Source of the DNA: Amphiscolops sp. MND2022
Taxonomy: Eukaryota
DNA length: 64,000 nt
Direction: 5' to 3'
NCBI GenBank assembly: GCA_964187785.1
Contig: OZ076420.1
Coordinates: 30,070,001 to 30,134,000 of the forward strand
Position numbers and translations under genes: made by a program. How positions within the stretch are numbered: the stretch's first letter is position 1; each line of letters begins with the position of its first letter. Shown here one piece after another: positions 1-64,000 of this stretch. Below the pieces are notes generated by a model. It saw nothing but the letters and a program-made list of their open reading frames with translations, searched no databases and was not told the origin of the DNA.

Positions 1-305
1 TTAGCGTTTTTATAGTGCATTAGTTATCCTTGAGCCTCAAATTTATGTAGTTGTAGAACAGTTCGGGCGGAAAATATCTCGCTGCTCAGCGGGCGTCTTG
101 TTCGACGTTAAACTGAACATCAATTCATGAAACAAAGACAAAATTTGAGAAGCACCATTCATCTTTGTCAAGGATGACTCACCCCGTGCAACAGTAACAT
201 CAAATTGAGAAAGAGAAACAATTTTCGCAGTGTGTTTACTGTCAACGAAAAAACAATTGAAGTCATGAGTCATGACTGAAATTGGTTTTAGTGACAACAA
301 GCATC

Positions 306-770
306 AACAAGCCGGGACCGGCCCAATCCGGCGCCATATCTAAGGCTCAAAAATCGCAAAAGGACTTCAAAATGGCAAAGTATTGGTGAATTGGGGACCT
401 TTTTATACAAAAAAAAGTTTCACAATGCCGAAAAAAACTGAAAGTGAGGACCGTTCGGAATTTTTCAACAAAACGTCGCAAAACTCGAAAAAAATTGAAA
501 GAGGGGATCCTTTGGTGGAAAAAGAAGTCGCACAATGCTGGAAAAAATTGAAACAGAACCCTTTAGTCTACTCGGTAATGTATTTTACGCGGATAAAAGG
601 AAAAACCTTTTTAGTTTAGTTCCCTAGGCCAACAGGTGAAATTTGAAGTTTTGTAGAATTTTTGGTAGAACTATTTTGCTCACTTCAGGTGGTTCTTAAA
701 AAACTTTTAAAAAACACTGACGAAAAGCCATGACTACAGTCGGCTCTTTTCGAGAAAGCACCGACTTACA
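306..770. repeat. Non-autonomous interspersed repeat, Helentron/HINE-like, with AACAAG terminus and GC-rich hairpin
   Basis: Begins AACAAGCCGGGACCGGCCCAATCCGGCGCCATATCTAAGGCTCAAAAA. Recognisable copies at ~13600-14098 (inverted), 52048, 52698, 56693 and ~58000-58296 (inverted). The Helentron label is inference; the inner boundary is approximate. Confidence 0.55.
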
Positions 771-1599
771 ATGGGATGCCGAACAACTTGATCGTGCTCG
801 CAAAAGTATGAACAAAAACATTCAGTGAGACATTGGGTTTTCTGAGAATTTTTTTCTTTTTTTAATTGTTGATCTTTTGATGTTTTAATGAGTTGATTCT
901 GAACTGAATTGGATCCCGAAAGGAGCTGAAAAATCAGTTTTAAAGTCCGCGATAAGTGTGATCTCAGTTTAATCTTTGTTTATTTGAACTTCCCAGGTGT
1001 AATTAAAAATTATATGCAATCGAAGTCTTTTGAATTGAACGACCAATTGAACCATTGAACAATCCAATTGAACGACACGGGCAAAAACGCTATTTTTGGC
1101 ATTCCTCAGAGCTGGTGTACACTCAACCATGAAATTTCGTCATGGATAGTAGGCTCCAGAACTCATAGAGTTTTCCGATACGACACTATCCCAGCTAAGA
1201 AAGGACGAAGGGGTAATGCTTTTTGACTCATGAACCTAGTTCCTGGTGAATGTCATAGTTGAAAAATTTTCAATGAATCAACTCGTCAATCACGTTGTTT
1301 AACTTACCGCCGGGATTTTTCGAACCTAACTTACAAAATACCAAAGTATATTTTTCGAACAATTGATGATGCTTCTTTAAACGTGTCATGGGAATAACGA
1401 TCATAGGTGACTATTACTCGGAATTTTGATAAAGATAAACGGGATATGCTTGTATTACAGTTTGAAAATATAGTCATTATTCCAAACTTATCAAATTGTG
1501 TATGAAAGTACACAAAAACTCACATTGATATTATAATTAATAGAATTTTTACTGAAAAAAGTTCAAAATGTAAAAATTGTGCAAAATGCTACCGAGATT

Positions 1600-2800
1600 T
1601 GACGACACAAATTACGTAAGAAATGTTTCATGCCAAACATTGTCAGGTTTGCCATGTTTCAAAAACTGTCAATTCACCAGTGCTGATGAAATGTTCCATA
1701 TGTTTGTTCATCTCCAATGAATGCAATGAACTTCCGTGAAAAAGCATACTCGTTTAAATCAGTGTTCTTCAAAACAAATCCCGAAACTTTTCGAGGAGGT
1801 TTGATTTGACGCAGAATGCAAAAGCGTACTACATGAACGGCAACTGGCCTCTGAAATGTACTCCGTAAGTTCATCAACAAAAATTTGGTCTACTTATCAA
1901 CTACGTTTGAGATTAGTTTCCTCTTAAAATAAAAATGAAAAAGTTTTTCGGAAGTGTTTTAGCTCTTCCAATTTGTCTCCCCTGCTGATTGCTGGAACTT
2001 TATAAAACAACCTAAGGGGTCATATTCAATCAGTTATTGAATATAACGGTAACACTTCGCTCCAGAGTTAAAGTATCGATTTTAGAGAAATCAATGGTCA
2101 ACAGTTCAGTAGAAAGTATGAAAAACTCCGTTCCTCGAAGCTAGTGATGAGTCGTTTAGCCTTTAGCCAAGATCAATAAAATTGATTTTTCGAAAAAAAT
2201 TCACAACAAACCAACTGGTTGTTGCAAAATACCTGCCTGGAAATATTTTGCAAGCCAACAAATTTCAGTCCCTCATTCGATATTCTTTTATGAATGAATG
2301 CAAAAAAGATTTCGTGATCCCCCAATAATAAAAATGACTGTGACAACGCCGATATTTTGAAAAAGATGACATCTTGGACCGGTTAAATTAGCGCTTCAAT
2401 TCAATAAGTTCTCTAACATCTTCGAGGAATTTCCACTTAAACAAGTAGAAGCTACACAGAGAGTCGAGGAACTCCTGTGGCTTCACTTTAACATACGGTC
2501 GAAAAGTTCTGAGCAAGATGCAGTTTTATTTTTTTTGGAGGTACATTTTGCGCCTTTAGCGATAAAAAGTGTGCCAAATTGTTTAGGATGTCAATTGCAA
2601 CAAGTGTCGCTAATGTTTTCTATCTGAATGGATTGAACTGATTCAAGGAACAGCCATAGCACCGCTGTTTTGATACCTATTTCGAAAATTACTTCAACTT
2701 TTCAAAGTCACTTCAAGAGAACCAAATAACTTGAGCTACCGGAGAGACTTTTCATAGATCAGTACACGATAACAAGAGCCGAACTTACTCACCAAAAATC
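1600..2800 (-). pseudogene. Highly decayed non-LTR retrotransposon (LINE) AP-endonuclease relic
   Basis: Minus-strand fragments, in the expected order, resemble APE motifs (NRYQNSGAMAV, VPP, SFLLLGDH ~ GDFN, IDL, DH). Many stops and frameshifts; boundaries approximate. Confidence 0.3.
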
Positions 2801-3224
2801 CTTTGTTTTTCTGGTAAATTCAAATTCACGGGAATTTCTCTCCGCCCTCGCAATCTCAATTTTTCTACGCTAGTATGAGATAATCCACCGCCACTAATCT
2901 TTGAAATCAGTGCTTGGATTTTTTCAATGGTTTCAGCATCGGAATGCTATCTCAAGTATTTTATCACTTTCGAGTCATCAGTAGAAAGTTGACTTTATCC
3001 CGATGGAATTACAAAAACTGATTGTAACTAGTTTAGTCTTTAATGACGTCCGTCGTTGGACTTGTTTTTATAACCCAACCAATTCCAATGATCAACAAGT
3101 TAATCTTCTGAGCTCTGTTATTTTAAAGCTGACGACGTCCTTTTGCTTTTTTGGAAGCCAATTCGAGTGATGTATTGTGGCGTAACTCAATCAGGCACGC
3201 GAATCCCAATGACGTCATATCATT

Positions 3225-6200
3225 TCACGTGAGGAGTATCTTCGTGAGGAAGTGAATTGTTGTCATCATTTCTGGGGTGATATGATGGAAAGAGATGGTC
3301 TGGTCTGAACAACAATCCAAGCCCTGAAATAGTAGTTTATCAAACTGATGCTTTAATGAAATAATCTTGAGAAACCATTTTTGAATTAAGCTGTAAAAAA
3401 TGATGTTTGAACTTCGTATAGACAGGCGAAACGTCATTTCAGTTAGAACAACCCAGGATGACCAAACATCCTCACCATTACTCTATGATCATGATCAAGC
3501 CAAGACCGTACCATGGCGACCATGTTTCACAGTATGATCATATATTATCGTCATCATGTTGAAATACTTAGACCTTCTATCTCCAAATTCTTGAGTTAAG
3601 TCGTAAATTTCAAAAATCCTACTTATCTAGCGGCTTCAGGAAATCATACTGAGATGGGAATAATATCTAAAGTAAAAATGGGATTAAGATCTAAAGGGAA
3701 TAAGATCTAAAATTTCAGGACGGGAATAAGATCTAAAATCACTAAATTTTAGATCTTATTATTTAGATCCTATTCCCCTCCCAAAATAGCTATGGCTCAA
3801 GTGATGAAGGCGAAAAGGGAGGAAAATATCACGGTGCTTAGCGGGCGTCTTGTTACCCATATACGTCGTAGCATAAAGTTGGTTAAAAGTCGCATTAAAA
3901 GTTGTACTAACGAAGTTTTTTCCCAGAGGAAGTGCCATCAACTTCGACTCAAACCTTGTTTCGATACACATTTAGATGTTTTCTCACTTGAATTTATTCA
4001 CAAAACTAAATGTAGTTTTTTGCGGGTCACCTAAAAATTTTGTATATGAATTAGCCCATATGAACTTTTCACAACCTATCGGTATCGTGAGCTGCTGTAA
4101 AAATTGTTGATTGTAAAAATTTGTTTCCAGTAAGAATATGTCCATTGTCAAATTTTATCCAAATTTTGTTTCGTTCAAAAAAAATTTTCTCAAAATAATC
4201 ATAAAATTTTTGGAGCGCTTTTCAAATGCTCTAACCATTCTGCGTGAGTGGAAGCTCTGTCGCTTGAGCCAGTCAAACTTCTTGAAAATTTCATCTTCCG
4301 GACTTTCGGGGTGGAATCTTTCACGACCTTTGTCATCCAAAGTGTTGTTTGGCACTATCCCCGCCGATTCCAAACAATAGGCTGTGAACAGAATAGGGAA
4401 TTTGAAAAATTCATTCTTGCTGTGAGCTTAAAGCACGAAAGATGTGTAGTGCTTATGCTGAAAAACTTTGGTTCAAAAGAAAGTCATTATGAAGGAAAAT
4501 TCCAAAAATATTCATGCTAGCATGAGCAAATGATTTTTTAAATTAAATTACTTTGTGGTGGAAAAAACAGCTAAATTTTTTGTTTCACAGTTTTTCTAGA
4601 TTTCAAACTCTTTTTTTGGTACAATTGAAAGCCTTCTCTAGGTTAATTGAAGTTTCAATTCTTTCTCCTTTCCATTGTTTTCCGTCCGTCAAAACCTTGA
4701 AAAATGGCTAAAAATTCCGCCTTCTCTACTAAATTTTCCACGATCTAATGCATCTAAACTGAAACAAAATAACCAACTATCAACAAGATTACGGCGCATT
4801 TAAACCATCGCCCTGAAGTTCAGTTCAAAAACAGTATGAAGTAAAAATTTTAAATTTCCCACAAATTTAACAATGCCATAGATACAGGTTAAATACTACT
4901 ACGTTCTACCTACCAAATTGTATGTCCTCCGGACCTTGCGAATCTGCTCGGCACTTAGCTGTGTTCTGAAGTAACTTTGGTCCAATTCTCTTTAGCGCCT
5001 CCCTATTGATGACGTAACCAGAGCCCCCACTATTGTAACCATTCTAAAAATTATTCCTGTTTTTGTCTCATCAACATTCGTGATCAAGAACTCACCAAAA
5101 GCGTATTGTTATGTACTAAATTCGTCATAGAGAGCATAATCCTATATTTGAAGGTTTCGTATATTTTATAATGGTAGTTTGGCATGTAAACTTGGGGTGG
5201 AAATCATCGAAATTTTTCAGGATTTCTTTGTAATGGTAACAATTTCCGGAAAGGACGTTTCTAATGTGACATGTGTGTCTCATATAAATTCAAGTACATG
5301 TTGAAAATTAATGCTCATCAAAAGAAGTCCTTTTAGATTTCTCTGAATCTAGTTTGGTTATCTAGAAATACAAAATGCTCAAAAACAAAAGGATCTTCAT
5401 ATAATCTGTTCAAAGTAACTTCCTCAGCTGTGGGTTACTTTTGCAGTTAAACAAAATGATTTACTTCTTAAGAAATAATCATATCATGATGGGACATTAA
5501 CATAATTCCTGATTAGTGTAAAGAATGTTTTGATATAGATTTTCTTCAAAAGTTTACATTGTTTTCAAACATATAGAAGAGTTTCTTATAGAGGATTAGT
5601 GCAATGCACAATTCGTCGGCTGTCTGCTGAAATTTTTTAGCATAGTAGAGTACCATGAATTTTAATCAATCATGGATGAATTGTGGATTATCATAGATGA
5701 ATCATAAATTGATATCAGCCATAATTTTTCATGACTCGATATCTGGTCCAAAAAGAACCATGATCATGGATGATAATCGATGATCAATTCATGACAGATA
5801 ACCCGTGTAATTATCAAATGATAAGATTGTTTCCTTGAAAATTTTGCCTGAACTTTTTTCTCATGGAATCGATTCTGTACAAATTCGTCTTTAAAACTTT
5901 GATTATCTTCTTCAACATATTAGTATATGTACTAACCCTTAGATATCCTTTGAATATTCTACCCAAATACTGTGGATAATGCGGATTCATTTCACTTGTG
6001 AGCTTTTTGAGGTTGTTGATGAAGAAATAAGTATCATCATCAGCTTTCACAAACCAGTCAAAATCCGTTAGATAATTTTTGAACGCCAACAGAAAAACTT
6101 CACGTGTTTTGGACCACAAAAAGTTGCGGCCAGTTTGACCGAATTCCAAGGCAGGAAAGCTGGCATTTGCTCTGTCAGAGATGAAAAGTGTTTCGTCGCA

Positions 6201-6358
6201 ATCTTTCGCCCATGTCGTTTGGACGGCTCTGGCTTTTGTGTTCAGATTCTGCTGGCAAGTTAGAACCATACACAAAATCCGGTTGTTTCCAGTGTTTTTG
6301 TATTTGCGGATAGTTTGTTTTGGAGCAGACTTTGAAATAACCTGTGGTTGGGGCTCAC
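3225..6358 (-). CDS. C1GALT1: Core 1 glycoprotein-N-acetylgalactosamine 3-beta-galactosyltransferase (T-synthase, GT31)-like; 5' exon(s) not resolved
   Basis: Phase-compatible GT-AG exons 6358-5937, 5043-4914, 4381-4236 and 3323-3225. They give RILCMVLT, TWAKDCD, DWFVKADDDTY (DxD motif), GYNSGGSGYV, PEDIQF, GRERFHP and CCSDQTISFHH, all characteristic of C1GALT1. Confidence 0.88.
3655..3777. repeat. Short direct and inverted repeat cluster of GGAATAAGATCTAAA (in C1GALT1 intron)
   Basis: Three to four direct units are followed by inverted TTTTAGATCTTATT and TTTAGATCCTATTCCC, so it can fold back. Confidence 0.6.
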
Positions 6359-7279
6359 CTGAAAATGAAAACTTCTGTCCTATAAAGATCTGTTAATTGA
6401 TAAGATAACCCTCAGAAAAAATTGTGTAAGTCTTGCATTCACACTTCATCAAAACAATGACCTAATTGGACTTTAGTTAGCTGATATTTTATATTCGTAG
6501 GTCTTTTATCATAGATTTATGTTGAAAATTATACAACAATATGATAGGGTTCATTTGCAGGACAGCAATTTTCTGACTAATTAAAAATTCTATTGATCAA
6601 ATTGCGCTCTGAGAAAATGTTATTCTTTGGTGTTTCTGTCAAAACATTTGATGAGGCCGCAAAAAACTGTTCAAGGTTTGATATATAACGTTTTTCAAAG
6701 TTGAATTGATTCACATGGTCAGCAATATTTTTCGCTCTGACATTGCTCGGCATTTCATATTTTGGAGTTCTTTGAGAGATCTTGGAAACTTTCTTTTATT
6801 TGTAAGAATCCCACGAAGATGACAACCAGTCATGAATTTGTTTCCAATATCTTCTAACAACAGATGTCTTGACAGGATCCCCAGACACTCTCAAGGAATT
6901 TTCGACAGCAGATGGTGGCATTCAGGTGAAAAAGAAAGCCCGTCGGAGTCTTAGTAAACCCCGGAAGTTTTGTCAAGGCCCATTGTCCCCAGATTTCACG
7001 GCTGGAAAATTGACTTTTTTCCTTTTGTCCGAATTTCATTTTGTCTTCTTGATTAAATTATATTTTTGATGAGCCCGTTTTTAATCTGCGCATTTTGGAA
7101 GAAAATATGCCTGGCTATTACAATGACTTTTTTGCAATGTCGTTTTTTATCGTCAGATCACGTAATAGTGGTACGATCCTTTTTTTTACATTATTTTCTT
7201 CTGAAACATATTTATTATTAACCCAGAACACACATATGTCCTTATTTGATGATCTTTTATATATACCCTGATTGGAACT

Positions 7280-8620
7280 TCTAGGGGGAAAATCCACGAT
7301 TTCCCTTAGATCACATGCGGACTGTGAATCCTTCTTTGCTATTTTAGCATTTGACTCTTCCACGCATTACCGATACAGAATCCATTCTAGGACGCACCCA
7401 TCCCTGCTATTTCTGTCCAAAGGCATACTTTCCATTATGTTCAGTATTTCTGGCATAACCTAATGGTTTATAGCTGAGCTAATTGCCCTGTTGATCCGCG
7501 TTTGCATCTTGTCCATTAATGAGTCTGTTTTTTGAGACAATCTAGAATTCATTTCGCCTGATAAAATGTTAGTCTATCACGACCTGTTAAGTCATTTCCA
7601 CCGTAAATATTACTGATCTCATTTTCTTCAGAAGGAAAGAACGTTCTCTGTTTGGTACAGACTCTTAGCCCTGTTGGCCTTCATGACCGTTTAAAACATT
7701 GTCTATGTCTCTCTCTCCTCTAATGAGTTCGAATTTTCTTCACCAAACATGACGTCCATGTTACCGTACTCCGACAAACTGTTCATTTATCAAGATTTTC
7801 TAGCTTTCGCCTTTTGTTTTCTGGTAGAAGGCATGAATGTTTGTACAGGAGGAAATATTTGAATTGTTCCTGTAATATAGTTTGTCAACTCAGGTTTTAC
7901 AGTTACACTTTAACAAAGTAATATAGTAATATAAGAACACAACGTCAATTTTGTTTATTGGGGCGGCACGATCGAGCTTGTCGCGGTTGCCACAAAGGGG
8001 GGGGGTGACCTGTGGCCTACTTTGGCTAGTAACATGAAGTAAAAGAGCCGCGTCGATTTTATATATTTTTATTCCATCGTAAGACCCATCTGACCAATGG
8101 CCCTGTTGGGCTTTTCAAGGTGTAATAACGGGGAGGGCTGAATTGATTACAATGGTTATATTTCGCAATATGGTCGGTCAAAGCACTAGTATATGAGCAC
8201 AAGGGCTCTATTTACCTGTAAGTATTATGGCTCCAATGGTTCTCGCTTTCATTCATTAATAAGGCATCCTTAACTAATTGTGTGTTTGGACCGATAAGGC
8301 CGCATAGCCATATCTGGACAAGGCCGTGATTGGCCATATCACCGAGGACGGCTATGCTAGCTATACTGAGCATGCAGACATTTGAACTCTTTTTCTTTCT
8401 GCCTGTCAGTATAGCTTGCTGTCAAATATTATAATACAAAATTACATCAACTGCATTTACATGTATTGAAAGCAATATAAAGTTTTGAAAAAACGTATAG
8501 TTCTAGAAAAATCAATGAAAGTTTGAAAGTTTCATTGTAATGGTTGCGTTCCTGGTAGGGCAATCAGTCGGTTGTAGTCGATGGTATATAAATAACCATC
8601 ACAGGCGGCAGTCTGCGACA
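7280..8620 (-). mobile_element. Solo LTR (1341 bp) of the same Gypsy family, diverged lineage
   Basis: The minus strand starts TGTCGCAGACTGCCGCCTGTGA, like the LTRs of elements A and B. TSD GAACT at 7275-7279 and 8621-8625. It holds a decayed Gag N-terminus (MPSTRKQKAKA, ATG at 7834). The terminal CA is mutated to GA. Confidence 0.8.
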
Positions 8621-10269
8621 GAACTGCTTGAATTTTTTACATGTTTCTGTATGTTACCCTTTTATTTTTTTCTATCATTTCATAAAATTTCCATAGAAAC
8701 GTCCTTGCATTAAAACTTCACTGATTAGATTTAATTTCATCAAGCTGCCTATAAGATGCATCCTAAAATTGTCGGCAATTCTGCGTCGCAAAGTTTTGCA
8801 GATTTCATTATTACGACGCTCTAATTTCAAAAACAGCTGGGACTTTCATCAATTTTAGCGCGCTTGTAATGCAAATAAACATCAGTCACATTATAAAGTA
8901 GCGTCATATTCAGCGTGCTATTTGACTACTAGTTAGTAACGGTGTATGCATAAGATATTTACGTGAGAAACTTACACGTGAAACCAAAGTGATCGCCGCA
9001 GTGGAGAAGTGGAAAAGTTCTCAGTTTTATTTCAATTAGTGGAGGCTGCATTGTAATGCTACGAAATTTTTTCATGCAATATCCCGGTATTTCCCATGCT
9101 TTGTTAAAAAAATAGCCTGTATGTTTCCATGCAGCATGGAAAAAGTTCAGGCACTCTTGACCAGAGTACTGGAATTAGAAAGCTATACATTACTCATTAC
9201 CTTTTTTTGGCACTGTACCACTTTTTCAAATGTTTTTCCTATTTCATAAAGAGGTCGTTTTGGACTTTCGCCACACTGTGAGGTGTTTTAAACTTCGCGC
9301 AAAATCAGACTTTTGACATCCTCAAAAATCTTTTTGAGCCTCAAGAGGGACGCTGGCTTTATATGTTCCCGTCTTGGCTGATTCTACGCACGGGTGTTTA
9401 AAACTACTTTGTCTAGTGAAGTTCCACTTGTTGCTCGAAACCCTCAACAAATTTTTCCAACATGACCTTGGAATCGAGAGATTTAAGCTAAAATTGATTT
9501 TGCGAGGAGCCTGCACCATGTTTTCCGTGATTTTCTACAGTGTTGTCAAAAGAAAGGGACGCATGAAACATGCTGTGACATTTTAGAGCCAGTTGCTGAA
9601 AAAAATTCAGAATAACTTGTAGCGATATCCTTTATTGCATGCCAGATGTTGATGATCGTGACGAAAGTTTCTCAGCAAATCTTGATGTGGCAGTTCAGAT
9701 GACTGATTCCTATTTTTACAGTTGTCGCCTTTTTGAAAACGAGTGAGCTGAGAGTAGACACCGCGGATTGAAGAGATCGCGTACAGGGAGAAAACTGTGA
9801 TACTAGACTAACCACACCTTATATGCAATGTTTTGCGTTATTGCTACATAGTAGCATGCTATTACAATACGTAGCATAAGCTACAAAATGAGTCCAAAGG
9901 CCTTCTTACTTCCTTAAAGTACATGAAGCCCTAAATTTTGAGCTGCACAGCTAGCCATACTGCGTATCCCTTTTGAATTACTTGCAGTTGCTGTTCGTAT
10001 GGCGACAACTTATATCAAGAGACATATCGTATCATGCCAAAACTCATAGCAAACTGTAAACGCGAAAACTCAGATCATTTGAGAAGCTCGTTTGCCATAT
10101 TGATTTCGTTTCGACGGATGAAATTTGACATGTAGCAACCTTCTGGGTTTGTAGATACGTTGATAAAGTGTTGTTGTTGTAATATTTCGGGAACATGGTT
10201 TGTTGGAGTAATTCTAGTAATTTCTGGTAACTCGGAATACGTTATAGTAATTTATTGGCCATTGTTTGG

Positions 10270-10537
10270 ATCTGTAAAGATCTGTAAAGATCTGCAAAAC
10301 TCTACAGATCTGTACAGATTACTGCAGAAAAATGTTTCATCATTTTGACATAAATTAGATTTCTCTCGAGTTTTAAACATTTTTATTATTTGTTTGACAT
10401 TGCTGTGGGGTTTTTATTGTGTTTCTAAGTAGGTCATTTTTCTTCGAATCTGCACATATCTGCAAAGATCTGCAAAAATCCTGCAGATCTGCACATATCT
10501 GCAAAGATCTGCAAAAACCCTGCAGATCTGCACAGAT
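10270..10537. repeat. AGATCT/TCTGCA minisatellite: ~10 bp subunits and two 39 bp units
   Basis: TCTGCACATATCTGCAAAGATCTGCAAAAATCCTGCAGA at 10449-10487, repeated at 10488-10526. A related block lies at 10270-10325. Confidence 0.75.
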
Positions 10538-10769
10538 TCGCAAACATCAAAAACCTGAGCAGTCAAAGAAAATTAGTTAACTGATGAGAAGTTGTACATG
10601 ATTTCACTAAATTCAAACACGGTTTCACGGTATGAGAATCACCTATAGTCATTTCATCAACACACCTTCATCTAAAGTAGTGATATTATTAAAAGCAACA
10701 AAGAACGCGGAAAGAGAGCAAATAAACAAAGGTAATTGAGTAGCTATAGAGCAATGTAAACGGTTTACT

Positions 10770-12115
10770 GCAATCAATACGGAAACGTGTTCATATTTTC
10801 AAACGTACTCACACGGCAAAGTGGCTTACAGTGAGTGCAATAACCAATCACATTGCGCTGTTTCTTGTACTATTTGGAAGTATTACTTTAATAGGCCGGT
10901 TAAGGCCGATTGACACAGCGAAGGTACTATTTCCAATAGTACAAGGCAAATGGCCGATTCCGGCCATATCAACCATTACCCGACTGATCAGCATTAGTAC
11001 CTAAATATTGTTGCTTAAGTTAATATTAAGTCATTCGACACCCCTTTTGATGTTGTGAAGTGACTTATTACTCATGAACGGGCAGTCTATTATTTGCTAA
11101 GGTGTAGTGCTAAACACCAGTCTTCGGACACATTCCGGTCTAAAATTTTATGACAGGTTGCTAATTTGGTAGCCGGATGATGCTATTTTAGTTCGGTACA
11201 TACTGCATGAAACTCATGAAACTTAAAATACTCAGAATGCCCACTAAGGCACGTGGGCAGGCTCGTGCCTATGCGTGGTGTCAACATTCCTAAAACATCA
11301 AGCCGCTAGTAATGCTTCGATGTGCTGTTGATGCTCGTAGTTAAGTACTATTCCATTCAGGAATGCGTTAGAAATTATTTTGTTTATGCTGTTTCCAAAA
11401 TCCTCCGACACTTTGATATGAACGATAGACAATAATCAGATGCCGTTTAAAGAATTTCAATAATAAAGATATGCTGAATTTGTTGCCCTTGAAATGTAGA
11501 AAATGTGAGTGTCATGCCGAAGGTATATACACCCTCATCCCTCTGAGGCTGACACAATTGATCCGAACTTTTATAGCGTTCAAACCTCATCTAATACAAA
11601 TTTTCACACAAACATGGATGTGATGATAGGAAGTGGTCTTTTTCAGAGAGAGAATAGTGAGTTTGGAAACTCAGTCAGGAGACCTGAAATCCCCAGTTTT
11701 GATGCCTTGATTGATCACAATTCCAATTCTCATTCAAACTCAAGAGAAAATGAAATCAGGGGTTTTACCGGAAACGGCCGAATGAACACTCAAGTAGACT
11801 CTGGTAGTGAGTTTATTAGGTTATCAGGAGAATTAAATCAAAGGATCACTCAAGGAATGAATGCACTAATGAGTAGCGTTAGTTTGCAAATTCAACGAGC
11901 ATTAAATGAGGCTATAAATGAGCAAGTTTAGCCACAGCTCCAAGCTTCACTTAGGGCCGTAAACGAACAGCCATCTCACAGTGGATGGAATTTTCCTGGT
12001 GAGAGACCGGAACGTAGATCCGAAGATACTTTCAGTAAGAAAGTTAGAGGTAGTTCGAGAGATGAGCTCCTCAGAAATCTGAATCGAGAAAAGGAAGACG
12101 AGGATACTCATGACA
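10770..12115 (+). mobile_element. LTR remnant of the same family (5' boundary not found)
   Basis: Shares the GGAAACGTGTTCA LTR motif (10781). Encodes a Gag-N-like peptide (NMDVMIGSG...SEFIRLSGELNQRITQ...QIQRALNEAI) and ends ...ACTCATGACA at 12115, like element B's LTR end (ACTCACGACA). No PBS follows. Confidence 0.65.
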
Positions 12116-12269
12116 GACGAAATCTGTCATTACCTCTCCAAGCTCATAATGGCAAGATGGCGGCTGCTTGTCGTTCCAGCCTTTTTTCGTGGAAACAATG
12201 GAGTTTTGCAGTTTCATCCAGTTTTGTCTAAATTCAGAGTTTTGTTCAAAAGTTCTGTTAACATTATTC

Positions 12270-13070
12270 AATGCGGATTCTGACGAAACTCGAAAATGAT
12301 ATTGTCATATGCAATACAATGAGGAATTATCTTGCAGATCAAAGTTTTCATTCTTTTAATACCTTGAAAATGAATTTTTGTTGATTTTCTATTTGTTTTC
12401 AAGATTTTTACAGTCGATTGATTGCTTTCAAGGTTTCTAATGGTGACAATGTTAGTGAAAATTTTCTCGAAGAAACGATTGCTTTTCACAACAATTAAGA
12501 TTAGGTATAGATCTATTCGAACTAATTCTCCGGGATAGTTGATTTTCTCCTCAAATTTGTTGTCGAAGAGAACTGAAATTTTCTGATGTTGATCAATGGA
12601 TGACCATTTTTTTGGTACACTATCGTTCACTAAAGCTATTGACAGCTTCGTTTGAATGAATATCGCATTGCCAATGTCTTGAGTATACAATAGTGTGTAA
12701 TGAAAACAATTTTTGCATCAAGTCCATTGGGATAATGATGGTCTCGTAATTTACATTAGTAATTCCAAGTAATAATGAATTGAAAACTTAAGTTGATTGA
12801 CACGTTACTTGCCGTCAGAATGATTTCAATCAATGCTCTCTGGAACTCTTAATACCAAGTAACGGGCCAAGCAAAAGGCGTGGACAAACTCTGCCCAAAA
12901 ACTGGATCTCAGATTTTGCTAAGACTACTGACCTTTTTCACTAACTGAGATGACATCGTCGGCGTTTTCGAAATCACACAATAATTTCCTGATAAAAAGG
13001 CCAGTCAAAACGAATGTTAAAATAATAAATGGTATCCCAAAAGCCTTAACCCTGAACACTTTCATTTGTA
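12270..13070 (-). pseudogene. Decayed LINE (CR1/L2-like) reverse transcriptase 3' relic
   Basis: Minus-strand remnants of QG...PF (GVPQG region), ENADD (~YADD) and NRFFEKIFTNIVTIRNL (~RxxFFxxRVVxxWN C-terminal motif). Boundaries approximate. Confidence 0.35.
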
Positions 13071-13599
13071 ATACTCAAACTAATATCAAATAATAATTTA
13101 TCAAACAGAATGGTTTGGTAGTAAAAAAATATACTGCAGTTTTTAGCAATATATAGTACAATTCTTTCTATTAATTAAAATGGTTAAAACTCAATAATTA
13201 CACATTTCAAGAAATGGTGTGTTCGAATAAGCATTTTTCCAGCATAAGAGCTTTAAAAATGATAACAAAAATAAGGATAACAGCTAATAGTAATACTTAT
13301 CTTAAGAATCAAATTTATATACATTGCTTTTTAGCTATTAGCATGACGTGTTATAGAAACACTGGTATAAGATAATGGTATACACAGCTAATTTCCCAAA
13401 TAAACAGTATCGGTAGCGCATTGCTTAAAAAGAACGTTGCTTTTAGAGTGTATATGGAAATTACTAATTCATTGTTGCTAAAACATCAAATCGGTATAAC
13501 GAGCAGCCACAGTTTTAGTACGGCAAAACGCATGACACGTTCATCTCAATTTTTAGTCGGCGTTTTCGAAGAAAATGCACGACTCTCACAGTGGCTAGT

Positions 13600-14098
13600 T
13601 TTTTTTTCGTCAGTTCAACGCGATCGGTTCACTTTTTACAACTTCATCAACTTGAACTACGGACGTCCAAAACATACTCGAAACGCCAGAACCTCGTCCA
13701 AAACAAGAACATCGACGTCCAAAACCTCGAAAACATAGGAACTTTGGTGTTTTTCACTCGGATGTTCTTCGGCACTATGTTCTTCGGCACTTTTTTTATT
13801 TGTTTTTTTGGATTCTACCAAAGGATCTCCCCTTCGTTTGTTTCGATATTTTTCAACACAATGGATGCCAAAAAATCCCAAAGGGTCCCCTTTCTACATT
13901 TTTCGGCACTGTGAAACTGTTCAAAAATCTCATTTTTACAATACTTTTTGGAAATTTTTTAAAATATCCCAAGGGTCCCCCTTTAGTTTTTTTTTCATAT
14001 TTTTCAACCAATTGGAGTTTCACAAAGCCCAAGGGGTCCCCCCTTTTACAAATTTGAGCCTTAGATATAGCGCCGACTTTGGCCGTTCCCGGCTTGTT
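13600..14098. repeat. Helentron/HINE-like repeat copy (inverted relative to the 306 copy)
   Basis: Ends ...GAGCCTTAGATATAGCGCCGACTTTGGCCGTTCCCGGCTTGTT, the reverse complement of the family terminus, and has internal AAAGGGTCCCC repeats. Confidence 0.6.
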
Positions 14099-14865
14099 GC
14101 CTATTCTTCCAATATTTTTCAATTTTTCTGGAATTTACTAGCTTATTTTTAAAAAATCTTGACTAGTCAACGTGGATCAGCGCACAAATATACAATACTT
14201 AAAACATCAAAATCAGAACAATCTTACCATCAGGTGCACCAATATAATTAGTAAGATGTTGAAAATGGCCCAAAGTGTCAAACTTATAAGTTCTGTCATA
14301 TTTGAAATGATATTTTTGGTGATTACTCAAGAGTTTGACTTTCGAAACAGCCTCCATTTAGCACTGTCAAGCGGCTTACGAATATCTTCAAAAATCAGAA
14401 GGAATTGGGTTATTAAATTTTGGCAGGTTCTGTTTCGAAACTTCTGAGTCATCTACAACACTTGCTAGCATGTCTGCGTGAACCACCCACCCAACTGAAT
14501 CCTAATCAACAAGGAAGGAAAACTGTTTTTAAATGCTTTCTGAAAAATGGCAATGACAAGTTTTTTCTCCAGATGTCTCTTTAATGGTCACTTTCTATAG
14601 GTACTTTCTACTAAGTTCATTCTGATATTTTTAGGCCTAGTGATTAGAACGTTAACCCAAAGATCAATCCAGCTCAAGTCCATTGTTTTGTTTCCATAAT
14701 CTATAAGAATAGCGTTCACGGATATAACGTATATATAGTGATACATTCCGGTTATAACGTAATATCGTTTTTCTAATTTTTGAGACTTGCTAAGAAGGAG
14801 TCCGTGTCCAAATCTAACCAACATAAGGGTCTTTATCTCCTCAAACTGATTCATATTAATGGCAG

Positions 14866-15549
14866 TCACTGTTTTTGGACATACAGTGTAAAAAGTGATT
14901 GAAGATTGTCGCGATTTTGTTCGCTGTTATATGAGTCTGTTGAACTCTCTCTAGACCTCAGTCTACTATTTTCCTGCGTAAAGCAGGTTTTGGGACGGTT
15001 TTCCCATAATTTCTGAGTATTTCCAACTTCGGCGTTCCGTTGTAGCCCACTGGACATTCGGTCCGTTACGGTGAAATCGGTCGGTCTTGGGCTCAGATGT
15101 GGCCCGTTGGACCCTCGGTCCACCATGGTGAAATCAAGTCTCCCCTGCGTTTCTAGCGTATTTTGAATAGCTGGAAGCACTGTATTTGTTATTGCAGCTG
15201 TGATAGCTTCCTGGACTTGAGAGTTCAAGCTAGTTTTGACCTCATTGAGTTTTCTAGACATTTGATTTGAGATTTCCTCATTAATCAACCTAGTGGTCTC
15301 AATTGTAATTTCGCTGTTTTCCCTACTATTGGTATTAAGCAAAGATCTGAAATCTTCACCTATAACGTTTGAACTTTGTTGTGGTCTACTAGACCCTGAA
15401 TCCAAATTCCCTTCGTTTTCGCTGATATTATTCTCCTCATCACATCTAGAGTAACTTCCAAGCATTATATCTACATTTTCTACGTCAGACATTATGTCCA
15501 ATTGCCTAGAGCGTCTCTCTTTGGCTTTCTGTCTCCTTGTTGATGGCAT
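14866..15549 (-). CDS. Orphan Gag N-terminal ORF in the 3' LTR (214 LTR codons plus 13 codons of host flank, 227 aa)
   Basis: Matches the Gag N-terminus (MPSTRRQKAK...SEQNRD, two amino-acid differences), then reads NLQSLFTLYVQKQ* from flanking DNA. Expression is unknown. Confidence 0.5.
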   Translation of the reverse strand: MPSTRRQKAKERRSRQLDIMSDVENVDIMLGSYSRCDEENNISENEGNLDSGSSRPQQSSNVIGEDFRSLLNTNSRENSEITIETTRLINEEISNQMSRKLNEVKTSLNSQVQEAITAAITNTVLPAIQNTLETQGRLDFTMVDRGSNGPHLSPRPTDFTVTDRMSSGLQRNAEVGNTQKLWENRPKTCFTQENSRLRSRESSTDSYNSEQNRDNLQSLFTLYVQKQ

Positions 15550-16557
15550 TGAACAAGCTTTGGAGATTAATAATGAATAGACAAACGGTCTATTATTCCA
15601 ATAAGTCTTGCAACGTAACAAATTGAATCAGCAGTGTATATAGTTGATAGTTTCACGAAATCAGAAAGAATCATCCTGGGGCCTACGGGTCCCCGCTATA
15701 TATACTTCACATTGCATGACCAGCAAAATTATGCTGGTCATGTTACTAATAATAGCTCCCGGGTTATGTTTTGATACATGACGTCAATATTACTACATCA
15801 AATTGCGGCTAAATATAGCATCAGGGCAAAATGGAGGGATTGACCAATGGTCTGTAAGTGTGACATTAGTTCTAAAATAAGCACTTTTGCTACAAATAGT
15901 TGCATGTTTACTTCAATATTTCATGTCTAACAAGTATCATAACAAACAAATCATCCATTAATACTGTATTAATAGACTTAAGGTCCGAGTAACTACATCA
16001 GCTTATTTAAATTGCAGCTCTAAAAGGTAATAACCGCCGCGGACTGACAGTACGCGCGGCTACAGTGAACATAATAGCATCAACTAATTGGCAGCTAATA
16101 ACACCGCGGTAGACCTTCGGTCCACGTGGCTACAGCAATAGTATTAATAAGAGTGTACAGCACGCTGATTGGTTTATTTAAGTAAGGCCGGTACGTACAC
16201 TGGTTGTCAGCAAGCGTTCATTTGAACACGTTTCCTAGTATTCAGCAAGCATTGCACGTATTACTTTACTTTCGATTGATTATATTACAAATTCATTCAA
16301 TCATTCAAACAGGTACAGGAGTCACCAATTAAGTATATCCCCGTAATGTAAAATTGAAAACTAAGATGTAGCCGTGTGGACCACAGGTCCGTCACGGTAA
16401 AAATATAAAATAGCACTATTTGGATAATATTAAACATAGTTTTGAGTTATTTTACCGTAAGTCTTTCAAATTGCCAATACTCCGGGTGGGGGATTAGATT
16501 CTACATATTCTTGGGGAATTTGATAATAATTCCCGTCACAGGCGGCAGCCTGCGACA
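14907..16557 (-). repeat. Element A 3' LTR (1651 bp)
   Basis: Direct repeat of 29292-30942. About 11 substitutions counted by eye, no indels seen. Confidence 0.96.
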
Positions 16558-16897
16558 CTCCCCCAGGGACTAGAAGTACTGTCCCTTGGTTCATTCCAGC
16601 TAAGTAAGCATCTCTTCGTCTCTGTTGGTCGTAATGCGTTTCGCCTCGTCTTGAAGTCGACTCAAGGTACGTCAGGACTGCAGTCTCGCGGATTTGTTCG
16701 TACGATCTGCCACACACAATGCAATCTCCATAAGCTGCAGCGTTCGGTTCACCACAGTTTGCTCCAATTCGCACACTAATCCCCTGAATGTGAGAGTTTA
16801 CGGGCACAGCAAAATCTGTCACATTGGGGCCAACGTAATCATAACGATTGTAGCTGGGCCCTTGTTCGCACAGAGGTGGAGAGAGCGGCGTGTCCAC
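16466..16897 (-). CDS. ORF-Z: accessory CxxC-containing protein of unknown function, running into the 3' LTR
   Basis: YGDCIVCGRSYEQI...RRDAYLAGMNQG aligns with element B's YSSCMVCGRSVDAI...RREAYLNGLNAG (45951-46445). The last ~30 codons lie in the LTR. The true start is uncertain. Confidence 0.7.
   Translation of the reverse strand: MDTPLSPPLCEQGPSYNRYDYVGPNVTDFAVPVNSHIQGISVRIGANCGEPNAAAYGDCIVCGRSYEQIRETAVLTYLESTSRRGETHYDQQRRRDAYLAGMNQGTVLLVPGGVSQAAACDGNYYQIPQEYVESNPPPGVLAI
16558..16564 (-). other. Short polypurine tract GGGGGAG of element A
   Basis: Directly abuts the TG start of the 3' LTR on the minus strand. Confidence 0.65.
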
Positions 16898-16969
16898 CTG
16901 AGGGACAAGTTTTGAGCACTGGTTGATTGGACAATTGTTCTCTCTGCCGATTGCGTCTGGGCCAGTTCC

Positions 16970-17287
16970 TCATTCGACTATTGCTGTTTTGAAATCTTCA
17001 GGCCAAAAGTCCGAAAAGTCGTCCCAGGGGAACTCGGGCAACCCGTCATCCACGCAGCTAGAGAGATCTGTAGTCATCTTGCGTGTGGCATTCTGTTTAG
17101 GTGGGGCAATTGGCACGTGGCGATAACAGGCGATGACTTCTATGTCACTGTCGTCCGAGTGACGTTCGGTCCCTTGCGCTGACACAGACAAGATGTCTAC
17201 ATCCATATCTTCCTCTTCCTCTGAAGAGAAGTAGGCTGGGCTGACCAAAGAATTGGCCAATTCGTCAATTGTGAATTGAGTTCCCAT
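16970..17287 (-). CDS. Acidic small ORF, in frame with ORF-Z (probably its 5' part)
   Basis: ATG start, in the same frame as 16897-16466 and separated by one TGA. NSL..Y.SSEEE is echoed in element B at ~45595-45660. Confidence 0.45.
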   Translation of the reverse strand: MGTQFTIDELANSLVSPAYFSSEEEEDMDVDILSVSAQGTERHSDDSDIEVIACYRHVPIAPPKQNATRKMTTDLSSCVDDGLPEFPWDDFSDFWPEDFKTAIVE

Positions 17288-18621
17288 CTGAGTTTTATAT
17301 TTTCTAAGGAGGATTTTCTTAGCAATTTTGAAGTTTGCTAGTGGTCAACTGGTTTGGCTTTTGAAATTTGACTGAATGATTTTCTTCTAGTTATTCGGAC
17401 TAGTGGTTTCACCCTTTTTCGCGGGAATCCCCAGCGGGGAAACCGTTTTTCATCTTCTCTAAATTCTTCCCAAACATTCCATATTTGTAATTTTACGGAA
17501 TTTCTAGAAGTAACAACTGAGGTAAATTTCATGTTAATTGGTCTCTGAGGGACTTGTAAGTTATTTGCACAACTACTTGATAGTAGTGAATAGGTGTAGT
17601 AAGTGTTAACTCAAGTTAACACTTGGTAAATAAATTCACCATCAAAGACCTTCGGTCCGCGCGGCTACATCAAATCAAGTAGCCAATGAGGTGTCGTTGA
17701 TAAATGAATGATGAAAATTGATGAAAAATGAATGAAAATGGCGATTTTCTAAACTAATGCTACTCTAAACTGAGAAATGATTCCCATAATTGAATAAAGA
17801 CATGAATATCACTGGCAGTCTCAATCCATGCTAAAAGGGATTATGGTTGACTAAAGGTAGTAAGGGGGAGTTACATAATTGGTACATGGATGTAAATGAA
17901 AGGAGTAATTAGTAGGCCACGACGTCCAAGTAAGATAATTAGTAATCTACAGTCTTTGAGACTTAAAATACAGTATTACTTGATTGTAAGTCTAATGAAG
18001 TTTGAAAGTATAAGTAATAGTATAATTCAGTAATTAACTTTCTGTGTCTGTGAACCAGTATCTTTCACTTCTCTCTCTGACAATACTTGAATTGTCTATT
18101 AACCCGTTGGGTATCGTAGTCTCCAATACAGATCTACCAATTCGTTACCTGCATTTCCCTGACTCAATTGGCGTGTGTCAACTCCAACTTAGTCACATTC
18201 GACTCCCCATCCGCGTTGGACCTACAGTATCCCTGGCCTCAGCAGACCCGCCAATTTGGTTGTCCTGTTTTGAGTAACTACCTGTCCCCTACGCTTTGAA
18301 TTCGCTCTACTGCTTACTGTCATAACAATCGGTTTTGTTGAACCCAACCGACCGGAGGTCTCAGTGGCCACAACATTAAGGCAGGAAAATCAGGAATATC
18401 CGCAGTTCTTCAGGAAGAGAAAACAGAATATCCTAGCTTCCATTCAACTAACTTCTCCGAGTAACAATTGGCGCAAAGAATTTCGCTATTCCATCATGGA
18501 CGTAACGTCAGGTTGGTTCTTTTAGTTTCGTCTAAACTAAATTTGATCAGGATTTAGCTTTGACTGATTTTACTTCCTCCATCGTGAAATCTTTTCAACT
18601 TTGGTTGAATTTTTGAACTGT

Positions 18622-18633
18622 ACTTCCGGAAGT
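18622..18633. promoter_or_regulatory. Palindromic ETS-type site ACTTCCGGAAGT just upstream of the antisense gene ATG
   Basis: 17 nt before ATG 18651. The equivalent position in element B retains ACTTCCGGAAAGT (44158-44170, minus). Confidence 0.45.
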
Positions 18634-18650
18634 TTTGACTAAGCGGCAAG

Positions 18651-21600
18651 ATGGACAAGTTTGCAGGAAGTGAACCGCGTAATTTCATTCCTTTCTATTT
18701 AGGCGAAAGGTCAAACGGCCAACCACGCCAAGTTCCGGCACAAGATAATGAAAATGAGGAACCTCCTATGAATCCTGCAACTGATGTAGCCGAAGAGACA
18801 GTTAGTCCGGGGACAACAGAAAACGAGTTGCCAACAGATCCTAGAACCCAATCTACTTCTGTTCATTTGCTTCCAAGTGCCATAGAAATCATTGAAGGAA
18901 CTTCTTCCCAAGGTTCAACTGAAAAAGACCCTTCCGAACCGATCGATTCGTCAACTGCTGCCTTGAAATCCTTTTCGTCAAACATCCCTCAGTCTCCTGA
19001 TTACTCACCATCGTTACTCAATCTTCTCAAGTCTGACAACAGCAGTTCAGGAGAGAGTGTGCAATCTTATTTTACGAAGAAGGTGTCAAGGATAGAAAAG
19101 GGCCTGAATGAAAGCCCATTGGTCGTCAGTCCTTCTAGTTCGCAGAAGGAAAGTGTCAGTGATCCAATCACCATTAATCCTGGCCCAAGCACACAAGTTG
19201 AAACAGACCTTGAGGCCGCCAAGCCAGAAGATGATACCCCCGCTCAGCAGCTGGACCCACTAGAAACTGAGTCTGAACATGAGGGTGGGCAGGTAGCTAG
19301 TAAAAGACCTAGAATAGGCAGTACTACTGCATTTGGTAGTTACCCCCAAACTGAATCCCAGCCAGCAAACCTCTCGGAAAACAAAGAGCCATCAGTCCAA
19401 TCGTCTGATGAAATGGAACTGGAGGGGGCCCAGGCTCATGCTGCATTGAGTAGTTCTGAATTTGCGGTTGACACTGACCATGATTCCATCACCAACCCTG
19501 CAGGGTCTACTATTGGTCAAGCATTGAAAGCCAGAACTAATAATCATGCTGCTGGGGTTAATGATACTGACGCTGCTTTTCTCCCAGTAGGTTTACCCAG
19601 TACGTCCCGAAATACTTTGCTGGGACCTAGCAGCCGAGCTTTAATCAAAGAGTTCTTCACAAACTCGGAGAAATTTGACTTCCCTAAAGGTCACCCAACT
19701 GTTGCTTTCACGGAGGACCAGATCAGCACAGTAATCAAGGCTGTTGCTGATGAGACCACCCGGTCCACCATTGGAATTATGGAGAGTCTAATTCAGAAAG
19801 CCAGTCAACTAAGGATTGGGCCTGATGATGATCTTGAGAATACCCCTAGTAAATCAGGAAGTCGGTACCCAAGAAGGGCAGGAAGTGTTTCGTCGGGACG
19901 GCATAGCGATACAAGTGGGGCCATTCGTAGCGATGATAATTTTTCCAGCATTGGCTACTCCTACGAGGGTTCAGATGTTGCTATGATCGACGTTCCTCCA
20001 GGAACCAGTGTTGGTGTTTCTTGTGGCTCACATGACCCAGCGTCCGACATGGAGATACCTGACGCAGACAGTCCCGGGACGCAAACTCTAGCTGCTTTGA
20101 AAGCTGAAGCCCTTGGAGCCAAAAATAAACATACCCGGAATAAGCGCGGCAAATTCACTTCAAAGCCTCAAGGTAGTAATACCCGTCGCAAGATCACTCG
20201 TTCATGCAAAATCATGAAAGAAGCATATTTCCAGGGTATGGAGTGGACTCGGACCTTCGTCTCTGGCCCGATGGACCCTCGGTGGAACCCCTATAAGTTC
20301 TACTGCCAAATTTGCAAGGCAAATATTTCAATTTACGGGAAAGGGGACCGAGAAATTTTACGCCACCATACCACGGAAAAGCATCTCCGTAAAGACCAAA
20401 GATGGAGATACGAGTATTTATGTACCGTTGATCCGGTTACTCGAGCGAAGATTCATCACGTGCGAGGAAAAGATGGAAAGTTGCTGACTCCTTATCAGTT
20501 AGAAATGGAGTTGCCAAATTTCATCAATGCTCCATTAGTTGAGATTGGAAAGAAGCTCCCATTTTACGACGAGTACATGGCTGGAGCTGATTACATGTCT
20601 TCCTCGTCTGGTAATCGGGCCCGAGTGCAACTCTCAGTCCTCGCAAATTTCCTTCCCTACAATGGTGACATCGAACTCTTGAAATCATTCTGGGGTGACG
20701 TGGGCGTGATCGTCAACCATCAGTCGCTGTTTATTGATTTTAATTGGGGAAAAGAACGACTAAGCGTAAGTTCTGGTTTATTTGATACTAATTTACCCTG
20801 ATGTAGACGTTTTAACTCCAAGGTTTGTTCATTCTTGAGTCTTGTTCTGTTTGGTTTCAGCTGCTATTTCATCACATGTTTCTGGAACTAGTGTCTGACG
20901 TTGCCACTCACGTGAACCTCAACCGAGAGTACTCTGTCGAATTTGCTGTCGATGGGGTCTTCCTCCTGATCTTCATTCGCTTTTGGAGAGCTGACGAGCT
21001 TTGCAGGGTTTTCCTCAAACGGACCAGTCGTCTCCAGGGCCTGATCAGTGCTGAGATGTGTCTCCTCTCGTACCTGATGGGTGCTGTGTCAACTACTCCC
21101 AAATTGATTTGCGCAACTGGGTGCAGTGCACGGACTGTCGAGCTGCTTGACCAGAGCCCTTACGGGACTTTCAGTATCCAAAGCCCACCCAGATTCGAGG
21201 AGCTTAATTTGTTCCAACTAATGCACAGGAAGTGCAGTAGCGTCTTTGGCAAAATAGACTTCTTCTCAGTCTTGCGATACTTGGTCATTTCGCTCGGGGG
21301 ATGTCTTGAACTCGATTGGGTCCTCCTATCCCCAGAGTTATCCAAAGTACGTATTGTCTTTCTAGTCAAACAGTCTTATATGTCGTAGTCATGTATTCCC
21401 ACAGTTGGTGTTTCTGGCACCCTCCGAGACTTCAACCTTATGTTCTTATTTGCAGGCAATTCGAACTGGACAACTTGACATTTGTGGGCTTCTTTCTCTT
21501 TGTCATGAACTTATGGACAATTGGTCTAAAGTCACTGCATACCTGAGTAAGCACGCCCCAACTCAAGAAAACCAAGCGGTCCGAAGACAGGTAATTCTTA

Positions 21601-22894
21601 AAACTTTGGTCAGGCTTCGCGTACCCTACGTCCACAGTGATATAGACTTTTGTTCTTTTAGCCCCAGAATTTAGAGTGGTCTATAGTACATGACGACTTG
21701 TTCCCTAGCAAACTGGAGTTATTCTACCGATTGATAAGGGATTGTTAGTTATCTTCCTTTTAGTTTCACCTAAGTTCTGCGCATTAGTCCTCAAGGTTCC
21801 TACTTCTTGTTTCAGATACTGGCAGTTTCACTCTCAATTTGAAGTCTAGAAGGGACCGCGGCTTTCATGTGTATAAAGAGCTCTGCCAATTTTTATTCAA
21901 GCTCGGGCGTCGCTGTGTACGGACTAGTGGTCTTCCAGCCGAGAACGACTTTCAGGCTCTCCTCAAACTCTCCTTTCCAGATGCAAAGGCTTTGAGTGTG
22001 GAAGATTTTATCAGCCGCTCCAAGTTAGAAGCGAGACTCAAAGTTGGATCCAAGTTGAAGGCTGAGAAGGAAATGACTGAGGAGAAGAACAAAGGTTTAT
22101 CGCTTGCCGAAGTCACCGCCTCCATTCAGGAAGAATTTGGTCGACTAGCCCGAGGGTACGTAGCCAATCTACTGAATTCTACACAAGCACTTTCGCGCTT
22201 TACATCAGACATCGTCAGAGGTTTAGGTTCCTTCGATCTTGAAATTCTATTGGTTGATCCTGTTGAGCAGGCTAGTTACTGTTTTAAACAACTTTTTACG
22301 AGCTTCAGACTGCGGGGTGTCTTCCAATCCGATGAGGAGAGTATTTATCTGGAAGAATATTTATCTTTCATTGATGAATTACGCCGAGTTCACCCAGAAG
22401 TCCAGCAGCCAAAACTGTTGATAAATGATGCCGTCTATTTTATTTCTCAGCAGGAATTTTTAAAGCCAAGACGACACCTCACCCGAATTTTCCAGCTAAG
22501 TTGCCTCTGCTTGGATGAGCCGAGATTCTCTTTCCCTGCTGTCCGGTTTGGATCAGTGCGAACGCACGAGCCTACTTGCAGTATGTTTGATATAGTTGCT
22601 CCAATTCAATCCTACTACGGGAGTGTTGCACGCGGACTTGACAATCTTATCTCCGAAGCATCTATTGAGCGTTTGTTGGGTTTGGAACAGACCTTTGGGA
22701 CGACTGGCCTCAGCAACACATATAGTCCATGGGATGGCATTGATCGCTTTGGCCGAGACCGAATCAGAGACGCTATCCATACCAAAGCTCCAGTTCGACA
22801 TAAGGTCACTATTGCTACTGGAGTCTCTTCTGATCAGCCCGAAAGCAGTAGGAGTACAAAGTCTTCAAGTCCTAAGAAGTCCGTTAAGTTCTAA
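18651..22894 (+). CDS. Antisense cargo gene of element A: 5 exons, 1315 aa, C2H2/BED-like zinc finger plus hAT-transposase-like body
   Basis: join(18651-20765, 20861-21346, 21405-21590, 21662-21743, 21816-22894). Introns are 95, 58, 71 and 72 nt, all GT-AG, phases 0, 0, 0, 1, with no internal stop. Zinc finger CQIC-x16-H-x5-H at 20304-20384. The hAT assignment comes from motif resemblance only. Confidence 0.85.
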
Positions 22895-23072
22895 TTGTAC
22901 AAAGTGTACAATTGTAACATGAACAACTTTGTTGTGTAATGTTTTGATGTCGTTTTCATTTTGTATTTATTATTTACGTTGTTATGTTATTAGTCTATCG
23001 GTCTATCAGTCGAATGAGTCCCAGAAAAGATATTGTTATTCTTTAAGAGGGGACAGTAATTTACGTATCTGA

Positions 23073-26000
23073 CTAGTATCTGTATTCGTCAGTGAAGTTG
23101 GGGGTGGGGTTAGGACGAAGGTTATATTTTCCTCCCCTAGGACTTTTATTGTCTACTGACACATCATCATTTTCATCGTCTAATACTTCGGGCACGATAG
23201 TATCGCTCCCTCCTGATGATTCAGGATCATCATTTTGTTCAATTAAGCGATCTGAGCCTGTTTCTTGAGTCATATCAAAATCGTCATTTTCGTGTAGCCC
23301 GGGGGACTCAAGGTCCTCGGTGGTAAAATTGGTATCGGGGGCCCTGGCGCCCTTTTCATGATGAGGCCCGGTGGACGTAAGGTCCACGTCGGTGAAAATC
23401 TCGTCGTGCGTAGCGGTATCATTGTCACGGGTACTAGAATTGTCTAGGTCATCTTGGCACATAGGAATTGCATGTGTATCTGCAGAATTGGGAAATTCTC
23501 CAAAATTTGTTTCCCAGGTAATGACATATAAATCGTCTTGCGGTATAATAATTTCGTCGTCCGGGTGCAAATTGCCTTCCGGTTTGATGTCCTGTAAGAC
23601 GGTGTTCGGTTCATATTTGCGCAGCCTGATTCGGTGTAGGAGTTGCGTTTTGTTGGAATTTAGTTTTCTAACAATGTAATTTTCATTTGGCAAAACTTTT
23701 TCCACAATATAAGGTCCGATCCAACGATATTCACGGAATGGAATTTTCGATCCTTGGTGGTCAGCAGTAGGTTGCAATATAAAACAATAGTCATTCTGTT
23801 TCAAAGGAGCCGCTTTGGCCTTGCGGTCATAGTATTCTTTGTACTTCAAATATGACTGCATGATGTTTTTCTTCGTGGAATCTAGTAATATTTGCGTGCG
23901 TCGCTGAAATTCGTCTGCAAAATCCGTAGTCGGTAGGACTTTAGGGTTAGGATTAAGGCCCAATTTGTGATCCAATATGTTATATGGGATCCGTCCGTGG
24001 AAAATTCTAGATGGTTCACATCCCAGGGTGGCATGATAAGTCGTATTGTAGTTCAATACGGCTAGCGGCAGATATTTATGCCACTGTCGCCTGTAGTCCC
24101 CTGAAGCCATTTTAAGGTTCGTTTTGAGACTAGCATGTGTACGTTCTAATTTACCGATCGTCTGTGGGTGTTTTGTAGTTGCGCATTTTATTTGGATTCC
24201 TAAGATTTGAGCAATTTCAGCCACCAGCTTGGACGTGAAGGCCGTACCTTTGTCAGTAATCAAGGTAGTAGGCAGAAAAGTGTGTTTAGTCATTATGTCT
24301 ATGATGACTTTTGCCGTATTTGTGGCCGAAGCGTCCGTGACTGGATATGCAAAAAGATATCTTGAAAATACGTCCAGCGCGGTGATGATATTTTCGTATC
24401 CGCCACTTGGTGGTAAATTTGGTAACAGATCAATTTGCATTGCATCCTCTGGTCCAAGGTCCCATTCAGGCAAATTAAGGAGTTCAGGGGTGATAGAGGC
24501 ATTTGGAATCCTTTTGTCCTTGATACAAGTTTCACATCCCTGAACCCATCTTTTGACAATTTGCGCAATTCCAGGGTAGTAATATTTTTGTCGAATTTCA
24601 ATAAGCATTTTTGATATTCCTGGGTGTTTATTTGCTTTCCCGTGTAAAGATTCAAGTAGTTCTGTAATTAAATGCTTTGGTAAGAGTACTTGATTGTATT
24701 TAACAGATCCTGTTTCATCAAAATACTGCCTAGTGATAATTTCATCCATGACGGACAGCCGGTCCATTTGGCGACAGTAATGTTGGTATCAATTGTCTTG
24801 CATTAATATGGCCTCGGAGTAGTTTTCTTTCAGAATTTTAAGGCGCAATTGTTGTAGGATGACATCGTTGTTCTGTTCGATTGCTATAGTGTTTGTATAA
24901 GATAATTTTTGAATTGTTGTTAGTTTGTGATAATCGCTTTTGTGTGTAGTGAATTTTTCGAATGAGATATCTGGTAGTGGATTTGCTGGATCGTGTCTTG
25001 CGTCCCTTTTACGTTGTAGAATTTGTTCTTCCGTCTCGTTGTCATCCTCCGTGTAGAAAATTTGTTCCTCTTCCGACACTCCCGCCGATTGGACATGTAG
25101 TTCAATCGGTGTTGTTGGGATATCTTCTCTTATCCTGAGGATCAATTTTTCTTTTGGAGAGATTTCAAGCCGGGACAGATAGTCTGCGGCGGTGTTGTTT
25201 TTGCCTGGTATATGGGCAATTGTGAAATTAAACTGGATAACATAGTCACATGCGTTCCATAGTGTTGGTGGAATGATTTTTGTCTGAAAAAATCGTGTGA
25301 CTGATTTGTTGTCCGTAAGTATTATCACCGGTTTTGGGGTTCCCCAAATTATATGTCCAAATTCCTTGAAGGCGAAGAAAATGGCCAGGAATTCTTTTGC
25401 ATAGATGGACATTTTCAATTGGGTAGGACTAAAGGTCTTGGATCCATAAGCTACTGGTGCAAAGGCTTTCCTCGTAGATGTATATTTCTCGAGGGTATCG
25501 TCTTCGATGAGAACTGCGTACCCTGCGGCCGAAAAGCTAGCGTCGGTCATAAGGGCTATTTGCTTGTTCGGTAGGGGTTGTTTGAGTGCCAGTTCACAAC
25601 ATCGATCAAGAGCCTTATTTAGTTCGGTGAATTTCTCCAGGAGGTCCGGTGTGATCAGGACCTTTTTATCTTTCGTAAGCAATTTGAAAAACGGTGTTAG
25701 TTTTTCTGATAGCCTTGGGATGTAATTCCTGTAATAGTTCAGGAACAACCCCAAGTAACGCTGAAGTGCTTTCTTGGATTTTGGAAATTTCGTATTTTCC
25801 AGAAAAGTTTGGACCCGTGGTCGTTGCGGCTTTACTCCTGCCGGAGTGATAGTGCGACCCAGGAAATCAATTTCGGTTGCGCCAAAGTGACATTTATGCA
25901 TTGTAAGTTTCAGTCCGGCTTTTTGGATGCATTGGAATGTGGCTCTAAGGTTTTTGATAAGTTGTTCGGCATCATTAGCTGCTATTCCGATATCATCAAC

Positions 26001-28171
26001 ATATTGGGCACATTGGTCGGCTTTGATGACTTTGTCCAAATATTCGCGCATGAAGCTAGAAAAGGCCGATAGGGCTCTGCTAAGTCCTTGTGCTAGCCTT
26101 TTGTACGCAAAGGTTCTGCTGGCGAAGTTGAAGGCAAGCATTTCGATAGACCTTTGGCCAGCCATTTGTAAACAGTGGTAAGCTTGCGAGCAATCCAGTT
26201 TACAGAATAGCTTCTTTCCAGCCATATGTTGGGCTGCATCATTAAGTGTACTCACTGGATGATTGTTGTTAATGTAGTCATCCGAGATCAGGTTGTTAAT
26301 TTTGCGTAAATCGACTAGAAGTCTCAATTTGCCATTGGGTTTCTTTCGTGCGAAAATGGGACTGGCGTATTTGGAGAATGGTAGAGTTGTAATTATCCCA
26401 TAGCGGTGTAGTAGGGCCAATTCCACAAGGATGTCCTCCTTGAGATTGATGGGAGTTGGCAAACTCTGACTATAGGCTGGGGAGTCATCTTTCGGGGTTA
26501 ATTTGACCTTGAAGTCTTCGTTCATGCCTATGTCGAAGCGATGCCTAGCAAAGATATCATGAAATTCAACAAGCAGGTCCTCTATGCGGGCTATTTCAGC
26601 GGGTTGGAGCATAGAGTCAGTCCAATCAAAGTTGGATAAGAATTGGCGTCTCGACTCAGGGTCGTCCTGAGGATTAAGTTTTTCTAGTTCCTGAAGATTG
26701 ACGAGTTCTGATAAAATCCTTTTCTGGATAGGCGTATGATTCTGAGTATCTCCAGGGTTGTCTGGTGTTGGAAACCAATAGTTTTCCTTGAAGTCCTCAG
26801 GTTTGGTGGATTTGATCAAGCTACTTGCATAGTAAGCAGCGTTTTCAGGGTTGTCCTGCAACAGGTGCCATGTGGTTACCGGGTCGATAGGTTTGACATA
26901 TTTCATTTGTTCTGGCGTGAGAACAGTGAAATTAGCAACTTGTGTGCCCCTTTTGAGGGTGTAGGGGCTGTCCGTAAAATTGTTCAAATGAACTGAAACT
27001 TGACCATTGGTCAATGTGACTAGAGCGGCATAGAAAGCAATATCGCCGTCGTCCGTAAGGTTGTGGCTCGGTTGAAGGATCCCAGTAACTGTAGTGTTCT
27101 CGTACAGTTGTGTCGCCAGAAGGACCGAGTGTCGGTCATTAGGTGGGATGATTACATCCTCCCTAATGCAAATGGGTTCCATGACGTTTGTGTATTTGTG
27201 ATCGGCAGTTTTTAACTGCATTGAAAAGAATGGGAAATTCAGGACACCCTGTCGCATGTCCAGAATGGTGTTGTTCCTTTGAAGGAACGAAAGACCAATG
27301 AGTGGATCAGTGAGTTTTTCCATAACTATGAATATTTCGTGAAATTCAATATCGCCGACTTCAAACTTCAGTTCAACGGTGCTCTTTGGAGTCTCCAGCT
27401 GTCCATTAGCAACCATAATTTGGAAGCCAGGAGCCGGGCCCTCTTTGACAATCGACTGAGGGGCAAGTAATCGGATTTTACGTAGATCAGCTTCTGGGAT
27501 TGCGCTAGATAGGGCTCCCGTGTCTACAAGGCCGTCTAATGTTAGTTCGCCAAAATCCATCGGAAAATAGAGCATTCGTCTCTTGTATTTGAGGCCAAGA
27601 TTAGTTGTTAGCGGTACATAGTCTGGTTCACCTGTTCCTGTGATTAGGGTGTTCACAAAACGGGCAGCAACTGTTGTGGCCAGTGAGACCTGTGGTCCCG
27701 CACGGTGGAATTCATCGTCGGGCTCAGCCTGCATGACTTGAGATCTCTGAGGTGTGTCATGTTGCCATGGATCGACCTTGGCTTTCACAAGAACCATATT
27801 CAAGGTTCGGTCAATTTCATAAGAATCTGGTTCTCTGATGTGATTTGGTTGGTTGAAATTACGGTAGAAGTATAGATGATGTTGATTGTAGCAATTAGCG
27901 TCCCAATAGGGATCAAAACCATAGTCCGGGTCCGGGTAATATGGGTTATAGTCATCAACAAGAGGTATGAGACGTATAGTCGAAGTATCATGTTGTAGTC
28001 TGTTGGACATAGGGTCCGGAGAGGTAGGTGGAGTCTTCATCTGCTGCTGCCAGTCAGCTGATGATGTTTCTTTAAGAGAGGTATAATATTCAGTGTAATA
28101 TATGTTTGAAGGGTCTGATATTATGTATTGTCGGACACGAAGTTTTGTATTAAATTGGAGTCGTGGCAAAT
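23073..28171 (-). pseudogene. pol: Element A pol (protease-RT-RNase H-integrase), split by one nonsense codon
   Basis: Protease LVDTGA (27516-27524); RT QYVDD (25992-26003); RNase H TDAS/KEFL/TDNK/ADYLSR; integrase HHCC, D-D-E and WIGPY. A single in-frame TGA at 24789-24791 lies where element B has CGA. Confidence 0.95.
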
Positions 28172-29934
28172 CTAGTTTTTTGGGTTTTTCAGGATAGAGG
28201 TTGTTTGTTTGTTTTGGGCATCATTATTACTAGTGGACGGGTCGTCGGTTTTGAAGTCCTCTAGTTTAAGGTTTTTGGGCTTGAGGTGGGCTCCAGCGCC
28301 TTTCCAACATCGTTCGGCCGGGTGGTTCGTTTTGTCGCAAGTTGGACATTTTGGATATTCTTGGTATCCTGCCCGTCATTGCGTCGTTGTTCCTCCTTTC
28401 TTTTAAAATTTCGGCAGTCGTCTTTGACATGTCCCGGTTTCTTGCAATAGTTGCAGGTAATGTTAGGGTCGATGCCAGAAGAAAGAAGGCCAGTTCCCGG
28501 TCGTGTTGCTGTAGGGGCAGTGGACATTGTGGGTACTGGAATGTCGTCCCCCTCCTCGAGTCCATTGAGCTCTAGCTCTCGTTCTAAATGGGTGACAATT
28601 TCCTCATAAGTAGCGTTTTCAAGTCTAGCCATGTTGACTGAACGTTTCAAATTCGGCGGCAATTTGGCATATAGGAGGCTGTCAATCATTGCCTGGGCAT
28701 TCTCGCCAAACGCTTTTTCGGCTCCTTGGTTGAGTTCTTCAAGGAAGTCTGGCAATTTCATGGTATTTGGGTCAAACACCAATCTGTGCCATTTGTGTTT
28801 GGAGGTCGCCTGGGACTCTGGTTTGACATATTTTCGACGAAATACTGCCAGGATTTCCTCCAAGGTTTGCCTGTTTGCCGTATTAATGTTACGGAAAGTT
28901 TGTAGGGCATTCTTTCGTAACAATGAATGAAAATGATTGATTTTCATTGTTTCAGTCATATCCGGCTGCATTTTAATCATTGTATGAAAGAGATCTTCGA
29001 AAAGTTCAAATTTCTCAGATTTACCGTCAAAAGTCAGTGTGGTGGAACTGACAGGTCGTACCATTAGCGTTTGTGCTGATGGACGATTGTTCATGCCAAC
29101 CAATACTTCAGCCAGACGGTTAATGGGGTCAGAACCGGTAGTAGGTGCCGTAGTCTCAGAGACCTGGGGGATTGTATCCTGAGTCTCGTTATTGTTGGAA
29201 TGTTGACTTTGCAGTGGTTCACGGGATTGCATGGGACGTCCAGTGAGGAACTCAGGAACCATATGTGGGGTAGGGTTGGCTCCTGTCACCATGTCGCGAT
29301 TTTGTTCGCTGTTATATGAGTCTGTTGAACTCTCTCTAGACCTCAGTCTACTATTTTCCTGCGTAAAGCAGGTTTTGGGACGGTTTTCCCATAATTTCTG
29401 AGTATTTCCAACTTCGGCGTTCCGTTGTAGCCCACTGGACATTCGGTCCGTTACGGTGAAATCGGTCGGTCTTGGGCTCAGATGTGGCCCGTTGGACCCT
29501 CGGTCCACCATGGTGAAATCAAGTCTCCCCTGCGTTTCTAGCGTATTTTGAATAGCTGGAAGCACTGTATTTGTTATTGCAGCTGTGATAGCTTCCTGGA
29601 CTTGAGAGCTCAAGCTAGTTTTGACCTCATTGAGTTTTCTAGACATTTGATTTGAGATTTCCTCATTAATCAACCTAGTGGCCTCAATTGTAATTTCGCT
29701 GTTTTCCCTACTATTGGTATTAAGTAAAGATCTGAAATCTTCACCTATAACGTTTGAACTTTGTTGTGGTCTACTAGACCCTGAATCCAAATTCCCTTCG
29801 TTTTCGCTGATATTATTCTCCTCATCACATCTAGAGTAACTTCCAAGCATTATATCTACATTTTCTACGTCAGACATTATGTCCAATTGCCTAGAGCGTC
29901 TCTCTTTGGCTTTCTGTCTCCTTGTTGATGGCAT
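28172..29934 (-). CDS. gag: Element A gag (starts in the 5' LTR; two CCHC knuckles; 1 bp lesion near 28361-28376)
   Basis: ATG at 29934 (MPSTRRQKAK). Capsid-like region FDGKSEKFELFEDLF. Knuckle CNYCKKPGHVKDDC, plus a second knuckle CPTCDKTNHPAERC (28348-28307) in the -1 frame, ending at TAG 28172-28174. Confidence 0.9.
28175..28181 (-). promoter_or_regulatory. -1 ribosomal frameshift heptamer A-AAA-AAC at the gag/pol junction
   Basis: CCA AAA AAC TAG in the gag frame; a -1 shift gives AAA AAA CTA GAT TTG CCA, the pol frame. A_AAA_AAC is the established MMTV/HTLV gag-pro slippery site. Confidence 0.75.
29274..29291 (-). other. Primer-binding site TGGTGACAGGAGCC... of element A
   Basis: Immediately follows the LTR-terminal CA. 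Starts TGG (complement of tRNA CCA); the first 9 nt resemble tRNA-Leu-type PBSs. The primer tRNA is not confirmed. Confidence 0.75.
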
Positions 29935-30942
29935 TGAACAAGCTTTGGAGATTAATAATGAATAGACAAACGGTCTATTATTCCAATAAGTCTTGCAACG
30001 TAACAAATTGAATCAGCAGTGTATATAGTTGATAGTTTCACGAAATCAGAAAGAATCATCCTGGGGCCTACGGGTCCCCGCTATATATACTTCACATTGC
30101 ATGACCAGCAAAATTATGCTGGTCATGTTACTAATAATAGCTCCCGGGTTATGTTTTGATACATGACGTCAATATTACTACATCAAATTGCGGCTAAATA
30201 TAGCATCAGGGCAAAATGGAGGGATTGACCAATGGTCTGTAAGTGTGACATTAGTTCTAAAATAAGCACTTTTGCTACAAATAGTTGCATGTTTACTTTA
30301 ATATTTCATGTCTAACAAGTATCATAACAAACAAATCATCCATTATTACTGTACTAATAGACTTAAGGTCCGAGTGACTACATCAGCTTATTTAAATTGC
30401 AGCTCTAAAAGGTAATAACCGTCGCGGACTGACAGTACGCGCGGCTACAGTGAACATAATAGCATCAACTAATTGGCAGCTAATAACACCGCGGTAGACC
30501 TTCGGTCCACGTGGCTACAGCAATAGTATTAATAAGAGTGTACAGCACGCTGATTGGTTTATTTAAGTAAGGCCGGTACGTACACTGGTTGTCAGCAAGC
30601 GTTCATTTGAACACGTTTCCTAGTATTCAGCAAGCATTGCACGTATTACTTTACTTTCGATTGATTATATTACAAATTCATTCAATCATTCAAACAGGCA
30701 CAGGAGTCACCAATTAAGTATATCCCCGTAATGTAAAAATGAAAACTAAGATGTAGCCGTGTGGACCACAGGTCCGTCACGGTAAAAATATAAAATAGCA
30801 CTATTTGGATAATATTAAACATAGTTTTGAGTTATTTTACCGTAAGTCTTTCAAATTGGCAATACTCCGGGTGGGGGATTAGATTCTACATATTCTTGGG
30901 GAATTTGATAATAATTCCCGTCACAGGCGGCAGCCTGCGACA
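29292..30942 (-). repeat. Element A 5' LTR (1651 bp)
   Basis: Runs TGTCGCAGG...AATCGCGACA on the minus strand; flanked by the TSD and the PBS. Confidence 0.96.
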
Positions 30943-30946
30943 AAGA

Positions 30947-31204
30947 TGCTTCTCAGTTCATTGGCATCATACAAAGAATTTTCACATGTTCCCAATGAAA
31001 CTTTTTTCATTTCGAAACATGTTAGCAATTGCAACCAATTCAATTACTTTTTGCAAAAGTAACAAAAGTAAGTTACTTTTTGCATGTGTGAAATTGGTCC
31101 CCACTTTATCAGGGTTTTAACAATTCCTAACATGCTTCCAAAACAAAACCAGTTTCATTGAAAAACAATCAATTTTTGGCATGATGCCAATGATCTGAGA
31201 AGCA
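30947..31204. repeat. 258 bp MITE-like segment with 24 bp inverted repeats
   Basis: TGCTTCTCAGTTCATTGGCATCAT (30947-30970) versus ATGATGCCAATGATCTGAGAAGCA (31181-31204), 23/24 match. No TSD seen. Confidence 0.55.
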
Positions 31205-32055
31205 CAAACTTGCAGAGAAGAGGTTTCAAAGTGATCAAGAGCCCATGTATTTCTTCAACGCCATAACTGAGGCAGTGCAACGAAATTTTCCATGCGTCCC
31301 CCAGGATCCCAAGAAACTTTTGAAGCTAAAAAGTTTTTTCGTTTTCATCCGGACTTTCGAAGGCTCTTTTGTAACTTTTGAACATCAGTTTTATTATTCA
31401 GAAACAACATGGACAGTAATTGGTTTAAGCGCGTGCCCAACTGAATGGAAAATGTTTACTTCAGGACGAATAACGTTTTAGATGAGCTATTGTTCATTGT
31501 AATTGTGAGGACTGAGTATTCTTTAATTTTTAAAAAAAAACGCCAAGATATAAATTTTTGTCTGCAGGTCATCAGCTTTTGATGAGGTTTTACGATAATA
31601 TAAATGACATATCAAGCCCCAAGCTTTTTTCTTGCACTGTTTGAATTTCGGTACTTTTTTAATTCTCGTAAATTTTGGCAGCTCAATTTCATAAATGCCA
31701 ATATATTCGGTAAATCAAAGATGCGGGATACATTTTTGCCTTAAAAAGTCAAAACAAGTTTCAGGCTTAGGTTTTTTCAACAAAATCTCCGAAATATTAG
31801 ATGCTTTTCTAGTTTCAAGCCGAAAATCTCAATACTGAGGTTAGATACGTTGAGAAGAGAAGAGTTGCACTTGCGATGGCTTCATATTCCCGCTTAATTC
31901 CAACACTTTTTCGCAATTCAAAAAATCAAATCCCTGCCGGGTATTTTTAGAAGAGGTTTCCAAAATCATTTTCCAGTAGCAACCCTGCCGCCTATATCTG
32001 AAAAATGAAAAGAGTTGAAGCAACCGTGTTGTATTACAAAGGAAGTTAACGCACT

Positions 32056-33834
32056 TGTCGCAGGCTGCCGCCTGTGACGGAACGAGAATAACAACGACAA
32101 CAATTGGGCAACAAATCGCACCCGGAACTTTGCCCATCTATTGAGGTGAACCTTACACAGCAATCAGAAAAACTAGAGTTTTTTTGCGGTATTAAGGAAA
32201 CTTTCCAATTTTGATGTTGCTATTTTCATATATTATTATTGGATTCAAATATTTAGATTGGTCTGTTAACAAATTACGATTTGAGGTATCCAAATCAAGA
32301 AACCAAATCTATTCAAGCTGCAATGTATGTAAGTTGAATTGGAAAGAACTGTGATAAACTGGATGCAATTAATCAGCCGAAAGGAAACGTGTTCAAGTGC
32401 GGAAACGTCCTTTCTCGGCAGCGTTGGCTACAGTTCAGAAACTAGCCAATCAGAGTGTAGTATATATACTTTGTTGTTACGCAGGATATTTCATCATGCC
32501 AGTTACGACCCTTTGACCAATTAAGGCTGCAATTCTTGTGATGAAAGTCAAACGGCCTATTCATGCCAATTTTGGTCCTATTCATACAAATGCTTTACTT
32601 AACGAATAATGATGCGCCTTTAATGAGAAAGGATTTGATGGCTTCTTTCATACGTATTAGTAATTATATTCTGTTGCCCATTGATGCTAAACATACAGTG
32701 TACCGGCTCTTGGAACTATTCTGACAGAATTGTCAGGTTTGGAATTTTGCCAAAGTGCCCTTTCTGACCACCATGAATTTTCTTGGCATATAAAAGAACT
32801 GTCACGGTGCTAAATGAAATATTTCAATTAAATATTCAGCCTCCATGAGTAGGCACGTGCTTGCAAAGGAATGTTCACATTCCTGTAATTCTGACCGCAA
32901 GATGATTCTTTGATGTGTTGTTGACATTTATTATTGTTTTGATCTTCCGTCTATGGAAATATTTAGAATATCACGTGTAAAAAAACTCTCATTCCTTTAT
33001 CAGGCTGACATGGGATTCATGCCCTAGTCTGACGCTTTTAAAGATTCTGCTTTGAAGTATATATGATCTTTAGAACATGTGAAATTTGGAATGTTGACTT
33101 GATTAACCAATCATGTAAAAAATGTGAGTGTCATGCTGACGGGAGTATATATAGCTCCTACTTCCCCAAGCTGACACAGATTTAACAAACCTCATCAAGT
33201 TTAAACCTGTTCTGAACCTGTTTTGGGAATAATTTTCCCGATTAAAATATTTTATTATATAAAATAGGATTTTCTTGATGCCTACCACAAGGAAGCAAAA
33301 GAAAGCCAGAAAGTCTAGACAATCAGTTATGTTTTCTTATATTGAGAATCTTGATATAACGTTAGGAGGAATTAACTTAGAGAGAGAGAGAGGAAAACGA
33401 GTCTAGTAACGTTGGCAGAAGGCCTGATAATCCTAGTTACAAAAATTTGATGAACCAGAACACTAATTCTCACTCTGACTCACGCGAAGCTGAAATTAGA
33501 ACTTTTGCCTAAAATGGCCAAAATTTCAGGGACACTGATTGTAACAGCGAGTTTATTAGACTGTCAGGAGAAATGATGAGGTTTTTTAGGAGCACTGTAA
33601 GCTCCCAGATACAAAGGGCCATGAACGAAGCTATAAGTGATCAGATTTTGCCCTAAGTTCAAGCTACTTTAAGGTCCCGACAGGGACAGTGGCCTGAAAG
33701 AAGTTGGGAGATTCCAATTAGACGACAGGGGGACAGATCTGAAAAAGCCTTAAACCGAATATTCAGAAGCAATTCAAGAGATGAGTTGCCTGGGTTCCCA
33801 AATAACAACGAAGACCTAGTGAGCACTCACGACA
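32056..33834 (+). repeat. Element B 5' LTR (1779 bp)
   Basis: Runs TGTCGCAGGCTGCCGCCTGTGACGG...CACTCACGACA. Visibly diverged from the 3' LTR (roughly 10-15% by eye). Confidence 0.9.
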
Positions 33835-36800
33835 TGGTGGCAAGAGACAACGAATCTCCAAACCATATCCCCGAGTATTTTACCGGACGAATCCCATCGT
33901 GAACCGCACTCAACCAATCCGCTCGTGATAACAAAGATCTCCTCGCAACGACATTAGATGCAACTTAACGCAACTTAACAAACTCCTCCAGTGGCCGTAC
34001 AAGACCCAATCAATAGACTAGCTGACGTCTTGACAAATCTCGAGAATCGTCCAACAGCCCAACAGCAAATCACTATTCGCCCAGTCAATTCCAAAACGAT
34101 GACTTTCGATGGCAAAAGCGAGAAATTTGAGCTGTTCGAGGACTTATTCCACGCGATGATCAAGATGCAGCCAGAAATGTCTGAACAAAAGAAATTCAAC
34201 CATTTTTACCCACGTCTTAGGAAGGGAGCACTTTAGACCTTCAGATGTACTAGTCATGTTCAGCCGAAAATACGTCAAACATGAATCTCAAGCGAATGCC
34301 AAACATGAATGGCACCGTTTGGTCTTTGACCCTAACTTGATGAAACTACCAGACTTCATCGAAGAGTTGAACCAGGGGCGGAGAATGCATTTGGAGACAA
34401 CGCACAAATGATTGGCAGCTTCGTCTACGCAAAACTGCCACCAAAACTAAAAAGATCAGTCAACATGGCCAAATTAGAAGATGGCTCTTACGTTACGACG
34501 AAATTGTTGTCCATCTCGAGAGGGAATTAGAGCATAACACCCTTGAGAAATCAGATGACCTGCCAATGGCTACAAGATCCTCCTCAACATCTAATCCTAA
34601 AACCCTTCTCTCCTATACACTACTATCCGATATCGTCTGAAGTTATGCAAGGAAACGGGCCATATGGTCAAATACTGTGAGAAGCTTAAGAAGGAGAAAG
34701 AAAAAGATGCCCAAAAAGGCAAACCAACTGAAAAGAAAACCTATCCTAAATGTGTAACTTGTGGCAAAACAAATCACCCTGAGGAATGATGTTGGCAAGG
34801 TGCAGGAGCACACCTCAAGCCTAAACGCAATAGGGCTGAAAACTCATCGGATAACAATCCAAATTCATAAGCGTAAAAATCGTGAAATAACTCCACATCG
34901 TCCAGATCCCAGTACTCATCAAAAAAGGACGATCCAAGAAACTAACTTCGCCACGACTCCAACACCACCAACTACTATCAGTTCGACAATTTGTCAGATC
35001 TGATCCTCCAAATACAGTCCTCCATGAATATCAACAACAGTTGATGGGGTGTATCCCTCTCTTATCTGGAAGGAACAATTTGTAAAAGCAACTCTCATCA
35101 CTTATAATAACACCCATTTGTACCAAAAACCATTTCTTATATGGGGCCCTGATTACACCACAAACTTTGCAACCCGATCCAGTTCCGTTCCCTTAACCGT
35201 TGACTACAACGCAACTACATCGATCCAGATTATGGCAGAGATCCCTACTGGGACACCGAAATCTATTACCGGGACTTGCTGCAATTCCAAGAAAACTAAG
35301 GCACTCATAGAAATTTGGCAAATGATTGATGGCTCCACCCATCAAGTGTTCCCTAACCCCTTGGGGACCGAGAAGATACAAGCTAACATTGAGCCAATGC
35401 CTCAATCGCTATTGGATGAAAAACAAATCCAGAACGTCCTTATCACTGCAGAAGGTGAGCCAGATTGTATACCACCTGATTGTATACCCACATCAACCTC
35501 AAATGCAAGAAACGCATGTTGTACTTCCCAATGGACTTTGTGGAAATAACCATAGACGGCCTAATCGACACGGGGGCATTGTCCAGTGCAAATCCTAAAA
35601 GGGACCTCCAAACAATCCGCTTACTTTTTCCACAATCAGTTGTCCGTAAGATCCGCTTCCGAATTTTCAACTAATGGTCTCTAATCGACAAACAGAAACT
35701 CCTAAAAGTACTGTTGAACTGAAATTTGATGTTGATGATATCGAGTTCTATGAAAACTTCATATTAATGGACAGTCTGACAGGACTGATAATTAGACTAT
35801 TGTTCCTTAGGAGAAACCATACAGTTCTGGATTTAAGGCGAGGCATTTTGAATTTCCCATTCGTTTCGATGCAGCTCAAAACAGCTGATCATCGATACTG
35901 TAATGCCCTTGAACCAATCATAATTCCAACTGAAATCACCATTCCACCAAAAGATAAATTCCTAATCAGGACAAATTCCCTGCTCTATCCAGAGAACGCA
36001 AAAACTGGCATCCTCCAGCCAAGTGACCTTCTACACGAAGAATGGGACATTTCATTTTGTCTACCGTTAGTCACATTGGCCGATGGCAACGTTCAAATAC
36101 CAGTGAATAGTTTCCAGAACCCCTATAAACTTAAGAAGGGACTGCATTTTGCTAACTTTTCATTCATGACGCCAGAACAGATGAAATATGTCAAACCGGT
36201 TGTCCCGGTGTCAACATGGCATCTACTACAAAATGACCAGGAGCAAGCAGTCCACAATGTCAGCAGTCTAATCAAGACAAACAAGAATCCTTACCTACTC
36301 CAGAGAATTCTGGAAACCCCGACGAACTCACGCCTATACAGAAAAGAATCCTACGGGAAATCACAGGCCCTACAAGACCTGGGGACACTGGTCCCACAAA
36401 AGATGAGGAATCCTGATCAAAATTCCCAGAAAACTGGAACGATTCCACTCTTGCGCCTGATGAAATAACGAAGTTTGAAGAATTACTAGCGGATTTCCAT
36501 GATATCTTTGCAAGACACCGATTTGACATCAGCATGAATGAGGAATTCAAGGTGAAATTGACACCTAGGGACATTTCCCCAGCTTACCGTCAAAGTCTTC
36601 CAGCACTGATCAACTTGAAAGAAAACATTCTCGTCGAACTATCCATGCTGCACAGATATGGCATAATCACCACACTTCCGTTTTATAAATATGCTAGTCC
36701 AATAATTGCACAAAAAAGCCTAATGGGAAACTCCGACTACCGGTAGACTTGAGAAAAATCAACAACTTAATATCGGACGATTATATAAATAGTATTCATC

Positions 36801-39800
36801 CCGCTAGTACCCTAACTGATGCTGCCCAGCTCATGGCACAGATAAAACTCTTTTGTAAACTGAATGTTCACAAGCATATCATTGCTAACAGATGGCTGAC
36901 CAACGCTCAATTGAGATGTTGGCGATCAACTTTGCTAGCCGCACATTTGCATATAGACGTTTAACACAAGGCCTTAGCCGGGCGCTGTCCGTATTCTCAA
37001 GTTTTATGTGAGAGAATACCTTGACAATGTCATCAATGCGGACCAATGTGCTCAATATGTGGACGACATCGGCATTGCGGCCAATGACGCTGACAACCTC
37101 ATTGTCAGCCTAAGAGCAAATTTCAAATGCATTCAGGATGCCTTATACTGTCGATGCACAAAGTTCATTTCGGTGCAACAGAAATTGTCTTCCTCGGACG
37201 AACCAACACCCCTCAATGCGCCAAACCCCAAAAGCAATATTTACTGAACAATCTTGTGAAGACCAACGTACCGAAGTCGAGTAAACTCTACAACGCTATT
37301 TGAGATTCTTGAATAATACCGAAATTAGGTCCCAAGACTGCCTGAACGCCTTGCCCCATTCTACAAGAGGCTCAAAAGAGATGAAAAGGTCCTAGTGTCT
37401 AAAGAATTGGTTCAACATTTTGAGGAAATTAATAAAGCATTAGACCATTGTTGCGACCTACCTCTCCAGCGACCTCTCCCTAACAAACAAATTTTCTTAA
37501 TGACGGACGCAAGTTTCGTTGCTGCATGGTAAGCAATCCTGATAGAAGACGACCCTAATCAAAAATTTACCTCACGCCGCAAGTCATACGCACCGGTGGC
37601 TTATAGTTTGAACACCTTTAACCCAGTCCGAATCAACATGTCTATTTATGCAAAAAAACTTCTGGCAATTTACTTCGCATTCAAAACATGTGAACGTTAT
37701 TTCTGGGGTGCACCGTAACCGATCATTATCCTGACTGACAACAAAACTGTGACACGATTTGTTCAAACAAAGATTGTACTTCCAGCCCTGTGGAACGCTT
37801 GTGACAATGTCATTCAATTCAACTTTGTCATAGCTCACATCCCAGCAGTCCAGAACACAGCGTCGGACTCCCTATCTTGTCTAGAAGCGGATCCGAAAAA
37901 CAAACTAGTCATGAAAAACCGCGAAGACGTACAAACCCTACCAGTCGAAATCAATGTTAAAGCAGCAAGACTATTCCAAGAAGAACAAATATTCTATACA
38001 ACGGATGAAGATGAAGCTGAAGAACAATACTGGGCGTGGAAAGAAGCAATTCGAAGAAGTCCCGCCACCACAGAATCAGCCAAAACAATTCAGTCACGTT
38101 TCTACAAATTTGATAAATTAGCAACCTGGGACACAAGTCTGAATACGGAAAAACTAACCGATCATTATCGAGCAATCTAAAGATGCAGTATTACAATTGA
38201 AGGCAAAACTCCTTCAAGAAGAATCCTCAGACAACGTACTGCAACAAGATGCCCGATATCGACATTACGCTAACAATTTAGAGCGAACTTTAGTAAAGGA
38301 AGACATCTTAACTCGGTAATTTTTTAATGAAACGGGGAAGGTGAAACACCATCAGATACTTCTCTCGCAACACTTACTCCAGGAATTGCTTCAGTACCTT
38401 CACCCTGGTATATCGAAAATGTTCCTGGAGATAAGACAAAGGTATTATTACCCTAGCATGGCCAAACATGTTAAAAGGTGGGTAGAATGTTGCAAACATT
38501 GCGCAAAGGACAAAAAAGTCCCCAATGCAACAATCACGCCTGAACTACTCAACTTACCGGATTGGTACCATGGACTGCCGAATCTATCAAGTGGAGGATA
38601 TGAAAATGACCTAACAGCAATTGACGTCTTTTCACGATATCCTTTTGCTTATCGTCTTACAGATGCTTCTAACAAACCATCGAGCAAAAGTTATCATTGA
38701 CATGATGACCAAACATGCATATCTACCAACAACGCTGGTTAGAGACAAAGGAACTGCGTTCACGTCCACGATCATTGCAGAAATTGCATAAATACTTGCC
38801 GCTTGGAGTTCTGAACCATAAAACAAGTTATCAGTGCAAGTATCGACTGCGAACCAACGCGAGTAATTCACGGCCGCATTCCTCACAATATCTTTGACCA
38901 TGAACTTGGAAATAATTCAAACGAGCAAATTAGCAAATTACACCTTCAACTGAATTTGCTGAAGAAACACAAAATCGAACATAACACCTAATTGACTAAA
39001 CAAAGCAAAATATCATTCACTTCTATCTCAAATACAAGAAGTGTTACGACCGAAAAGCGAAAGCAGCTCCATTCAAATAGAAAGATTATTGTTTTGTGTT
39101 ACAACCCGAAGCTGATCACCAAGGGTCGAAAATCCCGAAATACAAAAAGTTTTACCTAGGGAAAGCTATTATGTAAGCCGACTCAACACGAATGTAAATC
39201 ACATTTTGCACCGTATTCGACTCAAGATATTTGTTCCCAATCAACCGTTTGAAAAAAGATTACAGCTGGATGAGAAATTTATCGTTCCGCAAGATGATCT
39301 GTTTACAATAACGGGGAAACAAATTTTGGTGATCTGTTAGAAACGCGAGGTAATGGACCTATTCCGACTCAATTGCCGAACGGCGAACAGCCGGGCACGT
39401 CAAACGACGAACCAAATGACGCAGACGAGAATGAAGCTGATTATGTAACAACACGAGACGGTCTGATTGACGTCAACGATGCAGCGCACTGTCGTATTGA
39501 AAGATCAATTGATGACGTTAACAAAAGAAACGAAGCTGATGAATACGCAAGGAATGAAAGACGTGATTGGCCGAATTCGGCCGTTTACCCCACAGTCAAG
39601 AAAAGTCTTTGCCGGATTTGTCCAAGGGACATGAAAATGATGTAAATCTTACGGAAGAAAACTCTTCAAATGGAAAGGATGCACAAGATTATCCATACAG
39701 GGAGGATGATATTATCCGAAATATTACAAAACGAAGAGAGAAATGAACGTCTGAGCCCGAGAGGAGGGCAAAAAAACCTCAGACCTAACCCCAACCCAAA

Positions 39801-39825
39801 CTACTGAGATGTCTTCAGTTACTAA
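33278..39825 (+). pseudogene. Element B gag-pol, many stops and frameshifts
   Basis: MPTTRKQKKA start in the LTR; FDGKSEKFELFEDLF; CVTCGKTNHPEE; IDTGALSSA; QYVDDIGI; integrase HPGISKM; ends NLRPNPNPNY. Confidence 0.9.
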
Positions 39826-40074
39826 GAATTGAATTGTCCCCGAAATTTGGAGTTCTTTTCTTTTTATCTTTTGTTTTTAATTTCTTTCTGGTTTCTTTTG
39901 AATAATATAAGGACAACGGAGGAAACAATCCCGCTCAAGCAAAAAACATGGGGAGCGCAACAAAGAATGGATAAATACAAAGAGAAACTAGTAGCAAATA
40001 AACACAACGAGATCAAAGAAAATGAACAAACAAAGTTCGCAGTTCGAAAGTGTCCAAAAATACATATGTACAGC

Positions 40075-43000
40075 TTAGGATTCAGAGGAACCTCGAGCGG
40101 GACCAATGGCGACGGAAGAAGTTAATGAGCCAGAACCACCACTTGCTGATCGTCTCTTTTTGGACCTGCTAGGGACAGATTGCACGGGTTTGTCAACGGT
40201 ACCTGAAGTCTTTGTTGCATCCGTACGTTCAACGCTAATTTTGGGCCCAGCGATAAATGCTCTGTTGTACGACAATAAAGATTTATAAATTCGGGATCGG
40301 CCAAAAATATTGAAGAAAGTCCAGGGATCATAATCATCGGCAAAGGCAGACCGGCCGAAATCCGCAGACAAAAGGCAAAACTGGGATTAACTCGCCTCAC
40401 TACTGCAGTGACCGACAGAACCAGTCACTCCAACCATGTAGCTTTGTTCTGGAAGCATTACGTCGGTAAAACGTTCTCTGTAGTCTGTTGTTTCTATACT
40501 GCGCACAAGAATGGGTGGGAACTGAGGGCTGGGTGAGGTACAGCAAAGGCAACTCAGCTTAAATGAATACAACAAACGAGACCGGCCACGTGGGAAATCG
40601 AGGTGCATTAACAATGTAATTAGATCCGGTGAAGATTCTGTAGAGTTAAAATCTGGAGGATAAGCAGACCGATGATGGTCCAAAGGCACCAAATTTTAAT
40701 ACCGATATGCTGGTTCGTCTGCGCTAGTCACCCAAGAACGCAATAAGCGCCTCAAATGTCGGAGGGGAACTTCAGTGGGCCGTTTCAAGAAGATAAAAGG
40801 ATCAAGTGCTGCTAGACCTTTAAGGATGTCCATGGTATGCCCAGATTGGCGAAGAACCTCATCGAGCAGGTAGCTGATGTAACGAAGTCCACTGGTAACA
40901 AAGTCTGCCTTCACGGTATCAGCTGTATTTTGAATAGTGGCCTGAGTTGCCCCGGTAATTGAATGGATGTCATCTGTCTTTTCAATACTTGCCGAATTGA
41001 CCTTGTTTGTTAGCTTCTGGCGGAAGAGAAACTCGTCTATTTCCATGTATTTCCCGTCGGACGTTTTGAACCCGAATAGAAGGATCCAAGCGTTCTCAAG
41101 AAACTCGGTGTCGGATGTGAAGCATCAGAAGCACAATTTGTGGATAGAACAACATACTTCCCCACATAGGTAGAAAGACGCATCACGTCTCTGCGGCAAG
41201 CTGACTGAGAAGCTTGTTACATCTACAAAACAAGACAAATGACCGAAAACAGGCATGTAACTTAGGAAAGTTACAAACAACTCAGAAAGAATCGAACAAT
41301 CATTGATGATTTGTCGGAAGAACTTCCATTTGACAACGAAGAATTTGTCCCATTCGAAGCTTTGGGCCTAAAACAAAATGAATCATAGTCCGAAGTACCC
41401 CAAAACGGAAACATTTGGGGCGGAAATTGTAAACAACTATGGGTGGAATTTAAATGAAAGGAAGATTGAGCAAGCTGAGAAGGGATGAAGAGACTAGGCA
41501 AACTCAGATGAAGAACTTACTCGGCTGTGGACTCCTTGACCTTTCTGTCAAGGGGCGTGTTTGGTGAGGTATTGCACAAACTGCTTCCATTGGGAGATCA
41601 GTTCTCGACAAAGACCTGGCAATGGTAGAGGCAAGGGGATTTTAAGACCCAAGCTTCGCTAAAGGAGATGCCCAGAAAGACTAACAGTGCCTGGAGGACT
41701 GATAAAAATGCACCAGTGTTGGTGCTTCTGCACCAGTGTTGAAAAGTTCAGGCTGTGGAACCTGATGCACATCTTAATACCTCGTATGAAGAATGAACTT
41801 TGGTTGAGTGTCTGGATCAAGTTGACTGGGCACCCCGAGCAAGCAACGATGCCTGTTTGGATGGATGTTATAGATAGCAGACTAGCCAAAGAGCCTAGCT
41901 CACCTGCTAGTTCTGTAAAAGGCAGCGCGCTCCGGCATATGAAATCCCGACACAGCTCATTGTTTTTCCAAACTCGCACTACCATGACCTTGAAGGTGTT
42001 CTTGTCTTCAAATTCAACAAAGAAACGCTGCTCGTTAGCAACCTGTTCTGCAACGTCATCCATAGCTCGGGAAAAGTAAAGTTGGAAAATACACCTTCAT
42101 GTACGGGAGCGAATACACCTTTATGTACCAACTCAAGATTAGCACTTGAAAACCTGTGTGACTAATACTTACTGATAACCTCTCTTACCCCCAATCGAAA
42201 CCGCAGAGTGAAGTCTGGTAGTTTGTGAAGGAACTGAGTCGTGCCTACAGAATTCGCAGCAGCAATAGATTACCTTGATCCTCAATGAAGTCCGCAATGA
42301 TGCACAGTTGAGTCTTAGCAAGAGACTCGGGTGTGACCAGGGCAGTTGTATGGCCTTCTGTGAAATCCTCATAAAAAGACGTTTTTCCCCAAATTTCCAC
42401 GACTTCTGCGTGGATGAACTTTGGCAACTTATCTGCAAGCTTCACTTTATTGACAATCTTCCCATCACGTCCTCTGACCCTGTGTTGGACTTTTTCTGTG
42501 ACGAGGTCGACTGACGTAAGATGCTCATAACACCACTTTTGTTCCCTGCGCAAATGCTTCTCACTTCTATGGTGGCGCAATATTTCCAACGTTCCTTTAG
42601 TCGAGTTCCTTTTCCAACAAACCATGAGAGGGTTATGAACTGGGACCGCAGGACCAGAAATGGAAGACCTTGTCCATCCAATCTTCTTAAAGAGCTCCTC
42701 CCGCATGGGGACCCCTCCTTGTGGCATTCTCTTGGTCCCTTTTGCCTCCTTGTGTCTGGGCTCCTCATGAGTTTGCTCAGTTCGGGTCTGATCTCGTATT
42801 TCGGACAGAGTTACATCCTGGCTGGTAATTTCTGATGTCTCAAGTTCCTCTGTTTCTTCTGTTGGGATTTGGGCTGTGGCAGATGAGGCAATTAGGCCTG
42901 TTGTGGTGGATCTCTTGAAAGAGGCCGAGATTAGTGCCATTTCAGTTGCCCCATCGCTCTCATCACTGCAAGTAGTGCCTCTTCTTCCTTCTCTGGCGCC

Positions 43001-44143
43001 AGTATCTGCAGAAGATTTTGAATCAGTATCTGAATCAAAACTGGCATCAGTGACCTCTCCACGCTTTGGGGTTTGAGCCCGGTTTCTCACTTTGAAGTGA
43101 TCAGTGTGTTATTGCGAAGTGATAGGAGCTCCTTTTAATGCATCTAGGAACACTCGCTCCATGGTATTGTATGTCTCGCTCATAGTCTCATTGATGAGGA
43201 TCTTGAGGAGATGGTACAACTGGCGCTCAGTGAAAACGACTGTCGGATGTCCAACTGGGAAGATTAAGGCTTCAGTCGTTTCAAAATACGCCTTCAGGAG
43301 GGCCCTGCTCTTTCCAAAACGTTCATGCAATTTAGGTTTGTTTGACTGAGTAGCTGATGTCCATGGTCCAATTGAGCCACTTTGATAGGGGACAAAACCA
43401 GATTCGTCCCCTCCCTGCGTCCCCGATTCTGCTTCCTGGGGGACTCCTGCATGTAAGAGTTAACAATTTGACTCTCAACGTCGCCCATCTGCTCTCCCGC
43501 ACTTGGATTGGTCAAAAATGTGACGTTACTGTTCCCACTTGGTAAAGGAGGGCATCACACACGGATGAGGTCGAGTCATCTTCCGGCTGGGTATGCGAGC
43601 TTGCTGTCCTTACCTCAGTGGTACCGTGAGCTGGTGGTAACTTTGGTAAATGGTTCCTGTTGTTAGTGGCAATTTGCAAGATAGACTCAGTTATAGTTAG
43701 GTTGATATTGCCTTCCTCGAGTGGAAGTCCGGAAGTAGGGGTGCTTGTCCTGGTACGCCACTCAGTCCTTGAGTGGGTGGGAGCCAACTCAGGGCTGACT
43801 GAACGTTAATTGTCATCAGACATCTCTTCTCCAGACTCCTCTTGTATAGCTGCCTGGGCCTTTTCCATGATGCTGACATTGCGTCTGCAAAGACATTCAC
43901 ATCTGTGTCGCTCTCAACACTGGCTGGAAAACAGACCGGCAACCCGTGTGCCTGGAATACGGACTCTACCCGATATCTCAGTAGTAGAAGCATTAGTCGG
44001 GAGAAAAAGCGGTGGAAAGCAGATCTTGTGTTGAGCTGTTGAAGAACTCGGGTTTGGATCTGGTCTCTGTGAGTTCTCTGTACTGTTTATCTAAACAGAA
44101 GGGAATGAAGTTTGGCGGTGTGCTTCCGTGAAAAAAATCAAGT
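40075..44143 (-). pseudogene. Element B copy of the antisense hAT-like cargo gene (decayed, introns retained)
   Basis: Homologous blocks DFFHGSTPPNFIPF, GHPTVVFTERQL, EILRHHRSEKHLRREQKW, YLTKHAP and LKGLAALDP. Donor GTAAGT at 42172; introns at 41520-41368 and 41297-41223. Confidence 0.85.
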
Positions 44144-45059
44144 TTACCGCCTTTGAAACTTTCCGGAAGTATGTTTTGACTTAATCAAAACGTGTCAACA
44201 CGTGAAACATGAAGAAAACAGGAAGCGTTTTTGAACAAAATTCAGCCCTGATCAAGTTGAAATAGTTCAAAAAGATTAAAATCCAGTGCAACCTGAGCTC
44301 GAAAACATTCTGCTGGGGAGTAGTCCGTTGGAAAATGCCGTTGGTAGGCTGGCAGATGATTGGAGAAATGGCCGGGTTCGGCTAAAGAGGAAAGATGCTG
44401 GACTGGTCCAGAGAAGTTGAAGTCAGCAGCAGGAGTTGAAGACAGTGGAAAGCGAAAAAAATGGAGTCGCAGATGTAACGAACATATATTGCAATTAAAG
44501 GAATTGGAAAGAATAAACAAAAGTTGAGAAGTTGGAGTTCGTGGCTGATGAAAATCACCAGACTAATATTTCGCGGTTATTTACAAATTTGAAACGTGCA
44601 TGGACTCTGCCAGCGAAATGTACAAGATGAATATCTCCATTTAGAAATTAGTTAATTAGTGCCAATTAAGGACGATTTACCTTGTTTCGTTATACCGTTG
44701 CACTCCTTTTACCCTCATTAGTTACTAGTTAGAATTTTTGCCACTTTAAATTATTTTGAATTATCTTTTGTTTTCATTTTTCAATCATATCGATAAACGG
44801 TTTTTATTGGCTGAAGCAATTTTGAGAAAATGATGCGACGCACGCCGTTCATTGCCAACAAGCGCGCTGTTAATTTCCCACTCATTACGATACATATGCC
44901 ACAACGAACTAGCAAGATCTTGCTAAATTAATTAACAGCCAATAAACGCGTCCTTATTCTTGTGATATGCGTTACGAGTTTTGCTCGATGCAGTATGTGA
45001 TTTGGCGTTACGCGTAATGATCAAAATACACTAAATGACTACCTTACATTCTCTACAAT

Positions 45060-45390
45060 TCCTTACTTTGACTGGTTTCCATTTCACACACGAAAAGAAG
45101 CATCGTTCGATGTTAGTTTTACTCACGGTGTGTACCAAAATTCTGATTACACTCTGCATCACAACCCGCGATGAACACAAGGCACTGTTTGACTAGAATA
45201 CTGTTCACTCTCGTTTTACGGAAAAACAGTGTACACTTGATGTTAATTTTCACTTTTGGGCGAATGTATCGTAATGCTTGAGCCAAGTCTATTTGATGAG
45301 GACTTTCACACCTCCCCTGAAAAGAATGTTCATGAAGGGTAAACATATGAAATTCAAAGGATGGCGACAGCTGTAGGAATTCCATTCAGG
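45060..45390. repeat. Unclassified interspersed repeat nested in element B; second copy at ~49020-49260
   Basis: Shared ACTCACGGTGTG...CTGATTACACT...GCACTGTTTGACTAGAATAC...CTCGTTTTACGGAAAA. Not seen in element A. Confidence 0.65.
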
Positions 45391-45594
45391 AAGGTTTACG
45401 CCGACATGGGATAATTTACCGGTTTCAACTGCCAAATTGAAATTACCGGGAAAATCCCTATCTCGACTTGAGGCAGAATTACCAGCAGTATCATTCCACC
45501 CAGAACTCTGACAGTATTTAGTTGCCTCTAGCAGATCAAAATTGCTAGAAAGCCAATAGTGGAAAATTTTAATTTCTCAAGAAGATTCTTTGAT

Positions 45595-46345
45595 ATGGAC
45601 GAATTTAGCTCGAAAAGCTCTCAAAATTCATTAATATACGTCTCCAGCAGCGAGGAGGAACTCTCAGACGGCTGGGTCTCGGATTGTTTGACTGACACAG
45701 AACAGCTAGTGGCATGAATCGAGAAAGAAGAAATGGCGAGCCCAAAGCTGATCGGTTGCAGAGTCATGATGACCTGGAGTGTAGAGGAAAAAGGGTCGCA
45801 GGACCAAATACAACATTGCGAAGTACGTCCGCTACCCTCAAACAGGGAAAGGAATACTTTGATGAGAAGCTCTGATACGCCCCTCACAGAGGAAATACGA
45901 AAACAAGGATCGATCTTTGTAAGTCCCTTTTACCAGTTCCTGACTCGCACATGTCTCTGCCCCCACACAAGAAAGGACCCTCAGAGGAAACGCCGCTGCC
46001 TCCCAAAGTTAGTGCTGAGTTTAGGGCGTCATTCCATATTCAAAGTGCCGCCCCATACGACTATTTGAGAACTGAAAGGTACAGCAGCTGTATGGTGTGC
46101 GGGAGGTCTGTGGATGCGATAAAAAGGGAGAGAGTGGACTGGTATATGGAGAGATCTACGCCCAGGGACAAACCTGAGTCAATTATTAAATTGAGACGGG
46201 AGGCCTACTTGAATGGACTAAATGCCGGATCTTTTTTTTCCTGGCACCCGCAGTGTTGCCGGCTGCCGCCTGTGACGAAACGAGAACAACAACGACATCA
46301 ATTGGGAAACAAATCGCACCCGGAATTTTGCTCATCTTCTGGGGT
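45595..46345 (+). pseudogene. Element B ORF-Z homologue, frameshifted, extending into the 3' LTR
   Basis: CMVCGRS...RREAYLNGLNAG, then after a frameshift in a T-run LAPAVLPAAACDE...APG. Confidence 0.7.
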
Positions 46346-48063
46346 AAACCTTACCCAGCAATCAGACAAACTAAAAATTTTTACACTAATAAGCAAACTT
46401 TTCATTTTAGATTTTGCTACTTTCATAGATTTTTGTTGGATTTAAACATTTAGATTAGTCTGTTATATTTTACGATTTGAGGTGTTCAAATCAAGAAACC
46501 AAATCTATTGAAGCTGCAATGTATGTAAGTTGAAATGGAAAAAAACTGTGATGAAAAATAATCAACAGAAAGGAAACGTGTTCAAGTGCGGAAACGTCCT
46601 TCTCGGCAGCTTTGCTTACAGTTAAGAAATTAGCCAATGAGAATGTAGTATATATAATTTGTTGGTACGCAGCATTTTTCAATATGCCGGTTAGGGCCAA
46701 TTGACCAATTAAGTTTGCAACTCTTATGACGCAAGTCAAACGGGCTATTCCGGCCAATACTGGTCCTATTTATACGGAATGCTTTACTTAACCAATAAAG
46801 ATGCGCCTTTAATAAGAAAGGATTCAATGGCTTCTTTCATACATATTAGTACTTAGTAATAAAAATAATAATCTGTTGCCCATTGATGCTAAACATACCG
46901 TGTACCGGCTCTTGGAGCCATTCTGACAGAAATGTCAGGTTTGGATTTTAGTCAAAAGGCCCTTTCCGGCCACCATGAAATAGATGTTTCTTTACATGAA
47001 AAATAACTGTTACAGTGCTAAATGAAACATTTCAAAAAAAATCCAGCCTGCATCAGTAGGCACGTGCTTGCAAAGGAATGTTCACATTCCTGTAATTCTG
47101 ACCGCAACATGATTCTTTGATGTGTTGTTGACATTTATCAATGTTTGAAGTTCCGTCCATGGAAATATTTAGAATGTCACGTGTAAAACTGACTCTCATT
47201 CCTTTATCACGCTGACATGGGATTCATGCCCTAGCCTGACGCTTTTAAAGGATCTGCTTTGAAGTATCTATGATCTTCAGTACAACTAAAATTTGGAACG
47301 TTGACTTGTTTTTCCAATCATGTAAAAAAGGTGAGTGTCGTGCTGACGGGAGTATTAATAGCCCTTACTCCCCGAAATTGACACAATTGTTACAAACATC
47401 ATTAAGTTTAAACCGAATCGTAACTTGTTTTGGAAATGACTTAGATTAGAATAATTTACTATATACAATCGGATTTTCTTGATGCCTACCACAAGGAAGC
47501 AAAAGAAAGCCAAAATAAAGTCTAGAGAATCAAATATGTTATCTAGTATTGAGAATCTTGATATAATGTTAGGAGGAAATAACGTAGAGAGAGAGAGAGA
47601 GGAAAGCGAGTCTAGTAACGTTGGCAGAAGGCCTGATAGTCCTAGTTACAATACTTTGATGAACCAGAACACTAATTCTCACTCTATCTCACACAATGTT
47701 GAAATTAGAACTTATGCCCAAAAGGGCCGAAGTTTGAGGGAAACTGATTCTAACAGTGAGTTTGAAAGACTGTCAGGAGAAATGAATCAAGAAATCACAC
47801 ACGAGATGGGTGATTTTATGAGCATTGTAAGCTCCCTGATCCAAAGAGCCAAAAACGAAGCTTTAAGTGATCACATTATGCTTCAGATCCAAGCTACATT
47901 AAGTCCGGACAGGGACAGGTGCCTGAAAGAAGATGGAAGATTCAAGTTAGATGACAGGGGGACAGACCTTAAGACGCCTTAATCCGTTGATTCAGAAGCA
48001 ATTCAAGAGACGAGTTTCCTAGGTTCCCAAATAGGAACGAAGACCTAGAAAGCACTCACAACA
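46254..48063 (+). repeat. Element B 3' LTR (1810 bp), containing a Gag-N ORF (ATG 47482)
   Basis: Runs TGTTGCCGGCTGCCGCCTGTGACG...CACTCACAACA, followed by TSD GCACT. Confidence 0.9.
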
Positions 48064-48325
48064 GCACTATATAATAATAACTTTTTCTTTCAACTCGAAA
48101 GTTCATTCTTAGTATCTTTTTTCTATAAGAATTATGTATTCATAAGTTGAACAACAAAATACCAGGTACTTCTTCTGAGCATCAGACAAAATAGACAGTT
48201 ATTGAAAGGGTTCAGCGTCAGTTCATGTTTTTGAAAATCCTGTAAATAATTTTTTTCGCCAGAAAGTCATTACAAGTACAAGGATTTCAAAAACTCTTTA
48301 AAAGTTTTTTCTAACTCATCTATTA

Positions 48326-48979
48326 TCGGGTATAGACGAAATGACTTCAATGACTAATATTTTGTTTTTGTTATTTAAAAAACTGAAACGAGTGAAATTT
48401 TGAGCCGAAAACGAAGACGACTACGGAAAGATTTCCACGTTCTCTGACACGAAGTTTCAAGGCAAAAAGACGACCGTTTCTTCGACTGGAAACCTACAAA
48501 GTGCTAATATTGGTCCGTTTTGGTTTTGTGACGACAGCGGTCGCCCAGTCTGTTAATGCAGAACAGTATCTTCATATGCTTCGTCAAAAGGGGTTCCGAT
48601 CGTTCGTGAAAGAAGAGATGCACGAAGAATATGGTTTCAACAAGACGGCAGCAACGAAGTTCTCAAGGCTCTGAAAGAAGAATTTGATAAGAGGGTCATT
48701 TGCCGATATTCGTTGACCCGCTCAGTCACCAAGTTTAAAACATTAGGACTTCTGATTCTGGAGACATGCAACATAGAATGTATATAGAGGAAACCCTATT
48801 AACCGTTCTGAACTAAAGGAACGCGTAAACGCGTTCTCGCGAGCAGTCCCGCCATTCGAGGCGAAAAAAGAAAAATTTATAAAGACATCTGGAAAAATGC
48901 GTTCATGCTCTCGGACGTTTTTGACTGAAACATATTTTTATAGACTAATTTGAAAAATCCGCAGTTCATCTACACCCTG
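48326..48979 (+). mobile_element. Internally deleted IS630-Tc1-mariner DNA transposon relic
   Basis: Decayed IGPFWF, WFQQDG and VYRGNP...ELKERV motifs. Right end CACCCTG followed by TA; degenerate left inverted repeat TA-TCGGGTATAGACGAAATG. Confidence 0.6.
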
Positions 48980-50985
48980 TAGTTTCCATATGAGAAAGAA
49001 ATGTACGGACTCCTGAATGAATGGAAGCATCGTTTGGAGTTATTTTTACTCACGGTGTGCACCAAACTGTGACTGGTTTCCATTTTTCTCTAATTACGTA
49101 CGCTCAGTGATCACAATCCGCAATTTCTGATTACACTGTGCATCACAATCCATGATGAACACGGTGCACTGTTTGACTAGAATACGGTTCGCTCTCGTTT
49201 TACGGAAAATACAGTTTACACTTGATGATAAATTCCACTTTTGCGGCATATGTATCGTAATGGACTAAATATTACGTCAACCGGGGATCGTTTAAAATTC
49301 ATTGAAAGCATTACGGATGAGAATCAAAAACTCCGAAAGTTTTTCCATTGTTTTAGTGTCTAAAGTTGACTCAGAATTAGACAATTTGGTGCATTTTGCA
49401 TTTTGAAAATCTTAACAAGACGGAAACGTCTAAAGTCGGCGTTTTATCTAAGACTCAAAAAGCGCAGATTTGAAACATACGTAGGACGTTTTCATGAAAA
49501 AGTCCTGTTTTCGGACCTCCGCCTCCTCCTCAGGAAAACGCAATATAGTTCGCATATAAAGTCAAACATTCGGATATAGCGCATAATTCCGGATATTACG
49601 AGGGGGGGCTCAATAAAATCAAAGGTGGACCCTTTGAAGACAAAAAAATCTCGAAAAAAATCTCACAGCGCCGAAAAAAAATGAAAGGGGGGACCCGTTA
49701 GTCTCATCCGGTTTTGCATGTTACGTTTAAAAAGTAAAAACTGCAAGGGGGACCCTCTGCGATAACTTAGATGCGTTTCCAGGTATTCGTTTAGTTGAAC
49801 AAACTGAACAAAAAATTTCGTCCCTTCGAGTCTGTCTTGAACAAAAAAGAAAAAAAACGAGTGGTTTTAATAGTCGGGCTCTTTTATCAATAGTAGCGCC
49901 GACTAAAAAATACCCTGCCTTGGTTATATTGTTGGGTTAAAAGACCAGGTTTTGAATACGTCGCTTCAAAAACGTCATAAACAATTAGCTATTCGATAGA
50001 ATGAGCAAAGTGTCGAAACTAAGAATCTGCATTTTCCAGGATAAGTAACCAATTACGAAAGAAAAACGTATGGCTGGATCTCATCCTGAAAAAAAAACGT
50101 AATTGCGACATCAACAATTCATATAATTACTTGCCCAATTTTTGGTAGTTTAAAGTGACTAATTTTTTTGAGATCAATCGATGTTAAACCCAATTCAATT
50201 TTTTAAATAGTTTCGCTAAAATCATAAACGACTAGAAGAGCTCAGTAACAAGAATAGTTTCTATAGCATTTTGCGGCTTCAAAAATACTTAGTCAATATT
50301 TTTTGAAATTTTATAATTCCAGTAATCCAAACTAGATGCCATCATATTACAGTAAATTACAGTAATCCAAACTAGATGCAATCATATTGCAAAGAACAGC
50401 ATTTTCTTTATAGAAAAATGCCTTTCTTTGCAATATGATGGCATCTAGCTTGAATTACTGCAAATTAAAGATCGACTTTCAAATCCTGCATTCAACATTA
50501 ATTAACTAAAAGCAGTAACATTTAACTATTTAACTATATTTAACTATATTTAACTATTTGTTAATAATAAATTTTAATACAAGTATCGATTGTCTCAACT
50601 GAAAATCTTAACTACCTCGAGCTTTCCTTGTTTTTTACAACACATAGTTTTGTTAAACTCGAAAGATTTTTAAAGAAAATTATACACAATATATGAAAAA
50701 TACGTTCATGTACAACCAAACATTAAAGCACGTTCTCATCATATAATACAAATGATTGCATTCAAAAATTGTACATCTAAAAATTAGCGAAGAAACAGTT
50801 CATACAACAGTCAAATTTTTGCACGTGCTCCCAATTCACCTCCGGACGCTCCGAGCTAGCTTTACAAAGCTTCACTGGCATTTTCAAACACAAATTGTGG
50901 TTTGATAGTAAAATCCAACCATCTTTTACATTGAGCTATAATATAATTTTTATACCCTGAAAACGGTAAAACTGTTTGAATAACA

Positions 50986-53900
50986 ATGGATGAAGAAATT
51001 CCAGTTTCAGCCAAAGAATCGGATTTCCAAAATGCCAAAGCTTACATGTTATCGACATCGAACGCTTACGGCGTTAACGTTTACGACCATATGTGTAAAA
51101 TTCTGACGAAAATTCTGGCGGAAAAACCGGAAAATGCGGTTGATTTGTTTGAAGATATCAGCAAGTCATTGAAAAAGACGAGGTTCCAGCCTAAGTTTGA
51201 TACAGTCCAGGACAAGCCAGTGGTTCCAAAGGCCTTCCAGATTGCCGAAAGCCAGAAAAAATTGTTCAGAAAGGCCGAGGAAGATGAAATGACACCACCC
51301 GAGGGCGAGGAAGAATTTATGACACCCTTGACAAACTTGATGGAAAATGGGTTCTATTTCGAGGAAGCTGGAATTGGAACCAGTCGGGAAGAAATGTTCC
51401 GGGTGTACTTAGGTCTAAGACAACTAGTGGATACATATCCCTTACAAAAAGTTAGATTTTGGGGCAAAATTTTAGGCCTCAAAGCGGACTATTTTATCGC
51501 CGAAGTTGAGTTCAGAGAGGGCGAGGATCCGGAGGAGGAGACGATAATCGAGACTGGGGAGTTTGGCGGGAAAAAACCGGCGGTCAATGAAGCAGCCCAA
51601 GCAGACAATCTTGATGACGATCCACTTCCGAAACCAGACTTTAAGCCCCCCGTTGTTATCCCTCATGAGGAGAAGGTTTGTTGTACGATTCTACTTTCTG
51701 ATACCTTGTCTTTTAATGTAAAACCCCAAAAAGGGGGCAAATTAAAAAGCAGAACTGCCTTTTCGGCGTGTCGATTCCGCGGAATTGAGTAAAAATCAAT
51801 TTTCGTACTTTGCTCTTCTTCTTTCCGATCCCAGATTGTATATTGCAGAAATTGCAGAGAGTTTTGTCAAAGTAAGGTCACAAAAACAAACTAATGGTTT
51901 CAAAATCTAATATTGACAAAAGTTATCGCCAAATGTTAACTAGAGAAGCCTCTCGAAGAATCATAACATTGATTGTCGGCGGACGTGTCGACTTGGGCCG
52001 TTTCTGGCTTGTTTGTAATTCCCATGTTTGTAAACGTGGATTATATAAACAAGCCAGAAACGGCCCATATCGACACCCTGCTTAAGGCTCAAAAAGAGCA
52101 GTCTCGTAAACATGTTCAAGGACAACTATTGAGAAAGATGTCAAAAATAGCCAAACCAAAGGGGCACCTTGAAACTAGAAAAACGAAACTTGTTTTCTTC
52201 AACTGAAAACATCCAATAACACAATTTGATTTAAAAACGAGAAAAAGTCGCACTGTCAAAAAAATCCACGGGGGACACTTTGATCCGTCCAGATTTGCAA
52301 CTATGAGTGGTAAGTGGTGGGACTTCATGAAGAAATAGTTTATTATTTTCCGCCCACATAAATGGGGGAGGAAAATCATGATCTGTGATGGTTTTTTTAC
52401 AAATTCTGCCAAAACTCCATTTTATCTCCACTACATGGAGTGATTTTACTGGTTTACTAGCGATCATTACAACTGAGTTACTTCAATTATGGTGGCTCAG
52501 TCAGGTTGTAGGCCCTGGGTTCGAACCCGGGCTGGTGCTTGAATTTTTTTGTTTCCCAGTCAGTAGGTCGTGGGTTCAAACCTCTCCTTTGCCATACTTT
52601 TTATACTTTTTTTTGCAATAAGCGTGTCGCGGAAAATATCCCGTTGCTTAGCGGGTGTCTTGTTGATTTATAAAATCCGTCAGTTCGAGTGATCTTTAAC
52701 AAGCCAGGAACGACATAAGTTGGCGCCATATCTAAGTCTCAAAAATAGCAAAAGTACTTCAAAGTGTCAAGTATTTTTACAGTACCCGAAAAACCCAAAA
52801 GTTAGACCGAAGTGGCGCGCTGGGTCCGCTAGCGCGGGCCCCTGGCGCGCTAAACCGGGGACTTTTTGAAAAGGGGGAAGGATCCTTTGGGATTTCTCAA
52901 CATCCATTCTGTCGCAAAACATTTTAAAATTTGAAAAAAAAGTCTCACAATGTCAAAGAAACTGAAAGGGGGAACACCTTAGTCTCGCCCGGTATTGTAT
53001 GTTACGCGAAAAAAAGGGAAAACTTTTTTGGTTCAGTTCGCTAGGCCGAATGGTTCAATTTGACACCATAAAATTTCGTAGAACTTTGTAAAAGTCTGTT
53101 GGTCAGTTCGTGTGGATTGCAAAAGAGAGTCACTATAATAGTAGCGTTTCACTTCATGAAGGGTTGACTAAAAAATCAATACTATGATCTGTTTTCTATC
53201 AGAAAAGTATTGGTCACGAAGACCTTCAGCTTAAATTTTTGTTGAATCTCCCCAATCTGAATCTCCCCAACTAACATCATTATACCTATTTTTCTATTCA
53301 CAATGTCTAAATTCTATTTATTTCATCCTAAAACGCGACCCATTTCGTCTTTGTGTTTCGTCTTGGATCTTGTATGCACATTCTACTTTGCTACTTCAGG
53401 GCTATGGTGCTAACAAGTTCACCTATTTCGTGTGTACCGAGCTGGGTGAGGAGTGGAGACGACTGCCCAATGTCACCCCTGCCCAGATCAACTCAGCCAG
53501 AAGAATCAAGAAGTTGTTCACGGGCGACCTTGACAGTCCCGTACTGAGTTACCCCCCATTCCCAGGTGCGGTATCATAGCCCCGATTGAATAATCCACCA
53601 GTTTTCGAAATTAGAGTTGGACATATTCAAAGCTAATGATTGACTCTCTCGGAAACTTTGTCCTCAAAGTGTTGCCCTCAAAGATTGTTGGAGAAATTTT
53701 GTGGTAATAGCATGCCCAAAGTTTCGTCGACAGAAAAGTCGTCGTACTTTTTCGAAGTAAGAACGAGCGCCTACTTAATCTAAACTGATTGAAAACTTTC
53801 CAAAAAGTTTACTTGATCTAAATTGATTAATTTATTTCAAAAAGTTGATTCTGACACCATTAACGTCAGTAATGAGAATGAAAGATTAACTTCCTTCAAT

Positions 53901-56900
53901 TAGTACATGAGTGATCATGGTTAATATCACGAGCAGAGCTGTTCAGTGAAGATATAAATAAAGTTGTGAAGGAAATAGATAATATAGAGACTTCGAACTA
54001 GATTATTGATAGTTTTCATTCTGAAATAGATTTTTCTGAATGAATATTTCAATTTAGCACAAGTATTCGAGTATTGCTTCCGAAACCAGTGATGATATAA
54101 TTAATCTTTGGTTTTTGAATGAAAACTGGAACACATCAGATTGAACACCGGGGAGATTGAAATGTTTTTGGAAATATGTTGAACTTCTCTACTTCTCAAA
54201 CAAGTTCAATACAACTCAGCATCAACATCAATTTCTCACCGTAGAAAGCACTAAAGTATGAGATAGAAACGTCTCGTGGCCATATATGGTGATAAACAGG
54301 AATAGCAGAAATGTATTGGACTTTTTAGTCGTTTTTATGGCGCGTTTCACGGGGCAAAAATCAAATTTCACGCTGGAATTCACGGTAACTTTCAAAAAAC
54401 ACGGAATTTCAGGTACGAAAAATGACTTTTTTTCTAAATCGCCACAAGTTTCTTGCAATCCACCTTTACATTTTTAGGCCAAACGATTGGAACGATTTTT
54501 TTTGGCATTTGAGTATGACTGAAAACCAAAGGATTTCACTGGGTAAATATCTGGGTAAAAAGCATAAGAATAAAGTTGTCATTGAGTGAAATCTTTACTG
54601 AAAAATCACCAGAATTCTATTGCAATTAAGATGATTGTCGCTGGACTACAGCTGTATTCCTGAAGTGTCAAGGAGTTATCCGAATCATCCAGTTTCACAT
54701 GAAAATGGTACGATTTTACACACTGTGAACTTCTGCCATAGATAGATATTGATAGATGTTTTTCAGATACTGAGTTAGAAAAGTCAGTTGGTTTTGGATA
54801 ACAATTTTCGTATGCAGGTACCGAGAAGAGCTACCTGCGTGCCCAAATAGCGAGGATAACAGCGACCACCCACATCAGTCCCATCAACTACTACATGTTC
54901 GACGAAGAGGAGGAGGAGCCGGAGGAAGACGCGGCACGTGACCACTACATAGAGAACCCGGAGTTCGAGGGGGTCAGTGCCAGAGATCTGGTTGACCCCT
55001 CAAATGCCAACTGGTCACATCACGTACAGTACCTCTTGCCACAAGGAAGGTAAGAAAGACTCCATTATTGAAGATTTTAACGTAACTTTTGAGACAATTA
55101 GACATTAGATTACTTGTTTTGCAAAATTGGTATGAAGGATTTCAAAAATATGATGAAGCTGGGGTATTTTTAAAACGTTAAAGATTAATTTTTTTGGGGG
55201 GGGGTATGATTGAAGATAAGAAGGCACGCTGAACCGAAGATTCGATGTTGACGTCTTGCTTCAATGCACTTTTCTCATTTTTTGATTATTCAAAAGTTCC
55301 AAATGTTTCAAAGTTTTATTCAAAAATTCCTAATCAAGATTTTATTTAATCTTCCTGGTGGATTTTTTTGCAAGAGTATAGTGAATAGCAAACATCGTTC
55401 TCAAACGCGTAGGCCTGTGCCTTCTCCAAAGTTTTACATGCACTATTGATTACCCGGGTCGACCCTCCATGGATATCTTAGTAAGATCTTGGCAAGATCT
55501 TGCCAAGATCTTGGAAAAATCTTAGCTAAGATCGTGACAAGATATTGCCAAGAATTGCAAGATGCCATGGTAAGATCTTATCAAGAGAGCCATGTTCCCA
55601 AGAAAAATCTTACTAAGAAGCCCAATATGGCAAGAAAAATCTTACTAAGAAGCCGAACATGGCAAGAAAAAAAGTGCTACGAACTGCTCGATATCGAGAA
55701 AAAGTAGAATCAGAAAATCATTAAATTAAGAGTTATGTAAAAATAATCTAGACATCCCTCAAAACAAAACTACTGAATGATTTTTACAACCATTTCGATA
55801 TCGTAGATACATTATTGTTATTTTGTGGCCAAAACGCGTTGTCAAAAAATGTCCAGTAAATGAGAATTGATTATCATTTGTCGCTCATAGACTAATTTTG
55901 GGAGATTCCTTTCGAAGTTTTCTTTCAAAAGGTGAAAAATTTCTTTGCGGACATCCTCGGCGTTCCAATTTCATACTGACCCTGAAAAAAAACATCCTAC
56001 ATCGTTTTCCATTTCACAGGAATAAGATCTAAAGCCTATTTATAAATAAATAAAATGGACTATCAACCCTTCACAAATAGCCATTCAAGATTATAGAAAG
56101 AATGAAAATGCTGCTTCGCATAGCGACGTTACAACTTTCAATCTTAATTACACGCTGCATGAAAGCAGTGTCTGCGGAGGGATTATTAAAATTCAATGTC
56201 GGTTTTGAAATTTTGATTGTCTATTTAGAAAATTCAATCTTTCACCTGATTGATTCTTAAATTTTGATGGTCTTTCATTAAATTTTGAGCGTCATACACT
56301 GCAGTCAAACAACTAAATTAATTTAGCAACATTTTTTTAATTTTTCAATGGCAACGAATATGACCAAAGCTTAGCGGTCAGACCCGTCTACTTCTAGAGC
56401 TTTAAATACAGCGGCCCTTTTTGACAAAGGCTGATATGTAGAATGCTAAGCCAACCTGAAGTAGGAATGCTGGGTCATACAACCAATTCTGCCTTGAGAA
56501 TAATGAAGTTATGATATACGAAGCTAATTTCAATTTTCTTGAAATTTACCCTGATGCTATTTGGTACGTAATCGATGAAATCACCGTTATGCAAATTGCA
56601 CAGTGACTTTGACGCCAACTTGCAGTATATAAAATGACTGAAGTTGTTTTGTTTCAAATTGAATGTAGAAATACTACAGATCAGCTTCATGTAACAAACC
56701 GGGAACGGCCAAATCGACACCCGTACTATAGGCTCAAAAACAACAGTCTTTCAAATATGCTCGAGATCAATTTTTCAGTGAAACCTTTTTATTCTCACAA
56801 TGCCGAAAAACACCGAGGAGGACGTCACTTTTGACTTGAGGGGTCCCTAGGACGAATTAGAAAGTAGTTTTCAAGAAATGTCGCACTCTCCCGTGAAAAC

Positions 56901-58498
56901 CTCAAAAATTGGGGAAAATGCTATATTGCATTTCAGAGTCACCAATTACTCGTCATATTGTTTTTTTCCATAAAATTATGCAATTTTTTCCAAAAAAGCA
57001 CCGAAATTCTATTTAGATGTACGTGGTTCAACCCGGCCCAAAGAGGCGATGACGAACTGGAAGAAGAAGAAGACGAAGAGGATAGGGAAGAACCGGATGA
57101 GCCGGAGCCAGAATCTGGCCCGGCCCTTTTGACCCCGATCTCAGAGGACAACGAGATAGACGGGTCTTCACCTTGGAGTCTCAAACTGTCTTCTTCCAGA
57201 GTGGGCCAGTACTCAGTGGCAGTGGTTAAGAGTAATCTGTGGCCGGGAGCGTGCACCATTGGCTTTGATAAAAAGTTCGAGAACATCTATATTGGGAATG
57301 GAATGAAATATGCTGTAAGTACCACCCCCTCCCCCCCCCCGGATGGACGTTCGATTCACAAAGAAAACGGAACGAAGGGGTTTATTTCAACTCATTCCTC
57401 GCAGTTGACGCCGGAAAGACATATGTTATCTTAAAGGGGCGTCCAATAAAACACTACTTTCCGAGTCGACACCTTGTCGGATGTTTCACCATTCGGCTCT
57501 ATAGAACAACTTATGGTTAAAAAACAACTAATGGTACTCCCAAGTGGTCAAGCATAGCTCGCGTTGCAAAGTAACAAAGGAGTGACTTCTGTTACTTTTT
57601 ATGTTGTATTTTTCCGTTCATAAAATCGTTAAGTAAAAACAGATCGGAGTATTTTCGAGGGTGATCAAGCAAGATCGTCGAACGCAGAATTTTGAGGAAA
57701 TTTCTCAAGATTAAGAGTCTTCAAGATCCATTATCTGCAAAAATTTCACGAAAATTCACAAAATTAAAATGTATAAAAACATTTTTTATATACACGTAAA
57801 ATTTTGAAACCCTTCTGTCCGAAAATAGATTTTTTTGAAACGGTCTACTTCAAACAATTATAACTCAGTGTTTGTAACGCTTGTTTAATATTTTTGATCA
57901 CTTTTTCCCTTCCTCTCTTTTTTAAAGTGAAGAGACTAATGTAGAGGTTTTTTGTCGTGTTTTCTTTCAAATCCCTCAAAAGTGACCATAAAAACTTAAC
58001 AAAAAAGCAAATTGATTGAAAAGCTCCTATCTTTCCAATTTTAACATACTTATTCTGATTTTAAAAAAATTTGTGCTATTTTCGGCACTGTGGGACCATT
58101 TCCCGGAAAGTTTTCAACATTCTTAAACGAATATCCCTTTTGGTTTTTATTTATAAATTGTTAGAAAAAAAACCTTTTCAATCCCAATATGCCCCTTTAC
58201 GTTTTTACGGCACTTGAAATTGTGATTTTCTTAAAAATTTCTTGACACTTTGAAGTACTTTTGAGCGCGTTTTGATCCCTATGCGGCCGGTTTGTTGCAA
58301 ATACTTTTGCTGCAGGTCGAAAACTACAGTCCCCAACCCCCCGCCCCCGCCATGCCTGAGTACCCCACTGGGCCCGAGGTCACCGAGGCAGATGACCCCA
58401 CAGTGGAAGAAGAGGCTGCAGTCAAGGCACAGGAGGCAGAGGGCGGAGCTGAAGAGGGTGGCGAAGAAGAAGAGGAAGACCCTGAAGAGGAAGATTAA
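50986..58498 (+). CDS. RSPH4A: Radial spoke head protein 4/6 homologue (axonemal), 522 aa
   Basis: join(50986-51675, 53400-53565, 54818-55049, 57017-57314, 58316-58498), GT-AG and phase-compatible. Motifs [70 protein letters not shown] and acidic tail. RSPH4A versus RSPH6A cannot be resolved. Confidence 0.92.
51985..52076. repeat. Tail-to-tail pair of Helentron-like termini forming a 30 bp inverted repeat
   Basis: GTGTCGACTTGGGCCGTTTCTGGCTTGTTT and AAACAAGCCAGAAACGGCCCATATCGACAC, 28/30 match. Confidence 0.7.
52491..52595 (+). repeat. tRNA-derived SINE-like fragment(s)
   Basis: A-box-like GGTGGCTCAGTCAGG and two B-box-like motifs, GGTTCGAACCC and GGTTCAAACCT. No complete cloverleaf. Confidence 0.4.
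52698..53230. repeat. Helentron/HINE-like repeat copy in RSPH4 intron 1
   Basis: AACAAGCCAGGAACGACATAAGTTGGCGCCATATCTAAGTCTCAAAAA start, co-linear with the 306 copy. Confidence 0.6.
55470..55670. repeat. AAGATCTTGG ~10 bp tandem array (RSPH4 intron 3)
   Basis: ...TAAGATCTTGGCAAGATCTTGCCAAGATCTTGGAAAAATCTTAGCTAAGATC..., followed by two ~29 bp units. Confidence 0.7.
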
Positions 58499-58947
58499 TC
58501 AACTAATTATATTAATTAGTTGATTAATTAATTAACTGAACATCAGTCATTGACTTTTTTAATGATCGTTTGGTGACTAGTTAAATTTGTTGAATTGTAC
58601 CAGAATAAATTTTGTATTTTGACACCAAAAACATAAAGAAAACCAGGTATAGTTGGTGAATGTAGACAAGTAGGAAGAGCAGTGAATTTAGGTTAGAAAA
58701 AGTTAGGAACATTCCATGAACCAGTGAAATGCTTTTCCAAAATTTTCATCATGTCAGATCACATTCTGACTAGAATGTATGTAAAAATCTCTTCAAACAA
58801 TCATGTTTTTTGTGCAATCGTTCTAAAAACTATTTCATACGTGTGGGATTTTCGTGTTTCTATTCCTACACCTTTACTTCTACATAACAGTTTTGTCTTT
58901 TTTGAATGAAACCGAAAGCGGCAACGTGTAAACATTATGTAGGTTTC

Positions 58948-59050
58948 TGTAGTAGGGAGCACCAACGCTCAGTTTACAAACTCAGACTGTTTGAATAACT
59001 AGTCTGCCATTAGGTTATTTCATTAGTATCTGCCAACTAAGTGCAGAAGA
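58948..59050 (+). repeat. Short-LTR fragment of an unrelated Gypsy family
   Basis: TGTAGTAGGGAGCACCAAC...ATTAGTATCTGCCAACTAAGTG resembles the LTR at 63211. Confidence 0.5.
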
Positions 59051-59059
59051 AAAATTAGC

Positions 59060-61270
59060 TTATTTTTTGGTACTTGGTATTATAAATTCTTACTGAAAGG
59101 CCAAGTTGTCTACACAGCATTTGACTTGACGACGTTCTTCTATGTCGTTATTGATGTTTGGCCACTAGGAATTTTTTTGCCTCGGAAGCCATTCAGGTAG
59201 TCCCTGCGTAAACGAGGTATAGCGTGTCTAGCATTTTTTGAGGTTCGGTTGGTACTATGATTTTGTCATTCGTGAATGTTAGTCCCCATTTCATTGACAG
59301 GCTGTCAAATAGTTGTCTGTAACGTTCCGGTGCCAAGCTGCGGTTATTACGGTTTAATGCTAGCTTTACCCAGTTTAATTCGACGTCGGTTGCTGACTAC
59401 TTCGCAAAAATGCTTTTTAAATCCAGCATGAAATCATTTTCAGCCTTTTAGATTTCCACCTCGGTGATTTTCTTCCCTTCGGTTACGTCTCCGATCACTT
59501 GGTTACTTCGGACATAGTGGGCGACCTTGCCCTCGCTATTGTAGTGTTTTAGGTCTACAATTGGTAAATTATCTCCTCGGATCATCTGGCTTTCTCCTAC
59601 GCTCTCCGGGTGTTTCATGTCCAGTATCGCTTTCACTTTTTGGTTTTACTTTGTTTGGTTTCATTCCCTTTTCGTCTATTTCGTGTCCCAGCCACTTTGT
59701 TTAAAATTAGAAGAATTCAGGGTTGTTTCACATGCCCGGTATCCTGTTTTATAGTTGTTTTTTCATTACGTCAAACAATGTTTTTTTCGTATTCTTTGCT
59801 GTCTCCCTGTGTCACCATTGTGATGTCGTTTAGTAATGCGGTTGTGCAATATTCTATTGTTCGGTCAATTTCCTACTGGAATATTGTGGCGATGCCAACG
59901 ATCCATTAAATCTTTTTTTTTGAATTGAAAGTGTTAGCTGAAATTTGCTCCGGTTATGGACACATTGTCCGCTTGTTTCTTCTGATAGTTTCATTTGACC
60001 GTATGCGTTAAGAATGTTGATCTTTGATATCATGAGTTCTTTGCACGGTCCTTTGTTACTTTCACCAAGTTTGACATTCCTAATTAGTTCCCCATGTTCG
60101 GCATATGTGATCGGACATTCATGCAACTGTCATTCAATTTCCGTGAATCAAATGCAATGAGAAGCAGTGTTATATCCCTTCTCTCTCGGTACCTGCTATA
60201 TGCATCTTTTATTTGTTTTGTTTTCCGTAATCGATATCAAATGGTTTTCCCACCGGATTGTTTTCGTTGTTGGTTACATCTAGACTTCGACGTTTCACTT
60301 TTTGTTTTTCGGTTTGATTCATTATTTCGTTATCCGTCGACATTGTTGAAATTGGTAATCTGGAATCTAAAATAAACTCTTTCTCTGTCCCGTTTACCTT
60401 CACTGTCGTTGTCAAGAAAATGTTTTTTTTTTCAACTGCTGTTTTGAGATTCTTTCATTTCTATATATGCTCGATTCTGATTTGTCTGTTTTTTATCAAA
60501 TTGCTGCGTTCTCGTTTTGGGCTACATTCCGTACCTTGCGTTTCTAAGTTTCTCGCTGTCTGCATGCCCTTGCGTAAAGGCACTTCTTTCCACAGTTGTT
60601 GCATGTTTGATCTAGTGTGGCATATCTGTGTTGGGTTCCAATTCGGAGCGTTGCAGCATTTGCATGGTCTGTTGATGTTGCTGTTTTTGTTTTGGTCTCG
60701 TTGTAAGTCTTCTTTGATTTCTTTCCCCGGTTTGATGTTAGTGGTTCCGGTACTGTTTGATCCGGTATGTTTTTCGTTTGATCATTTTTTTCGGGTTTTT
60801 TCTTTTTTCAAAACTTGGTCTCAGAGCTGCTTGCTTGTGATCGCTGCCAATAAAATTGAAAACAGTTCTTCGGCTGTTGTAATTTCCACGTTCCATTCTT
60901 TCTCGATCTCTATCAGTCTTCGACAGGCGTCATCCAGTGTCTTAAATTGAGTCTGTTTCGTTTCAAAGAATTCTCCGGTGTTTGGATATGTATTTCGTCT
61001 CGGTAAAAAATCTTTGTTGAGTAGTCGGATCAAATATTTGATTGCCTTTTTTATCTGGTCTCGTTTTGTTTTCTGTCAGTGTCGTTTGATGTAACGCTTC
61101 GTGTACCAAGTTTCAGATGAATGCTATTTGTATTCGACCTTCCGTTTCGGGCCTGCAGTTTTTTGTCAATTGGCCCACCAAATAGTTCTGCTATGTCCCT
61201 TTTGTGATTTCATTTTGCGTACTGTACATCTTCTTTCCGTCAGTGGGGGCGTCAAAAATAGGGTCTCCAA
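59060..61270 (-). pseudogene. Decayed Gypsy gag-protease-RT-integrase relic (unrelated family; RNase H deleted)
   Basis: Gag RLLNKDFLPRRN, knuckle remnant, protease KEFILDS, RT AYGQMKL...KVKAIL, integrase zinc-domain remnant MKWGLTF...DKIIVP; PBS-like TGGAGACCC near 61262-61270. Confidence 0.7.
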
Positions 61271-61539
61271 CTTGTGTTGCTTCTTATGTCATCTTCTTAT
61301 TCTCAATAAAAAATTTTTTAAATGTAAACAAAACTGCTCAGAGGCCCAAGTTCTATTTTCACATTGTTAGTTGGAAAATAAGATCCAAAATGTTTTTTTG
61401 TCAGTGGAACAGTTACTATAGTATAAAACACTATTACATGGGTCCGTACAAATGTGTTCTAACATACACTTTGTATTTGAATGTATAATAATACAAATGG
61501 AATAATTTGCCGTTTATTGGTACTTGTTCCTTTCAGTTT

Positions 61540-63210
61540 GAAAACAACGACTGACCAGGACCTTAAACAACTCCATCAGACAAGCTTGGGATGGAAGTAG
61601 ATGAAATCGACTAACAGACAGAGCAGGATCTGTCCATCCTAGACGTGCCATCAGTTAACTGGGCATACACTGCCGAGCTGGAAAGCGTTCAGTACGTCAA
61701 AATGGGCTTCAACCAGAAGTAGCAGCGGAAGCAGACAACTAAGACAACTACTGGGACTTGGAACAAGCAGTGAAGGAAATCGAGAACAATTCCTCAACGG
61801 ACCTGCAGCTTCTTATGACCAAAACCATCAGTAACCCAAACTTATTGAAGACCTAGGTATGCCTGAAACGACAGCAGCGTACAATGATACCCGAAGAAAA
61901 TGCGCAAAAAATTGAGCATGTTCGGTATGGAAAGCTTCAGCTTCTTGCAAAGAGATCATGCCACAATGAGCAATATTTAGTTCGCAGCACGCCATATTTG
62001 GTAGCCAAATATGACAGAGGCAACCCAAAAGAAATGCGAGACACGCGCTCACTGCAGAATGTTCCGTCAGTACATCACATCTAATTTACCATGAACAGAA
62101 AACAAACATAAAAACAGCCATTAAATAGTTCAAACGAAGAGATAGTAATTAGTTCTCAATGAACCAATAACAGAGAACTACCGCCGGCTCTAGATTTTAT
62201 TATACATTGAACTGTTTAGCAATTGGTCAGCGGTGAGCTTTGATAAATCAACGGACGGAGAAACAACAGTTGGGTTTCTACAAAAGTTCGTCCAGTTGAA
62301 CGGCGTAACGGAACAAATCAAGACAGACAAAAGTGTTGCATTAACGGGTTTCTGCGATTGTTGCAAAATGCAGTATATGAAATTAACATGCGGAACACAG
62401 TGAATACATGCTCCCACAAGCTTGTTTATAAGAGGAGTTAGAACTTTGTAAGAAAACTTCCTAACTGACATCAAAGCGGGCGAGCGGTTCGACAAATTTC
62501 TAAACATGTTTCAGGAAGTAATGAGAACAACACCACTTACATGACTAAAAAAACTTGCAATTGAAATCCATGCGGCAGAAAACCGAGTTCGAAAGTGAGC
62601 ACTTTGTTGAAACTTGACATGTTAGAATAACTTACAAATCCTTTTTAGAGAATCAGGAGTTCTTAAAGGTCTACTCGTTGAGTGGGACCGGCGGTGTGTC
62701 TGACCAGCTACCCATGAAGTTGAAGAAAAATACCAAAGGAATTAGTACAAACCCTTTCCCTTCTTAGCAAAACAAACAAGAAGTAATTAGAATTCGAATG
62801 GGCATATGCCGATAAACTACAAATAGCAGTATTGGGCACAAATATTGATTACCAGCCCCAAATGGCAAGATAAAACATAAGAAATGTATAAATAAACCAA
62901 TTTTTTATTTCAAGCTGGAACACAAAAGCAGAGGAGCCACACCTTGGGTACCAGACGGCCGATTAACAAGATGCGAACATGACAAAAATGGGGTTGGTTA
63001 GGGAGCCCAACACACCCCCGATGGAACTAGAAAGCCCGACAACTTCAGAGCCGACAGACAACACCGCGGTTGAGAAGGGCACATTTGGTCGAGACAAAAG
63101 CCGCGAACGGTCACCTGTCCACCAAACCAGCGGGCCAGTGGAGGAATGACCGCCACAAAGACGTTGAGGGCAACCCCATTGGCCGACCATCAGCCAATAG
63201 TGGAGGGGAA
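61540..63210 (+). pseudogene. Decayed Gypsy integrase/3' region with PPT AGTGGAGGGGAA (63199-63210)
   Basis: Linker PNLLKT.VCL..QQ..MIPEE; integrase remnant GVRTL.ENFLTDIKAGERF; purine tract abutting a TG. Confidence 0.6.
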
Positions 63211-63360
63211 TGCAGTAGAGAGTTCCAACTCAGACTGACTGTTCAAACTAATTAGTCTTCCATTTGTGTCATTTGATTAGTACGTGCCAACTGAGTGTTG
63301 AAGAAGAACAGCCTAATCATAAAAGAAAAAGATAGAGAGCAGTTTATTTTGATGATTACA
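63211..63360 (+). repeat. Putative short 3' LTR (~150 bp)
   Basis: TGCAGTAG...GATTACA, directly after the PPT; similar to 58948-59050. Confidence 0.5.
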
Positions 63361-64000
63361 TTTCTTCTCCATATGAGAATACAGAACACAGCAGTTTCAA
63401 ATTATTCTAGATAAGATTTTCAGACCTTTCATAATATGTGGTGGTATTCTTATTGATGCAGGGATTATACATATCTCTTAGCAGAGTAAGTTGAATTCTT
63501 CGCTTGAAGAAACATCTTTCAAGATTTCCTAAATATCTCCAAAAATAATTCACCGATGTTCCACCGAAACTCCACCGGTGGACTACGGGCGGTTCACGGG
63601 TGGAGTCATTTCGGCCCAATTTCTTTCCTCGATTTTTTTTGAAATATAACTCTTTTGGTCATATTTTAATCGATACAAAAAGTTAGTTTAATCAAACCAA
63701 ATTAGTTCCCTTTTTCATTGAGCAAACGAACAATGGAACCGAAAGTTCAAATAAGTCGGATAGATTTAGAAACAGATTAAACAGATCAAAAAATCTTTCA
63801 TCAGAAAAATTTGATTCTCCATTGTTTTTTTGACATTCGTATTTTCACTAATGATTGATGCAATTTCTATTGAGATTTCTATCCTATATTGTTTTGGAAA
63901 AAATTTAGTGAATTTTGTTTTCTTTGGGAAGAGTTTATTAATAAATAGGATCTTGAATCAAAGGGGAAGCATTCCTTAGTCAAGTATTAATTATTGATTG

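Follow-up and report, generated by a model that had tools for sequence, protein, structure and literature searches.

A multi-intron antisense gene with a tentative hAT transposase ancestry is carried under purifying selection by Gypsy retrotransposons of the animal Amphiscolops

Open reading frames lying antisense to gag-pol, between pol and the 3' LTR (aORF-3R), have been described in several plant Gypsy elements, namely Grande from maize (gene23), RIRE2 from rice, Retand from Silene and PvRetro13 from bean, and they occur in most copies of a family (PMC7264820, PMC11963269). In the available text of these two studies, gene23 of Grande is described as driven by a dedicated upstream promoter, and its product as nuclear. 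Plant antisense ORFs have been proposed to act as accessory factors. Sequence similarity is said to lend no support to their origin from a nested transposable element (PMC7264820). For antisense ORFs of LTR retrotransposons as a whole, the same text calls both origin and function unknown, and urges a search for antisense spliced transcripts (PMC7264820). Fungi provide a further case with Boty, a Gypsy element of Botrytis and Sclerotinia carrying the antisense gene brtn between pol and the 3' LTR (PMC7264820, PMC8365987). As regards animals, extra cargo is described, in the text available, for the planarian Gypsy element Burro and for bdelloid rotifer elements with ORF3 variants (PMC6431247, PMC5408684), and among the antisense genes of retroviruses hbz of HTLV-1 is a regulatory one, likewise borne by an LTR element (PMC7264820).

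The window analyzed here is the whole stretch of 64,000 nucleotides taken from contig OZ076420.1 of Amphiscolops sp. MND2022 (positions 30,070,001 to 30,134,000). It contains an element, hereafter element A, with the following features:

14907..30942, minus strand: element A, a 16-kb Gypsy LTR retrotransposon, delimited by its LTRs and target duplication
14907..16557, minus strand: 3' LTR of element A, 1651 nt, TG..CA
16558..16568, minus strand: polypurine tract adjoining the 3' LTR, read off the sequence
23073..28220, minus strand: pol, with protease, a weak dUTPase-like stretch, reverse transcriptase, RNase H and integrase, from Pfam
28261..30012, minus strand: gag open frame, starting within the 5' LTR, with a zinc knuckle and a DUF1759 match
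29274..29291, minus strand: TGG-initial sequence resembling a primer-binding site and adjoining the 5' LTR, read off the sequence
29292..30942, minus strand: 5' LTR of element A, 1651 nt, TG..CA

The two LTRs are 99.3% alike (11 mismatches over 1651 nt) and a 5-bp target duplication, AAGAT, brackets the element at 14902-14906 and 30943-30947. The Pfam matches follow the Gypsy domain order, from gag through protease, reverse transcriptase and RNase H to integrase. Altogether, the LTRs and target duplication, the gag-pol order, the primer-binding site and the polypurine tract identify element A as a Ty3/Gypsy LTR retrotransposon. The best solved-structure relatives of its reverse transcriptase include foamy-type chains and 4ol8, which we take to be the Ty3 reverse transcriptase. 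No env-type ORF was recognized in element A, and its pol is broken by one in-frame stop (24786-24788).

A preliminary description of this DNA had placed an intact gene of 1315 aa on the opposite strand, within the duplication-bounded element and between pol and the 3' LTR. This location is borne out by the LTRs, by the AAGAT flanks and by the linkage to integrase, the end of which lies 178 nt from the stop of the gene, tail-to-tail. The five exons then proposed do join, through GT..AG introns of 95, 58, 71 and 72 nt, into 3948 nt, that is 1315 codons and a stop. Introns 1, 3 and 4 stand as they were given, while the acceptor of intron 2 had to be moved from 21404 to 21455; the frame is indeed intact, and with an intron 2 of 109 nt the protein measures 1298 aa. 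Our model, in which splicing is predicted from the sequence, reads as follows:

18490..18725, plus strand: block conserved at the DNA level, candidate promoter and 5' end by virtue of this conservation
18496-18511, plus strand: candidate upstream exon, 16 nt, conserved, with ATG at 18496 and donor at 18512
18512-18666, plus strand: candidate upstream intron, 155 nt, whose acceptor at 18666 would restore the frame
18651..20765, plus strand: exon 1, 705 codons when counted from the start proposed earlier
20766..20860, plus strand: intron 1, 95 nt, phase 0
20861..21346, plus strand: exon 2, 162 codons
21347..21455, plus strand: intron 2, 109 nt, phase 0, replacing the earlier 58-nt reading
21456..21590, plus strand: exon 3, 45 codons
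21591..21661, plus strand: intron 3, 71 nt, phase 0, missing exactly in loci L044 and L047
21662..21743, plus strand: exon 4, 82 nt
21744..21815, plus strand: intron 4, 72 nt, phase 1
21816..22894, plus strand: exon 5, through the stop, a mostly helical folded domain

Positions 20200-23100 were aligned with 35 other places of the genome, made up of the 29 top matches of a search with the last exon and 6 more chosen across 79-62% identity. At introns 1, 3 and 4, GT..AG is kept in 35/35 of these closer copies and the intron bodies diverge. Intron 2 also has GT..AG in all 35 when read as an intron of 109 nt. The 58-nt version was rejected, as its acceptor is held in only 30/35 and the additional 51 nt behave as intron: they diverge in an intron-like manner, with length changes by non-multiples of three, and show 20-55% identity in distant copies against 60-80% in the flanking exons. 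A more distant set was also examined, comprising 15 loci with about 28-33% identity in the last exon, 13 of which could be called by pattern. In these 13 the introns occupy identical codon positions and measure 66-229 nt, and an AG stands exactly 135 nt ahead of the intron-3 position in 12 of the 13. The splice dinucleotides of intron 1 are kept in 11/12 of these loci; donor and acceptor are kept in 13/13 and 12/13, respectively, for intron 2, and in 12/13 and 13/13 for intron 4.

In L044 and L047, which our tree joins as sisters and sets basally in the distant group, intron 3 is gone to the base and the other three introns are retained. This absence amounts to one loss if the root of the tree is put on the long branch that separates the two subfamily groups. 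It independently confirms the predicted junction, and hints that a spliced message may once have met a reverse transcriptase. No copy lacking intron 4, which would be expected to appear as a long open frame, came out of the 111, 150 and 114 rows scored, where the longest frame was 483 aa.

The remaining part of element A, between the gene and the 3' LTR, holds a second accessory frame that recurs, like the gene itself, in another element of the window:

16466..17287, minus strand: ORF X, second accessory ORF, between the gene and the 3' LTR, sense to gag-pol and running into the 3' LTR
32056..48063, plus strand: element B, an older decayed relative in opposite orientation, LTRs 83% alike, duplication GCACT
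about 40276-43309, minus strand: copy of the antisense gene in element B
about 45909-46232, plus strand: copy of ORF X in element B

ORF X is 273 aa long in other copies; it is interrupted here by one stop (16967-16969) and open in the three other copies that were read (3/3). It belongs to no Pfam family and gave at least 150 scored matches of 4711 candidates, in addition to element B. ORF X and the antisense gene are arranged head-to-head with about 1.4 kb between them, a layout that suggests an internal and possibly bidirectional promoter. The block at 18490-18725 displays 78-82% DNA identity, against about 65% in the coding exons, and is conserved at third codon positions too. It contains the ATG reported earlier, the candidate upstream exon and, at about 18626, the motif CCGGAAG. 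Its motifs were found in 7/7 sequences covering the region, and an eighth, L035, has a tandem duplication there. From this upstream conservation, we infer that the antisense gene probably has a promoter of its own.

The segment is by no means confined to this copy, in agreement with the earlier view that it characterizes a family. Of 7784 candidates in a search with the last exon, at least 111 places were scored, and in 84 of those the match has no stop; a piece of the distant subfamily, taken from element B, gave at least 150 scored places of 3416 candidates. In this genome of 1.07 Gb, these counts are lower bounds biased to good copies, and they concern elements located through the gene itself. 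The tail-to-tail arrangement with integrase was observed in 37/37 loci (36 distinct places, this one included), in 13/13 distant loci and in 3/3 further loci. An integrase thus borders the gene in all 52 places examined, even where protein identity falls to about 28%, and in none of them does the gene lie outside an element. Conserved and situated between pol and the 3' LTR, this gene fits the aORF-3R type in place and conservation. It had been called a heritable, multi-intron gene of cellular style; the first two terms are appropriate and the last may mislead as to its origin, given the lack of element-free copies among these places and the leads towards a DNA transposase discussed below.

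Between the subfamily groups the gene has diverged to 28-31% identity, compared with 67-75% for the integrase core. One locus, L033, looked at first like a recombinant on account of an integrase 96% alike beside a gene only about 65% alike, an impression weakened by an integrase core that is 89-97% alike throughout the group; only the variable tail suggests a swap. Outside this genome, a profile search of a public collection returned 846 clusters at E <= 0.001. The family is present in at least one other genome, since one external cluster is only 26-31% identical to anything in this one. No full-length annotated relative of 645-2000 aa was seen among 7563 candidates, which constitutes weak evidence.

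Selection was estimated by the Nei-Gojobori method over 724 codons, using this copy as reference. Between subfamilies, dN/dS was 0.09-0.10 at a dS of 0.33 (dN 0.03) and 0.05 at a dS of 1.7-1.8 (dN 0.08), or roughly 0.05-0.09 and not near 1, the value named beforehand as telling against a functional gene. In more distant comparisons dS was saturated, with dN at 0.12-0.26. The near copies gave 0.14-0.71, and the other five frames 0.13-3.4. We are highly confident that the gene travels in the element, has four GT-AG introns conserved in position and evolves under purifying selection at the protein level.

The state of the frame in young copies, which the preliminary description had named as a further test, gave a divided answer: it is open in 6/6 members of the youngest subfamily (0.4% pairwise difference) and in only 3/13 of the copies nearest this one. 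The next subfamily has 8/10 and the total over the 724 codons is 19/35. At the same loci and over a shorter stretch (about 438 codons), integrase is open in 10/13 of the nearest copies and 27/35 overall. These counts fit a decay after insertion, perhaps faster than that of pol. Two lesions are each shared between places: a stop at 21215 occurs in copies from two contigs, and two other places have a 10-nt deletion in common. This indicates movement or recombination of copies whose gene was already broken. In the present copy the antisense gene is open, and pol and ORF X are broken. Either the product of the gene is thus provided in trans, or some cycles can do without it, and the shared lesions fit dispensability too.

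The protein starts, in exon 1, with a variable region rich in S, T, P and E, with a basic patch around aa 492-518. It is followed by a zinc finger, CxxC...HH....H (about aa 549-580, still in exon 1), whose CxxC and HH....H are invariant in 12/12 sequences. Atlas searches with this finger gave hAT-type, BED-like leads (0.84-0.86); Pfam gave no zf-BED match. Inspected by eye, exon 2 has strands that could fit an RNase H-like core, with no aspartates of the acidic triad at the expected motifs, and a profile search for such a core had no match. A fold model of exon 5 built from a 138-sequence alignment reached a pLDDT of 86, against 35 from a single sequence, and a fold search with it found a weak co-linear match to the C-terminal half of Hermes (PDB 8EDG), a half which in hAT transposases comprises the insertion domain and the PF05699 region. 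We tentatively propose, as a plausible reading that still falls short of probable, that a hAT-type DNA transposase gave rise to this protein, which would be a nuclear, DNA-binding factor with a zinc finger.

Tests of this kinship at the sequence level were all blank. Pfam gave nothing at the curated cut-off, whether queried with exons one by one or with every member of four alignments, PDB searched by sequence profile gave nothing below E 1, exon 5 had no usable match in the Atlas, and neither HMM nor hhalign comparison with six host hAT frames (at most five distinct families, two frames sharing their N-terminus) gave a match. PF14291 and PF18658 had no match in the genome either, a result which is uninformative as the controls were silent as well. 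These blanks favor the view that the same spliced gene has a cellular or viral origin unrelated to transposases and assists at another step, for instance in exporting RNA, forming particles or hampering host defence, as has been proposed for plant antisense ORFs. The ten clusters looked up among the 846 (10/10) are all nameless, which speaks for this view, and fast divergence would suit a conflict with the host. We nevertheless consider it less likely, because the fold search, the zinc-finger search and the order of domains lean, weakly but independently, to hAT, and because 0/52 places lie outside an element. Much less probable, and largely refuted, is an autonomous or recently nested DNA transposon hitch-hiking in the retrotransposon: a nested transposase gene would be expected to have introns, a zinc finger and an antisense orientation, but the terminal inverted repeats and 8-bp target duplication of a hAT transposon are not found around the gene (the best-matching pairs, of 15-31 nt and 71-88%, are scattered), it holds one and the same place beside integrase even in families at about 28% identity, and no invariant acidic triad was seen by eye at the expected motifs of exon 2 or exon 5. 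Finally, it is most improbable that frame and introns are a by-product of constraint on the genomic-RNA strand, or belong to a functional antisense RNA, since, apart from the 5' block whose third codon positions do reveal constraint on DNA or RNA, the low dN/dS is unique to the frame of the gene, splice dinucleotides are invariant beside saturated intron bodies, the loss of intron 3 is exact and in frame, and the protein alignment yields a confident fold.

The explanation that we favor on balance is thus a clade-fixed antisense accessory gene of about 1300 aa, which may encode a hAT-derived regulator. An intron-bearing hAT transposase would have inserted antisense into an ancestral Gypsy element, kept its introns, and shed its terminal repeats and catalytic residues. 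It is well established that retrotransposition strips sense introns and spares antisense ones, and indicator cassettes are based on this principle. Genomic RNA running from LTR to LTR on the minus strand would hold the gene as its reverse complement, the spliceosome would be blind to its introns, and these would thereby be copied into every new insertion. A separate plus-strand transcript would start from the internal promoter between the gene and ORF X, be spliced and translated, and give a product acting in trans, selection working through the lineages that continue transposing. This part, from the survival of introns read backwards to the trans-acting product, seems to us quite likely. The catalytically dead zinc-finger product could then bind DNA or chromatin of the element and aid its expression or resist silencing, in analogy with the VANC proteins of plant VANDAL transposons, which have an anti-silencing function; such an exact role, be it promoting transcription or countering silencing, is a weaker proposal than the hAT origin. 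Exact intron loss would proceed through recombination with reverse-transcribed spliced mRNA. In its widest form, one could assume that a class I element has domesticated a class II transposase, the captured gene losing catalysis to become a selected, separately transcribed DNA-binding accessory factor of a very successful retrotransposon clade, with introns forming a natural indicator cassette occasionally emptied by cDNA; we regard this scenario as plausible, if short of probable.

What we describe is an animal clade, with hundreds of copies and wide divergence, in which the spliceosomal introns of an antisense gene are conserved and selection on it can be measured. It shows that an element transposing through RNA is able to hand on, in stable fashion, a complete gene with its introns, and offers a natural system for exact intron loss beside a reverse transcriptase. 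If the hAT lead is true, one class of transposons would have tamed another. In practice, annotation will hide genes of this kind under repeat masking or mistake them for genes of the host; in the public collection, their relatives appear only as nameless, exon-sized fragments among the matches listed.

A parallel can be drawn with the plant aORF-3R, which share with our locus a Gypsy element and an antisense ORF between pol and the 3' LTR. Here, however, the host is an animal, the product is about 1300 aa long and four introns are conserved, whereas the main texts of PMC7264820 and PMC11963269, as available, do not use the word 'intron'. In contrast to the latter, a weak lead exists here for a nested transposable element as the origin. 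The locus also differs from the Retand/Tat lineage, for its host is not a flowering plant and PF04195 (TRP28) had no match at E <= 1. In keeping with an animal host, matches to Wnt exceeded the family cut-off at 7 places of 14 candidates. Burro and the bdelloid elements carry their cargo in the polyprotein or as an ORF3 from spliced messages, and the text available on them mentions no antisense multi-intron gene. Boty is fungal, and a transposase-like origin is not mentioned for brtn in the available text. This gene, on which Zhao et al. worked in 2011, is reportedly multi-exon and, if this is right, would be the nearest precedent for a spliced antisense cargo. The hbz gene of HTLV-1, which is spliced, is small and driven from the 3' LTR, unlike the large gene found here, about 2.1 kb from the LTR and with a probable internal promoter. 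A BED-like finger followed by a long folded region recalls hAT transposases such as Hermes and the domesticated ZBED, GTF2IRD2 and FAM200 proteins; yet sequence homology, catalytic triad and terminal repeats are not detectable here, and the gene is kept by a retrotransposon, not, as the domesticated ones, by a host. The preliminary description knew of no such cargo in an animal Gypsy element, and the open full-text literature searched likewise described neither this family nor any antisense gene with several introns in a Gypsy element of an animal. Antisense cargo is known in plant and fungal Gypsy elements, and the animal multi-intron case appears to be new within the literature searched.

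The antisense gene, the plus-strand four-intron gene between pol and the 3' LTR of the minus-strand Gypsy element A, exactly lacks intron 3 in one distant subfamily (sister copies L044, at local position ~1745, and L047, at ~1744), in which introns 1, 2 and 4 are still present. At the 5' end of the gene lies a block that may include a short upstream exon and that has two acceptor-like sites in frame; this block is a candidate for an internal promoter or a 5' splice structure of the gene.

Features of element A and its surroundings (window positions unless stated)
18490-18725: block conserved at the DNA level, containing CCGGAAG
16466-17287, minus strand (L061:1402-2223 in another family copy): ORF X, second conserved accessory ORF
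29292-30012 and 14866-15627: gag frame stretch inside the LTR, and its duplicate
pol frame 24789-28220, aa ~350-434: dUTPase-like stretch in the protease-RT interval, weak match (E 0.019)
32056-48063, orientation opposite to element A: element B, an older relative
7427-7834 (minus strand) and 8586-8629: remnant of a further LTR of the family, with a gag N-terminus match and an LTR end motif
5817-6392, minus strand: host gene, Fringe-like glycosyltransferase, one exon
50980-57431, plus strand: host gene, radial-spoke-head-like, three exons

ORF X is arranged head-to-head with the antisense gene and extends into the 3' LTR. Its 273 residues, with an acidic N-terminus and a CxxC motif close to the C-terminal end, gave no match in Pfam; between subfamilies, its C-terminal half is more alike than the antisense gene. 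The LTR of element A is unusually long and, because the gag frame starts within it, ~240 gag codons are repeated in the 3' LTR.

Both accessory genes are present as decayed copies in element B, whose LTRs are 83% alike and whose duplication is GCACT. The remnant is probably a solo or decayed LTR. The same genome is also rich in hAT transposons that have long open frames (for example at loci L051-L056), and a PF05699 search of this genome scored 150 among 2215 candidates.

Elsewhere in the family, part of the antisense gene is duplicated in tandem (L035:1-1290). The copy L033 possesses an integrase 96% identical to that of element A together with an antisense gene ~65% alike in DNA; a module swap between integrase and antisense gene is a possible reading of these sequences.

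Follow-up and report, generated by a model that had tools for sequence, protein, structure and literature searches.

Antisense gene in a young Gypsy element

The window, a 64-kb stretch of contig OZ076420.1 from Amphiscolops sp. MND2022, contains a Gypsy (Ty3) LTR retrotransposon with an additional gene, here called the cargo, which lies antisense to the Gypsy genes with integrase on one side and the 3' LTR on the other. The carrier has TG...CA LTRs, a short target-site duplication and the order protease, reverse transcriptase, RNase H, integrase. It is also young: the 5' LTR (29292..30942, minus strand) is 99.3% identical to the 3' LTR (14907..16557, minus strand, TG...CA), and the 5-bp duplication AAGAT flanks the element (14902-14906 and 30943-30947). 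The gag gene (28261..29934, minus strand), which encodes a zinc knuckle, has its start codon within the LTR, so that the 3' LTR also holds the first ~215 gag codons. Pol (23073..28220, minus strand) encodes protease, a dUTPase-like domain, reverse transcriptase, RNase H and integrase in Gypsy order, and in the window copy a single in-frame stop separates RNase H from integrase. Pol and the cargo are convergent, and their stop codons lie 179 nt apart. At its other end the cargo stands head-to-head with a second, small accessory ORF (16466..17287, minus strand) across a non-coding spacer (17288..18650) that presumably acts as a bidirectional promoter. This ORF consists of two same-frame pieces with one TGA between them, carries a CxxC motif, crosses the polypurine tract and ends inside the 3' LTR; its second piece is present in 10 of 13 other elements tested, at 31-96% identity. 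An older, second Gypsy element (32056..48063, plus strand; LTR identity 84%) contains a decayed clade-B cargo (40276-44142, minus strand) and clade-B palindromes at 39570 and 44371.

The cargo gene runs on the plus strand from an ATG at 18651 to a stop at 22894 and comprises five exons and 1,298 codons. The original prediction had placed a hAT transposase with lost catalytic residues at 20280..22560; the feature is real and every quoted motif is present in the order claimed, but it covers only the 3' half of the gene, and the fourth exon went unquoted. Specifically, exon 1 (18651-20765; 705 codons) encodes ~515 low-complexity residues with a conserved island, a basic patch and a C2H2 zinc finger. 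It probably also covers the region in which Hermes has its intertwined dimerisation domain; in the modelled comparison, residue 1 of exon 2 aligns to Hermes 149-153. Exon 2 (20861-21346; 162 codons) is predicted to form the five strands of an RNase H-like core and the beginning of a helical insertion; its CxxH and the positions of the first and second Asp are degenerate. Exon 3 (21456-21590; 45 codons) spans the region of the lost RW motif and then a helix, and the junctions of exon 4 (21662-21743; 27 codons plus a split codon) are confirmed by intron-less relatives. Exon 5 (21816-22894) encodes the helical insertion domain, a hAT C-terminal region without a conserved catalytic Glu, extra C-terminal helices and a basic tail.

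This predicted splicing is strongly supported by comparison between copies. Among homologous introns with both flanking exons located, GT-AG borders are found at introns 1-4 in 48 of 68, 53 of 61, 50 of 65 and 58 of 66 copies, and a precise absence of introns 2, 3 and 4 is seen in 1, 6 and 6 copies, respectively. Most of the remaining cases appear to reflect broken frames or a one-codon offset in clade D, and splice sites are kept around introns that have themselves diverged. As predicted, neither TIRs nor an 8-bp TSD flank the gene. The sole inverted pair that brackets it (17 nt; 18274-18290 and 23048-23064) was considered as a TIR remnant and rejected, since it is unconserved and, over 59 copies, scores no higher than controls.

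Protein architecture and the hAT fold

The N-terminal part of the cargo protein agrees with the predicted ~500 disordered residues with one conserved island. Hydrophobic residues make up only 17-19% of the ~515 N-terminal residues, except at residues 321-395 (29%), where the GHPTV.FTE.Q island lies (19689..19721, plus strand); alignments of the window cargo to clade B and C copies start at about residue 324. The strict island pattern is present in 5/25 clade-A, 21/29 clade-B and 0/24 clade-C or -D copies, with looser similarity in clade C by tblastn. The long N-terminus is acidic (D+E 16%). It precedes a C2H2-type finger, C-x2-C-x16-H-x5-H (20304..20384, plus strand), in which the two His are invariant across all clades and the two Cys are kept in at least 90%. 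Residues of the helix ahead of the first His vary by clade, and across all clades few columns are conserved as well as those of the metal ligands and the recognition helix. Pfam returns a sub-threshold C2H2 match (PF25420) for 13 of 23 alignment members, with a best E of 3e-5. The comparison with BED fingers thus yields a conserved C2H2 finger at the expected place, a finger fold of low confidence and no zf-BED match in Pfam.

The structural evidence for hAT descent comes from an AlphaFold model of exons 2-5 of a clade-B relative, L084 (pTM 0.80), which stands in for the window protein at 30-40% identity to the window exons; two introns were read through, and these retained segments are among the model's four stretches with pLDDT below 50. 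Against Hermes transposase the model scores Z 14.3 (rmsd 4.5, 381 residues aligned, model 1-562 corresponding to Hermes 153-609), and in a search over 48,161 chains Hermes alone reaches a Z of at least 8, the runner-up scoring 6.7. Against 4d1q the Z is 15.6. The top 10 Foldseek rows are all Hermes (E 7.9e-4, probability 1.0), and the best match in a viral library is a hAT protein (E 9.5e-3). The model thereby bears out the predicted RNase H-like hAT fold with a Hermes-like helical insertion domain.

Sequence searches do not recover this relationship. The Pfam families proposed as a check, Dimer_Tnp_hAT and DUF4371, are matched neither by the window exons and ORFs nor by alignments of 33 and 23 members (A1, A3), and PDB sequence-profile searches with alignments A1, A2 and A3 give no significant match. 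Local and global hhalign runs against 111 THAP12/ZMYM1-type hAT proteins, the only reference set in the subtype comparison, are not significant, the global mode giving no usable alignment; a profile aligner of our own scores 81.9 against hAT proteins versus 68.8 +/- 5.3 in block-shuffled controls, ~2.5 SD above. The reading as a hAT transposase with a degenerate DDE triad on a Hermes fold stands, but the ZNF862/Buster-type label, based on motifs of the ZNF862/C17orf113/Buster subtype, finds no significant profile support. A word-based search with exon 5 among longer proteins finds no match, which is weak evidence, and the ESM Atlas holds no usable match to the exons of two relatives. True hAT elements are numerous in the same genome, and cargo-exon HMMs reach an unconvincing best E of 0.007 against 40 of their loci; a DUF4371 search of the genome was silent for its control too. 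An exon-5 model alone (pLDDT 62.6) yields Foldseek and VIA matches of Z 5.6 at most, so that folding of single exons misses the relationship to hAT. Alignments A4, A5 and A6, in which exons 3-4 were misplaced, were set aside before folding, and A7 comprises 69 of 110 rows. Pfam, HMM and language-model searches all miss a cargo of this kind, and exon-aware folding is needed to reveal it.

The catalytic motifs appear to be lost, in line with the predicted degeneracy, and no intact DDE triad is found in the window protein or in clades A-C. D occupies the second-Asp column in none of the 74 cargo rows; clades A-C and the window carry S or T there, the window protein having Thr. The His of CxxH is replaced by Phe, Tyr or Leu in 74/74 rows, and the Trp of RW is absent from all 66 exon-3 rows (exon 3 was not located in clade D), so that these two motifs of active hAT transposases are lost from the cargo. 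In no column is the first Asp or the Glu retained by all cargo rows, and exon-5 positions 228-261 contain no acidic column common to all clades, where the first-Asp and Glu registers, placed by a whole-fold match rather than residue-level superposition, are uncertain by 2-5 residues. A hAT control set retains the same features almost without exception (D 111/111, D 109/110, H 111/111, R 110/111, E 109/110).

Palindromes, selection and co-phylogeny

The palindrome GACC-N3-GGTC occurs 13 times in the window, and all 13 matches fall inside the host Gypsy element (0.40 expected; 0/100 shuffles). Four sites lie in the 3' LTR (15110, 15842, 16112, 16379), two in the spacer (17647, 18350) and three in pol (25812, 27002, 27687). 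Across clade A the motif is found 114 times versus 3.0 expected and in 20/20 elements, and in clade B a different palindrome, GCCG-N4-CGGC, is found 58 times versus 1.2 expected and in 24/24 elements, these pooled counts being non-independent through shared descent. Clades A and B thus show the family-specific motif enrichment in cognate elements that characterizes VANC and TnpA. Clade C1 has both palindrome types, and clades C2 and D have no clear motif beyond TGACGTCA, which is present in B and C too. The palindromes have a strict spacer length, a variable loop and few alternative Watson-Crick pairs, and they cluster not only in promoter regions but also within pol and at the integrase tail, internally and away from the LTR tips. 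At one reverse transcriptase site where the encoded amino acids are the same, 13/16 clade-A versus 0/20 clade-B copies carry the motif.

These palindromes, which did not figure in the original prediction, are candidate target sites of the cargo. In Hermes, paired BED domains are described as binding a quasi-palindrome through the helix preceding the first His (PMC10368747). One position of the cargo's recognition helix is Arg in clades A, C1 and D but not in B and C2, and GAC-N5-GTC per 10 kb amounts to 20.7 in A, 7.5 in C1 and 6.3 in D versus 2.0 in B and 2.2 in C2, a correlation that represents one or two evolutionary events. Motif clade and cargo clade also coincide with gag/pol clade, and a host factor or the second accessory protein could read the sites.

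The cargo is a standing part of a large Gypsy lineage, with antisense pol downstream of it in 56 of the 59 copies inspected. Values of dN/dS are 0.033-0.087 in six non-saturated pairs drawn from clades A, B and D, and synonymous sites are saturated between cargo subfamilies. The closest pair, the window and L031, has a dN/dS of 0.71, which we read as post-insertion decay. The insertion and C-terminal regions are under constraint equal to that of the zinc finger. Cargo and integrase trees of 32 elements are congruent at clade level, except for the order of C1 and C2, with tree lengths of 9.2 versus 1.7 and no between-clade recombinants among these elements.

Candidate role and known systems

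The data are best explained by a model, to which we give about an even chance, in which an LTR retrotransposon has domesticated a hAT transposase, the cargo, and uses it to regulate itself through clade-specific DNA binding. An ancestor of the Gypsy lineage would have taken up an entire hAT transposase gene once, antisense, in the interval between integrase and 3' LTR; single capture is supported by fold, position and clade-level co-phylogeny. From established retroelement biology, introns in an antisense gene should survive reverse transcription, and this orientation would have preserved those of the cargo. The protein has given up transposition chemistry while retaining zinc finger and scaffold, as conservation and dN/dS show. 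Most likely transcribed from its own promoter in the spacer, it would act in the nucleus as a multimeric, sequence-specific regulator that recognizes the clade palindrome (GACC-N3-GGTC in the window clade), repeated in LTR, spacer, pol and integrase tail, with the acidic disordered N-terminus recruiting host factors. By analogy with VANC and TnpA, a DNA-binding or anti-silencing role is suggested, the likeliest effect being that cognate copies are activated or de-silenced. More tentatively, it is possible that a class I element has turned a class II transposase into a sequence-specific factor for anti-silencing or transactivation, in co-evolution with the palindrome that it targets. Each Gypsy clade would then have its matched finger and operator, the latter written even into synonymous pol positions, as a private lock-and-key self-activation system, and these systems would be radiating within one genome.

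Several alternatives bear on this model. It is rather unlikely, though worth serious consideration, that the hAT-derived, catalytically dead protein does not read the palindromes at all and works through protein contacts, as a silencing-factor decoy or a dominant-negative partner of host hAT-derived proteins, with a host transcription factor or the second accessory protein binding the sites. The inseparability of motif, cargo and pol clades, the conserved CxxC protein head-to-head with the cargo, the many true hAT elements in the genome and the constraint on insertion and C-terminal regions, beyond the needs of a bare DNA reader, are consistent with this. However, the finger ligands and the recognition helix rank among the most strongly conserved positions in every clade, and a fixed host factor offers no simple explanation for palindromes that differ between clades of one genome. 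Less probable again is a palindrome-binding cargo that acts after transcription by coating cDNA, by tethering or targeting the integration complex, or as a self-limiting copy-number repressor. Clustering of sites in the integrase tail and within pol, as in promoter regions, would suit such a role, as would a hAT scaffold made to hold DNA ends as a multimer (PMC10368747), but the sites lie inside the element and not at the tips of the LTRs, the long, acidic and disordered N-terminus suits a transcription factor, and pure repression would be difficult to square with dN/dS below 0.1 on hundreds of multiplying copies.

We consider it very improbable that the palindromes are genomic-RNA hairpins through which a Rev- or CERV-like cargo exports or packages RNA. 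Short-spacer palindromes could fold into stem-loops, and by our calculation Watson-Crick combinations at the inner pair number 140/332 versus ~104 under independence; yet stem sequences are fixed and loops variable, the G-C pair is replaced by the alternative Watson-Crick pair in only 4/121 clade-A and 11/99 clade-B cores, and non-pairing variants are common. There is similarly little chance that the cargo, at least in basal clade D, retains nuclease or transposase activity through a non-canonical acidic site. In this clade acidic residues remain close to each of the three positions (D at exon-2 position 30 in 9/11, E at 86 in 10/11, D/E at exon-5 position 238 in 9/11), and strand 1 carries an invariant Glu in clades A-C (62/62), but in the window protein Thr occupies the second position, its gene has neither TIRs nor an 8-bp TSD, CxxH and RW are lost in every clade examined, and the segment of the L084 model that matches the Glu-bearing helix is a coil and hairpin. 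A passive relic of a nested hAT insertion can practically be dismissed: it is refuted by the selection acting on the reading frame, where dN/dS is 0.03-0.09 and synonymous sites are saturated between subfamilies, 88 of 116 exon-5 matches are stop-free, and conserved splice sites flank diverged introns.

Hosts are well known to domesticate transposases for their own benefit, ZBED and ZNF862 being such dead transposases; here, the beneficiary would be an LTR retrotransposon. The host-domesticated MUSTANG and FAR1 likewise have lost their DDE and keep a DNA-binding scaffold under purifying selection (10.64898/2026.08.24.746577), but such proteins are single-copy host genes, whereas the cargo is multicopy and diversifying. 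If true, the regulator model would probably describe an unusual case in which one kind of selfish DNA domesticates another as a DNA-binding switch. The literature search, limited to main texts and thin for subscription papers and Repbase reports, returned no account of an LTR retrotransposon carrying a hAT-derived gene. With hAT transposases such as Hermes the cargo shares a zinc finger, an RNase H-like core, a large helical insertion past strand 5 and a C-terminal region that rejoins the core. Identity is 10-11%, and in contrast to these transposases the cargo has lost catalytic and end-processing residues, has a ~515-residue disordered N-terminus and a C2H2 instead of a CCHC finger, and travels inside an LTR element without TIRs or an 8-bp TSD.

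For the antisense extra ORFs of Gypsy elements, the fold, the candidate sites in at least two clades and the natural variation described here make the regulator hypothesis directly testable. Captured ORFs downstream of pol are also found in Gypsy elements of bdelloid rotifers and planarians, where they are described as env, esterase, exonuclease or coiled-coil genes (PMC5408684, PMC6431247) in place of the hAT-derived cargo; the word "transposase" is absent from PMC5408684. Closer in position are the plant Retand/Grande elements, nearly all active members of which have an antisense ORF between pol and 3' LTR (TRP28, PF04195); according to PMC11963269, TRP28 is a proposed DNA-binding regulator without similarity to other known TEs, whereas the cargo has a full hAT fold, four introns and a candidate target site. 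VANC (VANDAL) and TnpA (Spm) are, as proposed for the cargo, TE-encoded sequence-specific regulators, but they serve plant DNA transposons. VANC is described as MAIN-like (PMC13547354), and its family-specific short motifs, enriched in cognate elements (PMC5735166), form non-palindromic tandem arrays in non-coding DNA, in contrast to the dispersed palindromes of the cargo elements, which include pol. TnpA, in turn, descends from an ancestral transposase (10.64898/2026.08.24.746577) of its element's own superfamily, whereas capture of the cargo would have crossed TE classes and founded a large radiation.

An antisense gene as a lineage character of Gypsy elements

The carrier of the flagged stretch is a minus-strand LTR retrotransposon, bounded by LTRs at 14907-16557 and 29292-30942 (1,651 nt each, 11 mismatches, TG...CA ends) and flanked on both sides by the target-site duplication AAGAT. 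Its Pfam domains follow the Gypsy order of gag, protease, reverse transcriptase (RT), RNase H and integrase; in the window copy, a single in-frame stop separates RNase H from integrase. Integrase stops at 23073, and the interval from there to the 3' LTR holds a large opposite-strand gene, the cargo (18651-22894, plus strand), and a small same-strand ORF. This second accessory ORF (16466-17287, minus strand) bears a CxxC motif, is sense to gag-pol, stands head-to-head with the cargo and extends into the 3' LTR. It consists of two pieces in the same frame with one TGA between them; among 13 other elements tested, piece two is present in 10 and absent from the two tested elements of the basal clade D and from element L072. 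The LTR takes in the start of gag with about 215 codons, so that the primer-binding site falls within the gag frame, a layout common to clades A-C. A dUTPase-like segment between protease and RT (24792-28220, minus strand) scores below the Pfam cut-off (E 0.019). The window also holds an older Gypsy element, whose cargo copy is of clade B and decayed.

The motifs quoted in the original prediction all occur within one five-exon cargo gene of 1,298 codons, whose predicted splicing rests on comparison of copies. Specifically, over 81 copies, GT-AG borders intron 1 in 48 of 68 cases, intron 2 in 53 of 61, intron 3 in 50 of 65 and intron 4 in 58 of 66. Clean losses, which leave the exons joined in frame just as the gene model has it, are seen for intron 2 in one copy, intron 3 in six and intron 4 in six (L148; L077, L080, L083, L084, L088 and L147; L047, L048, L050, L148, L149 and L150). 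Ordinary retrotransposition should not remove introns from an antisense gene, and the exact losses suggest recombination with spliced cargo cDNA, which would indirectly indicate that the cargo is transcribed and spliced. The disordered N-terminus with an island was likewise recovered: residues 1-515 are mostly low-complexity, with a more hydrophobic island at 321-395, and are followed by a C-x2-C-x16-H-x5-H finger. In copy L123, exons 1-3 are tandemly duplicated.

The source assembly is eukaryotic and 1.07 Gb in size. Genome searches returned at least 116 scored matches to exon 5 and at least 150 to the finger region, with further sets, also lower bounds, from diverged queries. Eighty copies, picked to span divergence down to about 25% identity, form five groups (A, B, C1, C2 and D; the window belongs to A). 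In 56 of 59 cases (58 copies fetched with 9-10 kb and exon 5 located, plus the window) the cargo lies antisense downstream of pol; of the remaining three, two have only the integrase tip and one no pol. The cargo is a lineage character of these Gypsy elements.

It is furthermore a real and functional gene under purifying selection, with dN/dS of 0.033-0.087 in the six pairs where it could be measured; in 16 of 23 pairs, synonymous sites have reached saturation. The ratio is 0.23 for the disordered N-terminus and 0.71 in the nearest pair. For 32 elements, the cargo tree and the integrase tree both resolve these five groups and differ in C1/C2 order; shuffling within groups is free, and the cargo tree is about five times longer. 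Against element L038, the window has an integrase dS of 0.115 and a saturated cargo; against L032, the values are 1.13 and 0.37. The integrase core is identical in elements L116 and L120, which carry distinct cargos; L079 and L089 are a further instance of shuffling within clades. Among 1.84 billion representatives, a profile search found 833 matches at E<=0.001, many of them fragments, and all ten looked up are unnamed. Other genomes probably have members of the family too, since the best matches in this assembly to two database homologues (P0130 and P0043) are only 27-32% identical.

A hAT fold with altered catalytic residues

The original prediction saw in the cargo a hAT transposase with lost catalytic residues, to be recognised by profile and by structure. 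The profile part did not hold: Pfam, PDB profiles and the ESM Atlas returned no hAT similarity, and hhalign against 111 THAP12/ZMYM1-type transposases gave no significant match. An in-house profile aligner found a collinear but weak hAT match (81.9 versus 68.8 +/- 5.3), and exon 5 modelled alone had no structural match. The structural part stood. The protein folded was a relative, L084, with exons 2-5 in a single frame and two introns read through (69 cargo-only rows; pLDDT 80.9, pTM 0.80; intron segments disordered). In the model, five strands form an RNase H-like core, and a long helical insertion comes after it. Among 48,161 chains, the hAT transposase Hermes was the only one at Z>=8 (Z 14.3, rmsd 4.5, 381 aligned; next 6.7), with Z up to 15.6 in a second comparison; the top ten Foldseek rows were all Hermes, and a viral structure library was led by a viral hAT protein. 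Integrases and other DDE enzymes matched the core only (Z about 6). From these modelled matches to Hermes, and the core-only match of other DDE enzymes, the cargo almost certainly descends from a hAT transposase.

Control hAT proteins vary hardly at all in their catalytic and end-processing residues. The cargo has lost the canonical triad in clades A-C. An invariant Gly after strand 4 fixes the register of the second Asp, which clades A-C have replaced by Ser or Thr; 10 of 11 clade-D copies have Glu there. The His of CxxH is Phe, Tyr or Leu in 74 of 74 copies, and Trp is absent from the RW position. Neither of the two candidate columns for the first Asp contains an Asp (Glu in 62 and 38 of 73), and the window protein has Ala at the second; an Asp follows one to two residues later, in a turn, in a column that differs by clade. 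Across exon-5 positions 228-261, no acidic column is common to all clades, and the segment extrapolating, by Hermes and integrase residue numbers, to the Hermes Glu helix is predicted as coil and hairpin in the L084 model. Clade D retains acids near all three catalytic sites. An intact DDE triad is not seen in the window protein, which is very likely inactive, and, as originally stated, neither TIRs nor an 8-bp TSD were found flanking the gene.

Clade-specific palindromes and their candidate reader

GACC-N3-GGTC occurs 13 times in the 64-kb window, against 0.40 expected, always within the host element: each LTR has four, the spacer between cargo and second accessory ORF, upstream of the cargo, has two, and pol has three. 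When 2,816 spaced palindromes were scanned without bias, it also ranked first in the window element (9 observed versus 0.2 expected). All 20 clade-A elements scanned carry the motif, and all 24 clade-B elements carry GCCG-N4-CGGC instead, counts that are non-independent through shared ancestry. The two occupy equivalent places, namely spacer and integrase tail, and the window's other Gypsy element, of clade B, carries the B motif and no A motif. Where the two clades encode identical amino acids at one site in RT, 13 of 16 A copies keep the A motif, as against none of 20 B copies. Clade C1 is mixed, and no clear private motif emerged for C2 or D. A fixed spacer length, variable loops and few compensatory pairs together read as the mark of a protein dimer on double-stranded DNA, not of an RNA hairpin.

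Clades B, C and D share TGACGTCA beside the clade palindromes, at one constant position in the low-complexity tail of integrase (for example window 39468 and L071-L090); it resembles a CRE site. GCCG-N4-CGGC also lies inside some copies of a dispersed repeat of about 56 nt, found in both orientations (303-378, 14053-14099, 49411-49486, 52045-52100, 52695-52770 and 56690-56745), which probably represents the ends of an unrelated small element.

Who reads the palindromes separates two models. In one, with about even prospects, the cargo is a sequence-specific regulator of its cognate elements: it would be made from its own promoter, enter the nucleus and bind the clade palindromes through its finger, with its acidic N-terminus activating or de-silencing the element. 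The BED domains of Hermes are paired and bind a quasi-palindrome via the helix before the first His (PMC10368747); the matching cargo helix combines invariant and clade-specific positions. In the main rival, the reader is a host factor or the second accessory protein, and the cargo works via protein contacts. If the cargo is the regulator, activation or anti-silencing is tentatively favoured over the alternative as its sign.

Relation to known systems

Full-text literature searches, most subscription journals and repeat-database entries aside, turned up no report of the arrangement. If the regulator reading is true, its novelty lies in a TE-encoded regulator obtained by cross-class capture. 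Related literature includes PMC6431247, PMC5408684, PMC13547354 and PMC12477816, and PMC10309623 for CERV. The cargo is hAT-derived but not an active hAT. VANC and TnpA come closest to it in proposed working mode (PMC5735166; 10.64898/2026.08.24.746577), and the Retand antisense ORFs resemble it in position (PMC11963269). The cargo, however, is a member of none of these, but a hAT-derived protein carried by a Gypsy element.
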